In this document: piece by piece, positions 1 through 64,000 of the stretch
How positions within the stretch are numbered: position 1 is the first letter of the stretch
Layout: each line of letters begins with the position of its first letter
Assembly (NCBI GenBank): GCA_034437215.1
Contig: DAOTVC010000106.1
Span: 30,369 to 94,368 of the forward strand
Source of the DNA: Anaerolineae bacterium
Lineage (GTDB): Bacteria > Chloroflexota > Anaerolineae > B4-G1 > SLSP01
DNA length: 64,000 nt
Reading direction: 5' to 3'
Program-made: the position numbers and the translations under genes
The notes under the pieces: generated by a model
What the model saw: only the letters and a program-made list of their open reading frames with translations
Databases searched by the model: none
Told to the model about the DNA's origin: nothing

Positions 1-1445
1 CGCACGTTGATGTCCCAGCGGTAGATGGAGAAGGAGACGAAGGGCGGGATCATCTGCGGCACCACAGCGTACATGATGGTCTGGAGCCGCGTCGCCCCTG
101 TTGCTTGGATGGCCTCGATGGGGCCGGGGTCGATGGACTCAATGGCCTCCGAGTAGAGCTTGCCCAGGGCGGCGATGGTGTGCACCGTCAGGGCCAGGAT
201 GCCGGCGAAGGGGCCCAGCCCCACCCACTGGGTGGCGATGACCGCCCAGATGAGGGGCTCGATGGCCCGCACGATGTTGAGGATGCTCCGGGTGACGTAG
301 TAGATCCCCAGGGTCAAGGGGCTGCCCGACATCAGGTTCTTCGCTGCGAGAAAGCTCACCGGCACGGCGAAGACGATGCCGAAGGCGGTCGCCATCATCC
401 CCAGGAAGATGGTCTCGATCATACGCTCGATACTCAGGAGCAGCGGCTCGCTGGGCTGCAGCGGGCCGATTTCCGAGCTCTGCCGGGCGATGACGTGGTG
501 GATCTGCTCACCCTGAGCGCTGGGCGGCAGCAGTCGGTAGGGCATGGTGACGTCCAGCTCGAAGTTGCCCTCTGCGTCCGTCTCCACCCTGACGTACTCC
601 CCGCGTTCGCGAATCTGAAACTCGTTGCCGATGGGATCCGCCCACCAGATCTCCGTCACGGTATTGGGTTCAAAGTTGCGTCCCTCGAGTTGGAGCGTCG
701 TTCCCGGATCCAACTCGTTGTTCTCGTCCAGAACCGACATCTCCCCGCAGGTAGGATCGGACACCAGATAGGGTTCTCCCTCCACCTCCTCGGGAGTGGA
801 GGGGGGAGAGTCATCGCAGGGCGCCTCGATGGGGGCGCGTGCCTGGAGGACCGCCTCCTCCCGGGTGATTGCGGAAGGCCACGGCCAGAGGATCTGGGAG
901 AGGCGGGGCCAGGTGTCGGAGATCTCCGTGACCGCTTTGTAGACGTCGATCCTGCTGATCTGCCAACCCAGGATGAAGAAGAGCAGCATCACGAGGACGA
1001 AGATGACTACGCCTCCACGCCGCTCGGGATGGGCCTGGCGGTAAGCGTCCCAGACGTTCCAGATCCAGAGGGCGAGGGTGCCCAGGAGCACGGCCCCGAT
1101 GAAGAAGGGGCGCCGTTCCAGGGCCCTCAGCAGGATGGGGATGGCGCCCTCCGCGCGGGGCGCCAGGTCCACAGCGCGCCATGCCAGAAGGCCGATAATG
1201 CTGGCAACGGAGCCGAAGAGCAGTAATCCGCGCTGCAGCTGGCGGGCGAGGAGCTGTCCCAAACCGGGCACAATCAGCGATAGGAGGGCCGCAACGGGCG
1301 GGGGGACGAAGCTGGGGGGCAACTTCGGCTTCCTCGTAAAGCGATCTTCGTCCTGCTCCACCGGCGGGGCCGTGCCCTTCTCACTGTCGCGGTGCAGGAC
1401 CTTCTCCTCGGGCTTCTCGCCCCACGCCCACTTCTCGTCGCTCAT
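1..1445 (-). CDS. phnE: Phosphonate ABC transporter permease PhnE-like. Partial: the 3' end runs off the window start. Appears to carry an extra hydrophilic insert of about 200 aa.
   Basis: Reverse-strand translation from the ATG at 1445..1443 (MSDEKWAWGEKPEE...) gives a TM-rich permease ending ...SIYRWDINV at the window edge. Its start overlaps the phnC stop in an ATGA. The listed + ORF 105..1226 is its antisense shadow. Confidence 0.55.
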   Translation of the reverse strand, partial: MSDEKWAWGEKPEEKVLHRDSEKGTAPPVEQDEDRFTRKPKLPPSFVPPPVAALLSLIVPGLGQLLARQLQRGLLLFGSVASIIGLLAWRAVDLAPRAEGAIPILLRALERRPFFIGAVLLGTLALWIWNVWDAYRQAHPERRGGVVIFVLVMLLFFILGWQISRIDVYKAVTEISDTWPRLSQILWPWPSAITREEAVLQARAPIEAPCDDSPPSTPEEVEGEPYLVSDPTCGEMSVLDENNELDPGTTLQLEGRNFEPNTVTEIWWADPIGNEFQIRERGEYVRVETDAEGNFELDVTMPYRLLPPSAQGEQIHHVIARQSSEIGPLQPSEPLLLSIERMIETIFLGMMATAFGIVFAVPVSFLAAKNLMSGSPLTLGIYYVTRSILNIVRAIEPLIWAVIATQWVGLGPFAGILALTVHTIAALGKLYSEAIESIDPGPIEAIQATGATRLQTIMYAVVPQMIPPFVSFSIYRWDINV

Positions 1446-2236
1446 GCCGCACCTCCCAGACTGCCCTCCAGGCCGCCCCCAACGCGTATGGCCTCCTCAC
1501 CGTAGATCTCCTGGAACTCCTTATCCGTCATCGCTCGAATCTGCTCCCGTGTGCCCCGGTAGACGATGCGACCCGCTCGCAACCCGATGACACGGGTGGC
1601 GTAGCGTTGGACCAGGTCGAGGTAGTGGAGGCTGCAGAGGATCGTGATATCGTCCTCCTTATTGAGAGCCTCCAGGTGCTCCAGGATGGAGTGGGCGAGG
1701 ACGGGATCGAGGCTGGCGACGGGCTCGTCGGCCAGAATCATCTCCGGATCCTGCATCAGAGCGCGGGCGATCCCCACCCGCTGCTGCTGTCCTCCGCTCA
1801 GCTCGTCGGCACGCTTGTAGGCTTGATCCGTGATGCCCAGTCTCTCCAGGGCCTCCAGCGCTTTGCGGCGCTCCTTCTGAGGAAAGCGGTGGAGCAGGCT
1901 GCTCCATTGGTTGACGTAGCCCAATCTTCCGGCAAGAACGTTCGTGATCACATTGGAGCGTCTCACCAGATTGAACTGCTGAAAGATCATCCCGATCTTG
2001 CGGCGAATCTTACGCAGTTCAGCGGGATCAGCAGCCGTGATATCCGCTCCATTCCAGAGGATCTGCCCTTCCGTGGGTTCGACGAGGCGATTGATGCAGC
2101 GCAGCAGGGTGGACTTGCCCGAGCCGCTCAAGCCGATGATGACGAGGAATTCACCCTCTTCGACGGTAAAACTGACCTCCCGCACGGCGACCGTCCCATC
2201 ATCGTAGACTTTGGTCAGGTTCTTGACTTCTAGCAT
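1442..2236 (-). CDS. phnC: Phosphonate ABC transporter ATP-binding protein
   Basis: Walker A GLSGSGKST, signature LSGGQQQRV, Walker B ILADEP. PhnC-like N-terminus MLEVKNLTKVYDDG. The likely start is the internal Met, because the longer ORF would read through the REP palindrome. Confidence 0.8.
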   Translation of the reverse strand: MLEVKNLTKVYDDGTVAVREVSFTVEEGEFLVIIGLSGSGKSTLLRCINRLVEPTEGQILWNGADITAADPAELRKIRRKIGMIFQQFNLVRRSNVITNVLAGRLGYVNQWSSLLHRFPQKERRKALEALERLGITDQAYKRADELSGGQQQRVGIARALMQDPEMILADEPVASLDPVLAHSILEHLEALNKEDDITILCSLHYLDLVQRYATRVIGLRAGRIVYRGTREQIRAMTDKEFQEIYGEEAIRVGGGLEGSLGGAA

Positions 2237-2280
2237 GGTCTCCTCAATTCCCTCCCTCACAGGCGCGCAGTCTACGTGCT

Positions 2281-2327
2281 CGTGAAACGTGAAACGTGAA
2301 ACGTATGCCTTCACGTTTCACGTTTCT
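2281..2327. repeat. REP-like palindromic element: three copies of GTGAAACG followed by two copies of the inverted CGTTTCAC
   Basis: Read directly: cgtgaaacgtgaaacgtgaaacg tatgcc ttcacgtttcacgtttc in the phnD-phnC intergenic gap. The same core recurs at 53.2 kb and 59.9 kb. Confidence 0.55.
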
Positions 2328-2368
2328 TAACAGCCCGGGCACGCGTTGAACGCGCTCAGGGCAGTTAC

Positions 2369-3268
2369 CTACTGCAGATCCTCGACGTCCATGCCCGAGG
2401 CCTGCAGCACCTGGCGGAAGGGGTCATAGAACTCGTCCCCTGCCTCGACCAGACCGGCCCACTGGTAGGCGGTGTTCAGCGCCTCCGCGCCCTCTTCCGT
2501 CTCGGCGACCGCGAGCAGACCGTTCACGATGCGCTCCTGAAGCTCCTCGTCCATCCCGGGGATGAACTGGACGCCGTCGTTGGGAATGTCCGTGGTCACG
2601 CCGACGACCACAACCTGCTCCATCACATCGGGGCTTTCCTCTTCCAGGCGGGTGCGAGCATCCACGTAGGTTGCACCGGCATCGCAGTCGCCGTTGTAGA
2701 CGGCGGCGACGACAGCATCGTGGCTGCCGGCATCAACGATCTCCGCCAGATCGGTATCGGTGTTGATCCCCGCCGCGCGCATGGTGAGCATGGGGATGAT
2801 CCAGCCGCTGGTGGAGAGGGGGTCGGGCCGGCAGAAGGTCGCTCCTGCCAGATCCTCGACGCTGGTGATGCCGCTATCGGCCCGGGCGATGATCTGCCCG
2901 TTGTAGGTGGGGCTGCCGAAGCGTACGGAGACCAGCTCGGCCTCGATGCCGCAGGTCTCGTTGGCCAGGACGTAGGCGAAAGTTGCCAGCGAGCCCATGT
3001 GGGCCTCGGGTGGGTCGGCGCACATCGCCTCGATAACGCCGGCGTACTCGGTGGCCACGTTGGTCTCGAAGAAGAGCCCTGTCTCCTCCTGTAGGAGAGT
3101 GGCGACATCTTCTGCACCCGTTGCCACCCGTTCCATCTCCCCTGAGGGAACGAAGGACCAGATGATGGGATTCTCCTCAGTGCCAAGTTCGGCCTCCCGC
3201 TGGCAGGCGCTCAACAGGAGCGCCGACAGCAACAGCAGCCCGACGATCACCAACAGACGCTTTTTCAT
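2369..3268 (-). CDS. phnD: Phosphonate ABC transporter substrate-binding lipoprotein
   Basis: Lipoprotein signal MKKRLLVIVGLLLLSALLLSAC with a lipobox. Periplasmic-binding-protein-like sequence. Adjacent to phnC and phnE. Confidence 0.7.
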   Translation of the reverse strand: MKKRLLVIVGLLLLSALLLSACQREAELGTEENPIIWSFVPSGEMERVATGAEDVATLLQEETGLFFETNVATEYAGVIEAMCADPPEAHMGSLATFAYVLANETCGIEAELVSVRFGSPTYNGQIIARADSGITSVEDLAGATFCRPDPLSTSGWIIPMLTMRAAGINTDTDLAEIVDAGSHDAVVAAVYNGDCDAGATYVDARTRLEEESPDVMEQVVVVGVTTDIPNDGVQFIPGMDEELQERIVNGLLAVAETEEGAEALNTAYQWAGLVEAGDEFYDPFRQVLQASGMDVEDLQ

Positions 3269-3447
3269 GAGATTTCCTCCTTATGGAAATAAACGGGTTA
3301 CGACTCATCTATGATGATAGAGGTGGGTCGCAGAAAAGTCAACCTGAAGTTTTCTTGTCTTCCGCACCTACCGTGCTATCATTGGCTTGATCGCTATACC
3401 GCCATCGATGGGGCAGAAGACCTGCCCATCTTTTGAGGAGACTGCTG

Positions 3448-6400
3448 ATGAAACGAAACACCCTTCGTTCACAAGTTTGGATGCTGGCGTTGGTGTTTCT
3501 GCTCGTATTCCAGGCGTGTACCCAGATCCGGAGCCCTCTGGAGACTGCTACTCCCGAGGGTGAAGCGCAGGACGGGCTGATGCCCGACCTCGATCTTCCG
3601 CCTGCCGTGGTGGAGTTCACCCCACGACCCGGTCAGGAGCTGGCGCCCGATGACGTGGTCGTCAAGGTACGCTTCGATCAGGACATGGATCGGGAGAGCG
3701 TTGAAGACGCTCTCAGCTTCTCCCCGCCCCTCGAGGGCGAGGTGAGCTGGCAGAACGAACGGACCCTCGCCTTCCGTCCTCAAGGGCTGGCGGCCGCGAG
3801 CCGCTATCACGTCTCCCTGAGCCCGGAGGCGCAGTCGGCGGAGGGCCGAGCGCTGGGCCAGCCGTTGGCCTTCACCTTCTCCACGGTGGGGCCTCTGCAG
3901 GTGACGCGCGTCAGCCCTGAAGCGGGAGCCGACGATGTGCGGGTCGACGCCCCCCTGTTCATCGCCTTCAATCGTCCCGTCGTGCCCGTCAACTGTACAG
4001 GGGCCGTTGCCGGCAAGATCGACGAATGTCCGGCGCTGTCCCTGTCCTTCACGCCTCCCATCAACGGTGAGGGCTTCTGGATCAACACCTCCCTCTATCG
4101 CTTCACACCGCGTCTCGGCTGGGACGCCGGACGTGTCTACCGGGTGCAGCTGGCGTCGGGGATCAGCAGTATTGTCGGCGCGACCATGGACGACTCGTAC
4201 ACCTGGTCCTTCTCCGCTGCGCTGCCCCGCATCCTGGACGTTCAGCCGTCTTTCAAGGAAGAGGATGTGCCCCTGGAGACCGGGGTCGTGGTGACCTTCA
4301 ATACTCCCATGGACCCCGAGGCGACGGGCAGTGCCTTCTCTCTCGTCTCGGAGGCCGGAGCGCCCGTGCCCGGTGGGCTCACCTGGCGTGACAACGGCGC
4401 CGTCCTCGTCTTCACCCCCACCCAGCAGCTCGACCTGGGGACGCGTTACCTGCTGCGCTTGGGAGAGCGGGCCCGGGCCCTCACGGGGGCGCCCATCGAA
4501 GCGTCCTTGGACTCCTCCTTCACCACGGTTCCCTATCCCGCTCCGGTCTCCATCGTGCCTGCCGACGATACCTCAGGCGTCCCCCTTTACGACTCGGTGC
4601 GTGTGGCCTTTGCCGGCGCTATCAGCCCGACGACGGTGCTGCCCCACGTTGTGGTGACGCCGTCGGTGGCGCAGAACGATCTCTACACTTACTGGAGTGG
4701 GAACATTCTGAACCTCTCCTGGGACAAGGAGCCCCGTACCGAATACTGCGTCCGCATCGCGCCGGGCATTCAGGACCGTTACGGTAACGAGACGACCTCA
4801 TCGCTGGCCGCCTGCTTCACCACCGGTGATCTGCCCCCCGTCTTCGCCCCCGCTACCGGGGGGAATGCGGCAACTCTGGACGCCGCGCAGCCGGCGGAGC
4901 TCTACGTCGTCTCCCGCAATCTGACCCGCGTCTCCCTGAGCCTGTTGTCGATGAGCGAGCGGGCTTTCATAGGTTCTCAAGAAATTGCAGGGGAAGAGGT
5001 GCGGGGTTGGACGGAGTCGTTGGCCGGAGAGCCCAACGAGGCGCGCATCAGTCCGTTGGTCCTCACCCGGCAGGGAGGCCCTTTGCCTACCGGCTACTAC
5101 GGCCTGCGTTGGAGCGCCCCCCAGGATGGCGGCTGGCGTCAGGATTTGAGAATCGCCGTCGTCGACCGGCACGTCACTTTGAAGGTGGCGACGGAGGAGG
5201 CGCTGGTCTGGGTGACGGATTTGCAGAGCGGTGAGCCGGTCGCCGGGGCCGAGGTCCGCCTGCTCGACGAGCAGGGCACGTTGATCGCCGGTGCGACCAC
5301 CGACAGTCAGGGGATTGCGCGTACTCCCATCGAGGCGCGGAAGAATCTCTGGGATCGCGTCGCCGCTGTGGTCGGTAGACCCGGCGAGGAGGGTTTCGGG
5401 GTCGCCCTCACGGGTTGGAACGCCAACGTGACCCCCTGGGAGTTCGGCATCGATGTGGACTACGGAGGGAAGACGCCCTACTATCTCTACCTCTACTCCG
5501 ACCGGCCCATCTACCGCCCCGGTCAGACGGTGCACGTGCGCGGTATTCTGCGGGAGGAGGCGGACGTCCGCTACTCGCTGCCCGATCTGCAGCAGTCTGT
5601 CGAGGTCCGGCTGCGGGACGTGGACTGGAACGTGGTCACGACGAATACTGTCACGCTTTCGGAGATCGGTGGTTTCGATACGGCCTTCGAGCTCTCTCAG
5701 GGAGCCGCTGTGGGGCTCTACGCCGTGGAGGCCCTGGTGCCCGGCGTGGAGCGGGTCTGGCAGCTGCCTTTCGCGGTGGCTGCCTACCGGAAGCCCGAGT
5801 TCGAGGTCAGCATCACCCCCGAGAGGGATGACGTCCTGCAGGGAGAGACCCTGCGTGCGGTCGTCGACGCTCGCTACTACTTCGGCGGACCGGTGAGCAA
5901 TGCCCGGGTGGCGTGGACGGTGCGTGCGGCGCCGTCCGTCTTTGATCCGCCCGTGGAGGGTTGGTGGAGCTGGGGGCCGAGTGGGGGCAGGGTGTTGAGC
6001 CACGAGCCTATCGCCCGTGGTGAGAAGACGACCGATGGTGAGGGACGGGTGCTGTTGGAGATCCCCGCCGAGCTGGTCGAGCCCGAGAACGGTGAGCCGC
6101 CCTCCTCGCAGGAGTGGGAGATCGAGGTCACCGTCACCGATGAGAGCGGTTTCCCGGTGAGCAACCGGGCCCCGGTGACCGTACATGCAACGCGCTTCTA
6201 TCTGGGCCTCCAGCCCCGGGAGTGGGTGGTCCGGGCCGGGGAGAAGACATCCGTCGACCTCATGGCCCTGGACTGGCAGGGGGCGCCCGTCTCCAATCAG
6301 GAGGTGGAGGTCACCCTCGCCCAGCGGGAGTGGTACCGGGAGCGCTCTGCGGAGCCCTTCAGCTCTCCTCGCTGGGCCTACACGGACACCATCGTCTCCA

Positions 6401-9396
6401 CCCTCAACGTCACCACCGGCGGTGATGGGAGCGCTGAGGCGGTGGTGACACCCCCCAGGGGGGGCTCCCACGTGCTGATCGCCCAGACGACGGACGAGGA
6501 CGGGCGCCCGGTACGCACAGAGGTTGCTCTCTGGGTGAGCGGTCCCGATGCGGCTGCCTGGCAGATGGCGCAGGGCGAAATCACGCCGGTGGCGGATGTC
6601 CAGACCTACCGTCCGGGCGATACCGCCTCCATCCTGCTGCCTACGCCCTTCGAGGCGCCCTTTGAGGTGCTCATGACGCTGGAGCGGGGCGGCATTCTCG
6701 AGGTCCGGCAGTTCGAGGCCACCGAGGCTAACCCTATCGTGGAACTTCCCATCACGGCCCGGCACGCTCCGAATATCTACGTCTCTTTTGTAGTGGTCAA
6801 GGGGGCCGTAGGGGAGGAGGGCGGGACGCCCGACGTACGCGTGGGGATGCTGGAGCTGACGGTGGAGCCCGTGGCGCAGACCCTGCAGGTGGAGCTCACT
6901 GCCGATCAGAGCCGCGCCTATCTCCCCGGGGAGGACGTGACCCTTACTGTGCGCACCGTCGACTCCGCCGGTAGAACGGTGGATGCTGAGGTGGGGCTGG
7001 CGGTGGTGGACAAGGCCGTGTTGGCCCTTCAGGAGCCCAATGCACCTGCGATCCTCGACGGCTTCTACAATGAACGTCCCCTGGGCGTGGTCATGGGCGA
7101 TTCCCTGCTCGTCTCTCTGGATCGGATTGCGGAGGAGCTCGAGCAGGATGCCGAGCGGATGGCGGCGGAGCTCTCCATGGGCGGTATCGGTGGCGGTGGC
7201 GGTGGGGACGGTATGGCGATGCTCGGAGAGATCCGGAAGGAGTTCCCCGATACGGCTCTCTGGCGTGCGCAGGTGCGCACCGGTCCCACCGGCGAGACTC
7301 AAGTGACCTTCGAGCTGCCTGACTCGCTGACGACCTGGGTGGCCGATGCCCGGGCCGTGACCGCCGACACGAAGGTGGGCAGCGAGACGCTGGAGTTCGT
7401 CGTCGCCAAGCCGCTCCTTATCCGTCCGGTGACCCCCCGGTTCTTCGTCGCAGGAGATCGACCGGAGGTGGCGGCCGTCGTCCACAACAACACCGGGGAG
7501 GAACTCGACGTGACGGTCTCCCTGGAGGCCCTGGGGGGCGCCGTGGCAGAAGAGTCCGCACAGGTGGTGACGGTGCCCGCCGGGGGCAGGACCCGGGTGA
7601 CCTGGTCCCTTGCCGTCCCGACGGCCGCGACGGGCGAGGTACTGTTGAACTTCTCCGTCGCAGGGGGTGGGTACGAGGACGCCACCCGTCCGACCCTGGG
7701 GCAGCCGCCCGAACAGGCGTTGCCCGTCTACCGTTTCGAGATCCCCGACGTCATGGGGGTGAGCGGGGTGCTGGACGAGGCCGGGAGCCGCATCGAGGCC
7801 ATCGTCGTCCCCCCCGAAGCGGGACCCGACACCGAGCTCCACGTGCGCCTCGAGCCCTCACTCGCCGCCGGTCTGCTCTCGGAACTGACCTACGTCCAGA
7901 ACGCGTCGTACAACACCACCGAGCAGATCGTCAGCCGCTTCCTGCCGAACGTGCTCACCTACGGGGCGCTGCAGAGCCTCGGTGTGGAGAACGTCGCGCT
8001 CGAGGAGAAGTTGGAGCTCGTCGTACGCGACGGGCTGGACCGCCTCTACGGACGCCAGAACGAGGATGGAGGTTGGGGGTGGTGGAGCAACAGCGAGAGC
8101 GATCCTCAGATCAGCGCCTACGTCGCATTGGGGCTGTTGCGGGCGCAGCAAGCCGGCTTCACCGTTCGAGAGGAGGCGCTGGAGCAGACGCTGGCCTATC
8201 TCGTGGAGGTGCTGCGCGCCGAGCTGCAGCGGGAGCCGCGGGCGTGGGCCCAGGAGCACGCCATGGCGCTCTACGTCTTGACCATCGCTGAGGAGACCTG
8301 GCCCAGCGGCGCGGCCGGAGCCCTCTACGCGGCTCGAAATGACCTGGAAGTCACGGGACGGGCCTATCTGGCGCTGGCTTTTGGATTGGCCGACGACACT
8401 GACCGCCGTACGGTGACGTTGCTCGAGGATCTCCGGGCGGAGGCGGAGGTCACCGCTTCGGGCGCTCATTGGGCGGATGCCGATGCGCGTCGTTGGACCA
8501 CCGACGTGCGGGCGACGGCGGTGGTGCTCGATGCGCTGGTGAACCTGGCCCCGGACGACCCTCTCGTGCCCCAGGCGGTTCGCTGGCTGATGACGGCTCG
8601 TCGAGCCGACCGCCGTACGTCGACGCAGGAGGTCGTCTGGACGCTCATCGCGCTCACCGACTTTATGGCGCAGACGGGGGAGTTGGACGCCGACTACGTC
8701 TGGGGGGTGGGGCTGAACGGCGCCGAACTGGGCGAGGGACAGATTACATCCCGGGAGGTCACGGAGGTGGCGGAGTTCGAGGTGCGCCTCGCGGACAATC
8801 CGGCCGGGGGCTTGGTGCGCAGCGTCACGAATGGCCTGGAAGTGTCGCGCGGCGAGGGCGCCGGGCGTCTCTACTACCGCGCCGACCTCTCTCTCTACCG
8901 CTCCGTGGAGGGCGTGGAGGCCGAGAGCCGGGGGATCATCGTCGAACGCAGCTACTGTGCTGTCGGCGGAGGGGCAGGAGAGAGCGAGGAGTGCCGGCCC
9001 ATCTCCATGGCGAGTGCAGGAGATCTGGTAGAGGTACGGCTGACCCTGACCCTTCCGGAGATGCGCCACTACCTGGTCCTTGAGGATCGGTACCCGGCAG
9101 GGATGGAGCCCGTGGATCCGACGCTGCTGACGGAGCAACAGGATCAGCCGGCGCCCGGCATGTTCGAGGTCGCTTCCACGCGTTGGTGGTGGGACCCCTT
9201 CGATCACCGCGAACTGCGGGATGAAAGGGCGCTCTTCTTTGCCCAGGAGCTGGCGGCGGGTACTTATCAGGTCCGCTATCGCCTGCGGGCTGCCATTCCC
9301 GGTGAATACCGTGTCCTGCCCGCCAGGGCCTCGGAGATGTACTTCCCGGAGGTCTGGGGGAGGACGGGCGGTGCTCTCTTCAGCGTGCAACCCTAG
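3448..9396 (+). CDS. Alpha-2-macroglobulin family lipoprotein (MG domains, YfaS-like). The thioester CxEQ motif is absent.
   Basis: About 1,980 aa. Lipoprotein signal with LVFQAC lipobox. Repeated MG-like beta-sandwich segments. GGWGWW and ...ASYNTTEQIV... stand where a CLEQ thioester would normally be. GAGGAG RBS 8 nt upstream of the ATG at 3448; the track start at 3433 is a TTG. Confidence 0.7.
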   Translation: MKRNTLRSQVWMLALVFLLVFQACTQIRSPLETATPEGEAQDGLMPDLDLPPAVVEFTPRPGQELAPDDVVVKVRFDQDMDRESVEDALSFSPPLEGEVSWQNERTLAFRPQGLAAASRYHVSLSPEAQSAEGRALGQPLAFTFSTVGPLQVTRVSPEAGADDVRVDAPLFIAFNRPVVPVNCTGAVAGKIDECPALSLSFTPPINGEGFWINTSLYRFTPRLGWDAGRVYRVQLASGISSIVGATMDDSYTWSFSAALPRILDVQPSFKEEDVPLETGVVVTFNTPMDPEATGSAFSLVSEAGAPVPGGLTWRDNGAVLVFTPTQQLDLGTRYLLRLGERARALTGAPIEASLDSSFTTVPYPAPVSIVPADDTSGVPLYDSVRVAFAGAISPTTVLPHVVVTPSVAQNDLYTYWSGNILNLSWDKEPRTEYCVRIAPGIQDRYGNETTSSLAACFTTGDLPPVFAPATGGNAATLDAAQPAELYVVSRNLTRVSLSLLSMSERAFIGSQEIAGEEVRGWTESLAGEPNEARISPLVLTRQGGPLPTGYYGLRWSAPQDGGWRQDLRIAVVDRHVTLKVATEEALVWVTDLQSGEPVAGAEVRLLDEQGTLIAGATTDSQGIARTPIEARKNLWDRVAAVVGRPGEEGFGVALTGWNANVTPWEFGIDVDYGGKTPYYLYLYSDRPIYRPGQTVHVRGILREEADVRYSLPDLQQSVEVRLRDVDWNVVTTNTVTLSEIGGFDTAFELSQGAAVGLYAVEALVPGVERVWQLPFAVAAYRKPEFEVSITPERDDVLQGETLRAVVDARYYFGGPVSNARVAWTVRAAPSVFDPPVEGWWSWGPSGGRVLSHEPIARGEKTTDGEGRVLLEIPAELVEPENGEPPSSQEWEIEVTVTDESGFPVSNRAPVTVHATRFYLGLQPREWVVRAGEKTSVDLMALDWQGAPVSNQEVEVTLAQREWYRERSAEPFSSPRWAYTDTIVSTLNVTTGGDGSAEAVVTPPRGGSHVLIAQTTDEDGRPVRTEVALWVSGPDAAAWQMAQGEITPVADVQTYRPGDTASILLPTPFEAPFEVLMTLERGGILEVRQFEATEANPIVELPITARHAPNIYVSFVVVKGAVGEEGGTPDVRVGMLELTVEPVAQTLQVELTADQSRAYLPGEDVTLTVRTVDSAGRTVDAEVGLAVVDKAVLALQEPNAPAILDGFYNERPLGVVMGDSLLVSLDRIAEELEQDAERMAAELSMGGIGGGGGGDGMAMLGEIRKEFPDTALWRAQVRTGPTGETQVTFELPDSLTTWVADARAVTADTKVGSETLEFVVAKPLLIRPVTPRFFVAGDRPEVAAVVHNNTGEELDVTVSLEALGGAVAEESAQVVTVPAGGRTRVTWSLAVPTAATGEVLLNFSVAGGGYEDATRPTLGQPPEQALPVYRFEIPDVMGVSGVLDEAGSRIEAIVVPPEAGPDTELHVRLEPSLAAGLLSELTYVQNASYNTTEQIVSRFLPNVLTYGALQSLGVENVALEEKLELVVRDGLDRLYGRQNEDGGWGWWSNSESDPQISAYVALGLLRAQQAGFTVREEALEQTLAYLVEVLRAELQREPRAWAQEHAMALYVLTIAEETWPSGAAGALYAARNDLEVTGRAYLALAFGLADDTDRRTVTLLEDLRAEAEVTASGAHWADADARRWTTDVRATAVVLDALVNLAPDDPLVPQAVRWLMTARRADRRTSTQEVVWTLIALTDFMAQTGELDADYVWGVGLNGAELGEGQITSREVTEVAEFEVRLADNPAGGLVRSVTNGLEVSRGEGAGRLYYRADLSLYRSVEGVEAESRGIIVERSYCAVGGGAGESEECRPISMASAGDLVEVRLTLTLPEMRHYLVLEDRYPAGMEPVDPTLLTEQQDQPAPGMFEVASTRWWWDPFDHRELRDERALFFAQELAAGTYQVRYRLRAAIPGEYRVLPARASEMYFPEVWGRTGGALFSVQP

Positions 9397-9428
9397 GTGG
9401 ATGAGGGTGATAACCTATTGAGGATTTA

Positions 9429-9457
9429 TTGACTTTTCGAAGTGGCTCTGCTATAGT
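9429..9457 (+). promoter_or_regulatory. Sigma70-like promoter: TTGACT, 17 bp spacer, TATAGT
   Basis: Read directly: ttgacttttcgaagtggctctgctatagt, about 40 nt upstream of the 9496 CDS. Confidence 0.4.
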
Positions 9458-9495
9458 GAAAAGGTCTTGTTTATTACAACGGGGGAGGAGTTCAT

Positions 9496-10044
9496 ATGTC
9501 GGATATTAAACCTGAAGTCGAGCGCTCTGTTACAGAAGAGGTACAGATCAGCCGTCGTCGTCTGTTGAAGGCTCTGGCTGCCGCCGGGGGGGCCGTCGCG
9601 GTCTCCAGCATGTTGCCCAAGAACTGGGAGCAGCCGGTGGTCGAGGGTGGGGTGCTTCCCGCTCACGCTCAGGTCTCGGAAGAGCCGGTGCAATACATTA
9701 TTCGCTGTGACTCTGTCCCCGGTGGGGGGGACATTCTACTCGATAGCGACTATATCGGTCTTCTGGCAGACGTGACGGCTACGGTGGAGGTGTACCAGGG
9801 CAGCGGCCCCGTCGCAGATATCGACGTGACGATGGAGTGCTCGACACCCGAGTGGCCGCAGTTCAATCCATCCCTGCCCCAGGTGGCGACTACGGGCAGT
9901 TCGGGCGTCGCCAGTTTCGGTGATTTCGAGATCACGGGGGAGGGGGGCGAGAGCTTCTTACTGGAGTTTGCCGCCGTCGACCCGGTCAACGGCACGCCCC
10001 TCACTTGTACCTGCGGTGTCTTCCGCCTGGTACAACCGCAGTAG
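9496..10044 (+). CDS. Tat-signal secreted hypothetical protein
   Basis: Twin-arginine motif SRRRLLKALAAAGGAVAVSS. GGGGGAGGAG RBS. No recognizable catalytic motifs. Confidence 0.5.
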   Translation: MSDIKPEVERSVTEEVQISRRRLLKALAAAGGAVAVSSMLPKNWEQPVVEGGVLPAHAQVSEEPVQYIIRCDSVPGGGDILLDSDYIGLLADVTATVEVYQGSGPVADIDVTMECSTPEWPQFNPSLPQVATTGSSGVASFGDFEITGEGGESFLLEFAAVDPVNGTPLTCTCGVFRLVQPQ

Positions 10045-10115
10045 CCAATTCCTGCATAGCCAACGACGGCGCCCTCAGGGCGCCGTCGTTCTGTTATCAA
10101 TCGGTCGCAATCGCT

Positions 10116-11237
10116 TCAGTACTCCGCTTCGGGACGGACCATGCCCTCCATGTCCACGCTCACCTGCTCCGAGAGGTTCTCGAGACTGTCGAAGAGGAGC
10201 TGGAGCACGTACCGGGCGTTGTGGGTGTAGGATCCGGGGTCTTCGTGCTCGTAGTGGTAGTTATAGGCAGCCTTGACCAGGCGCGGGGTCCAGCTCTGGT
10301 AGCGGTTGGGGAAGGCGGCCTCGCCCTCGTCGACCTCCCCGTTGCCGTTGGTGTCGGTGAAGAAGTAGGGGAAGGAGTCGGCGTAGATGATGGGGGTGCC
10401 GATCACCTCCGCGGCGTAGGTCTGGATGGCGGTGTAGAGCGCCTCGTGAAGGGTCTCGATCTCCTGGGCGATGCCCTCCTCGGCGTTGCCGTCACCGTCG
10501 TAGTCCACTCCGGGCTCTTCGCGGATCTCCGCCAGGTCACCGTAATTGACCACGTTGGAGTGACAGGCAGCGCAGGCGTCGGGATCGAGCGCCGTGCTGT
10601 GGGGATCGTGGCACTCGATGCAGGTATCGTACTGCTCGGTGTGGGGGTAGCGCCCCACGTACTCTCGACCCTCGTACTGGTAACCGACCTGCACCCGATC
10701 ACCCATCAGCGTAGCGGCGGCGATGGCGTAGTGCACGTTGATGAAGCCCAGTTCTTCGGAGACCGTGTCGAGCGGGAAGCCGGCGACGGCCTCGTTGACG
10801 CCTTGCGTCGACTGGCGCCCCTGGTGGCAGTCCATGCAGACCGCCGACTCCGTCAGCCCCTCGACCTCCACGCCGGAGGGGAAGACGACCGTGGTCTTCT
10901 CGTCGGCGGCCTCGTTGTGGCAGGTGAGGCAGGAGACGACGGAGCCCACCCGGGCGGCTTCATCCACCACACCGGCCGCCGTGCCATCGGCGCCCACGTA
11001 GTCGAGGTAACCGTAAAGACTGTGGCACTTGGCACAGTTGGTGGGAATTTCGGGCGGCTCGTCCTCGTCCCAATGGACGAAGGATTCGGAATCCCAATCT
11101 GAGTGCCCGGCCCGGTTCCACTTGGCGGTCACCGCTTCTACCGGTTCGCTGCGTAAGGTGAACCAGTAGAGGCCCCCGATGATGAGCATGCCGATCATGA
11201 TGCCGATAAGGATGAGGGGTAAAAGTTTGAGGTTCAT
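10116..11237 (-). CDS. Membrane-anchored pentaheme c-type cytochrome
   Basis: Five CxxCH motifs: CAKCH, CLTCH, CMDCH, CIECH, CAACH. N-terminal TM anchor MNLKLLPLILIGIMIGMLIIGGLYWF. Confidence 0.75.
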   Translation of the reverse strand: MNLKLLPLILIGIMIGMLIIGGLYWFTLRSEPVEAVTAKWNRAGHSDWDSESFVHWDEDEPPEIPTNCAKCHSLYGYLDYVGADGTAAGVVDEAARVGSVVSCLTCHNEAADEKTTVVFPSGVEVEGLTESAVCMDCHQGRQSTQGVNEAVAGFPLDTVSEELGFINVHYAIAAATLMGDRVQVGYQYEGREYVGRYPHTEQYDTCIECHDPHSTALDPDACAACHSNVVNYGDLAEIREEPGVDYDGDGNAEEGIAQEIETLHEALYTAIQTYAAEVIGTPIIYADSFPYFFTDTNGNGEVDEGEAAFPNRYQSWTPRLVKAAYNYHYEHEDPGSYTHNARYVLQLLFDSLENLSEQVSVDMEGMVRPEAEY

Positions 11238-11368
11238 GGTCTCTCCTTTCGTGTTGTGATCCTGTTGTAGTTGCCTGTGTGACGCTGAACGTCCCCCCTA
11301 GCACTATGGTTATTCATCTCTCATTATAGGGGAAAAGAGGATACGCGCAAATCTCTTTTCTCTCTCCG

Positions 11369-11397
11369 TTGACAGGGTCGGCACCTCTATGTATAAT
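11369..11397 (+). promoter_or_regulatory. Consensus sigma70 promoter: TTGACA, 17 bp spacer, TATAAT
   Basis: Read directly: ttgacagggtcggcacctctatgtataat, about 65 nt upstream of the 11461 start, in the divergent region shared with the cytochrome gene. Confidence 0.5.
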
Positions 11398-11460
11398 TTT
11401 TATAACGAAAACGTGTTTAATCACAGACACGTCCTCGCAATTCACGAAGGAGGGTTTTGG

Positions 11461-12795
11461 ATGAAGTCTCGACACAAGGCTGTATTCTGGATCGTTGTCT
11501 ATATGTTTTTGGTGCTCTCGCCCTTTATCATTCTCTTCCTGGCTCCTCGCCCGCCGGGTCGGGAGTTTCTCAGGGAACTGGGTGTGGCCTTCGGCTTCGT
11601 AGGTATCTCGTTGATGGGTATCCAGTTCATTCCCACAGCGCGGCTCCCCTTCCTCGCCGATCTCTTTCCCATGGATACGCTCTACGAGTTTCACCATAAA
11701 CTCTCGTTGTTGGCTTTTGGCTTCACGTTGGCGCATCCGCTGTTGCTGTTGCTCAACAACGTGTACGTCATCAATCTTTTTAATCTCTTTACCGCCCCGG
11801 CTCGGGCCCAGGCCGGCGTCCTGGCTGTGCTGGCACTCATCGTCCTGGTCTTGACCTCGGCGCGGCGTGTGAGTCTCGGACTGGACTACGATGTGTGGCA
11901 TATCTTGCACTTCCTGCTCACCTTGGTCATTATCGGTTTCGGACTCTATCACATGCTCGCCGTCAACTACTATACCTCCGTGCCGGCCCAGCGGGTCCTG
12001 TGGCTCCTGATGGGCGTGTTGTGGGTGGGCATGATCCTCTATACCCGGGTGGTGCACCCCATCATCCTGCTCCGGCGGCCCTACGAGGTCGTGGAGGTCA
12101 CCGAAGAGCGGGCGAATTCTTGGTCCATCCTGCTGGCGCCCCGCGGGCATTCCGGCTTCGAGTTCCGGGCAGGGCAGGTGGCGTGGCTCAAGTTCTGGCG
12201 ATCGCCCTTCTCCCCCCTGGATCATCCCTTCTCCATTGCCACGAGTGAGGAGCGTCAGGAGCACGTCGGATTCCTGATCAAGGAGCTGGGGGACCTCACC
12301 TCCCGGATGGGGGAGTTGGAGGTAGGGCAGACGGTCTACGTTGACGGGCCCTACGGGACCTTTGATCTCGAAGACTGGCGAGATTCCCCCAACGTCTACA
12401 TCGCGGGCGGGATTGGGCTCGCGCCTATCGCCAGCATGTTGCGCACCCTGGCCGACCGGAAAGATGAGCGACCGTTGATTCTCTTCTACGGGAACCCTAC
12501 CTGGGAATCGGTCATCCTGCGGGAGGAGATTGAGGCGCTCCAGGAGCAGCTGAATATGAAGGTCGTGCACATTCTGGAGCGACCGCCGGAGGGATGGGAG
12601 GGAGAAACCGGTTTCATCCGCGAGGAGATTCTGGAGCGCCACATTGATTTCGATTGTAGCGAGTGTAGCTTCTTTGCCTGCGGTCCCCTGCCCATGTTGG
12701 ATGCGGTGGTGGACGCGCTGGAGTCCATGGACGTGCCCGGGGAGCGCTTCAATCGCATGCGCCAGCTCCACATGGAAGAGTACGAGATGGCCTAA
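11461..12795 (+). CDS. NOX/ferric-reductase-like flavocytochrome: a six-TM bis-heme ferric reductase domain fused to an FAD/NAD(P)-binding FNR-like domain
   Basis: His pairs in TM helices (FHHKLS..AHP; WHILHF..YHMLA). HPFSI FAD motif. GGIGLAPI NAD(P) motif. AGGAGG RBS before the MKSRHK start; the track start at 11389 is probably too long. Confidence 0.7.
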   Translation: MKSRHKAVFWIVVYMFLVLSPFIILFLAPRPPGREFLRELGVAFGFVGISLMGIQFIPTARLPFLADLFPMDTLYEFHHKLSLLAFGFTLAHPLLLLLNNVYVINLFNLFTAPARAQAGVLAVLALIVLVLTSARRVSLGLDYDVWHILHFLLTLVIIGFGLYHMLAVNYYTSVPAQRVLWLLMGVLWVGMILYTRVVHPIILLRRPYEVVEVTEERANSWSILLAPRGHSGFEFRAGQVAWLKFWRSPFSPLDHPFSIATSEERQEHVGFLIKELGDLTSRMGELEVGQTVYVDGPYGTFDLEDWRDSPNVYIAGGIGLAPIASMLRTLADRKDERPLILFYGNPTWESVILREEIEALQEQLNMKVVHILERPPEGWEGETGFIREEILERHIDFDCSECSFFACGPLPMLDAVVDALESMDVPGERFNRMRQLHMEEYEMA

Positions 12796-12828
12796 TTCGG
12801 CCACCGGAGGAGGGAAAAGATGGAAAAG

Positions 12829-12921
12829 ATCGTTGCGCAACGGTTGTTGATTGCTACTGTAGTGCTGACGTTGGGACTGTCACTGCTCTTCGCGGCATTA
12901 CAGGCCTTCTAATCGGTTCGT
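12829..12921 (+). CDS. Small 30 aa hydrophobic single-TM peptide (MEKIVAQRLLIATVVLTLGLSLLFAALQAF)
   Basis: Below the track length cutoff. GGAGGAGGG RBS 6-8 nt upstream of the ATG. Lies 33 nt downstream of the flavocytochrome stop. No homology claim made. Confidence 0.3.
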
Positions 12922-13038
12922 TCGGTTGCGCTCAGTGCGAGCGTCCCGAGAGAGCCCTGCGGGTAGAGCTACCTGCGGGGCTCTTCGCTCTTGCTTTCAG
13001 GGAGGTGAGGATGGACGGGCCCGTTGTTCTGGGTGTCA

Positions 13039-13884
13039 ATGCCTGGCCCCGCCGGTGCGAGACCTGCCTCGCAGGGGCGTAGCGAGGAGCGGGCCATCGT
13101 TCACTTCGGCAGGATTGAGCGTGTCGACTACGCTGGGCCTCTCTGGGAGGTGGAGGGCATTCACCCCCGCCTCAAGGTTCACCTGGCGGCCCGCGACCGC
13201 CTCGTCGTGTTGGCTCACGGATCGCCGCCCTACGCCGTCGTCCTGGGTGTGCCCCACCACTCCGCCGTCGGGCACGGGCAGCTCTGCGAGAGGCGTCTCG
13301 ACCGCGAGGGACGGCCCAATCCCCGGGTCTCCGACGAGGCCACGGCCCCCTACGCGTTGGTCGCTTTGGAGGCCCTGCGGCGGGAGGGCGTGCCCGCCCG
13401 GCTCGTGGTCATGGCTCACGCCACCACCCACGATCCTAACAAGCACGCCCGGAGCCCCTACACCTGCGCTCTCTTCGAAGAGCCCGTCGCTCTCCTCTTC
13501 GAGTGCCACGGGTCGGGGCCCCGCCGCGCCCTCCCGCTGGAGCTGAGCGCGGGGAACAATCCCCTCGCCGACCCCCTGCGCTGCGGGCGGGCGCTGGCGG
13601 AGACGTTGGAGCGCCGCTACGCCCTGGGCGTACAGCGGGAACCGGGGACCCGGGAGGCCCTCATCTTCCACCCCGACGGCTCAGAGATGCCGGGCCGGCT
13701 ACAACTCTCGGCGCGCCGCACCCTCTCCCTCGTGGAGGCAGGACGCCTGGGTATCCAGGCCCTGCACCTCGAGGCCAAGCCGCGCTTCCGCACCCCCCGC
13801 GGCAGCGAGTTGGGCCTGACGCCGGAGGGGCGCTTTCTCGGTCAGGCCATCGCCCGTGCCCTCGTGCGGTATCTTGATGGATAA
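13039..13884 (+). CDS. Hypothetical protein, possibly a zinc-hydrolase-like fold; function unknown
   Basis: High-GC3 frame, preferred over the overlapping 12926..13546 frame. His-rich motifs HGSPPY, GVPHHS, HATTHD, ECHGSG. The start is ambiguous: ATG 13039 or TTG 13024. Confidence 0.35.
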   Translation: MPGPAGARPASQGRSEERAIVHFGRIERVDYAGPLWEVEGIHPRLKVHLAARDRLVVLAHGSPPYAVVLGVPHHSAVGHGQLCERRLDREGRPNPRVSDEATAPYALVALEALRREGVPARLVVMAHATTHDPNKHARSPYTCALFEEPVALLFECHGSGPRRALPLELSAGNNPLADPLRCGRALAETLERRYALGVQREPGTREALIFHPDGSEMPGRLQLSARRTLSLVEAGRLGIQALHLEAKPRFRTPRGSELGLTPEGRFLGQAIARALVRYLDG

Positions 13885-13896
13885 GGGAACAGAGAT

Positions 13897-13916
13897 GAGG
13901 GATTGGGGATCAGGGG
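13897..13916 (+). repeat. G-rich GGGATTGGGGATCAGGGG repeat (GGGGATT family)
   Basis: Read directly. The same motif family is at 20163..20209 and 63782..63813. Confidence 0.45.
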
Positions 13917-13937
13917 TATTATCACAAATGGGTCTGT

Positions 13938-13966
13938 TTCAACAAATTGGCTTCCCGCGTTATAAT
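13938..13966 (+). promoter_or_regulatory. Sigma70-like promoter (TTCAAC, 17 bp spacer, TATAAT) for the ccm operon
   Basis: Read directly: ttcaacaaattggcttcccgcgttataat, about 30 nt upstream of ccmE. The -10 lies in the loop of a CCCGC/GCGGG inverted repeat. Confidence 0.4.
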
Positions 13967-13994
13967 AGGCGGGTTGCGCCTGAGAAGGAGGGTT

Positions 13995-14480
13995 ATGCGA
14001 AACAAGGGCACGTTCATGGTCGCCGGTCTGCTCGTCGTCGTCGCCGTCGTCTACCTGATGGTGACGAGCACCGGCAGCACCGCCCGCTACTTCCTCACCA
14101 TCGAGGAGCTGCAGGCGTTGGGGTCGGAGGCGCAGGAGCGGCAGGTGACCGTCTCCGGCGCCGTCCTGGGGGAGAGCATCGACTATGACGCCTCCCGGCC
14201 TCACCTGACCTTCACCATCGTCCAGGTCCCCGCCGATCCCCGGGAGGTGGAGGCGGCGGGCGGCCTCGCCACCGTTTTGCGGGAGGCGGTCAACGATCCC
14301 GACGCCCCCCGGCTGCGGGTGGTCTACGAGGGCATCCGGCCCGAGGCGCTGCAGCACGAGCGCCAGGCCATCGTGCGCGGGCGGCTGACGGAGGAGGGGG
14401 CCTTCCTCGCCGAGGAGCTCCTGCTCAAGTGCCCTTCGCGCTACGAGGCGGCGCCCGCGGAGGGCGAGCCGGGCGGATGA
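13995..14480 (+). CDS. ccmE: Cytochrome c maturation heme chaperone CcmE, CxxxY variant
   Basis: N-terminal TM then an OB-fold-like domain. C-terminal LLLKCPSRYE places Cys where the heme-binding His of canonical HxxxY CcmE sits. GAAGGAGGG RBS. Stop overlaps the ccmF start in an ATGA. Confidence 0.55.
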   Translation: MRNKGTFMVAGLLVVVAVVYLMVTSTGSTARYFLTIEELQALGSEAQERQVTVSGAVLGESIDYDASRPHLTFTIVQVPADPREVEAAGGLATVLREAVNDPDAPRLRVVYEGIRPEALQHERQAIVRGRLTEEGAFLAEELLLKCPSRYEAAPAEGEPGG

Positions 14481-16945
14481 CGGGCGAGGTCGGGACGCTG
14501 CTCGTCGGGCTGGGATTGCTCTCGGCCCTCTACACCGCCGGCGCGACCCTGGTGGGGCTCCACCGGGAGGACGAGCGGTGGCTCGCCAGCGGCAGGAATG
14601 CCGTCGTGGCGACCTCCGTCCTGCTGGGCGGCGCCCTGCTTGCCCTGCTGGTTGCCTTCCTCACCGGCAACTTCTCCCTCGCCTACGTTGCCGACCACGG
14701 CTCCCGCGCCCTGCCCCTCTACCTCAAGGTCTCGGCCCTTTGGGCCGGGCAGGAGGGCTCTCTCCTGCTCTGGAGCTGGATGCAGGCCCTCTTCGCGGTG
14801 CTCACCCTCCATCTCTCGGGGCGCAAGGCCCTGCCTCTCCTGCCCTGGGTGACCGTCTTCCTCGCGCTCATCACGGCCTTCTTCACCGGCGTGACGCTGC
14901 TGACCTCCAACCCCTTCGTGCTTCGGACTCCCGTCCCGCCCGACGGGTTGGGTTTGAACCCCCTGTTGCGTCATCCGGGCATGATCCTGCACCCGCCGGC
15001 GCTCTACGTCGGCTACGTCGGCCTCGCCGTCCCCTTCGCCTTCGCCCTGGCGGCCCTCGTGCGCGGGCGGCTGGCGGCGTGGACGAGGGCCGCGCGCGGC
15101 TGGATCCTCGTCGCCTGGCTGGGGCTGAGCCTGGGCCTGCTGCTGGGGATGCGCTGGGCTTACGACGTCCTGGGGTGGGGCGGCTACTGGGGCTGGGATC
15201 CCGTGGAGAACGCGGGGCTCATGCCCTGGTTCACCGCCACGGCCCTCCTGCACGGTCTCGTCATGCAGGGGGAGCGCCGGGGCTTCCGCCTCTGGAACCT
15301 GCTCCTGGCGATCTTCTCCTTCGCCCTCGTCCTCTTCGGGACCTTCGCCACGCGGAGCGGCGTCATCCAGTCGGTGCACGCCTACGCCCGCTCCGACGTC
15401 GGAACCTACTACGCCGGGGCCATCGTCGTCACCCTCCTCCTCTCCGCCGCCCTGCTGGTCTGGCGCCGGGGTCATCTCCAGGCCGATGGCGAGGGCGAGG
15501 GGCTGCTCTCGCGCGAGGGGCTCTTCTTCCTCACCTTCTTGCTCTTCGTGACGCTCACCGTCTCCGTCTTCGTGGGGAGCACGCTGCCCACGCTCACCGA
15601 GCTCTTCGGCGGGCAGCGCTTCGAGGCAGGGCCGGCGTGGTTCGACCGGGTGACGGGTCCCCAGTTCGCCCTGCTCGTGCTCCTGCTGGGGATCTGTCCG
15701 CTGCTGGGGCGCTCCGCCGCCCTGCTGCGCGCCCGGCGCGGGTGGCGCTGGTCGATCCCGGCGGGGGCGCTTCTCGCCGTGGTGCTGGCGATCTTTGCCG
15801 GTTTCACCCGGCCCCTCTCCCTGATCGGCTTCGGGATCGTGGGGCTGGCGGGGACGACGGCCCTCGTCGAGATCGGCGCGGGCGTCGCTGCCCGTGCCCG
15901 CCGCACCGAGGACGCCCCCCTCAACGCCCTCTGGCACCTCCTGCGCACCCAGCGGCGCAGGTACGGCGGCTACCTCGTCCACCTGGGCGTCGTGCTCATG
16001 GCTCTGGGCGTCATCGGCACGCGCCTCTACGCCCTGGAGGAGGACGTGGTCCTCACCTCGGGCGTCGGTCGGCTGGTGGGCGGCTACACCTTCGTCTACC
16101 AGGAGCTGCGCCAGGAGACGGCACCGGATCGGACTACCCTCTGGGCCGAGGTGGACGTGCGGGAGGCGGGTGACTACCGGGCTACCCTGACGCCCCGCCT
16201 GATTCGCTACACGGGCTACCGGGAGTCCGTGGCCGTCCCCGCCGTGCGCACGGGGTTGCGAGAGGATCTCTACCTCGTCCTCTCCAGCTGGGACGAGGGC
16301 GGGAGGACGGTGACCCTCAGCGTGACTGTCAATCCGCTGATCAATTTTCTCTGGCTGGGAGGACTGCTCTTGATAGCCGGTGGCGCCTTCGCCCTCTGGC
16401 CCCGCACTACCCGCTGGGAGGGCCTGGTCGCCGGGGTGCTGCTCCTCCTCCTCATCGGCGCCGGCTGGGCGATGTGGGGGGCGCCCCACGGGAACCTCCG
16501 GCGGGTCAACCCGCGGCCCACCGTGGGGGAGCCCGCGCCCGACTTCCGCCTCCGGCTCCTCGACGGCACGACCTTCTCCCTCGCCGAGCAGCGGGGGGAG
16601 GTGGTCGTTGTCAATCTCTGGACCTCCTGGTGCGAGCCCTGCCGGGAGGAGCTGCCCGATCTGCAGGCGCTCTGGGAGGTCTACGGGGAGCGGGGCGTCC
16701 GCTTCGTCGGCGTGGCCCACCAGGACGAGCCGGAGGGGGTGCGGGATGCCGTCGCCGACTACGGGCTCACCTATCCCGTGGGCCTCGACGAGGGGCAGCG
16801 GATCGCTGACGCCTACGGGATCACGGGTGTGCCCGAGACCTTCGTCGTCGCCCCCGACGGGCGCGTGGCCTACGTTCACGTCGGCCCGGTGACGGCGGAG
16901 GTGCTGGCGGCAGAGCTGGATGCACTTCTGGAGGAGGCCCCATGA
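14477..16945 (+). CDS. ccmF: CcmF heme lyase fused to a C-terminal TlpA/ResA/CcmG-like thioredoxin domain
   Basis: WWD motif GWGGYWGWDPVENAG and many TM helices over about 650 aa. The C-terminal roughly 170 aa carries a WCEPC thioredoxin motif (VNLWTSWCEPCREELPDLQ). Confidence 0.75.
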   Translation: MTGEVGTLLVGLGLLSALYTAGATLVGLHREDERWLASGRNAVVATSVLLGGALLALLVAFLTGNFSLAYVADHGSRALPLYLKVSALWAGQEGSLLLWSWMQALFAVLTLHLSGRKALPLLPWVTVFLALITAFFTGVTLLTSNPFVLRTPVPPDGLGLNPLLRHPGMILHPPALYVGYVGLAVPFAFALAALVRGRLAAWTRAARGWILVAWLGLSLGLLLGMRWAYDVLGWGGYWGWDPVENAGLMPWFTATALLHGLVMQGERRGFRLWNLLLAIFSFALVLFGTFATRSGVIQSVHAYARSDVGTYYAGAIVVTLLLSAALLVWRRGHLQADGEGEGLLSREGLFFLTFLLFVTLTVSVFVGSTLPTLTELFGGQRFEAGPAWFDRVTGPQFALLVLLLGICPLLGRSAALLRARRGWRWSIPAGALLAVVLAIFAGFTRPLSLIGFGIVGLAGTTALVEIGAGVAARARRTEDAPLNALWHLLRTQRRRYGGYLVHLGVVLMALGVIGTRLYALEEDVVLTSGVGRLVGGYTFVYQELRQETAPDRTTLWAEVDVREAGDYRATLTPRLIRYTGYRESVAVPAVRTGLREDLYLVLSSWDEGGRTVTLSVTVNPLINFLWLGGLLLIAGGAFALWPRTTRWEGLVAGVLLLLLIGAGWAMWGAPHGNLRRVNPRPTVGEPAPDFRLRLLDGTTFSLAEQRGEVVVVNLWTSWCEPCREELPDLQALWEVYGERGVRFVGVAHQDEPEGVRDAVADYGLTYPVGLDEGQRIADAYGITGVPETFVVAPDGRVAYVHVGPVTAEVLAAELDALLEEAP

Positions 16946-17196
16946 GTCTGGCCGCGTTGTTGGTGGGTTTGGGGTTGGTGGTGCTCTGGGGTGTCTACGT
17001 CACCCGCCCCTTCCGCCGTCCCTCGTTGGATGAGCAGATCGAGGTCTGGGTGGCGGAGGTTGACGTGCAGGCTCGCGCCGTGCCCCAGGAGGAGGCGCCC
17101 ACGGTCAGCGCCTGCCCTGCCTGCGGTCGCCCCCTCCGCGAGGACTACAGCTTCTGCCCCGGCTGTGGTACACCTTTGAGGGAGGAGGCGTCATGA
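16942..17196 (+). CDS. Small membrane protein with a C-terminal zinc ribbon (CPACG...CPGCG)
   Basis: Translationally coupled by ATGA overlap with ccmF upstream and the 17193 gene downstream. One TM helix, then a CxxC...CxxC ribbon. Confidence 0.5.
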   Translation: MSLAALLVGLGLVVLWGVYVTRPFRRPSLDEQIEVWVAEVDVQARAVPQEEAPTVSACPACGRPLREDYSFCPGCGTPLREEAS

Positions 17197-18020
17197 GGCT
17201 GCGCGCTCTCCTTGTATGCGCCTTAATAGCCCTGTTGCTCCTGACCGGCACGGCGCGCGCACAGGCGCCGGTCACCATCGAACAGGCCCACCTCTTCATC
17301 CGCTTCGCGGAAGATCGGCTGGAGGTGCAGGAGTTTCACTTGCTGAGCAACGCCGGCGAGGAGCCCTACACGGGTGGGGTGGACCCCGACCTGGGCGTGC
17401 CCATCACGGCTCTCTTTGAGCTGCCGCCCGGCGCCGCGGACCTGAGGTTCGCCGACCCGGCGGCGGGGGAGCGTTTTGTCCTCGCACCGGAGGGCTTTGC
17501 CGATACCCTCCCCATCCCCCCCGGCGAGTCCACGGCCGAGGTGCGCTTCACCTACGCGCTCCCTTACCGTCCCGGCGAGCCCTTCTCCCGCACCTTTTCC
17601 CTGCCGGTGGGGGCCGTCGTCGTCGTGCTCCCCGCCGGGGAGCTGGAGCCGGTGGGCGAGGTACTTGCCTATCAGGGGGAGATGCCCGGTGAGGGGCTGA
17701 ACGTCGACGTCTACGTCGCCGGATCGCTGGCGGCGGGGGAGGCGCTGACCCTCTCCCTCGTCCCCCCGGAAGCGGTGACGCCTGCTCGTCCCCCCGCCGA
17801 GGTGGGGCTGGGCGCGGCGCTCCTGGGGCTCTGCCTGCTGGCGTCCCTCTGGCTCTGGCTCTGGCGTCCCTCTCCGACCGCACCCCCCGAGTCGGTCCGG
17901 CCCCTCCTGGCGGAGGTGGCGGCGCTGGATGCCCGCTTCGAGGCGGGGGCGCTGGCGGAGGAGGTCTACCGGCGGGAGCGGGCGGCGCTGAAGGCGGAGG
18001 TGCGCTCCCGGTGCCTCTGA
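17193..18020 (+). CDS. Secreted or membrane-anchored hypothetical protein embedded in the ccm operon
   Basis: Signal peptide MRLRALLVCALIALLLLTGTARAQA. C-terminal TM followed by a charged helical tail. ATGA-coupled to its neighbours. No CxxC motif. Confidence 0.5.
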   Translation: MRLRALLVCALIALLLLTGTARAQAPVTIEQAHLFIRFAEDRLEVQEFHLLSNAGEEPYTGGVDPDLGVPITALFELPPGAADLRFADPAAGERFVLAPEGFADTLPIPPGESTAEVRFTYALPYRPGEPFSRTFSLPVGAVVVVLPAGELEPVGEVLAYQGEMPGEGLNVDVYVAGSLAAGEALTLSLVPPEAVTPARPPAEVGLGAALLGLCLLASLWLWLWRPSPTAPPESVRPLLAEVAALDARFEAGALAEEVYRRERAALKAEVRSRCL

Positions 18021-19474
18021 TCCCCTCTCCTGCCCCGCCCGCCATCTGGACCGCCGCCCTCGAGAAGCGCTTCGGCCCCACCGTGGCCCTCGACGGCGTG
18101 GACCTGGTGGTGGAGCCGGGGGAGTTCGTCGTCCTCGTAGGCCCCAACGGCGCGGGCAAGACGACACTGCTGCGCACCCTGGCGACCCTGGCCCGCCCCA
18201 CCTCGGGCGAGCTGCGCATCGCCGGTCTCGACCCCGCGGCGGCGGGACGCGCCATCCGCCGGCGCATCGGCTTTCTCTCCCACCGCACCCTGCTCTACGA
18301 GGAGCTGAGCGCCGGGGAGAACCTGGCCCTCTACGCCCGCCTCTACCGCTTGGAGGAGCCCGCCGCCCGCATCGACGAGCTCCTCGACCGCGTCGACCTC
18401 GACTGGCGGCGCAACGACCTCGTCCGAACCCTCTCCCGGGGCATGCAGCAGCGCCTTGCGGTGGCCCGCGCGGTGCTCCACCGCCCCTCCCTCCTCCTCC
18501 TGGACGAGCCCTACACCGGCCTCGATCCCCTGGCGGCGGAGGCGCTGACGGCGCTGCTGGGCGAGCTCGCCGGGGGGGGGAGCACGGTGCTGCTGACTAC
18601 CCACACGCTGGAGGGGCTGGGAGCGGCAGGGCGGCGGGTGGTCGTTCTCAACCGGGGGCGGATCGTCCACGACGGGGTGGTGGCGGAGTGGGGCGCCTTC
18701 CCCGGGCTCTACCGCCGCCTGGTGCTGGAAGAGGCGGAGGTGGTAGCGTCGATCGCTCTGGGCGAGGAGCGACCGCCTGAGGGCCGGGTAGACGAGGAGC
18801 GGGGTGGAACGCTGGCCGCCGTGTTCGCCATCGTGCGCAAGGACTTGGCGGCGGAGCTCCACACGCGGGAGATGGTCAACGCCATGTTCGTCTTCGCCGT
18901 CCTGACGCTCCTCATCTTCAGCTTCGCCCTCGACCTGCGGGGTGCCACCGCCCGGGCGGCGGCGCCGGGCGTCCTCTGGACGGCCGTGGCCTTCGCCGGG
19001 ACGCTGGGGCTGAGCCGCTCGCTGGCCCGCGAGGAGCAGAGCGGCGCCATCGAGGGGCTGCTCCTGGCCCCCGTTGACCGGGTGACCCTCTTCTTCGGCA
19101 AGGCGCTGGGCAACCTGCTCCTGATGCTCTTCGTCGAGGGGGTGCTCCTGCTGCTGGGCAGCGTCCTCTTCGACGTTCCCCTCCTGCAGCCGGCGGTGCT
19201 CCTGGTGATGGTGCTGGGCACGGTGGGCTACGCCGCCGTGGGGACCCTGCTGGCGGCCATGGCGGTCAACACCCGGGCACGGGAGGTGCTGCTGCCCATC
19301 CTGCTCCTGCCCCTGGCGATCCCGCTCTTCATCGGTGCGGTGCGCGCCACGGGCGGACTGCTGGAGGGGCTGGGGCTGGCGGAGGTCAACCCGTGGCTGC
19401 GCCTCGTCGTGGTCTACGACCTGCTGATGGTCGCCGTCTCCATGGTGACCTTCGAGTACGTGATTGCCGAGTGA
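18011..19474 (+). CDS. ccmAB: CcmA-CcmB fusion: heme exporter ABC ATPase fused to the CcmB permease
   Basis: N-terminal Walker A GPNGAGKTT, signature LSRGMQQRL, Walker B LLLDEP. The C-terminal roughly 220 aa is a multi-TM CcmB-like segment (ILLLPLAIPLFIGAV). GTG start overlaps the upstream stop. Confidence 0.65.
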   Translation: MPLIPSPAPPAIWTAALEKRFGPTVALDGVDLVVEPGEFVVLVGPNGAGKTTLLRTLATLARPTSGELRIAGLDPAAAGRAIRRRIGFLSHRTLLYEELSAGENLALYARLYRLEEPAARIDELLDRVDLDWRRNDLVRTLSRGMQQRLAVARAVLHRPSLLLLDEPYTGLDPLAAEALTALLGELAGGGSTVLLTTHTLEGLGAAGRRVVVLNRGRIVHDGVVAEWGAFPGLYRRLVLEEAEVVASIALGEERPPEGRVDEERGGTLAAVFAIVRKDLAAELHTREMVNAMFVFAVLTLLIFSFALDLRGATARAAAPGVLWTAVAFAGTLGLSRSLAREEQSGAIEGLLLAPVDRVTLFFGKALGNLLLMLFVEGVLLLLGSVLFDVPLLQPAVLLVMVLGTVGYAAVGTLLAAMAVNTRAREVLLPILLLPLAIPLFIGAVRATGGLLEGLGLAEVNPWLRLVVVYDLLMVAVSMVTFEYVIAE

Positions 19475-19483
19475 GGAATTAGA

Positions 19484-20170
19484 ATGAAAAACGAGAGAGG
19501 GTTCGGGCCCGTCCTCATCGCCCTGGCGGCGGTCGCCTTTCTGGCGGCCCTGGGCATGGTCTTCTACTACGCGCCCCGCGAGGCGACGATGGGGGAGGTG
19601 CAGCGCATCTTCTACTTCCACGTGGCCTCGGCGTGGGTGGGCTTCTTCGGCTTCTTCGTCACCTTCGTGGGGAGCGCGGGCTACCTCCTGAGCGGGCGGC
19701 GCCCGTGGGACGTCCTGGCTCTCTCCTCGGCAGAGGTGGGGCTAGTCTTCATCACCATGACGCTGCTCACCGGCATGCTCTGGGCGCGCCCCGTCTGGGG
19801 CACCTACTGGACCTGGGAGCCGCGCCTGACCATCTCGGCGGTGCAGTGGCTCATCTACGTGGCCTACGTCATGGTGCGGGGTTCCGTGGAGAGCCGGGAG
19901 CGGAGCGCGCGCTTCGCCGCCGTCTACGGCATCGCCGCCTTCGTCACCGTCCCCCTCTCCTGGTTCGCCATACGCTGGTGGCGGACCATCCACCCGCAGA
20001 TCATCGGCGGCGGGGAGATGGCCCTCACCCCGCAGATGCTCCACACCCTCTTCGCCTCCATCGGCGCCTTCACCCTCCTCTACGCCGCCTTCCTCCTCTA
20101 CCGCGTGCGCCTGGAGCGCGCCCGGGACCGCTTGGCGGCGCTGCGGGGGCGGCGGGGTCGTCGGGGATGA
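19484..20170 (+). CDS. ccmC: Heme exporter protein CcmC
   Basis: Trp-rich WWD motif WGTYWTWEPRLT. Multi-TM. Confidence 0.75.
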   Translation: MKNERGFGPVLIALAAVAFLAALGMVFYYAPREATMGEVQRIFYFHVASAWVGFFGFFVTFVGSAGYLLSGRRPWDVLALSSAEVGLVFITMTLLTGMLWARPVWGTYWTWEPRLTISAVQWLIYVAYVMVRGSVESRERSARFAAVYGIAAFVTVPLSWFAIRWWRTIHPQIIGGGEMALTPQMLHTLFASIGAFTLLYAAFLLYRVRLERARDRLAALRGRRGRRG

Positions 20171-20209
20171 GGGATTGGGGACTGGGGATTGGGGATTGGG
20201 GATCAGGGG
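20101..20209 (+). repeat. Extended G-tract run ending in a (GGGGATT/GGGGACT)n array
   Basis: Read directly: gggggcggcggggtcgtcggggatgagggattggggactggggattggggattggggatcagggg. It overlaps the ccmC 3' end and stop. The complementary CCCTGATCCCT repeat occurs twice at 20294..20327, so a long-range inverted arrangement exists. Confidence 0.5.
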
Positions 20210-20353
20210 CCCTTTCTACTTCCCGATTACTATGTCCTGCCAACACTGGCGCCGAGCGGGTTTAATGACGGGGTCGGAGTGATATACCATGACGCTATTG
20301 CACTCCCTGATCCCTCTTCTCTCTTCCCTGATCCCTATCTTTTAGGAGGTTCC

Positions 20354-20494
20354 ATGCCCAGCTATCTGATCGCCGCTTACGCTATCTTCGTTGCCGTGCC
20401 GCTGCTGCTGGCCCTCTCCCTCTACCTGCGCCACCGCCAGGTGGAGCGCGCCGTCCGGGACCTGCGGCAGGCGGAGCGGGAGGGGCGCGGATAG
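20354..20494 (+). CDS. ccmD: Putative heme exporter protein CcmD (46 aa, single TM)
   Basis: MPSYLIAAYAIFVAVPLLLALSLYLRHRQ... followed by a basic tail. TAGGAGG RBS 5 nt upstream. Position after ccmC matches the usual ccm order. Below the track length cutoff. Confidence 0.4.
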   Translation: MPSYLIAAYAIFVAVPLLLALSLYLRHRQVERAVRDLRQAEREGRG

Positions 20495-20562
20495 ACGCAG
20501 CGCCTCGCTGACTGGCGCCCTTCACCTTTCACGCCGATTCACCTCACGCGACACATGCCCCA

Positions 20563-20590
20563 TTGACTTGTCGCCGTTTGGTGCTATGAT
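20563..20590 (+). promoter_or_regulatory. Sigma70-like promoter (TTGACT, 16 bp spacer, TATGAT) for tRNA-Val
   Basis: Read directly: ttgacttgtcgccgtttggtgctatgat. The -10 ends about 12 nt before tRNA position 1. Confidence 0.4.
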
Positions 20591-20602
20591 GAGCTCCGTC
20601 GT

Positions 20603-20676
20603 GGGCGGTTAGCTCAGTCGGCCAGAGCGCCTTTCTTACACGTAGGAGGTCACAGGTTCAAGTCCTGTACCGCCCA
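20603..20676 (+). tRNA. tRNA-Val (anticodon TAC)
   Basis: Manual cloverleaf fold. Acceptor GGGCGGT/ACCGCCC plus discriminator A. D-arm GCTC/GAGC. Anticodon loop CTTACAC with T33 and A37. T-arm ACAGG/CCTGT with a TTCAAGT loop. One mismatch in the anticodon stem. CCA is not encoded. Confidence 0.8.
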
Positions 20677-20893
20677 CTTGCCCTAGACTTTGCTGTGTCC
20701 CTCATTCTCAGTAGATGTTGTGAGCAGTAGTCCTTTCCCGTCACTCCACCGGTTAACCCCTCCACGTCGGAACAGAGGTCGCGTGCCGCCGCCTTGCCGT
20801 CTCTCAATTTTCAAATAAACTTAGGGAGCAAATCGCAAGGGCGGTCGAGGAAAAGCGACCATCCTCCCTGACCAAAATCTCAATCACTGCCGA

Positions 20894-22693
20894 TTGGGGG
20901 AGGGACCTCAAGACGTGAACTGGGAGTATAATCTGGCTCTGATCCTGCTCGTCGTCGCGGCGGGCATCGCTACGCTGTTGGCCCTTTTTACCCGGCGGCG
21001 ACCGGCACCGGGAGCGCGAAAGTTTGCCCTGTTGATGCTCATGTTGGACGGCTGGTACGTGGGGCTGGCGCTCCAGATAGCAGGGGGCAGTCTCCTGATC
21101 AAGTATCTGGGGCTGCGCATTGAGTACACTGTCACCTTCTTCATCGGCGTGCTCTGGCTGGCCTTTGTCTTGAGTTACACCGGCTCCTCCGATTGGCTGA
21201 CGCGTCCCCGAGCCGCCGCTCTCTGTGCCATCCCGGCCCTGAGCACACTCCTCCTCTGGACCAACGGCCAGCACCATCTCCTTCTGCAGGACGTCCATCT
21301 ACCGTCCCCTGCTCCCTTTGTGCCCCTGGAGTGGACGCCGGGTCCCTTGCTCTGGATCGGTCAGCTCTACGTCTATCTCCTGATGGCGAGCGGAGCGGTC
21401 CTTTTGGGACGCCAGATCCTGCGCCTTCCCCAGATCTACGTAGGGCAGATTGCGGCGCTGCTGGTGGGCCTGGCAGTTCTGGTGGTGACGAGCCTCCTCT
21501 ATCTGTTCGAGATTGTCCCCTCCCACGTCCCACTGGGGGCCTATGCCCTGCTCGCCGCCGCGCTCTCCACCGCTTTCGGTCTCTTCCGGTGGCAGCTGCT
21601 GGATCTGGTTCCCGTCGCCCGCGACGTGGTCGTCGACGAGCTGGCGGACGGGGTGCTCGTCTTGGATCGGCAGCGGCGTCTCGTCGACGTCAACCTGGCC
21701 GCCGAGCGCTGGCTGGGTAGCCCCGCTGACGAAGTGGTCGGCAAGGATCTGGCGCGAGTTGCGCCCCTCCTGGCGGAGGGCCTCTTCCCGCTCCTCACCG
21801 GGGAAGCGGGGGCCGATCCCTTCCTGCAGGAGGTGCAGAGGGAGGGGCGCGTCTATACGCTCCGAGTGAGCCCGCTCTACGGACGTGATGGGCAGCCGAC
21901 CGGTTGGGTGCTGGTGCTGCACGACGTGACGGACCTGCGAACCGCTCTGCTCCAGGCGGAGGCAGCAGCCGAGGCCCAGTCGCGCTTCGTCAGCAACGTG
22001 AGCCACGAGCTGCGTACGCCGTTGACCAACATCACCCTCTACCTCGCGCTTCTGGAGCGGGGCAAGCCGGAGCGCCACGCCTTCTACATGGATACCCTCC
22101 ACCGGGAGACGGAGCGCCTGAAGTTTCTCATCGAGGGGCTGCTGCGCCTCTCCCGGCTCGATCTGCAGGAGGTCACTCCGCAGCCGTGCCTCCTGGACGT
22201 CAACGTCCTGGTCGAGACCCTGGCGCAGGATCGCCGACCTCTCTTTGCCGAGCACGAACTGGAGCTCGGTACGCAGCTGGAGCCCGCGCTCCCCGCCGTG
22301 AGCGCCGATCCCCAGCTGCTCGAGCAGGTCCTCACGAATCTGCTCAGCAACGCGCTCAACTACACGCCTGCCGGGGGGCATGTGTGGGTGCAGACCGACG
22401 AGAGCGCGGAGGAGGGGACGCACTGGGTCACGATCAGCGTTCGGGATACGGGCGTGGGCATCAGCGCCGAGGAGCAGGCCCGGCTCTTCACCCGCTTCTA
22501 CCGGGGCGCAGCCAGCCGCAATCCCGAGACGGCAGCGCCGGGCACGGGGTTGGGCTTGGCCATCTCTCAGGAGATCATGGCCCTGCACGCGGGGCGCATC
22601 ACTGTGGAGAGCGAGGGGGGGGAGGGGAGCACCTTCACCCTCTGGCTGCCCGCCGATGCCAACGGTGCTCCTGATACCCTACGCAACACGTAG
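20894..22693 (+). CDS. Sensor histidine kinase: N-terminal 7TM sensor domain, PAS, HisKA, HATPase_c
   Basis: Multi-TM N-terminus paralogous to those of the HKs at 31991 and 42532. H-box SHELRTPL. HATPase motifs DTGVGI and GTGLGLAI. The start may be the GTG at 20915 rather than the TTG at 20894. Confidence 0.8.
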   Translation: MGEGPQDVNWEYNLALILLVVAAGIATLLALFTRRRPAPGARKFALLMLMLDGWYVGLALQIAGGSLLIKYLGLRIEYTVTFFIGVLWLAFVLSYTGSSDWLTRPRAAALCAIPALSTLLLWTNGQHHLLLQDVHLPSPAPFVPLEWTPGPLLWIGQLYVYLLMASGAVLLGRQILRLPQIYVGQIAALLVGLAVLVVTSLLYLFEIVPSHVPLGAYALLAAALSTAFGLFRWQLLDLVPVARDVVVDELADGVLVLDRQRRLVDVNLAAERWLGSPADEVVGKDLARVAPLLAEGLFPLLTGEAGADPFLQEVQREGRVYTLRVSPLYGRDGQPTGWVLVLHDVTDLRTALLQAEAAAEAQSRFVSNVSHELRTPLTNITLYLALLERGKPERHAFYMDTLHRETERLKFLIEGLLRLSRLDLQEVTPQPCLLDVNVLVETLAQDRRPLFAEHELELGTQLEPALPAVSADPQLLEQVLTNLLSNALNYTPAGGHVWVQTDESAEEGTHWVTISVRDTGVGISAEEQARLFTRFYRGAASRNPETAAPGTGLGLAISQEIMALHAGRITVESEGGEGSTFTLWLPADANGAPDTLRNT

Positions 22694-22758
22694 TACGCAG
22701 CACGCAATCGCTCACACGCAACAGCTACTCACAATCCTACATTTACGAGAGGAGTCTC

Positions 22759-23763
22759 ATGAAAGTCCTATTCATCGGAGGTACGGGGATCATCAGTTCG
22801 GCCTGCTCGGCGTTGGCCGTGGAGCGCGGCATTGACCTGACCCTGCTGAATCGCGGCGAGACGACGCGGCGCCCCGTCCCCGAGGGGGCGCGGGTCCTGC
22901 AGGGCGACATCCGCAAGCCCGCGACGGTCGAGGAGGCGCTGGGGCAGGAGCTCTTCGACGTCGTCGTCGACTGGGTCGCCTACACGCCGGAGCAGATCGA
23001 GACCGACCTGGAGCTCTTCCGCGGGCGGACGGGGCAGTACATCTTCATCAGCTCGGCGTCGGCCTACCGCAAGCCCATCGTGGATCTGCCCATCGTCGAG
23101 TCGACCCAGCTGGACAATCCCTACTGGGAGTACTCGCGTAACAAGATCGCCTGTGAGGAGCGGCTGGTGCGCGCCTTCCGCGAGGAGCGCTTCCCCATGA
23201 CCATCGTCCGCCCCTCCCACACCTACGACCGGACCCTGCTCCCCATGCGCGGCGGCTGGACGGTCATCGACCGCCTGCGCCGGGGCGAGCCGGTGATCGT
23301 CCACGGGGACGGCACCTCCCTCTGGGTGCTCACCCACCACCGGGACTTCGCCCGCGCCTTCGTGGGGCTTCTGAGCAATCCTCATGCCATCGGCGAGCCC
23401 TTCCACATCACCTCCGACGAGTTCCTCACCTGGAACCAGATCTACCGTTTGTTGGCGGAGGCGGCGGGCGTCGCCAGCCCCCAGCTGGTGCACGTCCCTT
23501 CCCGCCTCATCGGTGCCTTCGACCCCGAGTGGGGGGCCGGCCTGGTGGGGGACAAGATGCACAGCGTCATCTTCGACAACACCAAGATCAAGCGGCTGGT
23601 GCCCGATTTCGAGGCGACCATCCCCTACGCGCGGGGCGCCGAGGAGGTCATCGCCTGGTACGACGCCGACCCCGTCCGGCAACAGGTCGACGAGGCCTTC
23701 AACGCGCTCCTCGACCGCATCCTCGAGGCCTACCGCAGGGCGTGGCCCACCACGGGCGGGTGA
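22759..23763 (+). CDS. NAD-dependent epimerase/dehydratase family protein (SDR, Rossmann fold)
   Basis: N-terminal GGTGIISSA glycine motif. Extended-SDR length. Confidence 0.7.
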   Translation: MKVLFIGGTGIISSACSALAVERGIDLTLLNRGETTRRPVPEGARVLQGDIRKPATVEEALGQELFDVVVDWVAYTPEQIETDLELFRGRTGQYIFISSASAYRKPIVDLPIVESTQLDNPYWEYSRNKIACEERLVRAFREERFPMTIVRPSHTYDRTLLPMRGGWTVIDRLRRGEPVIVHGDGTSLWVLTHHRDFARAFVGLLSNPHAIGEPFHITSDEFLTWNQIYRLLAEAAGVASPQLVHVPSRLIGAFDPEWGAGLVGDKMHSVIFDNTKIKRLVPDFEATIPYARGAEEVIAWYDADPVRQQVDEAFNALLDRILEAYRRAWPTTGG

Positions 23764-23788
23764 GGTCGCGCGCAGGCAAAGCCCTTTC

Positions 23789-23826
23789 CTCCGGCAGGGA
23801 GCTCCTCCCTGCCGGAGTTTGTTATC
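23789..23826 (+). terminator. Rho-independent terminator: 13-bp perfect stem CTCCGGCAGGGAG/CTCCCTGCCGGAG with a CTC loop, followed by TTTGTT
   Basis: Read directly, about 25 nt after the epimerase stop. Confidence 0.5.
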
Positions 23827-23924
23827 TACCTTGGTACTCTACGAGATCTCGTGGTTCACACTATTGTGAACGTGAAAATCTTGTTGCCTAGAGCGTTTCG
23901 GGATGTCAGGGGTGTAAATCTTTT

Positions 23925-23990
23925 GCCACGAATTTCACGAATTAGACTAATTGAATGTGCTGTTTTCGTGGTATTAGTGTAATTCGTGGC
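23925..23990. promoter_or_regulatory. Nested inverted repeats: 2x CACGAATT on the left, 2x AATTCGTGG-like on the right
   Basis: Read directly: gccacgaatttcacgaattagactaattgaatgtgctgttttcgtggtattagtgtaattcgtggc. Sits 60-120 bp upstream of the tetR-operon promoter in an AT-rich gap. Confidence 0.3.
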
Positions 23991-24047
23991 TGAGCTTTTT
24001 CAGACGTTTGATAGTCCCGTGTGGGTGCAGCCTGCTTCGATCAGGGA

Positions 24048-24076
24048 TTGACAAGGAGGCGCAGAGGGTATACGAT
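24048..24076 (+). promoter_or_regulatory. Sigma70 promoter: TTGACA, 17 bp spacer, TACGAT
   Basis: Read directly: ttgacaaggaggcgcagagggtatacgat. Confidence 0.45.
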
Positions 24077-24080
24077 GTAA

Positions 24081-24096
24081 GCAAGTGGTTACTTGC
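24081..24096. promoter_or_regulatory. Putative TetR-family operator: perfect palindrome GCAAGTggttACTTGC
   Basis: Read directly, 5 nt downstream of the -10. A TetR-family gene lies in the downstream operon. Confidence 0.4.
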
Positions 24097-24227
24097 ATCT
24101 GTGCTCAGGAGCAGGAGATCATCACCGAGGCGCTGCTCGAGCGGCACGCGAGGCGGATGGAGCGGGCTGCTGAGCGTCCCTGGAAGACGGGTGAGAAGAT
24201 CAAGTTCTGCCGTTAGGAGGATGAGCG

Positions 24228-24983
24228 ATGAAGATCACGGCTGTGATGGGCAGCCCTACCAAGGATGGCAACACCTGCGTTCTGGCGCGGGAGGTGCTGC
24301 GAGGCGCCGCCGACGCCGGGGCCGAGGTCGACGAGATCTTTCTCGCCGAGCACCGGATCGAGTTCTGCCGCGGCTGCATCAGCAGGAACATGACGACGAA
24401 CTGCATGGCCTCGGGAGCGTGCGTCATTCCGGACGACGTGAACGCGCTGCGCCGGCGGCTCTACGAGAGCGACGGCATCGTTCTGGCCTCGCCATCGTAC
24501 GGCATCAAGCCTACGGCGCGCATGAAGAACTTCATCGTCGACCGCATTGGGATGTACACGGCCTACACCTCCGGCCTGGGGGGCAAGTACTTCGTGGGCG
24601 TCTCCACCTGCGGCGGCATCGGCGCCAATCGGGTGGCCCGGGAGCTGGCGGAGGACTTCGTCGCCGGCTTCCACAGACGGGGCTACTCTACGGGCTCCAT
24701 CGGCGTCAAGTTGGGCCGGGACAGGATCGAGGAGCGACCCGAGGAGCTGGCGAAGGCCTACCGCCTGGGCCGGCGCCTCGTCGAGGATATTCAGATGGAG
24801 CGGAAGTACCCTTTCCAGAAGCTCTTCGATCGGGCGATGACGGCCCTCGTCGTCAGGCGTCTCATCCTGCGCAACATCTACCAGAACCGGGAGGGGATGA
24901 TGCGGGCGGTCTACGAGAACCTGCTCGAGCGGGGGTTGATCCGTCCCGCGGGCAACGGGCATGGGGGGAGTCAGTATGTCTGA
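24228..24983 (+). CDS. Flavodoxin-like NAD(P)H-dependent FMN reductase / iron-sulfur flavoprotein family protein
   Basis: N-terminal MKITAVMGSPTKDGNT... motif of the FMN_red family. Cys cluster CRGC...C. RBS TAGGAGGA. Confidence 0.6.
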   Translation: MKITAVMGSPTKDGNTCVLAREVLRGAADAGAEVDEIFLAEHRIEFCRGCISRNMTTNCMASGACVIPDDVNALRRRLYESDGIVLASPSYGIKPTARMKNFIVDRIGMYTAYTSGLGGKYFVGVSTCGGIGANRVARELAEDFVAGFHRRGYSTGSIGVKLGRDRIEERPEELAKAYRLGRRLVEDIQMERKYPFQKLFDRAMTALVVRRLILRNIYQNREGMMRAVYENLLERGLIRPAGNGHGGSQYV

Positions 24984-25644
24984 AACAGGGGAGTACGTCA
25001 CGTCACAGAGCGCACCGACCGGAGTAGAGGAGGACGATCGGGAGTACAGCGAGACCGCCCTGCGCATCATCGAGGCGGCGGCGAAGCTCTTCTCGGAGCA
25101 CGGTTACGATGGGGCGACGACGCGGGCCATCGCCGCCGAGGCGGGCGTCAACGAGGTGACCATCTTCCGCAACTTCGGGAGCAAGGAGAACCTGCTGCTG
25201 GCCGTTGTCGAGCGCTTCTCGGCGCTGCCGCGCCTGGGGGAGGCCTTCGCAGCGCAGGTCAGCGGTGACTACCGCCAGGATCTGCTGCTCATCGGTCGCC
25301 ACTACCTGGAGATGCTGCAGCGCAATCTTCGCCCCATCCTCATGACCATCTTCGAGGCGCAGCGCCTGCCCGAGGTACGGCGGATCATCGCTCGCCCTCC
25401 CGCCCGGCAGCGGCGGATGCTGGGCGAGTACCTGCGCCGGCAGATGGAGCAGGGGGTGGTGCGCGAGCTTCCCGACCCGGAGCTCACCGCCCAGGCCTTC
25501 TTCGGCATGTTCTTCGAGTACAGCCTGGGGCGGAACCTGATCGACGAGGAGGGCACAGACCTCTCGATGGAGGAGGTGGTCGAGCACTTCGTCGACCTCT
25601 TCGTGGGGGGCACGCTTCGCCGGGAGGGCGATGCCTGCTGTTGA
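24976..25644 (+). CDS. TetR/AcrR family transcriptional regulator
   Basis: HTH region ETALRIIEAAAKLFSEHGYDGATTRAIAAEAGVNEVTIFRNFGSKENLL. Overlaps the end of the upstream gene, consistent with an operon. Confidence 0.8.
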   Translation: MSETGEYVTSQSAPTGVEEDDREYSETALRIIEAAAKLFSEHGYDGATTRAIAAEAGVNEVTIFRNFGSKENLLLAVVERFSALPRLGEAFAAQVSGDYRQDLLLIGRHYLEMLQRNLRPILMTIFEAQRLPEVRRIIARPPARQRRMLGEYLRRQMEQGVVRELPDPELTAQAFFGMFFEYSLGRNLIDEEGTDLSMEEVVEHFVDLFVGGTLRREGDACC

Positions 25645-26096
25645 CCTCTCTGCGCGCCGTTCTATACTCTTCGAGAAGGTGGGGTGGGTCAGGGGTGAGG
25701 GAGGTGGGGTGGTGTCGGAACGCCCGGAGTACGGACGTGGAGGCGTCTATCATCTCTATAATCGTGGTGCACATCGGCTCTCTGTCTTCCGTGAGCCGGA
25801 GAACTACTACTTCGTGCTTCGCAAGATGAAACGATACTGCTATCAGTTTGATCTTACTCCACTGGCTTACTGTTTATTGCCCAATCACTATCCCTGTAGT
25901 GCATGGGTTAGTTGATGATCTAGAGAAGTGGCCTTACTCTAACTATTTGGAGTGGATTGGAGAGCGTGACGGCAGTCTTGTGGATCGAGAGTTTATCAAA
26001 AGTTACTTTGAAACATCGGAAGCGTATCGACGTTACGTTAACGATTATCTAGCAAGATGTAGAACACTAGATGGATTGGATTATTTAGATACTTGA
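25631..26096 (+). pseudogene. Frameshifted IS200/IS605-like REP-associated tyrosine transposase (RAYT, Y1 HUH transposase) remnant
   Basis: Frame 1 reads ...GGVYHLYNRGAHRLSVF...LAYCLLPNHY, the HUH region broken after NHY. Frame 2 continues ...WPYSNYLEW..., the catalytic-Tyr region. The frameshift is near 25895. Local GC is far below the genome background. Confidence 0.5.
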
Positions 26097-26106
26097 TGCA
26101 ACAGGC

Positions 26107-26131
26107 GGGACGCACCTTGGAGGTGCGTCCC
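26107..26131 (+). other. Perfect 10-bp hairpin GGGACGCACC ttgga GGTGCGTCCC
   Basis: Read directly. No T-run follows. It sits between the RAYT remnant and the aldolase gene. Confidence 0.3.
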
Positions 26132-26149
26132 ACCTGACAGGAGGCAAGC

Positions 26150-26788
26150 ATGCTAGAGAACGCACGGCAGGAGATCATCCACTTCGGGAAGCAGCTGATC
26201 ACCTCCCACCTGACGACGGGGTCGGGAGGGAATCTGAGCCTCTGTGACCGCGAGCGCGGCCTGGTCGCCATCAGCGCCAGCGGCCTGGACTACTTCGCGA
26301 TGACGCCCGAGGACATCGTCGTCACCGACCTGGAGGGGCAGCCCGTGGAGGGAGAGCGCAAGCCCTCCAGCGAGCTGGGCTTCCACCTGGCCCTCTACCA
26401 CGCCCGGCCCGACGTCGCCGCCGTCGTGCACACCCACTCCGTCTACGCGACGACCATCGCCTGCCTGAACTGGGAGCTGCCCGCCGTGCACTACCTCGTC
26501 GGCTTCTCGGGCAACAAGGTCCCCCTCTGCCCCTACGCCCCTTTCGGCACCCGGGAGCTGGCGGAGAAGATCGCGCGCTCCATCGGGGGGTACAACGCCC
26601 TGCTGATGGCGAATCACGGCCTGGTGACGGTGGGGCCGACCCTCGCCCGGGCCTTCGCCGCCGCCGAGGAGATCGAGCTGGTAGCGCAGATCTACTACCA
26701 GGCCAAGGCCATCGGCGAGCCCGTCATCCTCTCCGACGAGCAGATGGAGGTCGTGCTGGAGAGGTTCAAGTCCTACGGGCAGAAGTAG
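26150..26788 (+). CDS. Class II aldolase/adducin family protein (fuculose-phosphate aldolase / ribulose-5-P 4-epimerase-like)
   Basis: Metal-binding His pattern (HTHSVYAT, ANHG). Length typical of the family. RBS GGAGG. Confidence 0.7.
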   Translation: MLENARQEIIHFGKQLITSHLTTGSGGNLSLCDRERGLVAISASGLDYFAMTPEDIVVTDLEGQPVEGERKPSSELGFHLALYHARPDVAAVVHTHSVYATTIACLNWELPAVHYLVGFSGNKVPLCPYAPFGTRELAEKIARSIGGYNALLMANHGLVTVGPTLARAFAAAEEIELVAQIYYQAKAIGEPVILSDEQMEVVLERFKSYGQK

Positions 26789-26980
26789 GGCTGTGGTCCG
26801 TGTGCCGGTTACTTAGGAACGCGAATTAAACAACTTGAGCAAAAGCAAACTGAAAGCGCTCCCGAAAGTCACCTACAATGCCCGAGTTATTTCGCTTTCA
26901 GTCCTTAACCTCTCGGGCCTTGCGATTCGCCCCTTTCGTGATAGACTTCCTTCTTGCAAGCCATGCTCGAGGAGTGGTGA

Positions 26981-27755
26981 CATGCGTTTAGACAGAATCA
27001 TTGGACTCTTAATTATCTTGATAACTCTGCTCGTCGTGGGGAGTGCTCACGGCGTGCAGGCCGTACCTCCCGGCCAGGATGCCGTGTGGAACATCACCTA
27101 TCCCACCGAGGGCTCGGTGATCAGCGGCGAGGTGGAGATCACCGGGACGGCGACCCATCCCAACTTCGCCGCCTACGGCGTTCTCTACGGGGCCGGCGCC
27201 CGTCCCGCCGCGAATACCGAATGGATCTTTGTCACCTCCGCCCGCGTGCCCAATATGGTCGTGAACGGCACATTGACCACCTGGGATACCACGACGGTTC
27301 CCAACGGGCAGTACACCCTGGCCCTCGCAGTCTACGAGGTGGGGAACGAGTCCCCTCATCTGCACTTCGTCAACAACATCACCGTGCAGAACGAGGAGGC
27401 CACGCCCACACCGACGGCGACGCCCGAGCCCACCACCGATCCCAACGGTGCCCCGGAGACCACCCCTGAGGCAGGAGCGCCGATCATCGCCCCGACCGTC
27501 GAGCAGCCCCCCACGGCGACACCCCGGGCGACGGCGACGCTGGGCGCTGCCGGAGCCGAGGCAGAGGAGCCGGTGGACGGGGAGGCGGGCGCCCTCGGTC
27601 TGGAGAACTTCTCCTTCGATGCCATCGGGGACGCCTTCTGGTCCGGGGTCTCCATCGCGGTCCTGCTCTACGTCTTCGGCGGTCTCTACGTCGCCGGGCG
27701 AGCCGCCCTCCGCTACTATCTGAAACAGCAGCGCACCCAGAAGCCCCAATCGTGA
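26981..27755 (+). CDS. Secreted hypothetical protein with a Pro/Thr-rich linker and a C-terminal TM anchor
   Basis: Signal peptide MRLDRIIGLLIILITLLVVGSAHG. PT-rich linker. C-terminal TM helix VSIAVLLYVFGGLYVAG. Confidence 0.45.
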
Positions 27756-27759
27756 TACG

Positions 27760-28341
27760 ATGACCGATTTCCTACTCCTCGTCGGTTTAGGCAATCCCGG
27801 TCCCCGCTACGCCGGCAACCGCCACAACATCGGCTTTCGCGCCGTGGAGACCCTGGCGGAGGAGTACAACCTCGACTTCTCCCGTACGGAGCACCGGGCT
27901 CTCACCGCTCACGGGACCATCGGAGGCCGGCGGGTGATCCTGGCCAAGCCGCAGACGTGGATGAACGACAGCGGGCAGGCGGTCGCGCCCCTCGCAAACT
28001 TCTACAAGATTCCCTTCGAGGATCTCCTCGTCGTCTACGATGACCTGGACATCCCCCTGGGAACCGTGCGCTTCCGTCAGGAGGGGAGCAGCGGAGGTCA
28101 TCGCGGCGTGGAGTCCGTCATCCAGCGCCTGGGAACGCGCGAGTTTCCGCGTCTGCGGTTGGGCATCGGTCGCCCTCCCGGTCAGATGGACGCCGCGGCC
28201 TACGTACTCCAGGATTTCTCCGCTGAGGAAGAGCCGGTGCTCTGGGAGGTGCTCCGTCTGGCCAAGTCGTTGATGGTAGACTGGATCAAGGGTGAGCCCC
28301 AACTGCTTCGCCAGGGGATGACGTGGCAGGTGGAGGCTTAG
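27760..28341 (+). CDS. pth: Peptidyl-tRNA hydrolase
   Basis: Motifs LLVGLGNPG, YAGNRHNIGF, GGHRGVESV. Upstream of mfd, the conserved order. Confidence 0.85.
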   Translation: MTDFLLLVGLGNPGPRYAGNRHNIGFRAVETLAEEYNLDFSRTEHRALTAHGTIGGRRVILAKPQTWMNDSGQAVAPLANFYKIPFEDLLVVYDDLDIPLGTVRFRQEGSSGGHRGVESVIQRLGTREFPRLRLGIGRPPGQMDAAAYVLQDFSAEEEPVLWEVLRLAKSLMVDWIKGEPQLLRQGMTWQVEA

Positions 28342-28374
28342 CCGCGACGCGATCATAGGGTTCTGAGTCGTGCC

Positions 28375-31300
28375 ATGGACATGATCCTATCGGGTATTCT
28401 CCCCTGGATTCGTGAGCACCCGGCTTACCGAGATCTCCTCCACAAGGTGCAGGCGGGGAGGGCCCTCCCGCCTCAGGAGGTACTGCCTGCCGCGGGTTCG
28501 GCAATTGTGGCCGCCCTGCTGGCGGATCTCGATCTTCCCCTGTTGATTGTGACGCCCACGGTCGATGAGAGCCGCCGCCTTCTGCAGGCGCTCCGCACCT
28601 GGCTCCCGGCGGCCGAGGAGGTCCTGGCCTTCCCGGCCCCACCGGTGCTGCCCTACGAGCGGGCTCCCTGGACGCCGGAGACCATCGGCGATCGTTTGCG
28701 GGTTCTCTCCACGCTCTTCCTGCACCGGGTGGGGGGAGCCGGCGGGACACCCCCTGTGGTCGTGACCTCCGCCCGCGCCCTGCTGCAGCGCCCGCTGCCC
28801 TACCGCCAATTCTACAAGGCGGCCCGCAAGATCGAGGTCGGGGCCGAGGAGTCCCTCACGGCGCTGGCGCGCCACTGCCAGGAGATCGGGTACGAGTCCG
28901 TCACCGTCGTCGAGGTGCCGGGTCAGATCAGTCGCCGGGGCGGCATCCTGGACATCTTCCCGCCCCACGCCCCGGTCCCCTACCGGCTGGACTTCTGGGG
29001 TGACGAGATCGACGCAATCCGCACCTTCGAGCCCGCGACCCAGCGCTCCGTGGCTCGGGTGAGCAGCTTCTGGATCACGCCGGTGCGCGAGGCACTGCCC
29101 CGGGACGGCGAGCGAGCGCTGGCCCCCTTGCAGGCGCTGTTGGCCACGGAGCTGCCCCCCGAGGTACGGGGACCTCTGGAGGACGACGCGCAGTCCTTGG
29201 ACGTCGGCTCTCCCTTCCGCTCGCTGGAGTTCTACCTGCCCTACCTCTACCAGGAGGTGAGTACGCTGCTCAGCTACTTCCCAACGAACGCCCAGATCAT
29301 CCTCTACAACGCCGCGGCTCTGCCGTTGCGCTGGCGCGAGCTGGAGGAGGCGGCGGAGGAGCAGAGGGAGCGCTCGGTGCGGGAGCGCCTTATCCAGCCC
29401 GAGGCCCCTGTGCCCTACGTGGCTTGGTCGCGATGGGAGGCGGCGCTGCAGGGGGAGCGGGTGCTCTCTCTGGAGTATGGGGGGGCGGGTCCCTTGGGAG
29501 AGGCCTTCGATCCGGAGGTGCACTTCGCCGGGAGGCTGGGGGAGGCGCTGGGGCGCCTGCGCCAGTGGGTGGGGCTGGGGGATCAGGTGGTCGTGGTGAG
29601 CCGGCAGGCCGGCCGGTTGGCCGAGCTCTGGCAGCAGTTCACGCCACCGCCTGTCCTCAAGGAGCTGGGCGAGCCGCCCGAGGGGCTGATCACCTTCGTG
29701 CAGGGTGTAGGACCGGCGGGCTGGCAGATCAACGAGGCCCACCGGACCCGCCACCTCATCACCGACGAGGAGCTCTTCGGCTGGCGCCCGCCGGAGCCGC
29801 GGCGCCGGCCCCGGCGCCGGGTCACGGCGCCGGAGTTCCCCTTCGCCGACCTGGAACCGGGCACCTTTGTCGTGCACGAGGACTACGGCATCGGCCTCTT
29901 CCGGGGGCTGGTGCAGCGGAGCATCGACAACATCGAGCGGGAGTACCTGCTCGTGGAGTACTCCGGCAAGGACCGCCTCTTCGTGCCCATCCATCAGGCC
30001 GACCGCCTCACCCGCTACGTCGGCGCCGAGGGGCTGGGCCCCCAGCTTAGCCGTCTGGACTCCCAGGCCTGGGAGGAGACGAAGGCGCGCGTCGAGCGGG
30101 CGACGGAGGCGCTGGCTGCCGACCTGCTCGACCTCTACGCCGAGCGGCAGGTCGTGGAGGGCCACGCCTTCGCATCGGACACTGCCTGGCAGACCGAGTT
30201 GGAGGCCGCTTTCCCCTACGTGGAGACTCAGGATCAGATCGAGGCCATCCAGGCGGTGAAGGCGGACATGGAGCGCTCCCAGCCCATGGACCGCCTTATC
30301 TGTGGGGATGCAGGCTACGGCAAGACCGAGGTCGCTCTGCGTGCGGCCTTCAAGGCCGTGATGGACAACAAGCAGGTGGCGATGCTCGTGCCCACGACGG
30401 TGCTCGCCCAGCAGCACTATCTGACCTTTCAGGAGCGCTTGGACCCCTTCCCGGTGCGGGTCGAACTCCTCTCGCGCTTTCGTACCGACGCCGAGCAGCG
30501 GAAGATCATCGCAAGTCTTACCGAGGGGCAGCTGGATATCGTCATCGGCACCCATCGCCTGCTACAGGATGACGTGCGCTTCGGAGATCTGGGGCTGGTC
30601 ATCATCGACGAGGAGCAGCGCTTCGGCGTGGCGCACAAGGAGACGCTGAAGCAGATGCGCACCGAGGTGGACGTCCTCACCCTCACGGCGACGCCTATCC
30701 CCCGCACCCTCTACATGGCCCTCACCGGTGTGCGGGACGTGAGCATTATCGAGACCCCGCCTCAGGAGCGGTTGCCCCTCTCCACCTACGTCGGTCCCTA
30801 CGACGCGGACGTGGTGCAGCGGGCCATCCGGCGGGAGATGGGCCGGAACGGGCAGACCTTCTACGTCCACAACCGTGTGGAGACTATCCAGTCGGTGGCG
30901 CGACGGCTGGAGAAGCTGGTGCCCGAGGCCCGGGTGGGCGTGGCCCACGGGCAGATGCGGGAGCGGGACCTGGCGCGGGTCATGGAGCGCTTCACGGCGG
31001 GTGAGGTGGACGTTCTGGTGGCGACGACCATCATCGAGAGCGGGCTGGACTTCCCCAACGCCAACACCCTCATCGTGGAGCACGCCGACCACTTCGGTCT
31101 GGCCCAGCTCTATCAGCTGCGGGGACGGGTGGGGCGGGGGACCCGCCGAGGGTACGCCTACCTCTTTCAGAGCCGGCGGTTGCAGGAGGAGGGGCGCTAT
31201 CGCTTGCAGGCCCTGCAGGAGAGCACGGGTCTGGGAGGCGGCTTCTCTATCGCCCTGCGGGACCTCGAGCTGCGCGGAGCCGGGGAGCTCCTGGGCGCTC

Positions 31301-31860
31301 GGCAGCACGGGCACATCGCCGCTGTGGGCTTTACCCTCTACACCCAACTCCTCTCCGGTACCGTCGCCCGCCTCAGCGCCCAACGGGCCGGCGAGCCGGT
31401 GCCCCCGGCTCCCGTAGGCTCCATCACCATCGAACTGCCGCTGGCGGTAGGGCTGCCCGCTGACTACGTCCCCGACGACCAGCTACGCCTCCGTCTCTAC
31501 CGACGTCTGGCCGAACTCACCGACGCGGAGGAGATTGCCCAGCTGGAGGAGGAGCTCCGGGATCGTTTTGGTCCCCTGCCGGCGACGGCGGAGAACCTCA
31601 TCTACCAGCTGCGCTTGAAGGTTCTGGCACGGGACGCCCACATCCCCACCATCGCCGTCGAGAGCGGACAGATTGCGCTCCGCCCGCCCTGGTTAAAGAA
31701 TGTGCCCCCGGAGCGGATCGGTCGGCTGCGACGGCTGCTGGGAGAGCAAGCACGGCTGGGGCGCCGGGAGATCTGGCTGCCCCTCTCGTGGGAGGAGGAG
31801 CACTGGCGGACCAATCTTCAGGAGGTGCTGGAGGCCCTGGCGGGTTGGTGGGCAGAGTAG
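28375..31860 (+). CDS. mfd: Transcription-repair coupling factor Mfd
   Basis: 1,161 aa. Helicase motifs GDAGYGKTEVALRAAF, DEEQRFGV, QLRGRVGRG. UvrB-homology N-terminus and a CarD-like region. Confidence 0.85.
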   Translation: MDMILSGILPWIREHPAYRDLLHKVQAGRALPPQEVLPAAGSAIVAALLADLDLPLLIVTPTVDESRRLLQALRTWLPAAEEVLAFPAPPVLPYERAPWTPETIGDRLRVLSTLFLHRVGGAGGTPPVVVTSARALLQRPLPYRQFYKAARKIEVGAEESLTALARHCQEIGYESVTVVEVPGQISRRGGILDIFPPHAPVPYRLDFWGDEIDAIRTFEPATQRSVARVSSFWITPVREALPRDGERALAPLQALLATELPPEVRGPLEDDAQSLDVGSPFRSLEFYLPYLYQEVSTLLSYFPTNAQIILYNAAALPLRWRELEEAAEEQRERSVRERLIQPEAPVPYVAWSRWEAALQGERVLSLEYGGAGPLGEAFDPEVHFAGRLGEALGRLRQWVGLGDQVVVVSRQAGRLAELWQQFTPPPVLKELGEPPEGLITFVQGVGPAGWQINEAHRTRHLITDEELFGWRPPEPRRRPRRRVTAPEFPFADLEPGTFVVHEDYGIGLFRGLVQRSIDNIEREYLLVEYSGKDRLFVPIHQADRLTRYVGAEGLGPQLSRLDSQAWEETKARVERATEALAADLLDLYAERQVVEGHAFASDTAWQTELEAAFPYVETQDQIEAIQAVKADMERSQPMDRLICGDAGYGKTEVALRAAFKAVMDNKQVAMLVPTTVLAQQHYLTFQERLDPFPVRVELLSRFRTDAEQRKIIASLTEGQLDIVIGTHRLLQDDVRFGDLGLVIIDEEQRFGVAHKETLKQMRTEVDVLTLTATPIPRTLYMALTGVRDVSIIETPPQERLPLSTYVGPYDADVVQRAIRREMGRNGQTFYVHNRVETIQSVARRLEKLVPEARVGVAHGQMRERDLARVMERFTAGEVDVLVATTIIESGLDFPNANTLIVEHADHFGLAQLYQLRGRVGRGTRRGYAYLFQSRRLQEEGRYRLQALQESTGLGGGFSIALRDLELRGAGELLGARQHGHIAAVGFTLYTQLLSGTVARLSAQRAGEPVPPAPVGSITIELPLAVGLPADYVPDDQLRLRLYRRLAELTDAEEIAQLEEELRDRFGPLPATAENLIYQLRLKVLARDAHIPTIAVESGQIALRPPWLKNVPPERIGRLRRLLGEQARLGRREIWLPLSWEEEHWRTNLQEVLEALAGWWAE

Positions 31861-31894
31861 CGGCTCTTCACGCTGCAAGCGTCTGGTTATGCGA

Positions 31895-31923
31895 TTGTCA
31901 CGCTTTCTTTTCGATAGTACAAT
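31895..31923 (+). promoter_or_regulatory. Sigma70-like promoter: TTGTCA, 17 bp spacer, TACAAT
   Basis: Read directly: ttgtcacgctttcttttcgatagtacaat, about 70 nt upstream of the HK at 31991. Confidence 0.35.
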
Positions 31924-31990
31924 GATCCTCGTGCTACTATATAACTGAACTCTAACAGGGGTTGCCGGACTTGTCTCTCGTTTAAACCTT

Positions 31991-34900
31991 ATGAGAATGG
32001 AGATCCCGGTGGATACACCGCAAATCCTGTTTATCATCGCCTCCTTTGTTATTGGTATCGCGCTCGTCGTCTTTGCCGTATTGGCCTGGCGTCGTCGCCA
32101 CGTTCATAGCAGCGCTCAGTTCATCGCCCTGTTGCTCACGGCAGGTGCCGTTTGGGCCATGGCCTACGCCTTCGAGCTGGTGAGCCCCACGCTTCCCCTG
32201 AAGACCTTCTGGACCAAAGCCACCTACCTGGGTTCGGTCCCCATCACCGTCTCCTGGTTCTTCTTCGCCCTCAACTACAGCGGACGCCGCTCGTGGTTGG
32301 AGAGCAAGTGGATCCGGCTTATCTTCATCGTGCCTGTCATCACCTTGCTCGGGGTCTGGACCTATCCTCTGCAGAAACTCTACTGGACCTACGTCACCCT
32401 CGAGCCGGGTGGGGCGTTGTACTCCGTGGATACCGGGCAGGGGCCCCTCTACTGGGTCCATCACTTCTACTCCTATCTGTTGGTCATGGGCGGGATCTTC
32501 CTGATGGCGCAGACCGCCTTTCAGGTCCGCCGCCACTACCGCATCCAGACGTTGGTCATTCTGGGCGCGGTCATCTTCTTCCTGGTACGGAACATCCTCT
32601 TCCTCCTGGGATTCGAGTCGATCCTGGCGCTGCAGCTCTTCTCCGGTGTGCTGACCTTGGGAACGGTCGTGGCAATCTGGGTGATGTACACCCGTCGCTT
32701 CCCCAACGTCGTACCCGTCGCCCGCTCCACGGTGGTGGAGAGCATGGATGACGCCGTGGTCGTCCTCGACGAGCAGGGGCAGGTCGCGGACTTCAACATC
32801 GCGGCGCGGAAGATCTTGAAGCTTACCGATGAGGATCTTGGGCTTCCGGTCGAAGAGATCTTTGCCGATCATCCGCGGTTGCTCGATGCCTGCCGGAAGG
32901 AGAACGAACAGCGTGAGATTCGGCTGGGTGAGACCGGTGAACAGAGATCTTACGAACTGCGGCTCTATCCCTTCTATGGAAGACAGGATCAACGGGCCGG
33001 GCGTCTGATGGTGCTCGACGACATCACCGCTCAGAAGAGGACGGAGATGGCGCTGCGCCGGCAGCTGGAAGAACTGCAGGTGTTACACGGCGTTGCGATA
33101 GCGGGCGCCCAGACCCGCAACGAAGGTCTGCTCATCGAGCAGGCCACAGCTCTAATCGGCGAGACCCTCTATACCGACAGCTTTGGGGTTCTGCTTGTAG
33201 ATGAAGAGGCGCAGGTTCTTCGCGCGCACCCCTCCTACCGCCAGCGCTCCGGGGCAGAGATCGACCCCGTTCCGCTGGGCGAGGGGATTGCCGGCAGCGT
33301 GGCCGTCGACGGTCGGCCCCGGCGCGTGGGCAACGTTCTGGAGGCGCCGAGCTATATCAGCAGTGACCCCGAGACCCGCTCGGAGCTCTCCGTGCCCCTG
33401 CAGACGGGAGAGCGCATCATCGGGATCGTGAACGTGGAGAGTGTGCACCCCAACGCCTTCACAGAAGCGGACGAGCGGTTGCTGATCACCTTTGCCGGCC
33501 AGCTGGCGACGGCTATCGAGAGAGCGCGCCTCTCGGAGGCCGAGCACGACACTTTGGAGCGCATTCGGGCCCTCTACGAGGTCGCCAGCTCCCTCATCGC
33601 GTCGCCCGAACCCCTGCGCGTTTTGGACACCGCGGTAGAGGATGCAGCGCGCGCCCTGGGAGCCGATCACGTAGTCCTTGCCGTCAACAAGGGGGAGTAC
33701 GACCCTCCAGAGCTACGGTTGGGCGGGCAGGGAGGGATGCTGCCTCCCGCCTCGGAGCGTCTGTGGCACGCGCTTCACCAACGGGTACTCCAGACTCTGA
33801 AGCCGGAGCGGGTGATCCGGGAGCGGGATGATCACGGTACGCCTCTGGGATCCATGATCGTCGTCCCCCTCAGCTACCACGGCGCGATGCGGGGCACTCT
33901 CTCGGCCTTGAAGTACTCCGATGAATCCAGTTTCACGCAGGCGGATCAGAATCTCTTGGAGGCGATGGCCAATCAGATCGCGGTTGCCGTGGAGAACGCG
34001 CACCTCTTCAAGACCTTGGAGTATCGCGTGGCCGAGTTACAGATTCTGCAGCAGACAAGTCTGGAGTTGACGGCTTCGCTGGAGCTCTCCGCCGTGCTCG
34101 AGCGGATTGCCGAGCACGCTCTCAGCCTGGTGAAGGCCTACACCTGCAGCCTTTACCTCTTCGATGCCCAGAGCGGGGAGTTCGATTTCGGTCTCTCCCT
34201 GCGTCAGGACGGGTGGCGGGAGCGCGTGGAGCGCGCGCCCCGCTCCGAGGGGTTGACGATGACGGTGGTCCGACAGGGGGAGCCGCTCATCATCAGTGAC
34301 GTCTTTCACCACTTCCTCTTTGCCTCTCCCGAGGCCCAGGCGCTGGGGCTCCGGGCCATCGCCGGCTTCCCGCTTACACGGGGGGAGCGCGTGCTGGGTG
34401 TGCTGACCGTCTCCTATCTGACCCCGCACACCTTCACGGAGGCCGAACTGCGCATCCTCGGTCTGCTCGCCAGTCAGGCTGCCATCGCCATCGAGAATGC
34501 CCACCTCTTTGAGGAGACGGAGCGCCTGAAGCACTTCAACGAGAACATCGTTCAGGGTGTGGCCGAGGCCATCCTGATCGAGAATGCGGAGGGCCACTTC
34601 GTCTTCGCCAATCCTGCGGGTGAGACTCTTCTCGGTTACGGCGAGGAGGATCTCGTGGGGATGCACTGGAAGGATCTCGTGCCGCCCGGGGAGTATGAGA
34701 AGATAGAGAGAGAGTGGCAGAAGCGGGAGAAGGGTGTCGGCAGTCGCTACGAGACGGTGCTGCTGGACCGCTGGGGCCAGGAGGTACCGGTCATCATCAG
34801 TGCTCGCCCGCTCTTCGAGGGCGACGCTTACGCCGGGGTGCTGGTGGCCCTGATGGATATCACGGAGCGCAAGGCCGTGGAGGAGGAGCGCGAGCGCCTG

Positions 34901-35599
34901 ATCCGGGAGCTGGATGCCTTCGCTCACACCGTCGCCCATGACCTCAAGACCCCGCTCAATGCCCTGCTGGGATCGGCGGAGATCCTGCACGACGAGCACA
35001 GATCGCTCTCTCCCAAGGAGATGAAGATCATCACCGGAGGGGTCGAGCAGAGCGTCTCGAAGATGCTCAGCATCATCGACGAGCTCCTGCTGCTAGCCAG
35101 TGTGCGCAAGCAGCAGGAGGTGCAGCTGCGCCCCCTGGAGATGGGGCACATCGTCGGCGATGCCTTGGAGCGGTTGCACTACGTGATCAAGGAGTCGGAC
35201 GCCCGTATCGAGGTGGCGGAGAGCTGGCCCCAGGTCCGCGGTTACGGCCCCTGGGTGGAGGAGGTCTGGGTCAACTACATCAGCAATGCCATCAAGTATG
35301 GGGGGGAGCCTCCCGAGGTTGAGTTGGGATTTGACGCTCTCGAGAACGACGGGGTGCGTTTCTGGGTCCGTGATAACGGGCAGGGCATTGCTGAGGAGGC
35401 GCAGCACGATCTCTTCACCCCCTTTACCCGCCTGGGACAGGTGCACGCTACAGGTTCGGGGTTGGGCCTCTCCATCGCCAGGCGCATCGTGGAGCGCTTG
35501 GGGGGCGAGGTCGGCTTGGAGAGCGCGCCCGGCGAGGGGAGCCGCTTCTGGTTCACTCTGCCCCCAGCATCTGATGACGAGCCCGGGGAGGAGTCCTAA
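31991..35599 (+). CDS. Large sensor histidine kinase: 7TM sensor, PAS, multiple GAF domains, PAS, HisKA, HATPase_c
   Basis: 1,202 aa. N-terminus paralogous to the other two HKs. H-box AHDLKTPLNAL. HATPase motifs DNGQGI and GSGLGLSI. Confidence 0.8.
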   Translation: MRMEIPVDTPQILFIIASFVIGIALVVFAVLAWRRRHVHSSAQFIALLLTAGAVWAMAYAFELVSPTLPLKTFWTKATYLGSVPITVSWFFFALNYSGRRSWLESKWIRLIFIVPVITLLGVWTYPLQKLYWTYVTLEPGGALYSVDTGQGPLYWVHHFYSYLLVMGGIFLMAQTAFQVRRHYRIQTLVILGAVIFFLVRNILFLLGFESILALQLFSGVLTLGTVVAIWVMYTRRFPNVVPVARSTVVESMDDAVVVLDEQGQVADFNIAARKILKLTDEDLGLPVEEIFADHPRLLDACRKENEQREIRLGETGEQRSYELRLYPFYGRQDQRAGRLMVLDDITAQKRTEMALRRQLEELQVLHGVAIAGAQTRNEGLLIEQATALIGETLYTDSFGVLLVDEEAQVLRAHPSYRQRSGAEIDPVPLGEGIAGSVAVDGRPRRVGNVLEAPSYISSDPETRSELSVPLQTGERIIGIVNVESVHPNAFTEADERLLITFAGQLATAIERARLSEAEHDTLERIRALYEVASSLIASPEPLRVLDTAVEDAARALGADHVVLAVNKGEYDPPELRLGGQGGMLPPASERLWHALHQRVLQTLKPERVIRERDDHGTPLGSMIVVPLSYHGAMRGTLSALKYSDESSFTQADQNLLEAMANQIAVAVENAHLFKTLEYRVAELQILQQTSLELTASLELSAVLERIAEHALSLVKAYTCSLYLFDAQSGEFDFGLSLRQDGWRERVERAPRSEGLTMTVVRQGEPLIISDVFHHFLFASPEAQALGLRAIAGFPLTRGERVLGVLTVSYLTPHTFTEAELRILGLLASQAAIAIENAHLFEETERLKHFNENIVQGVAEAILIENAEGHFVFANPAGETLLGYGEEDLVGMHWKDLVPPGEYEKIEREWQKREKGVGSRYETVLLDRWGQEVPVIISARPLFEGDAYAGVLVALMDITERKAVEEERERLIRELDAFAHTVAHDLKTPLNALLGSAEILHDEHRSLSPKEMKIITGGVEQSVSKMLSIIDELLLLASVRKQQEVQLRPLEMGHIVGDALERLHYVIKESDARIEVAESWPQVRGYGPWVEEVWVNYISNAIKYGGEPPEVELGFDALENDGVRFWVRDNGQGIAEEAQHDLFTPFTRLGQVHATGSGLGLSIARRIVERLGGEVGLESAPGEGSRFWFTLPPASDDEPGEES

Positions 35600-35766
35600 T
35601 CTCGGCTGCACTGAAAAATAGGAGTTTTAGCACACTGTTCTACTACATGTCGACTTCATATTAGCTTCGAGCGCTATATTTAGTGGCACGCTCTGAAACT
35701 CCGATGGTTTCGACCTTCTTTCAGGAGAGCCAATCTTCGGTCGCCGTGTTGCTTGATCTGGTTTAC

Positions 35767-35804
35767 AACCGCGGGGGGCCTCCGTTGGTCCTCCGCGGTT
35801 TTCC
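35767..35804 (+). terminator. Terminator-like hairpin: AACCGCGG, 18-nt loop, CCGCGGTT, then TTCCTG
   Basis: Read directly, about 170 nt after the HK stop in an AT-rich gap. Confidence 0.35.
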
Positions 35805-35875
35805 TGTATGGTAAAGTGAGTGTCTGACCAGGTGACGATTGGACCAACGACTATCAGACTAATTGAGGAGAGAAC

Positions 35876-37135
35876 GTGAGCGAGATTCGACGGTTAACCG
35901 CCCAAGGTATCGAAGAGTACGTCGACATTGTCATCGACGCTTATCCGGGCTTCAAGATCTCCTCGGAGGAGGACCGGCGGCGTCTGATCGAGCGGCTGCA
36001 GAAGGTTCAGGAGGAGGTTCCCCCGCTGCACCTCTACGGTCTCTACCGGGAGGACCGGCTCTTGGGCGGGATGCGTCTGCACGACTTTTGGTTGAACGTG
36101 CTGGGGACGGAGGTCTCGGCCGGAGGGGTGGGTATGGTCGCCGTCGATCTGCTCCACAAGAAGGAGCACGTCGCCAAGGAGCTGCTCCTCTTCTTCCTCG
36201 AGCACTACCGGCGCCGGGGAGCCCGGATGGCGCTCCTCTACCCCTTCCGCCCCGATTTCTACTACGCCATGCACTTCGGCTACGGCGCAAAGATCAGCCA
36301 GTATCGCTTCCGCCCTGCGGCCCTGCGTAGAGGGCCGTCGAAGGCGGAGGTGCGCTCTCTCAGTGCCGAGGATCGGTCCGCTCTGGCTGCCTGCTACGAT
36401 CGCTACCAGGCTCAGACCCATGGGATGATCGTGCGCCACGCCCACGAGTGGGATCCTTGGTTCAGGAACCTGGGTCTGGAGAACCGGATTGCGGGCTGCG
36501 TGCTCGACGACCGGTTGGAGGGCTATCTCATCTTCGGCTTCAAGGCGCGCCCGGTGGAGAGTCCCCTGCGCAACGACCTCGTGGTCAAGGAGCTCGTCTA
36601 TACCAGCCGGGAGGCCCTCGCTGAACTCCTCACCTTCCTGCACTCCCAGGCCGATCAGGTCGAGCGCATCATCTTGGCTACCCATGATGCGTCCTTCCAC
36701 CACCTGCTCCTCGATCCGCGCGACGAGTGTGAGACCCTCATTCCTTCCGTCTACCACGAGAGCAACGTCCAGGGGGTGGGGTTGATGTACCGGATCATCG
36801 ACGTTCCCGGTATCTTCGACGATCTGCGCGACCACGACTTCAACGGGCAGAGCTGTCGCCTGAAGTTGACGGTGAGCGACTCCTTCCTCCCTGGGAACGC
36901 CGGCAGCACGCTCCTGCACTTCGAGGCGGGGCGGGTGACGCTGCCGGGGTCCGGAGAGCACGAGGTCGAGCTGGCGTTGAACGTCGCCGAGCTCTCGTCG
37001 CTCCTCATGGGGGTCGTCGATCTGCGAAGCCTTCACACTTACGGTCTTGCCGAACTCTCGGAGGCAGCCTATCTGGAGACATTGAACCGGCTCTTTGCCG
37101 TGGAGCAGAAGCCGGTCTGCCTCACCGCCTTTTAA
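35876..37135 (+). CDS. Eis-like GNAT N-acetyltransferase: GNAT domain plus an SCP2-like C-terminal domain
   Basis: About 419 aa. GNAT core with GVGMVAV...KKEHVAKELLLFF. Length and architecture match Eis-type acetyltransferases. GTG start with a GAGGAG RBS. Confidence 0.6.
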   Translation: MSEIRRLTAQGIEEYVDIVIDAYPGFKISSEEDRRRLIERLQKVQEEVPPLHLYGLYREDRLLGGMRLHDFWLNVLGTEVSAGGVGMVAVDLLHKKEHVAKELLLFFLEHYRRRGARMALLYPFRPDFYYAMHFGYGAKISQYRFRPAALRRGPSKAEVRSLSAEDRSALAACYDRYQAQTHGMIVRHAHEWDPWFRNLGLENRIAGCVLDDRLEGYLIFGFKARPVESPLRNDLVVKELVYTSREALAELLTFLHSQADQVERIILATHDASFHHLLLDPRDECETLIPSVYHESNVQGVGLMYRIIDVPGIFDDLRDHDFNGQSCRLKLTVSDSFLPGNAGSTLLHFEAGRVTLPGSGEHEVELALNVAELSSLLMGVVDLRSLHTYGLAELSEAAYLETLNRLFAVEQKPVCLTAF

Positions 37136-37156
37136 CCTCACTCAGGAGCGTGCGCT

Positions 37157-38284
37157 ATGCAGAAACTTTCGATTGGCTTCCCTCGCATGCACAAGGAAGC
37201 GGGGGAGGTGCGGGACTTCCTCCCGCGCTTGATGCACCGCCTGGCACCGTTAGCGCGGCAGATCGTTGTCGAGGAGGGCAGCGGTGCGGGGATGGGGATC
37301 CTGCCCGAGAAGTACCTCGGCGCGGGCGACAACGTGCGCTTCGGCACCAACGCCGACTGCTACCATCAGGAGATCGTCGTCCAGGTGCGCTCTCCCGAGG
37401 ATCGCGAGCTGCCCCGGATGCAACCGGGGACGGTGCTCTTCTCCATGCTTCACTACAACACCCATCCGTGGCGGGTGCGCCTGCTCCAGGAGTTGGGGAT
37501 ACGCCCGCTCTCCATGGATAGCATCGTCGACGACGACGGTGTGCGCCTCGTCGAGAACATTCAGGGGACGAGCTGGAATGCCATCTGGGCCGGTTTTCGC
37601 GCGCTGCGCAAGACCTACCCGGACTTCGAGCGACCGGGGCGCCGGCCCATCCGCGTCCTCATCGTAGGGGCCGGCGCGGTCGGGCGCTTCGCCGCCGAGG
37701 CCGCGGCGAAGTACGGCGACGAGCAGCTCGCTCAGGGTCTTCGCGCCCAACACCTCACTCCCGTCATCGCCTCCCTCATCGAGCGGAGTGTCACCGCCAA
37801 TGAGCCGGTGCTGATCGAGGAGCTGGCCCGCGCCGACGTGTTCGTCGACGCTACCTCGCGGCGTGATCCCACCCAGTATATCTTCCGCAACGAGCTCCTC
37901 GGTTACCTCCCGGAGCACGCGGTCGTGGTGGACCTGGCCGCCGATCCCTACATCAACCTCAGCGCTACGGAGCCCCTCCAGGTGAAGGCCATCGAGGGCA
38001 TCCCCACGGGCGATCTGGACGAGTACGAGTTCCCGCGAGATCATCCCGCCTTCAACCGGCTCCCCGACGGCGTGGATACCCGGCAGCGGCGCAGGACGGT
38101 GAGCTGCTACTCCTGGCCCGGGCTCAAGCCCCTGAAGTGTATGAAGCGCTACGGTCGTCAGGTGCAGCCCTTCCTGGAGCTGCTCTTCACGAAGCCCTGG
38201 GATGACTTCTGCCCCCAGGACAGCAACTACTTCGAGCGGGCGCTCTGCCGGGGTAAGTTGCATGGCTCGGTAGAGAGGAGGTAG
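37157..38284 (+). CDS. AlaDH/PNT-like NAD(P)-binding dehydrogenase (alanine dehydrogenase / CEOS / saccharopine dehydrogenase superfamily), paralog 1
   Basis: N-terminal SIGFPRMHKEAGEVRDFLP resembles the AlaDH N-terminal signature. Rossmann motif VLIVGAGAVGRFAAEAA. A paralog sits at 41203..42381. Confidence 0.45.
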   Translation: MQKLSIGFPRMHKEAGEVRDFLPRLMHRLAPLARQIVVEEGSGAGMGILPEKYLGAGDNVRFGTNADCYHQEIVVQVRSPEDRELPRMQPGTVLFSMLHYNTHPWRVRLLQELGIRPLSMDSIVDDDGVRLVENIQGTSWNAIWAGFRALRKTYPDFERPGRRPIRVLIVGAGAVGRFAAEAAAKYGDEQLAQGLRAQHLTPVIASLIERSVTANEPVLIEELARADVFVDATSRRDPTQYIFRNELLGYLPEHAVVVDLAADPYINLSATEPLQVKAIEGIPTGDLDEYEFPRDHPAFNRLPDGVDTRQRRRTVSCYSWPGLKPLKCMKRYGRQVQPFLELLFTKPWDDFCPQDSNYFERALCRGKLHGSVERR

Positions 38285-38287
38285 GAC

Positions 38288-38851
38288 GTGAGGTCCTCAA
38301 CGGATCCTACGAACGGAACCGCTTTTCTCGTCGGCGAACGCATCTACCTCCGCCCTCTCGAGAGGGCGGATCTGGCTCACATCCGCCGGTGGTCCAACGA
38401 CCCCGAGATCCGGCGCCTGACGGGCGAGGTGCATCCCATGACGGAGGGGGACGCGGAGGCCTTCTATGAGAAGGTGCAGCAGGAGGAGAGCCGCGTCTGG
38501 TTCATCATTGCCCTTCAGGAGGACGACCGGCCCGTCGGCGAGTGCGGGCTGCTGCGCCTCTTCCCCGCCTGGCGCACCACCGATCTCAGCATCATCCTCG
38601 GGGAGAGGGACGCGTGGGGCCGGGGATACGGGACCGAGGCCATCCGGCTGCTCCTCGACTACGCTTTCGGAGCGCTCAACCTCCACCGGGTCGCCATCGG
38701 CGTGGTCGGCTTCAACGAGCGCGCCCTCCGCTTCTACGAGAAGGTGGGCTTCCGGAGGGAGGGCGTGCAGCGCGACGGCTACTTCTACGACCACGCCTAC
38801 CACGACTTCGTGATGATGAGCATCCTCGAGGCGGAGTTTCGACGACCGTAG
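38288..38851 (+). CDS. GNAT family N-acetyltransferase (RimJ/RimL-like)
   Basis: YLRPLERADLAHIRRWSNDPEI... GNAT core with RGYGTEA and a C-terminal YEKVGFRREG, the pattern of Acetyltransf_3-type GNATs. Confidence 0.7.
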   Translation: MRSSTDPTNGTAFLVGERIYLRPLERADLAHIRRWSNDPEIRRLTGEVHPMTEGDAEAFYEKVQQEESRVWFIIALQEDDRPVGECGLLRLFPAWRTTDLSIILGERDAWGRGYGTEAIRLLLDYAFGALNLHRVAIGVVGFNERALRFYEKVGFRREGVQRDGYFYDHAYHDFVMMSILEAEFRRP

Positions 38852-38864
38852 AGCTCTGCTCTTC

Positions 38865-39854
38865 CTACGCCTCCGCGCGCCTCTGCACCCGCAGCGCCAG
38901 GAAGGTGAGCCACGGCGAGGGCTGCTTCTTGTCGGCAAAGGACCAGCCTTTCCAGGCCCGGAACATGGAGCCGGCGGTGTAGCGCCCCTCTTCGTCGCCC
39001 TGCTCGGTGAGGGTGGCGAGCAGCTCCCCGAAGCGCGGGTCGTCGCGGGCGAAGGGGAAGCGACTGAGCACACCGGTCACGTGGAGGAGGTCGTACCAGA
39101 CGAAGGGGTACTTGAGCCTGCGGAAGTGGGTGCCCATGGCGAAGAGGTAGATCTTGCGCTCCTTCTGGTGCTCCCAGTGATCCAGCAGCATCTCGACCCC
39201 CGCACGTGTCGCCGGGCCGTCCACGAACTGCGGCACCAGAGCCAGTGCTTTGAGGGCGTAGACGTTGACGATGGGACAGGGATCCTCGCGCCGTCCGGGT
39301 CCGTGGAACTTGCCGAAGACCGGGGCGGCTTCACAGCGCCAGCCATTCTCCTTCACCTGGGCGGCCAGATGCTCCACCGCTCGTTGCACCCGCGCATCCT
39401 CGCCTAAACCGTAGGCCAGCAGGGCGTAGAGGAGGGTGGGGGTGTCGCAGAGCATCCAGCCCCAGGTGTCCTCACCGCTGCCCCCGAAGGCCTTGGGGAT
39501 GTTGATCAGGGACTCGAAGGGGCCCTCGGGCGCTTGGTGGGCCAGCACCGCTGCGATAGGGGCTGCCATCTCGGGATCGGAGGCGCGCAATCCGAAGTCC
39601 GCCAGCGTGCTGAGGGCGTAGATAGGGTGGGCGGCATCGTTGTGGCGCTTGAAGACGTAGCCGGGCCAGCTCGCCGCCTGCTCGATGAGTGCTTGCACCC
39701 GGGGGTGCGCGATCATCTCTCGGCGCGCGGCGGCTACCTCCGGAGCCTCCTCCGGCACATCGAGGAGATCCACCAGGGTGCGGTAGCGGGTCCAGGGTTC
39801 ATCGGAGTTCAGAAGCCAGTCGAGGGTCGTGTCGTTCTTCAGCTTATCAGTCAT
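38865..39854 (-). CDS. Trp-rich uncharacterized protein, probably operonic with the WYL regulator
   Basis: 329 aa with no clear catalytic motif. Begins 10 nt downstream of the WYL gene stop on the same strand. Confidence 0.45.
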   Translation of the reverse strand: MTDKLKNDTTLDWLLNSDEPWTRYRTLVDLLDVPEEAPEVAAARREMIAHPRVQALIEQAASWPGYVFKRHNDAAHPIYALSTLADFGLRASDPEMAAPIAAVLAHQAPEGPFESLINIPKAFGGSGEDTWGWMLCDTPTLLYALLAYGLGEDARVQRAVEHLAAQVKENGWRCEAAPVFGKFHGPGRREDPCPIVNVYALKALALVPQFVDGPATRAGVEMLLDHWEHQKERKIYLFAMGTHFRRLKYPFVWYDLLHVTGVLSRFPFARDDPRFGELLATLTEQGDEEGRYTAGSMFRAWKGWSFADKKQPSPWLTFLALRVQRRAEA

Positions 39855-39863
39855 GAGTCTCTC

Positions 39864-40829
39864 CTAGAGTGATGATTTGGTGTGCTCCTCGAGGAGCGCC
39901 TGCGCCCGCTCCCGTACGGCTCGGTACAGCTCCGGCGGCTCGAGAACTACGGCGTGCGAGGCGTAGCTCAGCGCGGTGCGTATTGCCAACTCCAGTTCCG
40001 GGACTTTGAAGGAGACGATGACGGCACCGTCTGGCTGTTCCTCCAGGCGCTCCCAGAGGCCCCGCTCATCGAGCGCCACGAGCGCCGACTCCGGGTGAAA
40101 GCGTAGTCGTACCTCGAACTGCGGTCGCGTGTGGGGCTCGTCCTCGAGGTAGGCGTGGACATCGAAGTCGGCGGGTTGATGGAAGCAGGTGTCGAGGAGG
40201 GTGAGCGCCTCCATGCGATCCACGCGGAAGGTGCGCACGTCCTGGCGCAGATGGCAGTAGGCCACGACGTACCACCAGCCCCAGCGGTGGACGAGGACGT
40301 AGGGATCGACCACGCGCTGCAGGGGATCGCGGCGTCCTCGGGAGCGGTAGGTCACCTCCACGCTGCGGTGCTCACGGGTGGCGCGGCGCAGCGTCTCCAG
40401 GCGCGGGATGAGGGGGGCGTTGGCGGCGCGGTGCATGTTCGTCGCCACGAAGGTGCGCCGGGCCCAGCTGACCTCGTGGCACTGCTCGTCAGGGAGCAGG
40501 TTCTCCAGCTTCGCCAGCGCGCCCCTTGCCGCCTCCCGGTAGAGCTCGCCCCAGAGGGCCTCCACCAGCCCCGTTCCCAGGGTCACCGCCACGGCCTCCT
40601 CCGGCGTCAAAACCAGCGGCGGCATTCGGTAGCCCCGCACGAGAGAGAAGCCGCCGTGAGGTCCGCGTTCCGAGTAGACGGGGATGCCCAACTCGTCCAG
40701 CATGCCGATGTAGCGGTGGACGGTGCGTACAGAGACGTCGAGCGCTTCGGCCAGCGCCGCCGCCTTCTGGTTGGGGCGGCGCTGCAGGAGCATGATCAGC
40801 GAGATGAGACGGACCGCCGTGTTGGTCAT
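39864..40829 (-). CDS. WYL-domain transcriptional regulator: wHTH, WYL, WCX-like C-terminus (PafBC/BrxR/CapW architecture)
   Basis: N-terminal HTH AAALAEALDVSVRTVHRYIGMLDELGIPV. WYL core YVLVHRWGWWYVVAYCHLRQDVRTFRVDRM. Confidence 0.75.
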   Translation of the reverse strand: MTNTAVRLISLIMLLQRRPNQKAAALAEALDVSVRTVHRYIGMLDELGIPVYSERGPHGGFSLVRGYRMPPLVLTPEEAVAVTLGTGLVEALWGELYREAARGALAKLENLLPDEQCHEVSWARRTFVATNMHRAANAPLIPRLETLRRATREHRSVEVTYRSRGRRDPLQRVVDPYVLVHRWGWWYVVAYCHLRQDVRTFRVDRMEALTLLDTCFHQPADFDVHAYLEDEPHTRPQFEVRLRFHPESALVALDERGLWERLEEQPDGAVIVSFKVPELELAIRTALSYASHAVVLEPPELYRAVRERAQALLEEHTKSSL

Positions 40830-41002
40830 GGTCTGTTTTCTCCTTCTCCCCGCAGGGCACTGTCCCCACTGTAGTCGAGGTTCATGTCAATGTATGTCAT
40901 AATTATACTCTGTTGTGGTGGATAAAGGGAACTGGAGAGACTTTTTTCACTCTATGATGTGTAGCGCTGAGGGGGTTGCCGCGGCTCAGGGGTTCTCTCA
41001 AG

Positions 41003-41043
41003 TGTGAAAATTGGGGGCGGCATAGCCGCCCCCAATTTTCACA
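41003..41043. promoter_or_regulatory. Perfect 18-bp-arm hairpin TGTGAAAATTGGGGGCGG catag CCGCCCCCAATTTTCACA
   Basis: Read directly, in the divergent region between the WYL regulator and dehydrogenase paralog 2. The arm contains GTGAAAA, reminiscent of the REP core. Confidence 0.4.
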
Positions 41044-41051
41044 AAAAACTT

Positions 41052-41087
41052 AGCCGTCTTCCGGTGCTGGGACACCGGAAGACGGCT
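41052..41087. promoter_or_regulatory. Perfect 15-bp-arm hairpin AGCCGTCTTCCGGTG ctggga CACCGGAAGACGGCT
   Basis: Read directly, 8 nt after the first hairpin. No T-run follows. Confidence 0.4.
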
Positions 41088-41202
41088 TCACCATTGCTCG
41101 AGGATAGAGAAAGAAGCGGGGCCTTCGCCTTTCACCTGCTCGCACTCGAAGTGTGATAGAATGGGGGAAGACAATCGCTCTCACCCTCAGGAGGTGTTTA
41201 TG

Positions 41203-42381
41203 AATTCACTCTCGGTCGGTTTTCCCCGCATGCACAAGGAGCCCGGTGAGGTACGGGACTTCCTGCCCCGCCTGATCCACCGGCTGTCGCCGCTGGCCCG
41301 CGAGGTCGTGGTGGAGGAGGGAAGCGGTGCGGGGGTGGGGATCGACCCTCAGAAGTACGTCCGCGGCTGCGACAACGTGCACTTCGGCACCCATCAGGAG
41401 TGCTACGATCAGGATATCGTCGTCCAGGTGCGCTCCCCCGAGGACGAGGAGTTGGAGCGCATGAAGCCCGGCACCATCCTCTTCGCCATGCTGCACTACC
41501 CTACCCATCCGAGCCGCGTGCGCCGGATGCACGACCTGGGGCTCCTGCCCATCTCCATGGACAGTGTGGTGGACGAGGACGGGACGCGCCTCATCGAGAA
41601 CATTCGCGGTACCAGCTGGAACGCCGTCTGGGCCGGTTTTCGCGCCCTCCGCAAGACCTATCCGGCTCTGGAATCCCCGGAGCGCGAACCCCTCAGGGCA
41701 GTCGTGATGGGCACCGGGCCCGTCGGTCGCTACGCAGCGGAGTCCGCGACCAAGTACGGCGACGTGGCCCTGCACCTCGATCTGCTGGCGCACGACGTGC
41801 CTGGCGTCGTCGTGAACCTGATCGGACGCAACGTGACCCGGCACCAGCGCCACTTGCGGGCGTTGCTGGAGAGGGCCGACGTCTTCGTGGATGCCACCTT
41901 CCGCGCCGACCCTACGCGCTTCATCGTGCCCAACGCGCTGGTGGGCGCTCTGCCGCAGCACGCCGTCGTCGTGGACGCCACTGCCGATCCCTACATCACC
42001 GATACCGACCCCATCCAGGTGAAGGCCATCGAGGGTATCCCCACCGGTGATCTCGACGACTACGAGTTCTCTCCCGACCACCCCGCCTTCGATCGGCTGC
42101 CCCCTGCCGTGAGCACGGAGAACCGGCGCCTGACCGTCAGCTGCTACTCCTGGCCCGGTCTCAAGCCCGTGGAGTGCATGCGGCGCTACGGACGGCAGCT
42201 CTACCCCTTTCTCCAGATCCTGCTGCGCCGCCCCTTTGAGACCTTGGTGGACAGCCAAAGCTACTTCGAGGCGGCCCTCTATCGCGGAACCCTCAACCAC
42301 TATCTCGAGGAGGAGCAGCGGGGCTTTTACCATCGCGCCGCCGCCACAGGGGCGATCTTCAGAGAAGGGGAGGGGTCCTGA
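41203..42381 (+). CDS. AlaDH/PNT-like NAD(P)-binding dehydrogenase, paralog 2
   Basis: About 60% amino-acid identity with 37157..38284, and long identical nucleotide runs (for example atcgtcgtccaggtgcgctc). AGGAGG RBS before the MNSLSVGFPRMHKE start. Confidence 0.45.
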   Translation, partial: NSLSVGFPRMHKEPGEVRDFLPRLIHRLSPLAREVVVEEGSGAGVGIDPQKYVRGCDNVHFGTHQECYDQDIVVQVRSPEDEELERMKPGTILFAMLHYPTHPSRVRRMHDLGLLPISMDSVVDEDGTRLIENIRGTSWNAVWAGFRALRKTYPALESPEREPLRAVVMGTGPVGRYAAESATKYGDVALHLDLLAHDVPGVVVNLIGRNVTRHQRHLRALLERADVFVDATFRADPTRFIVPNALVGALPQHAVVVDATADPYITDTDPIQVKAIEGIPTGDLDDYEFSPDHPAFDRLPPAVSTENRRLTVSCYSWPGLKPVECMRRYGRQLYPFLQILLRRPFETLVDSQSYFEAALYRGTLNHYLEEEQRGFYHRAAATGAIFREGEGS

Positions 42382-42531
42382 CGAAGAGCTCTCCCCTGCA
42401 GTTGGCATCCTCGCTCTTCTCTGCTACAATGTCGCTTGCGACGGTTTTTGCTCGACTCTCTTTACCGACAAGGGAGAAGTGGTGCGGGCCGGTAGGCGGC
42501 CCCTTGAAATCTCCGTCCGGAAGGCAATAGC

Positions 42532-45500
42532 GTGCCCTGGCAGTTCAATCCCTATAGCCTCTTCTTGATTGTGACGGCTGCCCTGGCTGCGGGCCTGGTG
42601 GTGGCCTGTTGGCGCCGCCGACCTCTGCCCGGCGCCGCGGCCTTCAGCGTGGTCATGCTGGCCCTGCTCGTCTGGTCCCTTGCCTACGGGATGGCTCTCG
42701 CTCACTCCACTCCTGAGGTGAAGGAGCGCCTCATCCGCCTACAGTACCTGGGCGTCGTTACGGCTCCGATCGCCTGGTTCCTCTTCGCGTTGGGATATAC
42801 CCGGCAGGATCTGTGGCTCTCCCCGCGTATCTACATCCTGCTGGCCGTGGAGCCCCTCCTCTTCCTCCTGTTGTTGGCGACGAACGACAGCCACGCCTTG
42901 GTCTACGAGGGGGTGATTCTCACCGACATGGGCAGCTTTTCCACGCTGCAGTGGGACGAAGTAGGCTGGGCCTTCTGGATGCACTCTGTGTACTCCTACG
43001 GTCTGTTGACCGTGACCAGCTACCTTATCATCCGGGCCTTCATTCTTTCGCCAGGGCTCTACCAGGGGCAGATCCTGCTGCTCATCGTCGCTGCCTTCGC
43101 TCCCTGGATCGGAAACGCTCTCTACCTCTTTGGCGTCAGCCCCTACGTCGATCCTACCTCCTTCGCCTTCCTCCTGACGGGTATCCTGGTGACCCTGGCT
43201 CTCTACCGCTTCCGTCTGCTGGATATCGTCCCGGTGGCCCGCCATGCGGTGATGGAAGATCTGAGCGACGGGATCATCGTGCTCGATAGTCGCAACCGCG
43301 TCGTGGACCTCAATCCGGCGGCGGAGGAGATGATCGGGGTGAGCGCCGGCGAGGCCATCGGGCAGCGGGGGATGCACGTGCTGGCTGCCTGGCCCCAGTT
43401 GGTGGACAAGTACCGGGAGCGAAAGCATGCGCACGACGAGATCCTCGTGGAGCGCCAGGGGGAGGTGCGGGCCTACGATCTGCGCATCTCTCCCCTGCGT
43501 CGTGGAGGAGGTCGGATCGAGGGGCGTCTCGTCGGGCTGCGCGACATCACCGAGCGCAAGCTGGCGGAGGAGGCCCTGCGGACCCGGGAGCACTTCCTGG
43601 CCTCCCTCAGTGAGATCACCGAAGCTGCTCTCGAGACACCTGATCTGCAGACCATGGTCCAGACCTTGGCGGACCGCCTGGGCGAGCTCTTCGGCGCCGA
43701 TGGCTGCTATTTGGTGCTCTGGGATGAGGAGAGGCGCCAACCCCGGCCCGCCGCAGCCTTGGATATCCCTCAGGAGGTCTACCGGACGAGGACGATGGAG
43801 ATCGGAGAGGTGGCGTTGATTTCTAAGACGCTGGCGGAGGAGCGTCCCCTCGTCATCGAGGACACCACCCGGATCTCTTATCTCGTGGAACGGGAGACCC
43901 CCCTTTTCCCCGGTCACTCTCTGCTGGGACTGCCCTTGATCGCTGACGGGCGTAAGCTGGGCGCCGCTATCATTGCCTTTGAGCGCCCCCGTTCTTTCAA
44001 GGCCGAGGAGGTAGCGCAGGCGGGGCAGGTCTCCCGGCACCTCGCCCTGGCCCTGGCGAAGGTCAAGATGCTGGATTCCGAGCGCTTCGCCCGGGAGCGG
44101 ACGGAGGCCCTCTACCAGTTCACGAGCTCCCTGCTCACCCACGAGGATCTGACGCAGGCCCTGCAGACGGTGGCGCGCGAGATGGCCGAGCTGCTTCTGG
44201 CGGATCGGGTCCTCATCGTCACCCTCGATCTGGAGGGGCGGCGGATTCTGAAAGCGGTGCTGGAGGGCAGGGGAGCCACGCCCCTCGTCCCCTTCTCCTT
44301 CGAGGAGTTGGAGGAGGGGTTGGTGGGCTGGGTGCTCCGGGAGCGGGAGGCGACCCTCTCGCCGAAGGGACGACCGGATGCTCGGGAGAGTGCCGCTGTG
44401 CGGCGGCGGAGGGCCGAGTTCAAGTTGGGGGCGCTGATGGTCGCGCCCCTGCGTTACCGCGGACGGAGCCTGGGGGCCGTCGTCGCCATAAATAGGCTGC
44501 AGGACCCCGACTTCACCGAGCACGATCTGGCACTGCTCGCCGCCGTCAGCAACCAGGCTGCCGTCGTTATCGACGATATACGGCTCTACGAGGAGACGGC
44601 CCGGCTCAAGGTCTTCAACGAGAACATCCTCCAGAGCGTGGGGGAGATTATCCTGCTGGAGGACGAGAACGGGCGTTTCACCTTCGTCAATCCTGCTATT
44701 GAGGAGGTGCTGGGCTACGTGCCCGAGTCCCTGCTGGGCCAGAGTTGGGAGCTCCTCCTCCCCAAGCGGGAGTGGGCGCGTGTTCGAGAGGAGTCCAGGC
44801 GGCGGGAGCAGGGGCTGGCGGGCCGTTACGAAACCCTGGCTTGCGCCAGCGACGGGCGCGAGGTGCCCCTGATCGTCAGCGCTCGTCCGCTCTTCCAGGA
44901 GGGGCGCTTTGCCGGCACCATCTCCGCCGTCACCGACATCACCGAGCGCAAGCGGGTGGAGGAGGAGCGCGAACAGTTGATCGAGGACCTGGACGCCTTC
45001 GCCCACACCGTGGCTCACGACCTCAAGACCCCTCTCACGCTCATCGTCGGCGCGGCCCGTCTTCTGCAGAAGAACATCGACCTCGAGAACCGGACCCTCC
45101 ACTATCTGACCGACTCCGTCGTCCGCGGGGGCAACAAGATGAGCAACATCATCGACGAGCTCCTCTTGCTCTCGAGCGTGCGGGAAAAGGCGGATATCAC
45201 CTTCGAGACCTTGCAGATGGACGCCATCGTCGCCGAGAGCCTGGATCGCCTGCAGGGGCTCATCGAGGAGCGCGGCGCTCAGATTCAGCTGCCGGAGAGC
45301 TGGCCTGTGGCGCGTGGATACGGCCCCTGGGTAGAGGAGATCTGGGCCAACTACATCAGCAACGCCATCAAATATGGAGGGGATCCGCCCGTGGTGGAAC
45401 TGGGGGGCTCTCTCTGCAACGGGGAGGGAGCGGCAGGCGCCCGCTCTTACGCACGCTTCTGGGTGCGGGACAATGGGAAGGGGATCAGCGAGGAGGAACG

Positions 45501-45687
45501 CCAACGGCTCTTCACCCCCTTTACTCGTCTGGGACAGGTGAACGTCAGCGGGCACGGTCTGGGCCTCTCCATCGTTCAACGCATCGTCCAGCGCCTCAAC
45601 GGACAGGTCGAAGTCCGCAGCGAGCCCGGTGTGGGGGCGGAGTTCAGTTTCATCCTTCCCGCAGACGAGGCGGTACTCTCGCGGTAG
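42532..45687 (+). CDS. Sensor histidine kinase: 7TM sensor, PAS, GAF, GAF, PAS, HisKA, HATPase_c
   Basis: 1,051 aa. GTG start. H-box AHDLKTPLTLI. HATPase motifs DNGKGI and GHGLGLSI. The C-terminal third closely parallels the HK at 31991. Confidence 0.8.
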   Translation: MPWQFNPYSLFLIVTAALAAGLVVACWRRRPLPGAAAFSVVMLALLVWSLAYGMALAHSTPEVKERLIRLQYLGVVTAPIAWFLFALGYTRQDLWLSPRIYILLAVEPLLFLLLLATNDSHALVYEGVILTDMGSFSTLQWDEVGWAFWMHSVYSYGLLTVTSYLIIRAFILSPGLYQGQILLLIVAAFAPWIGNALYLFGVSPYVDPTSFAFLLTGILVTLALYRFRLLDIVPVARHAVMEDLSDGIIVLDSRNRVVDLNPAAEEMIGVSAGEAIGQRGMHVLAAWPQLVDKYRERKHAHDEILVERQGEVRAYDLRISPLRRGGGRIEGRLVGLRDITERKLAEEALRTREHFLASLSEITEAALETPDLQTMVQTLADRLGELFGADGCYLVLWDEERRQPRPAAALDIPQEVYRTRTMEIGEVALISKTLAEERPLVIEDTTRISYLVERETPLFPGHSLLGLPLIADGRKLGAAIIAFERPRSFKAEEVAQAGQVSRHLALALAKVKMLDSERFARERTEALYQFTSSLLTHEDLTQALQTVAREMAELLLADRVLIVTLDLEGRRILKAVLEGRGATPLVPFSFEELEEGLVGWVLREREATLSPKGRPDARESAAVRRRRAEFKLGALMVAPLRYRGRSLGAVVAINRLQDPDFTEHDLALLAAVSNQAAVVIDDIRLYEETARLKVFNENILQSVGEIILLEDENGRFTFVNPAIEEVLGYVPESLLGQSWELLLPKREWARVREESRRREQGLAGRYETLACASDGREVPLIVSARPLFQEGRFAGTISAVTDITERKRVEEEREQLIEDLDAFAHTVAHDLKTPLTLIVGAARLLQKNIDLENRTLHYLTDSVVRGGNKMSNIIDELLLLSSVREKADITFETLQMDAIVAESLDRLQGLIEERGAQIQLPESWPVARGYGPWVEEIWANYISNAIKYGGDPPVVELGGSLCNGEGAAGARSYARFWVRDNGKGISEEERQRLFTPFTRLGQVNVSGHGLGLSIVQRIVQRLNGQVEVRSEPGVGAEFSFILPADEAVLSR

Positions 45688-45723
45688 TCGTAGGGTCTGC
45701 TTTCGTGAGGTGGCTGGAGTCCG

Positions 45724-46562
45724 TCACCGGATGGGGAGGCGGAGCTGCACCTCCGGATAGTGCTCGCCCCGGGTGGGTACGGTGGTGTAGCGTTCCACCG
45801 CGACCGGATAGCCAAGGGGGTGCTCCGACTTCGCCAGCCACGTGTGGTGAACGTAGGCCAAGCTCTGGGGCAGGGTGCGGTAGGGACTCCGATGGGAGAA
45901 GCAGGCCCAGGTCAGGGGTGGGAGCCACTTGACGACTAACGTGGGGGGTGTCTCTTCGGGGCGTTCAATCTCGACGCCCGCCAGGTAGAAGGGATCGCCC
46001 TTCTCGGGATAGCAGGTGAGGCCGCAGCAGGCAGGCGGGCTTCTTCGCTCCATGCCCTCTTTCAGAAGCCTCTGCCAGAGAGCCGGGATTCTCTCCCTGC
46101 TTCCGGCTTCCAAAGCGATCATGAGTCCGGCCACGTACAGTCCGTCCCTCTTTTCCAGCGCCTCGAAGCGGCAGCCCCCCTCCACGAGGTGGTACAGGTA
46201 GGCCTCGTCCAGCGGCGGCAGCAGGCGCCGGCGGTCGAGGCGGCCCTCGCGCCGTGCCTGGCTGGGTTGCAGGTCGAACATCCTTTTGAACGCACGGGAG
46301 AAGGTTTCGGGGCTGTTGAATTGGTGGTTGAAGGCGATCTCGATGAGCGGGCGGTCGCTCCCCAGCACCTCCTGCGCTGCCTCCGACAGCCGGCGGCGCA
46401 TGAGGTAGTCGTAGGGGGTGTGGTGGGTGGCGGCGTTGAAGAGGCGGCAGAAGTGGTAGACGGAGTAGCCTGCGGCTCCGGCGATCGCTTCCAGGGCCAC
46501 CTCGGTGCGCAGGTGCCGCTCGACGAAGTCGAGGGCTCGCAGGATCGGTGCGAGGTCGGGCA
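45724..46562 (-). CDS. AraC/XylS family transcriptional regulator with a GyrI-like effector-binding domain
   Basis: HTH_AraC region YSVYHFCRLFNAATHHTPYDYLMRRRL...FNSPETFSRAFKRMF. The true start is probably the MPDLAPILRALDF Met, because the longer track ORF has a low-complexity N-terminus. Confidence 0.65.
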
Positions 46563-46568
46563 TCGGCT

Positions 46569-47078
46569 CTACTCGGGGTTGACGGGCACGTAGACGTCGA
46601 GCACCGACTCGGCGATCCGGTCCATGCCCTTGAAGCGGGCGTCGTACTGCTGGAAGGTGTAGGCGTGGGTCGGAACGTAACCCGAGTCCGGTAGCCACTC
46701 TCCGTAGATCACTTGAGGCCAGTCGGAGGTGATCTCCTCTCCGTGAAGGGTGAAGACGGCGTAGAGGCTGGGAGGAAGCGCCTTGATCAACAGCTCCACG
46801 GGCAGGTCGCCCACCCGCGGAACCTCCATGCCCACGAAGACCTGGAAGTTGCCCGTCTGCCGGGTCTCCTCGTCGTAGGTGTGTACCTCGTAGGCGACCT
46901 CGTCCACCAAGAGGGGCTCCAGGAGCTCCCGGCGCGCTTCGAGGTAGCGCATAAAGCGCTTCCACAGCCTCCCGATCTCGTTCTCCTCCATCCAGTCGCC
47001 GGCCAGGGAGAAGGGGTCCCCGAAGAAGCTGAAGCCGGCGAGCAGTAGGCGGTCCCGTTCCACGATTTTGGTTTCCAT
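46569..47078 (-). CDS. GyrI-like small-molecule-binding domain protein
   Basis: About 169 aa. Adjacent to the AraC/GyrI regulator. Fold-family call made from length and sequence pattern only. Confidence 0.5.
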   Translation of the reverse strand: METKIVERDRLLLAGFSFFGDPFSLAGDWMEENEIGRLWKRFMRYLEARRELLEPLLVDEVAYEVHTYDEETRQTGNFQVFVGMEVPRVGDLPVELLIKALPPSLYAVFTLHGEEITSDWPQVIYGEWLPDSGYVPTHAYTFQQYDARFKGMDRIAESVLDVYVPVNPE

Positions 47079-47117
47079 GCTCTGGTCCTCACAGGTGTAG
47101 GCGATCTATAGAGAGAA

Positions 47118-47146
47118 GCGGATAGCTTCCAGGAGAGACTATCCGC
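47118..47146 (-). terminator. Hairpin GCGGATAG, 13-nt loop, CTATCCGC, downstream of trmO
   Basis: Read directly. On the minus strand it is followed by a pyrimidine-rich ttctctcta tract. Confidence 0.25.
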
Positions 47147-47166
47147 AACGCTCCGCTTGTCAAATG

Positions 47167-47646
47167 CTAGTCGGCTTCGTAGATCTCGGGCTCCAGCCCC
47201 TGATCGGGCATCCACTCGGGCCACCCCTCGAGCCAGTCGGGGATCGAGACCTCCCGCACCCGGTCGCAGACGGGGAAGTAGGCCTTGAGGTCGACGACCG
47301 GTGTGCCTTCGACCGCGTCGATGTTGGCGACGTGGAGCCTTCCTGCCTCCTCATCCACGCCGAGCAGGGGACAGGTAGTGAGGGCGATGGGGTTGGGTCG
47401 GTACTCGGCGCGGGTGGCGAAGACGCCGGTCACCCGCTCCCCCGCGTAGGGCGGGCGGGTCTGGAGAATCTTGCGGTACTCCTCATCGTCGAGCCGGTCG
47501 GCCCACCAGAGGACGATGACGTGGCTGAAGTGCTGCAGCTGGGCGAGGGCCGGGCGGAAGGCCTCGTCGATCTCGATGTGGACCCCGTCGTCGTCCCGTA
47601 GGACGCGACCGATGGGGTTGAGGGTGTAGGACTGTTTCTCGTTCAT
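47167..47646 (-). CDS. trmO: tRNA (adenine37-N6)-methyltransferase TrmO/TsaA family
   Basis: Motifs PIGRV, SHVIVLWW, RPNPIALT, EGTPVVDLKAY, as expected for TsaA-like methyltransferases. Confidence 0.7.
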   Translation of the reverse strand: MNEKQSYTLNPIGRVLRDDDGVHIEIDEAFRPALAQLQHFSHVIVLWWADRLDDEEYRKILQTRPPYAGERVTGVFATRAEYRPNPIALTTCPLLGVDEEAGRLHVANIDAVEGTPVVDLKAYFPVCDRVREVSIPDWLEGWPEWMPDQGLEPEIYEAD

Positions 47647-47955
47647 TCTTTGCTCCCTTTCGGCTATGATTTATCCTGCACCTCCTATCATAATGCCTGC
47701 GTCCCTCTCTGTCTTGACGCAGGTTGCTCGAAGGGGCGGCGAAATCGGGCCTCCGCCGCCCCCACTTGACGCTCCTTGCGAATGGCTACTGTCGCAGCAC
47801 CAGGGGCAGGAGAACCTCGTAGCGGGCCAGGCCGCACCAGAAGCCGGCGCAGAGATCGTAGCTGCCGCTCGGCACTTTTCGTTCGAGAATGCTATGGTAA
47901 GGTCAACGTTCATAGCGCTAGGTTCATTCACCAAGTCTCTCGGCCCAGTAGGCGG

Positions 47956-48543
47956 TCAGGCGCCGGGCCTCCCCTCCAAGAAATGCCCACGCTCGAGGAC
48001 CCTGGGGGTGAAGAAGCCCCGTTCGAGGGCCGCGACGAGCGCCAGCAGGAGCCAGAAGAGGGTCGCCGTTGCCGTGGTCTCGAAGCTGAACTGGAGGTCG
48101 AGAAGGTGTCCCGTCAGGGCCACGGTGAGGGCGATCCAGGCAGGGAGCTCCTTTCCGCGTCGCAGCCCCAGGTTGAGTAGGGTGAAGAGCAGGGGGTAGG
48201 CGAAGAGGGTCAGCAGCCCCTGCTGTCGCTCGTGGGAGCCCCAGATGCTGGCGTGCGGGTTCACTGAGGTCAGAGAGGTCAGGAAGTAGACGAGGCTGAG
48301 GATTACGGCCGGGAGGAAGAGGGGGAGCCCCTGCCGTAGGTCGCGGTCCCGCACCCCCGTCATCAGGATCGCGACGCCGAGGAGAAGCACCAGCGCCCGG
48401 AGGAGGGCGACCTTGGGGAGCTCGAAGGCGCTCGCTCCCCGGGGGTTGAAGACCCAGGGGATCAGGAAGGCCGCCGCCAGCCAGAGAGTCTCGGCAGCGG
48501 TGATGGCTCTCGTTGCTGAACCGGTGTTGGGTTTCGTGTGCAT
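47956..48543 (-). CDS. Hypothetical polytopic membrane protein
   Basis: About 196 aa from the MHTKPNTG Met, with 5-6 hydrophobic helices. The longer track ORF has an implausible N-terminus. Confidence 0.4.
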   Translation of the reverse strand: MHTKPNTGSATRAITAAETLWLAAAFLIPWVFNPRGASAFELPKVALLRALVLLLGVAILMTGVRDRDLRQGLPLFLPAVILSLVYFLTSLTSVNPHASIWGSHERQQGLLTLFAYPLLFTLLNLGLRRGKELPAWIALTVALTGHLLDLQFSFETTATATLFWLLLALVAALERGFFTPRVLERGHFLEGRPGA

Positions 48544-49117
48544 GCGACACTCCTGGAAAGAATGGTCGACTGCGAATGGAAGCAGGGAGAAGCAGCTGCC
48601 CTCATAGCCACACAGAATGGAGGGCAAAGGTAGGGATGGCTCTCGCCTGACGAACTGCCCCCTGCTGCTCGTCACGTGACCGGGCTTGCAGCCCGCTGCG
48701 GTACTTCACTCCTATTGCTCCATCTCCTGTGATCGTGCTATAATTAAACAGTTAGGAATATTCTGTCGCAGTAAGCCCATGGTTAAATAACGGTTAGTAT
48801 GCCGTGGAGAAGTCCGGCAAATTTGCGTGTTGTACCTCGGTGCGTGATTCTAGAAATCCAGCTGACCTATCGGCTACCTCGTGTGGATCTGGATTCCTCA
48901 AGCTGTGTTGCTCACCGACCCCTTTGAGCATGCGGAAACGACAGATGAGCTGTGAGGAGCGGTTGGCTTATGGGCTACAGAGCTGCTCCGTGACAGTTGT
49001 GGATATGTTTGGGCTCCCAGGAGGTGGCATATAAGCTGACCTGTTCCCTAACGAACACCTGGAGAACATTGTGTATTCCATTAGACCCATGATCGCACTA
49101 CGCATAGGAGGATTCGT

Positions 49118-52100
49118 ATGCTGAATTATCTACAAGTTGGTCTCTTCTCTCCACCAAGGGGCGATAGAAGGTTGGGCAACCTCATCCTTTCTCTGCTGTT
49201 GCTCACCGTCTTGGTGACGGGGAGGGGCCCGGTTCCGATGAGGGCGGGCACGGTTTACTCGACACCCTCCGGCCCTCAGGGGCGATCCGCGACCCCCTTT
49301 CCGGGAAGTCCCGCCGAGACCGTGACCGCCCACAGCACGCTCATGCTACCCGCCGTCCCCGGCACGCCCGGCATCTCCGGGGCCGCCGACTGGCTTCTGG
49401 CCCAGCAGGATGCATCCGGGGGCTATCCCTGGACCCCGGGGGGCTCGGTGACGACGAACACCCAGGGACCCTCGGCGCGCGGGGCGCTCTGGGCTTACCA
49501 ACACACGACTGATCCCAGCTACCTGACCTCTGCCCTCGCCACGGGCGACTATCTGGTACCCGTCTATCCCCGCACCTACGGAGATGGAGATCCGCGTTTC
49601 GCCGCTCACGACCCTCTCTTCCTAGAAGAACTCAGCGAGGTCAGCGGTGATACTGACTATGCCGCCTTCGTGCAGACCTACTTCTGGGACCTGTTGAGCG
49701 CCGGCACCTACGGGGCTGCGAATGACATGGACGCGGCTGAGTTCGGAGCCTATATCGTCGATGCTCGGGATGGTCAGGGGTACGTTGCCCTCTCCCCCTG
49801 GGATCTCTCTGCGACGGCGATTGCCGCTCACCTGGCGGGGGAGACGACGATTCGGGACGCCCTCATGGGGGCCATCCTGGAGGGCCTCAACCGGACCGGC
49901 GCGGGGGATACCTTCGACGTCCTTGGTCTGGCGGGCGCGGTATGGGCCGCGGCCGCGACCGGGACCGAGCTCGATCCCACCAGCGGCGCCTACGCCGCCG
50001 ACGATTCCACCGCCGACCTGGCGGCCCGGCTCGCCGGCTGGCAGCAGCCGGTGGGGAGCGACATCGACGGCGCCTGGCTCTGGAACGCCACGGTCGATCC
50101 CACCGATAGTACGAACGCCGACCTGCAGTCGACCGCCTTCGCGGTTCTGGCGCTGCACGCCCAGGATCCGGTGCTCTACGCTGACAACATCGCCCGCGGT
50201 GCGGGCTTCTTGCGCGCCCTGCAGCAGAGCTCGGGTCAATTCCTCGGTTATCCTGGGGGTGACCCGAATGATAATGGTGGTGTGGAAGTTCACGCCGAGG
50301 CGTTGACTGCTCTCGTCACCGTCGCTCCCGACGTCGTCTACGTCGACGACGATTGGGCCACCGGGCTGGACTGGAGCGGGGATCCGGACGGAACGGGGCC
50401 GGCGACGGCCTTCGGCTACGACGCCTTCGCCACCGTGAGCAACGGCATCGACGGCGTGGCCCCTGCGGGCACGGTCCACGTGGCGGCGGGTATCTATTCT
50501 GAAGCCGTGACAGTGGATAAGGCGTTGACCCTCCTCGGGGCCCAAGCCGGGATCGAGCCCGTTGCGGGTGGTCGACCGGGAGGGGAGAGCACGATTATGA
50601 GCGACTACGCCTTGACCCTCCGGGCCGATAACGTGGAGGTCAATGGCTTCGAGGTCGCGGACTTTAGGTACGGCATCAACGTGCAGGGACCTGCGGATGC
50701 AACTCGAGAGAGTGTAGTGGTGAGCCACAACTACCTGCATTCCACCACCGCCTGGGTCGGCATTCTCGTTGGAGAGGACAATGGCGGCGGTGTCGATGCA
50801 CCGGGCACCGGCTACTTCAGGGACGTCTTGCTGACGCGCAACCGTGTCAGCGTCAGTGCGAGTGCGGGCAGCGATCCCTACGCGTTGTCGGCTGTGGGGT
50901 TCACGAGCGGCTTCACGGACTCCGTGACCTTCGAGAATGTGGAGCTCTCCCACAACGACCTTCAGAATCTCGATGACTCCTACGGCGTCTTCTGTGGCGC
51001 TGATCCGGCTAAGTTCGAGTTCCTCAACCCTCTGATAACCGGCAACCACATCCACGACTGCAGCACCGGCATGAACCTCTACAATCTGATCAATGCCGAG
51101 GTATCGAATAACCTTTTCGAAGATTGCAGCTACCAGGGCGCTCAGATCAACGTCCGTGGGGGGAGCGTGATAAGCAACACCTTCCGCAACATCGGACCCT
51201 CACCCTACTGGCCCTACAACGGCAGCTACTATCCGTCCTATGGACTGGCCCTGTGGGGGACGCAGTACGGGCCTGTGGGCTCGCACGACGTGCAGGTCGT
51301 GAGCAACAACTTCTACTACAACGACTTCTCGCCTCAGTTGGAGAATGGCGCGCGCGTGCTCTCCGGCTCGGATGCCGGCACCATCGAGTTTCACTATAAC
51401 AATTTCCACGACGGCGGTGCGGCTGCAGGGGCCTTCGCTGTGGTCAACTACGCGACCGGTGTCGTGGACACCGAGAACAACTGGTGGGGCTGCAACGAAG
51501 GTCCCAGTAACAGTGCAGAGTGTGGGACCTACACCGGCACCGTGGATGCCGATCCCTGGCTCGTGCTGGATCTCACGGCCAATCCCCTCTCTCTCCCTCC
51601 TGGTGGCACGTCTGACCTGACCGCTTCTCTCCGGGAGAATTCCGCCGGACAGGATACCTCTGCCGGCGGCTACGTGCCCGATGACATCACGACCACCTTC
51701 GCGGCGGCTGTAGGCAGCGTGAGCCCGGTGATCACCGGCACGCTGCAGGGCTTAGCCCTCTCGACCTACACGGCTCCAGCGACGCCGGGTGCTGAGATCA
51801 TCTCCACCACCGTCCACAATGAGACTGTAACCCTGACCTTGAGCATCGCTGCGCCGACGGTCAAGGTCTACCTGCCCCTGATCCTGAACAACTACGCCAC
51901 GGCCCCCGACCTGCTGGTCGAAGCCGTGCAGACCGGCGGCGAGCTCGCTGTGGTGATCGCCAACCGGGGTACCGCGCCCGTACAGGAAGCCTTCTGGGTC
52001 GATCTCTACGTCAATCCCGATTCGCCACCCACCGGCGTCAACCAGGTCTGGCAGTCCCTGAGCGACCACGGAATCGCCTGGGGGGTGACGCAGGCACTGG

Positions 52101-52372
52101 ACGTCGACGAGGTACTCACTTTGACGGTGGGCGGACCCTACTACAGCGCCGCCTACTCGGACTTCGTGGGCCTGACCACCGGCGACACGGTCTACGCCCA
52201 GGTCGATTCGGCCTACGAGGGTCGCGTCTACGGTGGTGTGCAGGAGCTGCACGAGATTCTGGGCCAACCCTACAACAACGTCTTCGGTCCTGTGATTCTC
52301 TCTGCTCAGGTGGAGAGGACGCCCGGGCCACAGAGCCAGGGCCTCAGATGGGCAGTACTACCCCCTCGCTGA
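49118..52372 (+). CDS. Large secreted protein: N-terminal prenyltransferase/squalene-cyclase-like alpha-alpha toroid repeats, then right-handed parallel beta-helix repeats
   Basis: Signal-like N-terminus. Repeats of the Q..(D/S)GG(Y/W) type (LLAQQDASGGYPW, ALQQSSGQFLGYPGG). Beta-helix-like repeats (NHIHDCSTGMNLYN, NNLFEDCSYQGAQINVRGGSVISNTF). Preceded by a 440 bp AT-rich non-coding gap. Confidence 0.5.
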   Translation: MLNYLQVGLFSPPRGDRRLGNLILSLLLLTVLVTGRGPVPMRAGTVYSTPSGPQGRSATPFPGSPAETVTAHSTLMLPAVPGTPGISGAADWLLAQQDASGGYPWTPGGSVTTNTQGPSARGALWAYQHTTDPSYLTSALATGDYLVPVYPRTYGDGDPRFAAHDPLFLEELSEVSGDTDYAAFVQTYFWDLLSAGTYGAANDMDAAEFGAYIVDARDGQGYVALSPWDLSATAIAAHLAGETTIRDALMGAILEGLNRTGAGDTFDVLGLAGAVWAAAATGTELDPTSGAYAADDSTADLAARLAGWQQPVGSDIDGAWLWNATVDPTDSTNADLQSTAFAVLALHAQDPVLYADNIARGAGFLRALQQSSGQFLGYPGGDPNDNGGVEVHAEALTALVTVAPDVVYVDDDWATGLDWSGDPDGTGPATAFGYDAFATVSNGIDGVAPAGTVHVAAGIYSEAVTVDKALTLLGAQAGIEPVAGGRPGGESTIMSDYALTLRADNVEVNGFEVADFRYGINVQGPADATRESVVVSHNYLHSTTAWVGILVGEDNGGGVDAPGTGYFRDVLLTRNRVSVSASAGSDPYALSAVGFTSGFTDSVTFENVELSHNDLQNLDDSYGVFCGADPAKFEFLNPLITGNHIHDCSTGMNLYNLINAEVSNNLFEDCSYQGAQINVRGGSVISNTFRNIGPSPYWPYNGSYYPSYGLALWGTQYGPVGSHDVQVVSNNFYYNDFSPQLENGARVLSGSDAGTIEFHYNNFHDGGAAAGAFAVVNYATGVVDTENNWWGCNEGPSNSAECGTYTGTVDADPWLVLDLTANPLSLPPGGTSDLTASLRENSAGQDTSAGGYVPDDITTTFAAAVGSVSPVITGTLQGLALSTYTAPATPGAEIISTTVHNETVTLTLSIAAPTVKVYLPLILNNYATAPDLLVEAVQTGGELAVVIANRGTAPVQEAFWVDLYVNPDSPPTGVNQVWQSLSDHGIAWGVTQALDVDEVLTLTVGGPYYSAAYSDFVGLTTGDTVYAQVDSAYEGRVYGGVQELHEILGQPYNNVFGPVILSAQVERTPGPQSQGLRWAVLPPR

Positions 52373-52404
52373 GCGAGGATAGAGGAATGAAAAGGAGGCA
52401 TGGA

Positions 52405-52869
52405 ATGCAAGAGCGCAAGCTGAAGTTCGGAATTGGGTTGGGGGTTCTGGTGGGGTTGATGCTGCTGGCGAGCTATTCGCTCGTGGTAGCGGCGCCTACG
52501 CTGCCGCCGCGCCCCGACCCCACCGCCACAGCCATCGTTGTGCCTGGCGGTGGTGATGCGGAACCGGGGTCCATCGTCCTACAGGTCGCGGTGCCGGCTG
52601 ACGAAAGCCGCCCGCCCGCGGATCTCTGGAGTGAGGTGGAGTGGGTGGACGCCCAGGGAGACTGGCACGTCGTCGAGGGCTGGCGCGCGCCCCTGGAGAG
52701 GGGTTACCGGCGGTCGTGGGGCGTCCTGCCCCGGGACTTCGGGAAGGGCCCCTTTCGCTGGGCTCTCTACGAGGGATCTGAAGGCGAGCTCTTGGACGTG
52801 AGCGCGCCCTTCCATCTCCCCGGGTCACGGAGCGAGAGCGTCGGTTCGGTGATCGCGCTCCTTCCCTGA
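52405..52869 (+). CDS. Small secreted hypothetical protein
   Basis: AGGAGG RBS before MQERKLKF. Signal or TM segment GIGLGVLVGLMLLASYSLVVAAP. Confidence 0.45.
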   Translation: MQERKLKFGIGLGVLVGLMLLASYSLVVAAPTLPPRPDPTATAIVVPGGGDAEPGSIVLQVAVPADESRPPADLWSEVEWVDAQGDWHVVEGWRAPLERGYRRSWGVLPRDFGKGPFRWALYEGSEGELLDVSAPFHLPGSRSESVGSVIALLP

Positions 52870-53010
52870 ATAACGAGAATCCTTACTCCTCACGAGGACG
52901 GTGCGCAGGCGCCGTCCTCGTTTCGCGTCCTCAGGTGAGAGCCTTCCACGGTAACAGAGCTGACTTCGCAGGTGGGCAGGTAAGGCAGGCGGAGTATAAT
53001 GGTGATACCA

Positions 53011-53290
53011 ATATCGCTTGGGTGTGTTTCAAAAGTTGGCTCTACTGAAATAACTCTATTTCACCACGGAGGACACAGAGAACACTGAGAAAATCATGGA
53101 GATTCTTATGAAAGTTAAACCTAAAGTGCATTTCGTAGAGTTTAACATCAAAAAATCTCCGTGGTCTCCGTGGTAAGAGATCTTTTTTCAGCGGAGTCAA
53201 AGTTATGAGCTATCATGGCTGAAACGTCAGGCGTGAAACGGAGGGCTTCACGCTTTACGCTTCACGTTTCACGCTGCGGTTCACTTCTCA
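53011..53290. repeat. Decayed copy of the GTGAAACG-core element seen at 59820: left end intact, about 170 bp AT-rich internal insertion, right terminal repeat deleted
   Basis: Read directly. Left end ttgggtgtgtttcaa. Core gctgaaacgtcaggcgtgaaacg...cacgtttcacgc is collinear with 59866..59925. The junction ggtt|cac lacks the 30-nt right-end segment present at 59.9 kb. Confidence 0.45.
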
Positions 53291-53314
53291 CTGTTACTTT
53301 TTAGGAGGCCTTGC

Positions 53315-54466
53315 ATGGACTACGACTTCGACCGCGTCGTTCCCCGGCGACAGACCGAGAGCATCAAGTGGAACTGGTGCGAGGAGGACGAGCTGCCCAT
53401 GTGGGTGGCGGACATGGACTTCCGCTCCCCCAAAGCGGTGATCGAGGCGCTCCACGCCCGCGTCGAGCACGGGGTCTTCGGTTACGGGCAGTGCAGCGAC
53501 GACCTGCGCCGGGCCATCGTCGAGCGCCTTGAACGCCTCTACGCCTGGTCGGTAGCGCCCGAGGCCCTCGTCTTCCTGCCCGGCGTCGTCCCTGGCTTCA
53601 ACATGGCGGCCCAGGCCTTCTGCCAACCCGGCGACGGCCTGCTGGTGCAGACGCCCGTCTATCCGCCCATGCTGCACGCGGCGGAGAACGCCGACCTCAT
53701 CTCCCGCGAGATGGAGCTGACCCGGAGGGCGGACGGGGAGTACAAGATCGATCTCGACCGCTTCGCGACGCTCGCTCGGGAGAGCCGTATCTTCCTGCTC
53801 TGCAACCCCCATAACCCGGTGGGGCGGGTCTTCCGCCGCACGGAGCTGGAGCGCATGGCGGAGGTCTGCCTGCGCCACGACGTCGTTATCTGCTCCGACG
53901 AGATCCACTGCGATCTGATCTTCAGCGGCTACGAGCACCTGCCCATCGCCGCCCTGGCTCCCGAGATCGAGGCGCGGACCGTCACCCTCATGGCGCCCAG
54001 TAAGACCTTCAACATCGCCGGTCTCTCCTGCGCCTTCGCCGTCGTTCCCGACGCCGAACTGCGCGCCCGCTTCAAGGAGGGCCGGCTGGGGCTGGTGGGC
54101 CATCCCAACGTCCTCGGTTACACGGCGGCCCTAGCCGCCTACCAGGAGGGCGGACCCTGGCTGGAGGCGCTGCTGACCTACCTGGAGGCCAACCGTGACT
54201 TCACCCACGAGTACGTCGAGGCGGAGCTGCCGGGTATCGACATGGCCTCTCCCGAGGGGACCTACCTGGCGTGGCTGGACTGCCGGAACGCGGAGATTCC
54301 CGGCAATCCCTACGACTTCTTCCGCGAGGAGGCCCGCGTCATGCTCAACGACGGGGCCGCCTTTGGCCCCGGGGGGCAGGGCTTTGTGCGCCTGAACTTC
54401 GGCACACCCCGCGCTCTCCTGGAGGAGGGGCTGGGCCGGATGCGCCAGGCGCTCCTGGAATTGTAG
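53315..54466 (+). CDS. PLP-dependent aminotransferase class I/II, MalY/PatB-type C-S lyase
   Basis: N-terminal MDYDFDRVVPRRQTESIKWN typical of the PatB/MalY family. PLP-Lys region SKTFNIAGL. RBS TAGGAGG. Confidence 0.8.
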   Translation: MDYDFDRVVPRRQTESIKWNWCEEDELPMWVADMDFRSPKAVIEALHARVEHGVFGYGQCSDDLRRAIVERLERLYAWSVAPEALVFLPGVVPGFNMAAQAFCQPGDGLLVQTPVYPPMLHAAENADLISREMELTRRADGEYKIDLDRFATLARESRIFLLCNPHNPVGRVFRRTELERMAEVCLRHDVVICSDEIHCDLIFSGYEHLPIAALAPEIEARTVTLMAPSKTFNIAGLSCAFAVVPDAELRARFKEGRLGLVGHPNVLGYTAALAAYQEGGPWLEALLTYLEANRDFTHEYVEAELPGIDMASPEGTYLAWLDCRNAEIPGNPYDFFREEARVMLNDGAAFGPGGQGFVRLNFGTPRALLEEGLGRMRQALLEL

Positions 54467-54498
54467 GAACCGTTCTCACGATGGCTCTTTTTGGTATA

Positions 54499-54577
54499 CC
54501 GTATTGCGTATTCCGTATTGCGTACTGTGTGTCTGGTGAACAGCGCGACTACGCGACTATCTGACTGCCCGACTATC
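54499..54577. promoter_or_regulatory. Tandem repeat 2x CCGTATTGCGTAYT, followed by four CGACTA(T/C)C-like direct repeats
   Basis: Read directly: ccgtattgcgtattccgtattgcgtact ... gcgactacgcgactatctgactgcccgactatc. Lies immediately upstream of the M20 peptidase RBS. Confidence 0.35.
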
Positions 54578-54592
54578 TTTTGGAGGTGACCA

Positions 54593-55972
54593 ATGAAGGC
54601 AATTGAGTACACTCGATCGAGAAAATCGCGTTTTCTAGCCGAATTGAAGGACTTCCTGCGCATTCCCAGCGTCAGCACCCAGGTGCAGCACCGGGAGGAC
54701 GTGGTGCGAGCGGCGGAGTGGCTGCGGGACCGACTCCTCGAGGCGGGCTTCCCGCGCGCCGAGGTCATGTCCACCCAGGGCCATCCCGTCGTCTACGCCG
54801 AGTGGCTGGAGGCGGGCGAGGAGGCGCCCACGGTGCTCCTCTACGGGCACTATGACGTCCAGCCCCCTGATCCTGTCGACCTCTGGCGGACGCCGCCCTT
54901 CGAGCCGACGGAGGTGGGGGACGACCTCTATGCGCGCGGCGTCTCCGACGACAAGGGGCAGCTCTACGCTCACGTCAAGGCCGTCGAGGCCTTCAAGGAG
55001 ACGGCGGGGCACCCGCCCGTCAACCTGAAGTGCATCTTCGAGGGGGAGGAGGAGATCGGCAGCCCCAGCCTCAACCCCTTCATCGAGACCCACCAGGAGC
55101 TCCTCGCCGCCGACGTGGCCCTCATCTCCGACTCCCACATCCTGGGCAAGGAGCTCCCCTCCATCATCTACGCCCTGCGGGGGTTGGCCTATCTCGAGGT
55201 CGAGGTGACCGGTCCGGCCCACGACCTGCACTCAGGCATCTTCGGCGGGGCGGTGCTCAATCCCATCAATGCTCTCTGCAAGATGATCGCCGGCCTCCAC
55301 GACGATGCGGGCCGGATCACCGTCCCCGGCTTCTACGACAACGTCCGCGCCCTGACGCCCGAGGAGCGCGAGGCCCTCTCTGAGATCCCCTTCGAGCGGG
55401 AGGGGTGGCTGCGGGAGGCGTCCGTGACCCGGGAGTGGGGCGAGCAGGGGTACACCATCATCGAGCGGACGAGCGCCCGCCCGACCCTGGACGTCAATGG
55501 CATCTGGGGGGGCTACACGGAGCCGGGAGCCAAGACGGTGCTGCCCAGCAAGGCTCACGCCAAGATCTCCATGCGGCTGGTGCCCGATCAGAGACCCGAG
55601 CGGATCAGCGAGGTCGTCACCCGTCACCTCGAGAGCATCGCCCCGGCGGGCGTCAGCGTGGAGGTGCAGGATCTCCACGGCGGTGAGGGGGCCATCGTCG
55701 ATCGCGACAGCCCCGCCATGCGGGCCGCCGTCGAGGCCTACACCGCGACCTTCGGGCGGCAGCCCGTCTTCACCCGCGAGGGGGGCTCCATCCCCGTCGT
55801 CGCGGCCTTCCAACGCACCCTTGGAATCGAGACTATCCTCATGGGCTTCGGCCTGCCCGACGACAACCTCCACGCTCCCAACGAGAAGTTTCACCTCCCG
55901 ATGTTCTACCGGGCCATCGAGACGGCGATTCATTTCTACGAGAAGCTGGCCGAGAGGGAGGTGGTCTCATGA
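54593..55972 (+). CDS. M20 family dipeptidase
   Basis: M20 metal-binding motifs [17 protein letters not shown] and the EGEEEIGS region. About 459 aa, the dipeptidase subfamily length. Confidence 0.8.
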
Positions 55973-56949
55973 AGGTCCTGGTGACCGGTGGGGCAGGCTA
56001 TATCGGCAGTGTCGTGACAGAAGAGCTGATCGAGGCGGGGGACGAGGTCGTCGTGCTGGACAACCTCTCCCAGGGCCATCGCGCCGCCGTTCATCCCGAC
56101 GCGATCTTCGCCTACGGCGATCTGGCGGATCAGCGCTTCGTCAACCGCGTCTTCGACGAGCATCAACCCGAGGCGGTGATGCACTTTGCCTCGCACACCC
56201 TGGTGGGAGAGTCGATGGTGGAGCCCTTCAAGTACCTGGGGGACAATGTCACTCACGCCTTGAACCTCCTGCGGAGCGTGATCTACCACGACGTCCGGCG
56301 CTTCATCCTCTCCTCCACCGCCAACCTCTTCGACGAGCCCGAGGAGATCCCCATCACCGAGGACGAGCGCATCGTGCCGGGCAGCCCCTACGGGGAGTCC
56401 AAGCAGATCCTCGAGCGCTACCTCCACTGGCTGGACCGCATCTACGACCTCCGCTACGCGGCGCTGCGCTACTTCAACGCCGCGGGCGCGACGCCGACGC
56501 GGGGGGAGGACCACGATCCCGAGACCCACCTCATCCCCTTGGTGCTGCAGGTGCCGCTGGGACAGCGGGAGAAGATCCAGATCTACGGTGACGACTATCC
56601 GACGCGCGACGGGACCTGCGTCCGGGACTACGTCCACGTCCTCGACCTGGCTCAGGCCCACATCTTGGCCCTCCGCGCGCTGGACGAGGGGAGCCGTACC
56701 TACAACCTCGGAAACGGCGAGGGCTTCACCGTCAAGGAGGTCGTCGAGACGGCGCGGGAGGTGACCGGACACCCCATCCCCGCCGAGGTGACCGCCCGGC
56801 GCCCCGGTGATCCGCCCGTGCTCATCGCCGGCAGCGAGCGCATTCGGGAGGAGCTGGGCTGGGAGCCCCGCTATCCAGAGCTGCGAGAGATCATCGCGAG
56901 CGCCTGGGAGTGGCACCAGGCCCATCCCCAGGGCTACGGGGGAAGATGA
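55969..56949 (+). CDS. galE: UDP-glucose 4-epimerase
   Basis: [12 protein letters not shown] Rossmann motif. YGESK catalytic motif. GalE-like throughout. Confidence 0.85.
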
Positions 56950-56956
56950 GCATCAC

Positions 56957-56990
56957 GGCCCTGCTCGCGGAGCGGGGCCGTTTCTTGTTG
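56957..56990 (+). terminator. Rho-independent terminator: GGCCCTGCTC, gcg loop, GAGCGGGGCC, then GTTTCTTGTTGG
   Basis: Read directly, 8 nt after the galE stop. A 10-bp stem with one G-U pair, followed by a T-rich tract. Confidence 0.5.
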
Positions 56991-57189
56991 GAGGGACCCC
57001 TCCATTTCCCACAGAGCCAACTCGTTGCTATAATAAGCATAGGGTAATCGTAAGAAGGTAGGGTAACCGTCGTACTGTCACTGTTCTGTCGTGCACCGGC
57101 GTTCATAAGCTCCCTCTCAACACCTTTGTGGACTGCTCTCGAGAGCGTCGGGCGCATCCGTCGGACTATTCCCAAGAAAGGAGAGTTTC

Positions 57190-58941
57190 ATGCTCGAGAA
57201 CGAGATAACCATCATGATTGCCGGCGAGGCGGGGATGGGGGTGGAGTCGAGCGGCGTGGGCTTCTGCCGCGCCCTGACCCGGGGCGGGCGCTACGTCTTC
57301 GGCTATCCCAGCTTCTACTCCCGCATCCGCGGCGGTCACAACTACTTCACTATCCGCACGGCCCTCGAACCCGTCCACGCCCTGGGTGAGGAGGGGATCG
57401 ATCTCCTCCTGGCGCTGGACCTGCAGAGCATCCGCGAGCACGTCGACGAGATGGTTGAAGGTGGGGCCATCGTCTACGACTCCAAGGACGAGCTTCCCGA
57501 GGATCTCAAGCGGGAGGGCGTCACCTTCATCCCCATGGCGCTGACCGAGGAGGCGGGGGCGGCAGGCGCCGTCATCATGCGGAACACGATGGCCCTGGGC
57601 GCTGCCGCCGAGATTATCGGCTTCGACGTCGTCTACGACGAGGAGATCATCCGCCAGAACTTCGCCGCGAAGGGCGAGAAGATCGTACAGGCCAACCTCA
57701 AGGTGCACGCCGGCGGCGTTCGTGCTGCAGCAGCCTTCGCCGAGGACTTCCCTTACCGGATGGGCGAGTCTCCGGAGGACGTGCCCGAACGCCTGCTCGT
57801 CAATGGGAGCCAGGCCTTCGGTATGGGTGCCCTGGCGGGGGGCTGCCGTTTCGTCTCCGGCTACCCCATGACCCCCGGTTCGCCGGTTCTCCAGTGGCTC
57901 ACTCTCCACTCGGAGCGCTTCAACGTCGTTTCCAAACACGCTGAGGACGAGATTGCTGCCATCTGCATGGCGATCGGGGCCGGCGTGATGGGGGCGCGGG
58001 CCCTGGTGCCCACCTCCGGGGGCGGCTTTGCCCTCATGGTGGAGGCGATGGGGCTGGCGGGTATCACCGAGACGCCCGTCGTTATCTACAACGCCCAGCG
58101 CCCCGGCCCGGCGACGGGTCTGGCCACGCGCACAGAGCAGGCGGACCTGCTCTTCATGCTGCACGCGCCGCAGGGCGAGTTCCCGCGCATGATGTGCGCG
58201 CCGGGCACCCACGAGGAGGCCTTCAAGGTGGGGTGGCAGGTCTTCAACTGGGCCGAGCGCTACCAGACGCCCATCCTGGTGCTCGGCGACCAGTATCTCG
58301 CCGACAGCTTCAAGACCCTCGAGAAGGATGCGTTTGATTTCGACGCCGTGGAGATCGACCGGGGCGAGCTCCTGACGGCGGAGGATTTGGAGGCCTACGG
58401 GGAGGAGGAGCGCTACCTGCGCTACAAGATCACCGAGTCGGGTATCTCCCCCCGCGCGCTCCCCGGTCATCCCAATGCCATCTGGGTGACGACGGGTAAT
58501 GAGCACTGGGAGGACGGGGCCATCACCGAGGAGCCCGAGATGCGGGTGGCGCAGGTGGAGAAGCGCTTCCGCAAGCAGGAGGGCATGCGCGAGGAGATCC
58601 CCGCGCCGACGACTTATGGTCCCGAGGGGGCCGCGATTACCCTCGTCTGCTGGGGCTCCCTCTTCGGACCCGTGCGGGAGGCGGTGGACCGGCTCAACGC
58701 CGCCCAGGAGGGGCGGGCGAACCTGCTCCACTTCTGCGGGCTGGAGCCCTTCCCGCCCGGTGCGGAGGCGCTGCTGCGGGCGGCCAACCGGCTCATCGCC
58801 GTGGAACAGAACTTCACGGGGCAGCTGGAGACGCTCATCCAGGCCCGCACCGGCATTTCCATGGACGGCAGGATTCGCAAGTACGACGGTCGGCCTGTGC
58901 GTCCCCCGTACATCGTCGAGCAGCTTTCGGAGGAGGTGTAA
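57190..58941 (+). CDS. korA: 2-oxoacid:ferredoxin oxidoreductase alpha subunit
   Basis: OFOR alpha-like throughout (GEAGMGVESSG...). Followed by the TPP-binding beta subunit 2 nt downstream. Confidence 0.8.
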   Translation: MLENEITIMIAGEAGMGVESSGVGFCRALTRGGRYVFGYPSFYSRIRGGHNYFTIRTALEPVHALGEEGIDLLLALDLQSIREHVDEMVEGGAIVYDSKDELPEDLKREGVTFIPMALTEEAGAAGAVIMRNTMALGAAAEIIGFDVVYDEEIIRQNFAAKGEKIVQANLKVHAGGVRAAAAFAEDFPYRMGESPEDVPERLLVNGSQAFGMGALAGGCRFVSGYPMTPGSPVLQWLTLHSERFNVVSKHAEDEIAAICMAIGAGVMGARALVPTSGGGFALMVEAMGLAGITETPVVIYNAQRPGPATGLATRTEQADLLFMLHAPQGEFPRMMCAPGTHEEAFKVGWQVFNWAERYQTPILVLGDQYLADSFKTLEKDAFDFDAVEIDRGELLTAEDLEAYGEEERYLRYKITESGISPRALPGHPNAIWVTTGNEHWEDGAITEEPEMRVAQVEKRFRKQEGMREEIPAPTTYGPEGAAITLVCWGSLFGPVREAVDRLNAAQEGRANLLHFCGLEPFPPGAEALLRAANRLIAVEQNFTGQLETLIQARTGISMDGRIRKYDGRPVRPPYIVEQLSEEV

Positions 58942-58943
58942 CC

Positions 58944-59816
58944 ATGGCTAAGAGTTCAGACTACAAGAGCGGACACGTCATCACCTGGTGCCCCGGTTGC
59001 GGTAACTTTGCCATTCTCAACGCCGTGAAGCGGGCCCTCCAAGACCGGGGGATCGCGCCCCACGAGATCATCGTCGCCACGGGCATCGGCTGCGGGAGCA
59101 AGCTGCACCACTACATGACCATCAACGGCATCCACACCCTCCACGGGCGCCCCGTGCCTGTCGCGCAGGGGGCCAAGTTGGCCAATCATGCCATGAAGGT
59201 GGCGGTCATTCACGGTGACGGCGACGGCTACGGTGAGGGGCTGGGCCACTTCGCCCACGTCACCCGCCGCAACCCCGGCATCACGGAGATCGTGCAGAAC
59301 AACAAGATCTACGGGCTGACGAAGGGCCAGTACTCGCCGACCAGTGACCGTGGCAAGCGCACGCCTACCTCTCCCGAAGGGGTGATCGAGTATGGCGTGC
59401 AGCCGCTGGCTCTGGCCATCACCCACGGTGCGACCTTCGTCGCCCGCGGTTACTCCGGCGATCTCAAAGAGCTCCAGTGGCTCATCGGGGAGGCGATGGA
59501 GCACCACGGCTACGCCCTGGTGGACGTGCTGCAGCCCTGCGTCACCTTCAACAGCGAGCGGGCCTACGACTTCTACAACGAACGGGTCTACAAGCTGGAG
59601 GACGAGGAGGGCTATGACCCCGCCGACCGTGCCGCGGCGTGGCAGAAGGCTCAGGAGTGGGGCGAGCGCATCCCCACGGGCATCTTCTACCGTGTCGATC
59701 CCATCCCCACCTACGAAGATCAGCTTCCGGCCCTGAAGGAGCGGCCGCTCGTCGAGCAGCCGCTGGAGAAGCTCACGGCGGAGGAGATCGAGCTCCTGCT
59801 GGACGAACTGCGCTAG
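58944..59816 (+). CDS. korB: 2-oxoacid:ferredoxin oxidoreductase beta subunit (TPP-binding)
   Basis: WCPGCGNF Cys motif. TPP-binding GDGDGYGEG. Confidence 0.85.
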   Translation: MAKSSDYKSGHVITWCPGCGNFAILNAVKRALQDRGIAPHEIIVATGIGCGSKLHHYMTINGIHTLHGRPVPVAQGAKLANHAMKVAVIHGDGDGYGEGLGHFAHVTRRNPGITEIVQNNKIYGLTKGQYSPTSDRGKRTPTSPEGVIEYGVQPLALAITHGATFVARGYSGDLKELQWLIGEAMEHHGYALVDVLQPCVTFNSERAYDFYNERVYKLEDEEGYDPADRAAAWQKAQEWGERIPTGIFYRVDPIPTYEDQLPALKERPLVEQPLEKLTAEEIELLLDELR

Positions 59817-59819
59817 CCA

Positions 59820-59958
59820 AATTCAGTTGGGTGTGTTTCAATCCAGTTGTGAGCTATCCGTAGCTGAAACGTAAAGCGTGAAACGTGAGGGCCTCACGGT
59901 TTACGTTTCACGTTTCACGCCTCGGTTTAACTCAAGTGAAACACACCCAATTCAGTTC
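59820..59958. mobile_element. MITE-like / REP-doublet element: about 14-bp terminal inverted repeats TTGGGTGTGTTTCA/TGAAACACACCCAA, flanked by an ATTCAGT direct repeat, with internal GTGAAACG palindromes
   Basis: Read directly: aattcagttgggtgtgtttca...gtgaaacgtgagggcctcacggtttacgtttcacgtttcacgc...tgaaacacacccaattcagtt. No ORF. Sits 4 nt after the korB stop. Confidence 0.55.
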
Positions 59959-60042
59959 ACCCTCTCGGCGCAACGTTCTCCCTCCTTGCGGGGGGAGAGC
60001 GTTGCGCCTCTTGTTGGGTTGGGACTCGCGGTGGATGTCAGG

Positions 60043-60147
60043 CAAGATGCCTGTTCTAGATTCGCGAGCGCTCCTAACCCAGGGCGCCGGATGCTCCCGA
60101 TAGGTCTCCGGCACAGCAAGATGCCTGTTCTAGATTCGCGAGCGCTC

Positions 60148-60154
<7 letters not shown>
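60043..60154. repeat. Two exact 38-bp direct repeats (CAAGATGCCTGTTCTAGATTCGCGAGCGCTCCTAACCC) separated by a 36-bp spacer
   Basis: Read directly. Copy 1 is 60043..60080 and copy 2 is 60117..60154. Copy 2 overlaps the stop codon of the minus-strand S9 peptidase gene. Confidence 0.5.
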
Positions 60155-62304
<2,150 letters not shown>

Positions 62305-62398
62305 CCTCCTTGTGTGCGATTGCAATGTGGGTAGTCTATCGCAAGAGCGCCAGGACGCCAGCCCTTTGCGGGATCGGGCGTCCTGGCGGAAGCCGGGG

Positions 62399-63724
62399 TC
62401 AGTGGCGCAGCAGCGGGGCCTGGAACTCCTCCAGCGGTACGGGGGCGCCGTAACGCAGAATGGCGGCGACCTCGGGCAGGCGCATGCGCCCACCCTCGAC
62501 CGCTACCGGCTCCCCGCCCAGCAGCTCCTCGTAACTGCCGTCGGGCAGCTGGACACCGACTTCGCCCTGTTCGCCGGTGACGTTGAAGACCCCGTAGAGG
62601 CTCTCCGTGGGGTGCTCCCACGCTGCCTGGATGGTGCCCTCACTCTCCAGGAGCAGCCGCCGGCCCTCCAGCAGGGCCGGCTCCTTCTTGAGGTGTGCGA
62701 GTTTCGTGTAGTAAGCCTGCAGCGGGTAGTCGCCCCACTCGATCTTGTCGATCTCGAAGAGGGAGGGGGTGTGGTCGGCGCCCGCCTGCTGACCGGCGTA
62801 GATGAGGAAGGAGCCCTTGTTGAAGGCCTCGAAGGCGGCCCAGGCCAGGGCCTGCTCGCGGGTGGGGGCGTAGGCCAGGATGCGCGGCTGGTCGTGGTTC
62901 TCGACGCAGCGCATCTTGACGTAGTTCTCGGGGTAGATGCAGTCCTGGAAGCGGACCATCTCCAGGTAGCGGGAGGTGGGAACCTCGTGCCTGACGGCGG
63001 CCTGCCAGACGGGCCAGATGTCGTAGTCGTAGGTCATGTCGAAGGCGCGGTAGAGTTGTGCGTCGGCGACGCCCGTCAGCCCCGCCTCCCGCCGCTCGGC
63101 GACGAAGATGGCGTGCACCGATTCGGCGAGCCAGATGACGCCGGGGCGCACCTCGGCGACGGCCTCCCGCGCCCGCAGCCAGAAGTCGAGGGGGACGAGG
63201 GAGGCGACGTCACAGCGGAAGCCGTCGACGCCGAACTCCACCCAGCCCCGGAGGGTCTCGATGAGGTAGTCGGCGAGCTCCGAGTTGGGGTGCTGCAGGT
63301 CGATGACGTCGCTCCAGACGGGGACGGTGGTGTAGGGCCGGCCCGCTTCGTCCTGGTGGTACCAGTCGGGGTGGCGCGCTACCATCACCGAGTCGTGGGC
63401 GGTGTGATTGAAGACGACGTCGATCATCACCTGCAGGCCCAGGTCATGAGCCCTCTCCACGAGCCGCTTGAAGTCCTCCCGGGTGCCGTACTCGGGATTG
63501 ACCTCCCGGTAGTCGACGATGGAGTAGGGGGAGCCCAGGGACCCCTTGCGATGCTCCTTGCCGATGGGGTGGATGGGCATGAACCATATCACGTCGACGC
63601 CCATTTCGCGAATGCGGGCCAGGTCCGCCTCCACGTCTGCGAAGGTGCCGTTCGGCCCGTGGTTGCGAACGTAGATCTCGTAGAGAACAAGATTGCGATA
63701 GTGCCGGGGCGTATCCTCGGCCAT
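62399..63724 (-). CDS. Alpha-amylase family glycoside hydrolase (GH13)
   Basis: GH13 conserved regions [35 protein letters not shown] and FVENHDQPR-like. Confidence 0.8.
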
Positions 63725-63781
63725 GGTTATCCTCCTTTCAAAAACTGGTGAGCAGTGAGAGGTGAACGGAGAGAAAGGCTC

Positions 63782-63813
63782 AGGGATTAGGGAGCCGGGA
63801 CTGGGGATTAGGG
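63782..63813 (+). repeat. G-rich GGGATTAGGG-type repeat (same family as 13897 and 20163), followed by a CT-rich TTCTCAC tract
   Basis: Read directly: cagggattagggagccgggactggggattaggg, then ...ctctctctcctctcttctcacttctgacttctcac. Confidence 0.4.
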
Positions 63814-63904
63814 CTTAACACCGCAGCCTTGCTCCTCACACCGGGCCTCTCACGAGTGTCACCTCTCTCTCCTCTCTTCTCACTTCTGACTTCTCACTAC
63901 TCCG

Positions 63905-64000
63905 CTAGCGGCTCGATGCACTGGGGCAGGTCGTTGGCCGGGTTGTTGACCATCTGCGAGACGGGATAGGCGACCATAGCGTCGGCAGGGTAGGGGGCGA
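63905..64000 (-). CDS. 3' end of an unidentified minus-strand gene running off the window
   Basis: Open high-GC3 frame ending at a TAG (63905..63907 on the complement). Too short to name. Confidence 0.25.
   Translation of the reverse strand, partial: SPPTLPTLWSPIPSRRWSTTRPTTCPSASSR

Follow-up and report, generated by a model that had tools for sequence, protein, structure and literature searches.

A locus in a metagenome-assembled genome (MAG) of the Anaerolineales, in which a gene for a NOX-like flavocytochrome lies back to back with a gene for a pentaheme cytochrome c, raises the question of which acceptor receives the electrons of the flavocytochrome and whether the cytochrome is its partner. 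According to the authors who studied the Streptococcus pneumoniae enzyme (SpNOX), neither the acceptor that bacterial NOX homologues use in the cell nor their role there is known, and a protein acceptor may exist (PMC11564096). The DNA analysed here, called the window, is 64 kb long. A sequence-only reading of it had described four elements (the cytochrome, a NOX/ferric-reductase-like ORF, a promoter and a 30-aa ORF), and all of them are present, with the corrections given below.

The locus and its expression signals

The module consists of the cytochrome gene (cyt5) on the minus strand and, divergent from it, the NOX-like gene (nox) on the plus strand, followed by the ORF of a 30-aa transmembrane (TM) peptide (pep30), also on the plus strand. 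The features of the region are:

10116..11237, minus strand: cyt5, a 373-aa membrane-anchored pentaheme cytochrome c (ORF, motifs, Pfam)
11323..11351, minus strand: putative cyt5 promoter (best match), with -10 TATAAT (11328-11323), weak -35 TTTGCG (11351-11346) and a spacer of 17
11369..11397, plus strand: sigma-70-type promoter TTGACA-17-TATAAT, perfect consensus, for the NOX-like gene and the peptide
11447..11453, plus strand: Shine-Dalgarno sequence AAGGAGG, 7 nt before ATG 11461 (read from the sequence)
11461..12795, plus strand: NOX-like flavocytochrome, 444 aa (Pfam, orthologue alignment, profile match, AF2, Foldseek)
12806..12814, plus strand: ribosome-binding site GGAGGAGGG of the peptide gene (read from the sequence)
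12820..12912, plus strand: pep30 (MEKIVAQRLLIATVVLTLGLSLLFAALQAF), a 30-aa single-pass membrane peptide (conserved ORF)
13024-13884: unrelated 286-aa ORF, separating the module from ccmE
13947..20170, plus strand: System I cytochrome c maturation (ccm) operon (Pfam), associated with the module but not part of its core

The perfect promoter noticed earlier is real and unique: a search of the whole window that tolerated one mismatch gave no second match, 0.01 being expected by chance. It implies a leader of about 57 nt, and orthologous loci carry TTGCC[ACG]/TTGACC-16/17-TATA[CA]T, typically some 45-90 nt upstream of the start codon. The start first assigned to the NOX-like ORF, ATG 11389, had to be abandoned, since it falls inside the -10 hexamer of this promoter; the true start is therefore ATG 11461. 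The 444-aa product from this codon is 100% identical in length and sequence to an NCBI protein from an Anaerolineales MAG (P0001). With respect to the opposite strand, the candidate at 11323..11351 is the best minus-strand match in the intergenic region (9/12), and TTGAG[TC]-16/17-TATACT is recurrent on the cyt5 side of orthologous divergent loci. We infer from these sequences that it is the cyt5 promoter.

The module had been placed directly upstream of the ccm operon, which is approximately right, but the 286-aa ORF intervenes before ccmE. According to Pfam, the operon encodes CcmE, a CcmF-thioredoxin fusion, a 275-aa protein of unknown type, a CcmA-CcmB fusion and CcmC. The operon is the probable maturation system of cyt5, which is the sole CxxCH-containing ORF of the window. 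ccmE also adjoins cyt5 in 8 related loci, and in two loci (L083 and L084) ccmE, ccmF and the ccmA-ccmB fusion directly follow cyt5 on the same strand.

The NOX-like flavocytochrome

The flavocytochrome has six TM helices within residues 3-205, six being also present in its AF2 model (pLDDT 84.3, pTM 0.80), and a cytoplasmic FNR-like dehydrogenase domain (residues ~206-444) after TM6. The domain searches suggested earlier gave Ferric_reduct (PF01794; 53.9 bits, cut-off 28; residues 68-183 of the longer ORF) and FAD_binding_8 (26.7 bits, cut-off 22) as anticipated, but Pfam matched no NAD_binding_6 in this protein, its place being taken by the generic FNR-type NAD_binding_1 (PF00175; 83.2 bits, cut-off 22). 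With a positively charged N-terminus and a dehydrogenase domain placed after TM6, the protein would oxidise NAD(P)H inside the cell.

The sequence-only reading had staked its assignment on recognisable FAD and NAD motifs and on histidine pairs located in TM helices, and both were found. H78/H79 and H92 map to predicted TM3 (helix 71-99) and H150 and H164 to TM5 (helix 143-168); the spacings H78/H79-X13/X12-H92 and H150-X13-H164 are invariant in 29 orthologues. These pairs are predicted to ligate two b hemes. The dehydrogenase domain contains HPFS (255-258), GGIGLAP (316-322), CGP (407-409) and a C-terminal Y441-E-M-A, and the motifs HPFS, GGxGxxP and CGP are invariant in the 29 orthologues alongside the four or five heme histidines. 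HPFSI at 255-259 matches the FAD motif H[PSA]F[TS][LIMV] that served as a filter in Hajjar et al. 2017; only 7 of the 29 aligned sequences match it, the others having F or Y at the last position. The NADPH motif that defines bacterial NOX is absent, the sequence being GIGLAP here and GIGSAP in most orthologues; the NAD domain carries the generic GxGxxP and CGP motifs.

The closest relative of the flavocytochrome in both sequence and fold is the S. pneumoniae NOX. A profile matches SpNOX (8qt6/8qq7) over the full length with an E-value of 5e-28, and the best Foldseek matches of the model are SpNOX structures (8qt6, 8qq7, 8qta; E 6e-18, TM 0.73/0.80), followed by NOX2, NOX5 and DUOX1. Pfam, motifs and fold thus bear out the earlier description of a NOX/FRE-type protein that joins a bis-heme six-TM domain to an FNR-like one.

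The pentaheme cytochrome

The cyt5 protein carries exactly five CxxCH motifs (C68, C103, C134, C206 and C222) and a single N-terminal hydrophobic signal-anchor helix (residues 5-23), as expected from its first description as a membrane cytochrome divergent from the flavocytochrome. It must face outward because of this signal anchor and because its hemes need Ccm-dependent attachment. Five further histidines (H45, H169, H199, H213 and H339) are invariant in 32 orthologues, so that five CxxCH motifs and five additional histidines agree with the distal-histidine criterion of c3/c7-class multiheme cytochromes. All five hemes are probably bis-His electron-transfer hemes and therefore no open catalytic heme is evident. 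The protein is strongly acidic, and its C-terminal helical domain (residues ~240-360) is heme-free and contains two DxDGDG/DTNGNG loops.

Pfam recognises Cytochrome_C7 (40.7 bits, cut-off 24.8) only at residues 98-144, and NCBI names the protein a polyheme membrane-associated cytochrome C (MFP4343217.1). The AF2 model has a mean pLDDT of 69.6, with values above 88 in the C-terminal domain and below 50 at residues 28-108, the heme domain being poorly modelled; comparison with PDB folds gave no match to a solved fold. The best solved relative is a nine-heme cytochrome c (E 6e-4), and this match is local only. The possibility that cyt5 belongs to a known type of extracellular electron transfer (EET) cytochrome (MtrC/OmcA, HmcA or the c7 nanowire domain) was considered and rejected, since it matched no PDB fold and the family models score below their cut-offs: in NCBIfam HmcA 28.5 bits (400), OmcA/MtrC 22.3 (209) and nanowire_3heme 17.6 (40), and in Pfam MtrC-MtrF_II-IV 21.7 bits (30).

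Tandem-duplicated decaheme paralogues of cyt5, with 42-51% identity, occur in Caldilineaceae and other Chloroflexota. In two loci (L081 and L082) they lie beside a diheme cytochrome b (Ni_hydr_CYTB, PF01292) and other multiheme genes. Therefore, the cyt5 module is also placed near a membrane b-type cytochrome elsewhere.

The 30-residue peptide

The hydrophobic core of pep30 spans residues 9-27, and the family follows the pattern M-x-x-I-[YH]-A-x-R-L-L-...-F-[AG]-x-[LI]-Q-[GA]-G. In 56 of the 81 loci a homologue is encoded 0-126 nt downstream of nox in the same orientation; none was found in the remaining 25/81. Pairwise differences per site at codon positions 1/2/3 amount to 0.43/0.23/0.63 and 0.41/0.14/0.60, a coding-type substitution pattern. 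The peptide is a real conserved gene, and the trailing TM peptide of the earlier description is borne out by its homologues and by these substitutions. Pfam and NCBIfam profiles gave no match to pep30, and public protein sets hold the family only as unnamed or "hypothetical protein" entries.

Conservation of the gene pairing in Anaerolineae

The neighbourhood was surveyed in 80 loci from Anaerolineae genomes, all of one class (81 with the window). A cyt5 orthologue adjoins nox in 67 of the 80 loci, or 67/72 when only those with adequate flanks are counted, and a reverse check starting from cyt5 orthologues gave the same pairing. The other five of these 72 loci (L047, L065, L067, L075 and L078) have nox and the peptide gene but no adjoining cyt5, indicating that the flavocytochrome can exist apart from a neighbouring cyt5 gene. 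Three gene orders were found: divergent (36 loci), convergent with cyt5 downstream (20) and co-directional (11). The co-directional order appears in several separate nox clusters, and the gap is an operon-like 19-34 nt in most of the 11 loci. The distance matrices of the NOX-like protein and cyt5 are correlated (Mantel r 0.845), with 0 of 999 permutations reaching this value. Three other window genes that were checked (a TAT protein, the 286-aa ORF and an alpha-2-macroglobulin) were found in 0/80 loci, and ccmE in only 8/80.

The module of nox, cyt5 and the peptide gene is conserved across Anaerolineae. The hosts are MAGs labelled Anaerolineales, Anaerolineaceae and Brevefilum, several of them with digester- or sediment-style isolate names, and the nox-cyt5 pair is present in eight Brevefilum-labelled loci. 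This retention of the pairing in three gene orders supports the earlier proposal of a dedicated transmembrane electron-transfer module, although adjacency of genes, even when so consistent, is no proof that electrons pass between their products. Our literature search found no description of a NOX-like/pentaheme cytochrome pairing.

A proposed route for electron export

In our judgment, it is moderately probable that the three genes form one quinone-independent transmembrane electron-export module. The cytoplasmic FNR-like domain would oxidise NAD(P)H, sequence neighbours of the NOX-like protein suggesting NADH as the likely nucleotide. Electrons would pass from FAD to the inner b heme (H78/H79 with H150), onward to the outer b heme on the extracytoplasmic side (H92 with H164), and from this exposed heme to the membrane-anchored acidic cyt5, whose five c hemes may serve as a wire to an external acceptor. 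Candidate acceptors are Fe(III), humic-type compounds, shuttles or a syntrophic partner; they are guesses, since the conserved neighbours include neither a terminal reductase nor an iron transporter nor any other gene related to an acceptor. pep30 could be a small third subunit of the flavocytochrome. The physical interaction, the direction of electron flow, the nucleotide preference, the terminal acceptor and the physiological role are what we infer in this scheme. In favour of this scheme, SpNOX reduces cytochrome c directly under anaerobic conditions from its exposed outer heme (PMC11564096).

Electron export of the NOX type is electrogenic but involves no proton pumping. The pathway would therefore serve as a redox sink that regenerates NAD+ in fermentative Anaerolineae, unlike an energy-conserving respiratory chain. 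Ca. Brevefilum was reported to lack electron-transport-chain complexes and yet to have a lone polyheme cytochrome c, for which direct interspecies electron transfer was speculated (PMC5481317). A bolder proposal, which we put forward tentatively and at somewhat less than an even chance, is that the module is the missing electron-export route of the abundant fermentative Anaerolineae, including digester Brevefilum without respiratory-chain complexes. It would then be a three-subunit, quinone-independent NADH:extracellular-acceptor oxidoreductase for Fe(III)/humic reduction or direct interspecies electron transfer, and bacterial NOX homologues would have a partner cytochrome, and not oxygen, as their ancestral or physiological acceptor.

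Throughout an entire bacterial class, the pairing ties a NOX homologue genetically to one particular extracytoplasmic multiheme cytochrome. If the scheme holds, it would give bacterial NOX homologues a natural partner protein and explain how the lone polyheme cytochrome c is fed in organisms without electron-transport-chain complexes, such as Ca. Brevefilum (PMC5481317). Extracellular or interspecies electron transfer has often been proposed for Anaerolineae of anaerobic digesters and sediments, and the pairing provides a concrete molecular candidate for it; two or three recombinant proteins would suffice to address the acceptor question directly. Two further additions are a conserved micropeptide that had gone unannotated and a five-heme module of uncharacterised structure, which is found again as a tandem decaheme in other Chloroflexota.

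Alternative explanations

Among the roles suggested earlier (metal reduction, production of reactive oxygen species and EET), the second looks least likely. The NOX-like protein could be a true NAD(P)H oxidase that reduces O2 at its outer heme, for superoxide production or oxygen defence of an anaerobe, with the cytochrome as an accessory that delivers electrons, for instance, to O2 or H2O2. Its fold is the NOX catalytic core, and SpNOX, the closest characterised relative, oxidises NADPH with O2 as acceptor (PMC5676040; PMC11564096). However, the clade belongs to Anaerolineales, Anaerolineaceae and Brevefilum MAGs, Ca. Brevefilum being described as a strict anaerobic fermenter (PMC5481317), and O2 as the physiological acceptor is doubted by the SpNOX authors themselves (PMC11564096). 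Moreover, O2 reduction needs no conserved dedicated five-heme partner, all five c hemes appear to be bis-His, and neither the NOX-specific NADPH motif nor the NAD_binding_6 profile is matched. We regard this function as unlikely.

It is likewise unlikely that the pair is an assimilatory ferric reductase, reducing extracellular Fe(III) chelates for iron uptake and not as a dissimilatory sink, in the manner of FRE/STEAP proteins and as proposed for some MsrQ-like/VIT1 clusters. The flavocytochrome does belong to the Ferric_reduct superfamily, a surface multiheme cytochrome could reduce Fe(III), and some bacterial clusters of ferric-reductase-domain (FRD) proteins are linked to iron transporters (PMC8238504). 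Nevertheless, no Fe(II)/siderophore transporter or Fur-type element was found among the conserved neighbours or the scanned window genes. The promoter matches the consensus perfectly, which, as a sequence feature only, points to strong constitutive expression and not to repression by iron, and the efficiency of SpNOX as a ferric reductase is very low (PMC11564096).

The genes might also be functionally uncoupled, remaining neighbours through shared ancestry within one class. Some synteny is expected when all 80 loci come from Anaerolineae, and five loci have nox without cyt5. This explanation is nonetheless quite improbable: the rest of the neighbourhood is not conserved (0/80 for three window genes and only 8 for ccmE), the pair has been kept through rearrangements of two or more kinds, of which one has recurred in separate clusters, and the short gap of most co-directional loci is against it.

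Even less probable is a helper function in cytochrome c biogenesis, in which the flavocytochrome would feed Ccm by reducing heme or apocytochrome thiols and cyt5 would be a mere Ccm client. The proximity of ccm genes, seen in the window as well as in 8 further loci, and the gene order of L083 and L084 could be read in this way, but ccm is adjacent in only 9/81 loci against 67/80 for cyt5, and the operon has its own thioredoxin-like domain, fused to CcmF. To our knowledge, no FRD protein has a role in System I. Reverse operation, with cyt5 carrying electrons from an external donor inward to NAD(P)+, is the least probable of all: the cofactor chain is reversible in principle and multiheme cytochromes mediate electron uptake in some organisms, but with most donors the electrons would have to move energetically uphill, and also against the membrane potential, and we know of no NOX/FRD-family protein that runs inward.

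Comparison with known systems

The preferred reading, electron export from NAD(P)H through the flavocytochrome to cyt5, has partial counterparts in several systems. With SpNOX (PDB 8qq7, 8qt6) and the bacterial NOX-like FRD-FNR flavocytochromes (Hajjar et al. 2017), the protein shares a six-TM ferric-reductase domain, histidine pairs on TM3/TM5 for two predicted bis-His b hemes and a fused cytoplasmic FAD/NAD(P)H dehydrogenase; like SpNOX, it has short outer loops and no regulatory domains. However, identity to SpNOX is only ~19-20%, NAD_binding_1 replaces NAD_binding_6, the NADPH motif is lacking and the FAD motif deviates in most orthologues. The flavocytochrome studied here is genetically linked to a multiheme cytochrome c and a micropeptide, whereas we know of no such linked partners described for SpNOX. 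Its hosts are also, in contrast, largely anaerobes.

MsrQ-like systems, in which PF01794 with a C-terminal PF00175 goes with ApbE-flavinylated FMN-binding proteins (Meheust et al. 2021), have the same domain fusion. In Actinobacteria, such "MsrQ-like" proteins with FRD and NAD-binding domains are paired with extracytosolic flavinylated carriers, the proposal being that cytosolic NAD(P)H supplies the electrons and that a dedicated redox carrier outside the cytosol, encoded alongside, receives them, and cytochromes and flavinylated proteins are described as interchangeable modules (PMC8238504). The carrier here is instead a five-heme cytochrome c, probably matured by Ccm, in Anaerolineae rather than mainly Actinobacteria, and no ApbE, FMN_bind or flavinylated partner domain occurs in the scanned window genes between 1442 and 22693. 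The MsrPQ system of E. coli (MsrQ/YedZ with MsrP, Fre being a separate flavin reductase) is similar in that an FRD heme-b protein serves a specific periplasmic partner at an exposed outer heme cleft. MsrQ, however, is not fused to a dehydrogenase domain, and it serves a molybdoenzyme. The neighbouring genes scanned in the window contain no MsrP-like domain.

Conduits of the CbcL/Ni_hydr_CYTB type, including those of the decaheme paralogues, combine a diheme b protein in the membrane with the cytochrome module also found in cyt5, which occurs there as a tandem duplicate. In them the b protein is of the PF01292 type, presumably oxidises quinol and goes with additional multiheme proteins, while at the locus described here the flavocytochrome is self-contained, would oxidise NAD(P)H itself and has one pentaheme partner only, and PF01292-type diheme cytochrome b is absent among the scanned window genes.

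Listeria is a monoderm fermenter that exports NADH-derived electrons to external acceptors by flavin-based EET (Ndh2, EetA/B and PplA), which acts as a redox sink. That system is also mentioned in PMC8238504. The redox-sink logic proposed here is the same, but the proteins are unrelated: the Listeria route depends on quinone and a flavinylated lipoprotein, whereas the route through the NOX-like protein and cyt5 would be quinone-free, with hemes throughout.

Organization of the nox–cyt5 locus

The window comes from a metagenome-assembled genome (MAG) of the Anaerolineales (Chloroflexota), and the flavocytochrome it encodes is 100% identical to NCBI protein P0001 of such a MAG. Its G+C content ranges from 59 to 72%. 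The gene for a NOX-like flavocytochrome (nox) and that for a pentaheme cytochrome c (cyt5) lie head to head, and a small open reading frame (ORF), pep30, follows nox:

10116-11237, minus strand: cyt5, ORF of 373 aa with five CxxCH motifs
11351-11323, minus strand: cyt5-side promoter, TTTGCG-17-TATAAT, by sequence match
11369-11397, plus strand: consensus promoter TTGACA-17-TATAAT, exact match
11389-12795, plus strand: nox as listed in the sequence-only reading, from ATG 11389
11461, plus strand: real start codon (ATG) of nox, with AAGGAGG 7 nt before it and a 444-aa product as in databases
12820-12912, plus strand: pep30, ORF of 30 aa preceded by GGAGGAGGG
13024-13884, plus strand: unrelated ORF of 286 aa between pep30 and ccmE, GC3 0.85

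The perfect promoter described in the sequence-only reading is indeed present and is the sole match in the window even when one mismatch is allowed, 0.01 matches being expected by chance. The start codon proposed there for nox has to be moved, since the -10 hexamer overlaps ATG 11389; therefore, the true start is ATG 11461, about 63 nt beyond the promoter end. Many orthologous divergent loci carry TTGCC[ACG]/TTGACC-16/17-TATA[CA]T at the same site before nox and TTGAG[TC]-16/17-TATACT on the cyt5 side, so that, judging from these motifs, two back-to-back promoters are likely. An Rfam scan of the window matched tRNA-Val alone, and thus the leader has no known riboswitch or member of another described RNA family. 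Long antisense ORFs over the genes (for instance, 11314-12840 on the minus strand and 10005-11102 on the plus strand) were set aside because the sense ORFs bear the family matches; such ORFs are typical of high-GC DNA.

The module had also been placed directly upstream of the cytochrome c maturation (ccm) operon. A System I ccm operon does follow, encoding CcmE, a CcmF-thioredoxin fusion, an unknown ORF, a CcmA-CcmB fusion and CcmC, but the 286-aa ORF intervenes. Pfam and NCBIfam gave no match for this ORF, and none of 80 related loci has a counterpart.

The flavocytochrome

The flavocytochrome had been read as a NOX/FRE-type protein with six transmembrane (TM) helices and an FNR-like domain, and profile searches agree. 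Ferric_reduct, FAD_binding_8 and NAD_binding_1 of Pfam are each matched above cut-off, and NAD_binding_6 is not. NCBIfam offers no family-level model, and its sub-threshold matches in the C-terminal half are to FNR-type reductases such as MmoC, BenC, Fre and NqrF. The only full-length relatives among solved structures are those of the Streptococcus pneumoniae NOX, SpNOX (8qq7, 8qt6 and 8qta), with an E value of 1.6e-17 for the single sequence and 5e-28 for a profile of 29 orthologues. In the AF2 model (pLDDT 84.3, pTM 0.80), six TM helices precede a beta-barrel and a Rossmann domain; the best Foldseek matches of the model are SpNOX (TM 0.73/0.80) and then human NOX2, NOX5 and DUOX1.

In an alignment of 29 orthologues (52-66% identity), H78, H79 and H92 in TM3 and H150 and H164 in TM5 are invariant, the His pairs thus mapping to TM helices. 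The spacings of the heme histidines, X12/13 and X13, fall within the His-X12/14-His pattern that defines bacterial NOX. HPFS 255-258, GGxGxxP 316-322 and CGP 407-409 are invariant as well, and the aromatic residue Y441, within a C-terminal E-x-Y-x-M-A, is nearly so. A positively charged N-terminus and a dehydrogenase domain placed after TM6 together indicate the NOX topology; in the model, NAD(P)H and FAD would be bound inside and the H92/H164 heme would lie near the outer face.

The clade differs from canonical NOX in the nucleotide-binding domain. The NOX-type NADPH pattern is replaced by GIGLAP in the window protein and by GIGSAP in most orthologues, and the last position of the FAD pattern deviates in most orthologues; therefore, the 2017 census of bacterial NOX (Hajjar et al. 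2017) would have overlooked most of the clade. Among soluble proteins, the closest relatives of the dehydrogenase domain are the NADH-using cytochrome b5 reductase, MMO reductase and NqrF, and an acidic residue is conserved after the second strand of the NAD domain (GNPxWE). Within the FNR family, NADH-using relatives and an acidic residue at this position point to NADH. These features hint that the flavocytochrome may prefer NADH.

The pentaheme cytochrome

The cyt5 product (MFP4343217.1, named 'polyheme membrane-associated cytochrome C' by NCBI) has one N-terminal hydrophobic helix (aa 5-23) and exactly five CxxCH motifs (C68, C103, C134, C206 and C222), in line with the earlier reading of a membrane pentaheme cytochrome. 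No other ORF in the 64 kb window contains a CxxCH motif. Its 32 orthologues (56-87% identity) share the five motifs together with exactly five further invariant histidines (H45, H169, H199, H213 and H339), a number that matches the requirement of five bis-His hemes of the electron-transfer type; an open catalytic heme is not evident from the alignment. The ectodomain is strongly acidic (pI 4.25; 63 D+E vs 16 K+R) and the three outer loops of the flavocytochrome carry a net charge of +1 each, a weak but suggestive charge complementarity. Conserved residues of the outer loops include R30, P31, R34, R38, E39, N100, N108 and Q177.

The C-terminal third of the protein (aa ~240-360) is heme-free and helical (AF2 pLDDT 88-98), with two conserved Asp/Gly-rich loops, DYDGDG and DTNGNG, that look like putative calcium sites of the DxDxDG type. 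The loops, DYDGDGNAEEGI and DTNGNGEVDEGE, span aa 245-256 and 295-306 (window about 10320-10505).

The NCBIfam models for HmcA, OmcA/MtrC and nanowire cytochromes all scored far below cut-off on cyt5, and its best solved relative is the nine-heme cytochrome c, through a local c3-type match (E 6e-4). Foldseek gave no match for the cyt5 model, whose heme region is unreliable. Sequence and fold searches thus provided no assignment to NrfB, MtrC, OmcS or another characterised family.

Conservation of the pairing

A scan of one genome per species yielded 569 flavocytochrome relatives, of which the best 80 loci, exclusively from Anaerolineae, were analysed. An orthologue of cyt5 (47-64% identity) adjoins nox in 67 of these best 80 loci, which considerably strengthens the earlier proposal of a dedicated transmembrane electron-transfer module. 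Among the 13 loci with no adjacent cyt5, eight have less than 1 kb of flanking sequence on at least one side; only five (L047, L065, L067, L075 and L078) lack it despite at least 4.5 kb on both sides. A reciprocal search from cyt5 orthologues recovered the same pairing. Pairwise protein distances of nox and cyt5 are correlated (Mantel r 0.845), with 0 of 999 permutations reaching this value.

The arrangement of the pair varies. It is divergent, as in the window, in 36 loci; cyt5 is convergent downstream of nox in 20; and in 11 the genes are co-directional (cyt5 -> nox), mostly with gaps of 19-34 nt. The convergent arrangement corresponds to one nox clade and the co-directional one to several separate clusters, indicating that the link between the genes outlasted repeated rearrangement. 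Mere inherited synteny of nox and cyt5 is a less well supported explanation of the pairing.

Other neighbours do not accompany the pair. None of the 80 loci has a counterpart of the window's TAT protein, 286-aa ORF or alpha-2-macroglobulin. ORF clustering revealed no shared neighbours beyond lineage-specific synteny (peptidase/LysM-like lipoproteins, prolyl-tRNA synthetase and the like), none of it indicating the acceptor. ccmE lies near the module in eight of the 80 loci. In L083 and L084, recovered in the search from cyt5, ccmE, ccmF and a ccmA-ccmB fusion come directly after cyt5 on the same strand, with nox and a 33-aa ORF divergent from cyt5. A role of the pair in cytochrome c maturation also finds less support than electron transfer between its members.

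Ca. Brevefilum is reported to lack electron-transport-chain complexes yet to have a lone polyheme cytochrome c (PMC5481317). The pair is present in eight Brevefilum-labelled loci, and we infer that this published cytochrome is probably the cyt5 orthologue. L047, L065 and L078 show Brevefilum-type synteny in which nox and the peptide are kept and cyt5 is gone from its usual downstream position, occupied in L047 and L078 by two small unrelated genes.

The small membrane peptide

The 30-aa TM peptide noticed behind nox proved to be conserved: 56 of 81 loci, some of them lacking cyt5, have a homologue on the nox strand at a distance of 0-126 nt downstream. Family members share the motif M-x-x-I-[YH]-A-x-R-L-L...F-[AG]-x-[LI]-Q-[GA]-G. 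Non-redundant sequences of the same length were compared in pairs by codon position; differences per site at positions 1, 2 and 3 were 0.43, 0.23 and 0.63 in the 33-aa group and 0.41, 0.14 and 0.60 in the 34-aa group. This coding-type pattern is the signature of purifying selection on the protein, and the 30-aa ORF is a gene. Neither Pfam nor NCBIfam gave a match for the peptide, which appears in public protein sets only unnamed or as 'hypothetical protein'. We take it to be a putative small subunit of the flavocytochrome that crosses the membrane once.

Proposed electron path and related systems

The most likely function of nox and cyt5 is to carry electrons from NAD(P)H to an external acceptor. 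They would pass from NAD(P)H to FAD, the inner b heme, the outer b heme, the five c hemes of the anchored cyt5 and finally the acceptor. We infer the physical interaction of the two proteins, the direction and rate of transfer, the nucleotide preference, the heme potentials, the role of the peptide and the terminal acceptor. NOX-type electron export is electrogenic and involves no proton pumping; for this reason, the pathway would serve as an NAD+-regenerating electron sink and not as an energy-conserving chain. A function in O2 reduction or ROS production, assimilatory iron reduction and inward electron flow are all less well supported than this outward path.

Different reports bear on such a path. 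Under anoxic conditions, the exposed outer heme of SpNOX passes electrons directly to cytochrome c, and the authors of that work suggested a protein acceptor while calling the physiological role unknown (PMC11564096). In Actinobacteria, 'MsrQ-like' proteins combining a ferric-reductase domain (FRD) with NAD-binding are paired with extracytosolic flavinylated carriers, and cytochromes and flavinylated domains are described as interchangeable (PMC8238504).

Paralogues of cyt5 of ~600-650 aa contain the whole module in two tandem copies and have ten CxxCH motifs. Their neighbours in Caldilineaceae and other Chloroflexota are a PF01292 diheme cytochrome b and further multiheme genes; thus, elsewhere too the cyt5 module is placed by a membrane b-type cytochrome. 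However, while the neighbour is a PF01292 cytochrome b in those clusters, in the window it is a self-contained NAD(P)H-oxidising flavocytochrome. Two clusters, from a Caldilineaceae MAG and a Chloroflexi HGW MAG (L081 1676-7956 and L082 6001-12422), combine decaheme duplicates with a diheme cytochrome b (Ni_hydr_CYTB) and two more multiheme cytochromes, and look like quinol-fed extracytoplasmic conduits.

The components belong to known superfamilies, the FRD-FNR flavocytochromes and the multiheme c cytochromes. No literature on the nox-cyt5 pairing was found within a coverage that leaves out most subscription journals, and the NCBI product name of cyt5 led to a Geobacter paper only. The conserved three-gene combination appears to be undescribed.

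Neighbouring genes in the window

The following features surround the module:

3433-9396, plus strand: bacterial alpha-2-macroglobulin of 1987 aa with Big_5, MG2, bait-region, A2M, TED and bMG10 domains
9429-10044, plus strand: 182-aa protein with a twin-arginine (TAT) signal and no other domain
17193-18020, plus strand: 275-aa ORF within the ccm operon; N-terminus resembling a signal peptide, no Pfam match
20603-20677, plus strand: tRNA-Val (anticodon TAC), just after the ccm operon
20894-22693, plus strand: 7TM-PAS histidine kinase, just after the ccm operon

Two gene fusions occur in the ccm operon, at 14429-16945 and 18011-19474. In the first, CcmF carries a C-terminal thioredoxin/Redoxin (CcmG-like) domain; the second joins CcmA, the ABC ATPase, to CcmB and is also found in L083 and L084. 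The 275-aa ORF may be a divergent CcmH/CcmI-type component. The alpha-2-macroglobulin gene is two genes away from cyt5, with the TAT-signal ORF between them, and a promoter-like TTGACT-17-TATAGT that has a TG extension lies upstream of this ORF.

Follow-up and report, generated by a model that had tools for sequence, protein, structure and literature searches.

The closest described relatives of the locus analysed here are the System I* cytochrome c maturation pathways known from archaea and Desulfovibrio desulfuricans (Allen et al. 2006; Goddard et al. 2010; PMC9084895), in which a cysteine within a CxxxY motif replaces the heme-binding histidine of the chaperone CcmE. The lack of CcmH in the organism belonged to the original description of 2006 (Allen 2006) and was later shown not to be universal: CcmH is present in about one third of the bacteria with a Cys-CcmE, and its absence is not a defining feature of these systems (Stevens et al. 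2011, PMC3601427). The System I* of Desulfovibrio needs no CcmH to function (Goddard 2010, as related in PMC3601427 and PMC9084895). It also has no CcmG, and in M. acetivorans ccmG lies at a separate locus and is dispensable (PMC3601427, PMC9084895). System I* had already been noted in Chloroflexi in 2011. The questions about System I that are touched by the present locus are the routes by which reductant and apocytochromes arrive at the CcmF active site, as well as the respective shares of CcmH, CcmG and CcmI in these steps (PMC3601427, PMC10663686).

The window (the whole stretch of 64 kb that was analysed, from an Anaerolineae bacterium) carries on its forward strand, at positions 13995-20494, the genes ccmE, ccmF fused to a thioredoxin domain, a gene for an 84-aa protein, a gene for a 275-aa protein, ccmA fused to ccmB, ccmC and ccmD, i.e. 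the order E-F(G)-x-x-(AB)-C-D. Profile searches of each ORF (Pfam and NCBIfam) found the CcmA, B, C, E and F homologues expected of a System I, together with CcmG and a CcmD slightly below its cut-off, in agreement with the gene order and every family identity put forward in an earlier, sequence-only reading of this DNA. Judged by these profiles and motifs, the operon very likely encodes the Cys-CcmE variant of System I (System I*), in a form typical of one Anaerolineae-class clade of the Chloroflexota. It had previously been called atypical, a description that does not hold within the lineage: the CcmF-thioredoxin architecture is shared by all 120 of the best CcmF homologues (Anaerolineae/Thermoflexia), and at least 17 related loci repeat the complete gene order. 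The proposed match to the variant System I is right as regards the CxxxY CcmE and the lack of CcmH and CcmI in the window, with the caveat that Cys-CcmE systems are not defined by the absence of CcmH. Three of the four ATGA overlaps that it had listed (14477, 16942 and 17193) are present, but at 18011 the start codon is GTG and overlaps the upstream TGA (18018-18020) by 10 nt. A gap of 9 nt separates ccmAB from ccmC.

Compared with E. coli CcmABCDEFGH, the operon has homologues of CcmA, B, C, D, E, F and G with their Walker, W-rich, His ligand and CxxC motifs, and differs in gene order, in the Cys at the position of CcmE His130, in the absence of CcmH and CcmI from the window, in its two fusions and in a CcmC motif with WE instead of WD. 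Compared with System I* of D. desulfuricans and archaea, CcmG is covalently fused to CcmF, CcmA is fused to CcmB, and two extra conserved genes are embedded in the operon, with no TPR-type CcmI; unlike the archaeal systems, which lack it, the window also has CcmD. A gene for a pentahaem cytochrome c with five ordinary CxxCH motifs lies 2.7 kb upstream of the operon, and its product is a likely client of the machinery.

The first gene, ccmE (13995..14480, forward strand), encodes a membrane-anchored heme chaperone of 161 aa (Pfam CcmE, 70.6 bits, 1.5e-19) with the motif K-C-P-S-R-Y, of which C-P-S-R-Y is encoded at nt 14430-14444. Alignment to E. coli CcmE places the Cys at His130 and the Tyr at Tyr134, so the CxxxY claimed for this protein is borne out, and K-C-[PA]-[ST]-[RK]-Y is found in the CcmE of all Chloroflexota relatives examined. 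The preferred start is the ATG at 13995, which has a ribosome-binding site (GGAGGG) and lies downstream of a sigma-70-like promoter (13939..13966, forward strand; TCAACA-16-TATAAT, 10 of 12 consensus matches); the TTG at 13947 is a less likely start. Promoter-like sites of that quality occur twice in 7.5 kb, against 0.1 expected, and the second one precedes a tRNA-Val gene.

The fused ccmF (14477..16945, forward strand) encodes 822 aa, with the N- and C-terminal CcmF domains of Pfam and NCBIfam followed by Redoxin/ResA/DsbE matches at residues 683-810. Its CcmF core (aa 1-644) contains the WWD motif, the W-rich stretch reading WGGYWGWDPVEN. It also shares segments that contain His with T. thermophilus CcmF (6zmq), and we take these to be the four known heme-ligand positions by E. 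coli numbering, all four being present. An extra TM helix, detected by hydropathy at aa 649-667, matches the N-terminal TM anchor of separate CcmG proteins and precedes a thioredoxin domain (aa 681-813), in which W-C-E-P-C (nt 16631-16642) and a GVPETF cis-Pro loop can be read directly. This domain scores with Redoxin (3.9e-29), ResA (NF002854, 1.6e-33) and dsbE (TIGR00385, 3.3e-20), and the PDB matches of the whole fusion include 6zmq (1.3e-88), ResA 4nmu (8e-25), CycY 1kng and CcmG 3k8n. The thioredoxin fold, CxxC, cis-Pro loop and TM anchor of the CcmG/ResA (DsbE) family are thus all found, with CEPC as in B. subtilis ResA, the difference being that the domain is a C-terminal extension of CcmF and not a separate protein; from the extra TM helix we infer that it is extracytoplasmic. 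No mention of a CcmF-CcmG fusion was found in the literature searched. A precedent for merging cytochrome c synthase components, in another system and with other partners, is the naturally fused CcsBA that Helicobacter and Wolinella have in their System II (PMC10663686).

In the second fusion, ccmA::ccmB (18011..19474, forward strand, 487 aa; Pfam ABC_tran 2.9e-31, CcmB 2.2e-26; TIGR01189 ccmA 138 bits, cut-off 131.6), an ABC ATPase at about aa 1-235 (Walker A GPNGAGKTT, signature LSRGMQQR, Walker B LLLLDEP, from the translation) is joined to a CcmB permease at aa 272-481, so that one ORF encodes an ABC half-transporter. Several distinct MAGs or assembled metagenomes carry the same fusion (L002/L003, L011, L014, L016, L020), and the two genes are separate in others (L005, L009, L010, L015, L021-L024). 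A 1:1 fusion is structurally natural given the E. coli stoichiometry of Ccm(AB)2CD / (ABCD)2 (PMC10457321), and is consistent with the Ccm(AB)2 core known from cryo-EM.

By homology, the fused half-transporter would homodimerise into a Ccm(AB)2 core, which together with CcmC and CcmD would load heme onto the Cys of CPSRY in membrane-anchored CcmE and release holo-CcmE. CcmF, with its WWD domain and four His positions intact, would accept the heme and ligate it to the CxxCH of the apocytochrome, while the CcmG/ResA-like thioredoxin, tethered to the CcmF C-terminus by the extra TM helix and presumably outside the membrane, would hold the cysteines of CxxCH in the reduced state at the synthase; we propose that a separate CcmH would therefore be unneeded in the operon. 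The two embedded proteins would most likely be membrane accessory subunits of the CcmF module, engaged in, e.g., apocytochrome handling.

It is these two embedded genes that are new, System I* itself being known. The first (16942..17196, forward strand; Pfam DUF7575 and Zn_Ribbon_1) has ATGA overlaps on both sides and encodes 84 aa, with an N-terminal TM helix (conserved ...PFRR) and then a cytoplasmic C4 zinc ribbon; its orthologues in relatives, of 92-194 aa, occupy the same position. The second (17193..18020, forward strand, 275 aa) has no Pfam or NCBIfam match and belongs to an unannotated family of 10,633 clusters. It had been described as a secreted protein, whereas the AlphaFold2 model (pLDDT 88.7) points to a membrane-anchored one: a signal peptide and a double beta-sandwich ectodomain (aa 27-190) are predicted to be followed by a TM helix (aa 202-223) and a cytoplasmic SHOCT-like helical hairpin (aa 236-274). 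Near-invariant residues in the family are H33, E47, N53, P78, P107, P110, G111 and Y121. That two uncharacterised genes are embedded here is confirmed, and in each of the roughly 26 loci examined the two separate ccmF/H/G from ccmA, even at 22-25% identity. In none of these loci does the family that they mark, which is very large and unannotated, stand apart from a ccm operon. It is plausible that the pair are CcmF-associated accessory factors.

A competing explanation, short of probable and still the strongest of those considered, is that the pair is a conserved client or redox partner co-transcribed with its maturation machinery and not a set of biogenesis factors. Under this explanation the ancestor would have been a dihaem cytochrome c anchored in the membrane and accompanied by a small partner, and the window copy a heme-less remnant with another envelope function. 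CxxCH motifs do occur in 75 of the 167 family proteins examined (~45%), with exactly two in an N-terminal module in 70 of them, and in three loci (L006, L025, L026) a gene fusing cytochrome c to the beta-sandwich stands at the position of the 275-aa gene; the heme-less forms nevertheless keep the near-invariant ectodomain residues. The embedded proteins do not specifically resemble any of the known Ccm proteins, and the cytoplasmic tail of the larger one matches generic GvpG/SHOCT hairpins, but their position is strict in all of the roughly 26 loci, very divergent ones included, they are translationally coupled to ccmF and ccmA through ATGA or short overlaps, and no other cytochrome gene is so fixed within ccm operons.

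A more specific version of the accessory-factor reading, which we regard as rather unlikely in its full form, would make the pair unrecognised System I subunits that share out between them the parts of a CcmI-like module, namely two TM helices, a helical region in the cytoplasm and, outside it, a domain that binds proteins. This split module would present apocytochromes (or holo-CcmE) to CcmF in Chloroflexota, and the same reading would make the CcmF::CcmG fusion a case of CcmG acting at the synthase without CcmH. The TM and cytoplasmic helical segment of the 275-aa family aligns with TM1 and the cytoplasmic loop of CcmI (CycH) of alpha-proteobacteria (hhalign against two CcmI N-termini: probability 93%, score 40.8; shuffled controls at most 21), and 3 of 22 family members match TIGR03142 (CcmI) weakly (best E 0.042). 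The family differs from CcmI in having no TPR domain and a beta-sandwich ectodomain N-terminal to the TM helix; no TPR match was found in either embedded protein, and the predicted ectodomain of the larger one is all-beta. The cytoplasmic segment also matches GvpG (9/12) and SHOCT (3/12), and because the shared motif fits these generic hairpins as well, homology with CcmI is not established. Chloroflexota are generally regarded as lacking an outer membrane. Should the embedded proteins be Ccm components, they would (i) add to the described component set of System I and (ii) possibly explain how System I functions in such a phylum; should they form a split CcmI-like module, the 275-aa protein would stand for over 10,000 clusters of one family that currently carries no annotation; and should the full reading hold, the CcmF::CcmG fusion would show in nature that CcmG can act directly at the synthase without CcmH.

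The claim that the window holds neither CcmH nor CcmI stands up to Pfam scans, which detected no CcmH, CcmI or CcdA among all 34 other large ORFs of the 64 kb, and to tblastn of the six-frame translated window with two CcmH sequences from Chloroflexota (best E = 2). No window ORF has a PF03918 domain with a periplasmic (L)RCxxC, the ectodomain of the 275-aa protein is without Cys, and the window contains no CcdA/DsbD to feed the thioredoxin domain; CcdA follows ccmD in two related loci (L027 and L030). An explanation that we consider unlikely, though less so than those below, is that the system is canonical in function and only appears to be free of CcmH, with ccmH (and ccmI, ccdA) located elsewhere in the genome. 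The stretch examined covers only 64 kb, ccm genes can be dispersed (in L004 ccmB and ccmC are not beside ccmA), ccmH of L007 lies about 8 kb from ccmE, outside a compact operon, and CcmH occurs in the one third of Cys-CcmE bacteria mentioned above. Set against this, ccmH is absent at all 17 distinct related ccmF::trx loci (with sequence reaching at most 8 kb to either side of the query gene) and adjacent to ccmF in all six related loci with an unfused ccmF, and the Desulfovibrio precedent indicates that a System I* can work without CcmH. The association of fusion and missing ccmH is probably a single evolutionary event, type A CcmFs being 58-64% and CcmH-type CcmFs 42% identical to the window protein.

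The CcmH-containing operons of the same phylum (L006, L025, L026, L027) share with the window the Cys-CcmE and the embedded pair between the synthase genes and ccmA. They differ in that ccmF is unfused and is followed by ccmH and by a ccmG for a separate membrane-anchored protein (with its own N-terminal TM anchor and 38-44% identity to the fused domain), in having separate ccmA and ccmB, in a longer beta-sandwich protein, often with a dihaem cytochrome c module, and sometimes in a CcdA after ccmD. In L006, L026 and L027 the CxxxY CcmE is accompanied by a CcmH of canonical type and by a CcmG that is a protein of its own. The clade can be seen as a natural experiment, in which sister operons with a Cys-CcmE have either ccmF-ccmH-ccmG or ccmF fused to ccmG without a nearby ccmH, and this contrast would make a 'direct CcmG' route testable.

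A reading of the CcmF-like protein as an NrfE-type lyase, dedicated to some unusual heme motif, instead of a general synthase is very improbable: the NCBIfam NrfE models reach 387 bits against 406 bits for the general CcmF/NrfE model, but none of these scores reaches the NrfE cut-offs, ccmE and ccmABCD accompany the gene, nrfA, nrfF and nrfG are absent nearby, and the cytochrome upstream has ordinary motifs. That the fusions are assembly or frameshift artefacts can practically be discarded: nothing in favour of it was found, they are conserved across homologues (120/120 for ccmF, several distinct assemblies for ccmA::ccmB), an identical 822-aa protein is present in NCBI and the same operon is found in assembly GCA_046541445.1.

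The gene ccmC (19484..20170, forward strand, 228 aa; Pfam Cytochrom_C_asm 1e-28; TIGR01191 4e-36, below the NCBIfam trusted cut-off) has the W-rich motif WGTYWTWEPRL, with Glu at the Asp position of the canonical WWD motif. It is separated by 183 nt from ccmD, and this region (20163..20336, forward strand) contains G-rich and C-rich repeats, namely (GGGGATT)n at 20163-20208 and, at 20304-20336, two copies of the complementary TCCCTGATCCCT. A long-range stem can form between them and the (GGGGATT)n repeats, with a fold z of -1.9, only marginal; the spacer has no match in Rfam. The operon closes with ccmD (20354..20494, forward strand, 46 aa; TIGR03141 4.5e-5, 23.5 bits, cut-off 25.95), which is preceded by the ribosome-binding site AGGAGG and is conserved, in position and sequence, with a small ORF that follows ccmC in relatives.

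The cytochrome c maturation (ccm) operon of the window has the layout that is standard in a large clade of Anaerolineae and is neither a genome oddity nor an artefact, and the part of it that goes beyond known systems is a pair of genes embedded between ccmF and ccmA. Profile searches on the ORFs agreed, with minor corrections, with the gene identities and order of a sequence-only reading. Specifically, a promoter-like site (TCAACA-16-TATAAT, 13939-13966, + strand) precedes the Cys variant of ccmE (13995-14480), which is followed on the same strand by ccmF fused to a thioredoxin (14477-16945, 822 aa), the gene of a TM and zinc-ribbon protein (16942-17196, 84 aa), that of an unannotated protein (17193-18020, 275 aa), a ccmA::ccmB fusion (18011-19474, 487 aa), ccmC (19484-20170) and, after a 183-nt spacer, ccmD (20354-20494); a tRNA-Val with its own promoter-like site (20603-20677, +) comes next. 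CcmE, both CcmF domains, Redoxin, ABC_tran, CcmB and the CcmC Pfam domain score well above their curated cut-offs and the TIGR ccmA equivalog scores above its own, whereas the ccmD profile falls below (23.5 bits against 25.95); in relatives, a small ORF that can be aligned with ccmD lies downstream of ccmC. ATGA overlaps had been proposed for four junctions and are present at 14477, 16942 and 17193, while at 18011 a GTG start overlaps the upstream stop by 10 nt, the genes still being coupled. The window (GC about 65%) is Chloroflexota sequence, the operon also occurs on an NCBI MAG contig (GCA_046541445.1) and the names on the best protein matches are Anaerolineae, Anaerolineales or Thermoflexia.

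Mapping the Ccm queries onto 30 related loci produced two layouts. In the window-like type A (17 distinct loci) the order is ccmE, ccmF::trx, the zinc-ribbon gene, the gene of the 275-aa family, ccmA and ccmB (fused or separate), ccmC and ccmD. In type B (related loci L006, L025, L026 and L027 in full, L028 and L029 in part) it is ccmE, an unfused ccmF, ccmH (with a CPVC motif), a separate ccmG, the zinc-ribbon gene, the family gene, ccmA and ccmB as separate genes, ccmC, ccmD and sometimes CcdA. CcmF identity to the window is 58-64% in type A and 42% in type B. ccmH adjoins ccmF in type B and is found within none of the type A loci, so that fusion of ccmF and absence of ccmH are perfectly associated among the related loci sampled; because type A CcmFs cluster tightly, this association probably goes back to one ancestral event. 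Moreover, Redoxin/AhpC-TSA domains are present in 120 out of the 120 best CcmF homologues (55-64% identity, 775-866 aa). Such conservation, in homologues and related loci alike, rules out sequencing artefacts as the source of the fusions, both of which are genuine, and an operon that had been called atypical is, for its lineage, not so. The operon’s proteins are already in public databases under automatic names, and a metagenome scan returned only one locus, of 1.9 kb. In the literature searched there was no description of a CcmF-CcmG fusion, a CcmA-CcmB fusion or a Chloroflexota ccm operon, nor were the two conserved unannotated members found there. By contrast, a Pseudonocardia plasmid carries a System I operon, of actinobacterial origin, that has CcmH, a TPR protein and a redoxin and is without the embedded pair.

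The CcmF part of the fusion aligns end to end with Thermus thermophilus CcmF (6zmq, 1.3e-88) and retains the WWD motif. Its His-containing segments, kept relative to 6zmq, presumably provide the four heme-ligand positions. R-T-T-R-W comes after the last CcmF helix (aa 621-639), then an additional hydrophobic helix (aa 649-667); the chain continues into a domain like ResA/CcmG that contains both W-C-E-P-C and G-V-P-E-T-F. Since the thioredoxins encoded separately in other operons have their own N-terminal TM anchor and are 38-44% identical to the fused domain, the fusion consists of CcmF plus a complete membrane-anchored CcmG, which would place the redox domain outside the membrane. In the related locus L011 (4753-7234, a ‘Chloroflexia’ MAG) ccmF::trx is found as two overlapping ORFs (200 + 672 aa), either through a frameshift or as a genuine split like that of archaeal CcmF1/F2. 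The second fusion, CcmA::CcmB, has Walker A, signature and Walker B motifs and then the CcmB permease; ccmA and ccmB are fused in about 5 type A lineages and separate in about 8. As the E. coli complex resolved by cryo-EM is built on a Ccm(AB)2 core, joined by one or two CcmCD (PMC10457321), a homodimeric half-transporter made from a 1:1 fusion poses no problem. The W-rich motif of CcmC (19796-19828) reads WGTYWTWEPRL, with Glu for the canonical Asp of WWD, in the window and in every ccmF::trx-type operon; it is WDPRL in the CcmH-type loci L006 and L026 and WSPRL in L027 (10729-11430).

The results support reading the operon as a variant System I (System I*). As had been claimed, CcmE is of the CxxxY kind: its C-terminal motif is L-L-L-K-C-P-S-R-Y, in which Cys aligns with His130 and Tyr with Tyr134 of E. 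coli CcmE (reference sequence confirmed against PDB 8ce8/1sr3). A profile was required for this protein, phmmer with the window CcmE alone having no match in the PDB. Relative to that of E. coli, Chloroflexota CcmE also has about 25 inserted residues (PADPREVEAAGGLATVLREAVNDPDAP, window 14225-14300), which are missing in the related locus L007. The Cys motif is present in all CcmE proteins of both type A and type B loci, and therefore Cys-CcmE is independent of CcmH loss within the phylum. This agrees with a review that lists chloroflexi among the bacteria with Cys-CcmE, about a third of which have CcmH, and that names no variant known for CcmA, B, C or D (Stevens et al. 2011, PMC3601427).

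The claim that the window has neither CcmH nor CcmI also held. No CcmH, CcmI/TPR or CcdA/DsbD turned up when every other large ORF of the 64 kb was scanned with Pfam, and tblastn with two Chloroflexota CcmH sequences found nothing, which rules out a CcmH concealed in the window. ccdA was seen in two of the related loci, L027 (with ccmH) and L030 (upstream end cut off), where CcdA (DsbD_TM), DUF2085 and Cu-oxidase_4 come directly after ccmD (L027 11658-12626; L030 4880-5848). The corresponding position in the window is occupied by the tRNA-Val and a histidine kinase, and therefore the reductant supply for the thioredoxin domain must be encoded elsewhere.

The two embedded genes, previously left unassigned, are real: both proteins are conserved, at the same position, in relatives. 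The small protein has an N-terminal TM helix with a conserved P-F-R-R at its end, where the protein is longer a helical segment on the cytoplasmic side after this helix, and usually a C4 zinc ribbon at the C-terminal end; the ribbon is missing in L028 (no zinc-ribbon Pfam match), and the 128-aa protein that occupies the position in L029 has no recorded zinc-ribbon match. The 275-aa protein has no match in Pfam or NCBIfam. Its AlphaFold2 model, a confident one (pLDDT 88.7), has a signal peptide, a double sandwich that is entirely beta, a single TM helix and, on the cytoplasmic side, a helical hairpin. H33 and Y121, both near-invariant, are possible ligands. With a profile, 10,633 clusters were recovered among 1.84 billion representative proteins at E <= 1e-3, and 3,160 at E <= 1e-30. 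CxxCH motifs occur in 75 of the 167 members examined (exactly two in 70 of these 75, in an N-terminal module), and many other members have an extra CarboxypepD_reg-like Ig domain. All members with visible context, including the most divergent (E = 1e-17 and 2.6e-10), lie between ccmF/H/G and ccmA, and directly 5′ of the family gene is that of the small TM protein; wherever coordinates were compared, the two genes overlap slightly or stand a few bases apart.

That the embedded pair are accessory subunits is a tentative reading, which we would sooner doubt than accept. No Chloroflexota operon examined has a TPR-type CcmI, and a CcmI-like role for the pair is therefore attractive. Indeed, the TM helix and tail of the 275-aa family align with TM1 and the cytoplasmic loop of two alpha-proteobacterial CcmI (hhalign probability 93%, score 40.8), where controls scored at most 21 when column-shuffled (mean 9.8), 19.6 with the TM kept and the tail shuffled, and 17.6 when reversed; weak TIGR03142 matches occur in 3 of 22 members. 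E. coli CcmH was dropped as a CcmI reference, its C-terminal part being without the cytoplasmic motif. However, the tail also matches GvpG (9/12) and SHOCT (3/12), so the shared element is a generic SHOCT-like hairpin; the CcmI signal, which stands clear of the shuffled controls, is not specific, and CcmI homology is unproven; between the N-termini of the zinc-ribbon protein and CcmI there is no signal (hhalign probability 1.8%). In a ccm cluster on a proteobacterial plasmid (Phaeobacter inhibens pP88_b), a small gene annotated ‘SHOCT domain-containing protein’ (related locus L034 4630-4935) lies directly 5′ of ccmF, which recalls the SHOCT-like tails that the two Chloroflexota proteins have. 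Alternatively, the 275-aa family may have no part in biogenesis and be a client or redox partner, a view kept in play by its frequent dihaem cytochrome c module. The 275-aa protein as a thiol-redox stand-in for CcmH is ruled out by its ectodomain, which is without Cys, and the zinc-ribbon protein is not CcmD, a separate conserved CcmD being encoded downstream of ccmC.

The region between ccmC and ccmD (20163-20336) contains G-rich heptads (GGGGATT/GGGGACT)n, with two copies of the complementary TCCCTGATCCCT about 117 nt downstream. The same motif occurs just 5′ of the ccmE promoter (13895-13918) and near the window end (63783-63807), with 7 matches observed against 1.9 expected; it may be a repeat dispersed among intergenic regions, or may form a stem occluding the ccmD ribosome-binding site. 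A structured RNA in the spacer was set aside (no Rfam match, fold z of only -1.9). Immediately 5′ of the ccm promoter, an ORF of about 281 aa (13024-13884) with high GC3 and no Pfam match is among the genes called in the NCBI MAG and was not found 5′ of ccmE in the other loci. Further upstream (1-3 kb from ccmE), a divergent pair (10116-11297, -; 11389-12795, +) encodes a membrane-anchored pentahaem c-type cytochrome (5 CxxCH; Cytochrome_C7/c3 matches), which is a likely Ccm client and may act in transmembrane electron transfer, and a ferric-reductase-like TM, FAD and NAD(P)H oxidoreductase. At 3391-9396, next to a phosphonate-type ABC transporter, lies the gene of a protein of about 2,000 aa like bacterial alpha-2-macroglobulin (Big_5 x4, MG2/MG3/MG10, bait region, TED). 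Finally, three histidine kinases (20894-22693, 31949-35599 and 42508-45687) have in common a HisKA_7TM N-terminal sensor region with PAS and GAF domains.

Follow-up and report, generated by a model that had tools for sequence, protein, structure and literature searches.

The question raised by this locus is whether a CcmF heme lyase and a CcmG-type thioredoxin domain are truly encoded as one polypeptide and, if so, whether such a fusion explains why neither a separate CcmG nor a CcmH is found beside it. The locus was analyzed within a stretch of 64,000 nucleotides from an Anaerolineae bacterium, referred to here as the window; its features are collected in Table 1. A natural single-chain CcmF::CcmG, taken as the whole explanation of architecture, operon, working, and origin, is given a probability of about 0.8.

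Table 1 Features of the ccm cluster, numbered from the first nucleotide of the window. TM, transmembrane.
Feature	Coordinates	Strand	Description and basis
ccmE, heme chaperone, Cys type	13995..14480	+	Pfam CcmE 1.5e-19; 161-aa call from sister assembly
ccmF::ccmG fusion gene	14477..16945	+	822 aa plus stop
CcmF heme-lyase body, residues 1-644	14477..16408	+	15 TM helices, periplasmic beta domain 520-620
WWD heme-handling motif WGGYWGWDPVEN, residues 234-245	15176..15211	+	Invariant or nearly so in alignments
Last canonical CcmF TM helix, residues 622-640, outside to cytoplasm	16340..16396	+	AlphaFold model; the 6ZMQ alignment stops here
Extra 16th TM helix (TM16), residues 648-668	16418..16480	+	AlphaFold helix, with the short basic PRTTRWE loop before it
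ResA/CcmG-type thioredoxin domain, residues 683-820	16523..16936	+	Pfam, NCBIfam, PDB, and Foldseek matches
Active-site motif WCEPC (Cys719, Cys722)	16628..16642	+	Cys invariant in 84 sequences
Small protein, one TM helix and C-terminal zinc ribbon	16942..17196	+	Pfam Zn_Ribbon_1/DUF7575
275-aa protein, family unknown	17193..18020	+	Signal peptide, beta-rich outside domain, one TM helix, SHOCT-like cytoplasmic tail
ccmA-ccmB fused gene (ABC ATPase and CcmB permease)	18011..19474	+	ABC_tran residues 27-168, CcmB 272-481 (Pfam)
ccmC	19484..20170	+	Pfam Cytochrom_C_asm; TIGR01191 ccmC 4e-36
ccmD-like small membrane protein	20354..20494	+	Met-initiated end of ORF 20189..20494

A single open frame runs from 14429 or 14477 to the stop at 16943-16945. 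The original prediction, made from the sequence of the window, was of a CcmF body running without a stop into a WCxxC thioredoxin; the gene was confirmed to be one reading frame for a complete CcmF, an extra TM helix, and a ResA/CcmG-type thioredoxin domain. With scores well above the gathering thresholds, Pfam assigns Cytochrom_C_asm to residues 89-294, CcmF_C to 320-641, and Redoxin/AhpC-TSA to 683-810. The best-supported start codon is ATG 14477, favored because this start and the stop of ccmE overlap in ATGA and because homologs begin at the same Met; in the NCBI annotation of the sister assembly the gene starts at GTG 14429 and encodes 838 aa. This 838-aa version (P0271) matched the second assembly; the exact 822-aa sequence matched no contig.

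Two separate genes, ccmF and ccmG, could give the same appearance if a sequencing or assembly error masked a stop or frameshift between them, as the two are found adjacent or overlapping, yet unjoined, at other loci (L014, L039, L046, L061, L062, L069, L071, L077), where one indel could imitate a fusion. Neither a stop nor a frameshift was found near 16380-16450, the region singled out for checking in the original prediction. GC3 in the fusion frame is 0.80-1.00 throughout 15977 to 16936, spanning the junction, and the frame is identical in an independently assembled MAG contig (L084, GCA_046541445.1; 99.9% identity over 15,753 nt, 15 mismatches, 0 gaps), with four mismatches inside ccmF::ccmG, three of these synonymous. 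CcmF and thioredoxin Pfam domains are both present in 120/120 best database homologs (55-64% identity; 814-866 aa, except for one entry of 775 aa, with a query coverage of 92%). The fusion is also present in several 50%-identity cluster representatives, the fused architecture recurs in loci L001-L005 and L084-L087, and the linker architecture is conserved, with its basic loop and the TM helix next to it. Orthologs, about which the original prediction had asked, are fused too. With the homologs fused, GC3 in frame, and the second assembly free of gaps, a sequencing artefact was ruled out; its probability is negligible.

The CcmF part scores far above the Pfam cutoffs for Cytochrom_C_asm (PF01578, 116.7 bits; cutoff 29.9) and CcmF_C (PF16327, 141 bits; cutoff 28.7). 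It matches CcmF of T. thermophilus (PDB 6ZMQ) by phmmer (E 1e-88, alignment reaching residue 649 of 660) and by Foldseek (E 5e-25, TM-score 0.85 normalised to the target). His172, His259, His301, and His502, invariant in 84 sequences and aligned with His residues of 6ZMQ, are taken by us to correspond to H173, H261, H303, and H491, respectively, of E. coli CcmF; His172 and His301 are the P-His residues, His259 and His502 the TM-His residues for the b-heme. The curated whole-protein cutoff of NCBIfam TIGR00353 (CcmF/NrfE) is not reached (406 bits vs 569), and the CcmF part is a divergent subfamily of CcmF/NrfE rather than an equivalog.

In the AlphaFold model (pLDDT 86.4; pTM 0.81, a value dominated by the CcmF body; thioredoxin domain pLDDT 89-94), the 15 CcmF helices, the beta domain, TM 622-640, the PRTTRWE loop, TM 648-668, and the thioredoxin fold follow one another in this order. 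The cytoplasmic loop before TM16 is longer and Arg-rich in relatives, and the stand-alone CcmG of sister loci carries an N-terminal R-x-R-W and a TM helix, matching the arrangement in the fusion. TM16 is the former signal anchor of CcmG and is predicted to bring the chain back outside. The thioredoxin domain is accordingly placed by prediction on the outer side of the membrane, where heme attachment also takes place, in agreement with the periplasmic placement first proposed; the topology is derived by counting helix parity from periplasmic landmarks (WWD, the P-His2 loop, the beta domain), with basic loops cytoplasmic.

The thioredoxin domain is a member of the TlpA-like thioredoxin superfamily, closest to ResA, and an equivalog of none of ResA, DsbE, and TlpA. 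It is matched by Pfam Redoxin (3.9e-29) and NCBIfam ResA (1.6e-33), and ResA structures in the PDB match residues 683-820 with E 5.5e-26 (4NMU) to 1e-22; by Foldseek, ResA superposes with TM 0.93 (rmsd 1.1-1.2 Å) and CcmG (1KNG) with TM 0.79. The curated NCBIfam cutoffs are not reached for ResA (NF002854, 116 vs 170) or DsbE (TIGR00385, 72 vs 123), and TlpA identity was ruled out (NF047696, 46 bits vs a cutoff of 230); the label "CcmG/TlpA-like" given at first is thus right for the superfamily, ResA being the more exact nearest relative. Both active-site cysteines and the cis-Pro loop residues P786 and E787 are invariant in the 84 sequences, E725 (equivalent to ResA Glu80) is nearly so, and the loop itself, GVPETF, is of the CcmG type; the CxxC dipeptide differs within the fused clade (EP, PP, PS, DT, AP). 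The domain is encoded within a cytochrome c maturation (ccm) cluster, and no other thioredoxin-like or CcmH-like ORF was found in the 64-kb window (E<=10, HMMER filters off).

The operon, in the order ccmE(Cys) - ccmF::G - Zn-ribbon - unknown - ccmAB - ccmC - ccmD, encodes a machinery resembling System I*, its CcmE being of the Cys type. In CcmE, KCPSRY (context LLLKCPSRYE) replaces HxxxY, and the motif KCP[ST][KR][YF] is present in CcmE of fused relatives and of unfused Anaerolineae relatives alike. The ccmA-ccmB fused gene scores above the cutoff of TIGR01189 (ccmA); the ccmD-like ORF is slightly under the Pfam CcmD cutoff (7.3e-05, 23.2 bits; cutoff 25.6), and a small ORF occupies the ccmD position in relatives too. 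The Zn-ribbon gene has the same position in the fused loci L001-L004 and L084-L087 and in many unfused loci, and its zinc ribbon is probably cytoplasmic because it sits after a basic stretch. The 275-aa protein had no Pfam or NCBIfam match; in several phyla, genes for its homologs follow the ccm genes, and the homologs in unfused Anaerolineae have two CxxCH heme domains. Considered as disguised CcmH or CcmI, neither of these two proteins has a periplasmic CxxC, the 275-aa protein being devoid of CxxC altogether; the only hints were a weak match of the L022 homolog to the CcmI N-terminus (E 0.042) and a sub-threshold SHOCT match. The Zn-ribbon and SHOCT-tailed outside proteins might be still-unrecognised accessory subunits of such a System I. 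No CcdA-like protein (~230 aa, 6 TM) was seen among the membrane proteins of the window, which, being based on a hydropathy TM count, is weak negative evidence, and no DsbD Pfam match was found within 10 kb in seven relatives (L001-L003, L084-L087; precomputed Pfam gene calls).

In unfused Chloroflexota, ccmF, ccmH (LYCPVCE motif), and a gene for a TM-anchored WCxxC thioredoxin stand in a row. In a neighbor-joining tree, the fused proteins group together in a single clade, with unfused ccmF-ccmH-ccmG loci as its sister. The fusion arose in a single lineage of Anaerolineae, in the relatives of which the three genes are separate. In one member (L005) the fused gene is stand-alone, outside any ccm cluster. 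Many "full-length" tblastn matches were rejected as fused loci, as they proved by ORF-level HMM to be mostly separate ccmF, ccmH, and ccmG genes; among such matches in genome contigs, only L004 and L005 are truly fused. Fusions of CcmF with CcmH occur in other phyla (P0148, P0159, P0162, P0176, P0203, P0252, L057).

The original prediction held that the fusion may explain the lack of both a separate CcmG and a CcmH. For CcmG this stands: the fusion accounts for the missing gene, since its domain is homologous (43-50% identity) to CcmG-like proteins that sister Anaerolineae encode as separate genes in their ccm operons. For CcmH a correlation is what was found. A ccmH gene lies beside ccmF in 56/78 unfused loci vs 0/10 fused loci (window, L001-L005, L084-L087; searched by HMM for L001-L005 and in a precomputed Pfam gene table for L084-L087). 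The gene was lost from the operon in the same lineage in which the fusion is found; the relation between fusion and absence of ccmH at the locus is correlation only.

The enzymatic activities, substrate, electron donor, and uncleaved state of CcmF::CcmG are those that we infer as follows. Heme would be loaded onto CcmE by CcmABCD, and TM16 would return the thioredoxin domain to the outside, next to the site of heme ligation, where the tethered CxxC would reduce the CxxCH disulfide of incoming apocytochromes at the lyase. The reduced state of this CxxC would be restored by a membrane protein of the CcdA/DsbD type whose gene lies elsewhere. M. acetivorans can do without CcmG and CcdA when conditions are reducing (PMC9084895); the thioredoxin domain may be of importance only when they are oxidising.

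The substrate might also be another one: the domain could keep the CcmE Cys reduced or assist heme release, or be a general TlpA-like extracytoplasmic reductase, for example in copper-centre assembly. This would suit an operon whose CcmE is of the Cys type, with a thioether-type heme link that is chemically puzzling (PMC3601427), as well as a domain that falls short of the curated cutoffs for ResA and DsbE and whose CxxC dipeptide varies within the clade. Yet its nearest relatives are the stand-alone operon CcmG-like genes, ResA, and CcmG/CycY, the latter two being dedicated apocytochrome reductases; E725 and the GVPETF loop are conserved, and the TlpA model scores far too low. Moreover, an independent CcmF::CcmG fusion (P0145) exists in another phylum, in a lineage of CcmF for which no Cys-type CcmE motif was seen at the nearest loci. 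A role other than apocytochrome reduction is accordingly judged unlikely.

With apocytochrome reduction retained as the function, the tethered domain may in addition have assumed the tasks of the vanished CcmH (mixed-disulfide handling, stereospecific presentation of the apocytochrome), so that CcmF::G would be a complete two-in-one synthetase and ccmH could go. Besides the locus counts given above, this is favored by the sister Anaerolineae, which have the same Cys-type CcmE and retain ccmH and CcmG, so that a Cys-type CcmE alone is insufficient to account for the loss; it is favored also by the CcmF::CcmH fusions elsewhere, in which the same C-terminal position holds the other partner. However, the correlation rests on a single evolutionary event in one clade, CcmH could be encoded elsewhere in the genomes of that clade, the thioredoxin fold is unrelated to the three-helix fold of CcmH, and the System I* of Desulfovibrio works without CcmH and CcmG (PMC3601427), so that CcmH can be dispensable without being replaced. 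The takeover is a possibility that we put forward tentatively, the balance being against it. The wider proposal, that the heme-ligation module of System I has shrunk to one polypeptide in which the CcmG-type domain reduces the apocytochrome and replaces CcmH, CcmF::G being self-sufficient with heme from the Cys-type CcmE, would fit the stand-alone fused gene of L005; it is considered rather doubtful.

It is not yet settled how CcmF, CcmG, and CcmH work together when System I ligates heme. The only solved CcmF found in PDB searches is CcmF alone, and an experimental CcmF/H structure is still needed according to a 2023 review. The position of CcmG beside CcmF has so far only been predicted, by AF2Complex modelling of E. 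coli CcmFGH, which places CcmG against CcmF with a groove holding the apocytochrome (PMC8975832). As a natural and conserved arrangement, the fusion gives independent evidence, from evolution, that the two work in direct contact, and CcmF::CcmG provides, ready for use, a single-chain construct on which cryo-EM and in vitro reconstitution could be based, a role filled for System II by the natural CcsBA fusion (2023 review). The fusion with loss of ccmH, together with sisters retaining ccmH, is a clean comparative system on the need for CcmH. Fused proteins are named "CcmF C-terminal domain-containing protein", "CcmF", or "CcsA" in the databases, the first being the name used by NCBI for the protein described here. 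Such present annotation names hide the CcmG function, and genomes can seem CcmG-less. No published description of a CcmF-thioredoxin or CcmF-CcmG fusion was found in literature searches.

Among known systems, ResA of B. subtilis and B. anthracis (PDB 1ST9, 4NMU), the System II apocytochrome c reductase, is the best match to residues 683-820 in both sequence and structure. The two have in common the WCEPC motif (identical in B. subtilis), the Glu three residues past the second Cys, and a single N-terminal membrane anchor; they differ in that ResA is free-standing with the System II synthase ResBC (CcsBA) as its partner, whereas the domain described here is fused to a System I lyase, that identity is only ~30%, and that the cis-Pro loop of ResA is PTTF vs GVPETF here. 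With proteobacterial System I (E. coli ccmFGH; R. capsulatus CcmFHI and CcmG) the protein shares the CcmF fold, WWD, two P-His and two TM-His, and a membrane-anchored periplasmic CxxC thioredoxin with the GxPETF cis-Pro loop, encoded there by a gene adjoining ccmF. Unlike that system, CcmG is here covalently attached to the CcmF C-terminus (TM16 and thioredoxin domain), no CcmH or CcmI is recognised nearby, and CcmE uses Cys, not His.

These last two features, a Cys-type CcmE (CPSRY) and a cluster in which no CcmH was recognised, are likenesses to System I*, as is the gene order E-F...A-B-C-D, which is reportedly that of Desulfovibrio System I*. The latter has no CcmG, whereas a CcmG-type domain is kept and fused here. 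System I* is characterized by the Cys-type CcmE, for example in Desulfovibrio and archaea (Allen 2006 and Goddard 2010, as reviewed in PMC3601427). Chloroflexi are listed among its carriers, and CcmH is absent from many systems with a Cys-type CcmE, ~1/3 of such bacteria having CcmH (PMC3601427).

The joining of partner subunits of the machine in one chain is shared with CcsBA (System II; Helicobacter, Bacteroides) and with E. coli CcmH (equal to CcmH and CcmI). The CcmF::CcmH fusions of other phyla even have the same junction, in which the last CcmF TM helix is followed by an Arg-rich loop on the cytoplasmic side and then by a new TM helix and a periplasmic redox domain. Unlike in CcsBA and CcmF::CcmH, where the partner is CcsB or CcmH, the partner carried here is a thioredoxin-fold CcmG.

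A single open reading frame spanning window positions 14429/14477..16945 (+) encodes a CcmF heme lyase continued by a thioredoxin domain (ccmF::trx; residue numbers refer to its 822-aa product). ATG 14477, which overlaps the stop codon of ccmE (ATGA), corresponds to the conserved first methionine of the homologs and gives the 822-aa product; in the NCBI annotation of the sister assembly the gene starts at an upstream GTG and encodes 838 aa. Three Pfam domains were recognised, and matches to the NCBIfam models CcmF/NrfE (residues 53-644) and ResA (residues 653-815) were obtained, both under the curated equivalog cutoff. The WWD and WCEPC motifs named in the original prediction were found in place.

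Features of the ccmF::trx gene and its surroundings (window positions unless residues are stated)
Feature	Location	Strand	Description
Bacterial alpha-2-macroglobulin	3433-9396	+	1987 aa; four Big_5 domains, MG domains, bait region, TED domain
Membrane-anchored cytochrome c	10116-11237	-	373 aa, five CxxCH, Cytochrome_C7/c3-like
Ferric-reductase-like TM protein	11389-12795	+	FAD/NAD domains
ccmE	13995-14480	+	Cys type (KCPSRY)
Cytochrom_C_asm	residues 89-294 of ccmF::trx product		Pfam, far over gathering score
CcmF_C	residues 320-641 of ccmF::trx product		Pfam, far over gathering score
Redoxin/AhpC-TSA	residues 683-810 of ccmF::trx product		Pfam, far over gathering score
WWD motif	15176-15211	+	WGGYWGWDPVEN
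WCEPC active-site motif	16628-16642	+	
Small protein	16942-17196	+	one TM helix, C-terminal zinc ribbon
275-aa protein	17193-18020	+	signal peptide, beta-rich outside domain, one TM helix, SHOCT-like cytoplasmic tail LDARFEAGALAEEVYRRERAALK
Fused ccmA-ccmB	18011-19474	+	487-aa ABC half-transporter; ABC_tran 27-168, CcmB 272-481

GC3 stays at 0.80-1.00 in the ccmF::trx frame throughout the CcmF/thioredoxin junction. Over 15.7 kb, L084 (GCA_046541445.1), a MAG contig from a separate assembly, shows 99.9% identity and no gaps; of its 15 substitutions, four fall in ccmF::trx, three of these being synonymous. A collection of 5.8 billion proteins was searched for homologs and the best 120 matches were examined: in all 120 (55-64% identity) Pfam recognises CcmF as well as thioredoxin domains, and all but one are 814-866 aa long. 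At the 50%-identity cluster level, full-length fused representatives are P0121, P0122, P0124, and P0125. The in-frame GC3, the gap-free second assembly, and the fused state of every one of these matches rule out a sequencing or assembly artefact; the in-frame fusion originally predicted thus stands, uninterrupted by frameshift or stop at the junction, and the orthologs are fused too. Invariant in an alignment of 84 sequences are the WWD motif, His172, His259, His301, and His502, together with Cys719, Cys722, and the cis-Pro loop Pro786/Glu787.

Alignment of the CcmF part to the T. thermophilus CcmF structure (6ZMQ, E 1e-88) reaches residue 649 of 660, and the extension therefore begins exactly at the canonical CcmF C-terminus. 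In the AlphaFold2 model (pLDDT 86.4, pTM 0.81), 15 CcmF-like helices and a beta domain (520-620) are followed by a helix (622-640), a seven-residue loop (PRTTRWE), an added helix (648-668), and the thioredoxin fold; in relatives the loop before this added helix is longer, with a strongly basic composition, which fits a cytoplasmic loop. With the WWD motif, the P-His2 loop, and the beta domain as periplasmic landmarks and Arg-rich loops marking the cytoplasmic side, helix parity in the model places the thioredoxin domain on the outer face, a predicted topology that agrees with the periplasmic location originally proposed. Foldseek matched the CcmF part to CcmF (TM 0.85) and the C-terminal domain to ResA first (TM 0.93, rmsd 1.1-1.2 A), followed by CcmG/CycY (TM 0.79) and E. 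coli CcmG (TM 0.77); ResA proteins are also its best solved relatives by sequence (E 5.5e-26 to 1e-22). The domain shares with ResA the identical WCEPC motif and the glutamate three residues past the second cysteine (ResA Glu80); in its cis-Pro loop (GITGVPETF) it resembles CcmG instead.

In the best-supported reading, ccmF::trx is an apocytochrome reductase tethered to the heme lyase: Cys719/Cys722 would reduce the substrate CxxCH disulfide at the lyase, and a CcdA/DsbD-type protein, none of which was found in the window, would recycle the CxxC of the fused domain, the product presumably persisting as one intact chain. The AF2Complex model of E. coli CcmFGH is consistent with this reading: in it, CcmG is docked on CcmF and forms a substrate groove (PMC8975832). 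The thioredoxin domain may also, with less probability, stand in for CcmH. Of 78 unfused loci, 56 have a CcmH-like ORF adjoining ccmF, and no fused locus has one; a search as permissive as E<=10 detected neither such an ORF nor a second thioredoxin-like ORF in the 64-kb window. The correlation between fusion and ccmH absence is striking, but it depends on a single evolutionary event, and the System I* of Desulfovibrio functions without CcmH and CcmG (PMC3601427). The CcmH HMM also matches ORFs directly downstream of ccmF in L017, L027, L028, L030, L033, L040 (Neobacillus/Mesobacillus), and several Acidobacteriota loci (E 1e-7 to 1e-19), and these CcmH-like ORFs have no CxxC; they could be redox-inactive CcmH relatives or a product of weak homology.

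GTDB species genomes were scanned, and among the 80 loci obtained only L004 and L005 are truly fused by ORF-level HMM analysis. In most other Chloroflexota, ccmF (670-700 aa) is followed by a gene for a CcmH of about 160 aa (LYCPVCE motif) and then by a separate gene for a TM-anchored WCxxC thioredoxin; in a third arrangement (Gemmatimonadota, Binatia, Limnocylindria, and others) a separate thioredoxin gene directly follows ccmF. Identity between the fused domain and the stand-alone proteins encoded in the operons of unfused Anaerolineae is 43-50%; the N-terminus of these stand-alone proteins, a basic stretch followed by a TM helix, matches the fused linker. In a neighbour-joining tree of CcmF parts, computed without support values, the fused proteins group in a single clade whose sister is the ccmF-ccmH-ccmG Anaerolineae. 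The fused P0145 (836 aa) lies outside the main clade in this tree, beside Gemmatimonadota, and its placement therefore indicates a probable second, independent fusion. Cys-type CcmE is common to the fused clade and to unfused relatives retaining CcmH and CcmG; the fusion and the loss of ccmH thus arose within a lineage that already had Cys-type CcmE. In Anaerolineaceae UBA10909 (L005, 2524-5001) the fused gene (WCDQC) belongs to no ccm cluster: its neighbours are an Lgt-like gene on one side and a divergent deacetylase-like gene on the other, and ccmE and ccmABC are absent from the 6-kb contig.

The junction design of ccmF::trx is also that of many other long CcmF proteins, in which CcmH is the fused partner. 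Such CcmF::CcmH fusions are common among distant CcmF homologs (825-946 aa; P0148, P0159, P0162, P0176, P0203, P0252; L057 7989-10475), a Vicinamibacteria MAG providing one example, and at their junction an Arg-rich loop is combined with a new TM helix. CcmF has thus been joined repeatedly, at its cytoplasmic C-terminus, to its TM-anchored redox partners. No published account of CcmF::CcmH fusions was found in the literature searched.

The window cluster runs ccmE, ccmF::trx, the small zinc-ribbon protein, the 275-aa protein, fused ccmA-ccmB, ccmC, and a ccmD-like ORF, an order also seen in L001/L002, L003, L004, and L084-L087. The ccmA-ccmB fusion recurs in L001/L002 (497 aa) and the two genes are separate in L085-L087; a second gene fusion therefore arose in the operon in part of the clade. 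The zinc-ribbon protein always comes next after ccmF::trx, or after ccmG in unfused loci; longer versions in unfused loci also have a DLDFDYRTGKL..EDY motif, and the homolog at L022 11121-11654 weakly matches the CcmI N-terminal model TIGR03142 (E 0.042). The 275-aa protein matches no Pfam or NCBIfam family. Its homologs (e.g., L024 9625-11616; L009 11478-13643; L040 10809-11843) are encoded immediately 3' of ccm genes in Chloroflexota, Neobacillus, Acidobacteriota, and Thermodesulfobacteriota, and those of unfused Anaerolineae have a pair of CxxCH cytochrome c domains at the N-terminus. The 275-aa protein may be a Ccm-associated component that has so far gone unrecognised, or else a conserved substrate. 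One likely substrate of the maturation system is the five-CxxCH cytochrome c, which is encoded about 3 kb upstream of the cluster and transcribed divergently from the ferric-reductase-like gene; both genes are kept in the sister assembly.

The components of ccmF::trx belong to known families; its function is putative and it overturns nothing known. No published CcmF-thioredoxin fusion was found in a literature search, and public annotations name the fused proteins only CcmF, CcsA, or "CcmF C-terminal domain-containing". The fusion supports the predicted CcmF-CcmG contact and offers a single-chain construct for structural work, and fused and unfused loci together allow a natural comparison for studying what CcmH does. 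Natural fusions are already known in CcsBA and in the E. coli CcmH/CcmI (PMC3601427; 2023 review). Cys-type CcmE is the hallmark of System I*, a known variant with Chloroflexi among its carriers (PMC3601427), and the window ccmE is of this same type.
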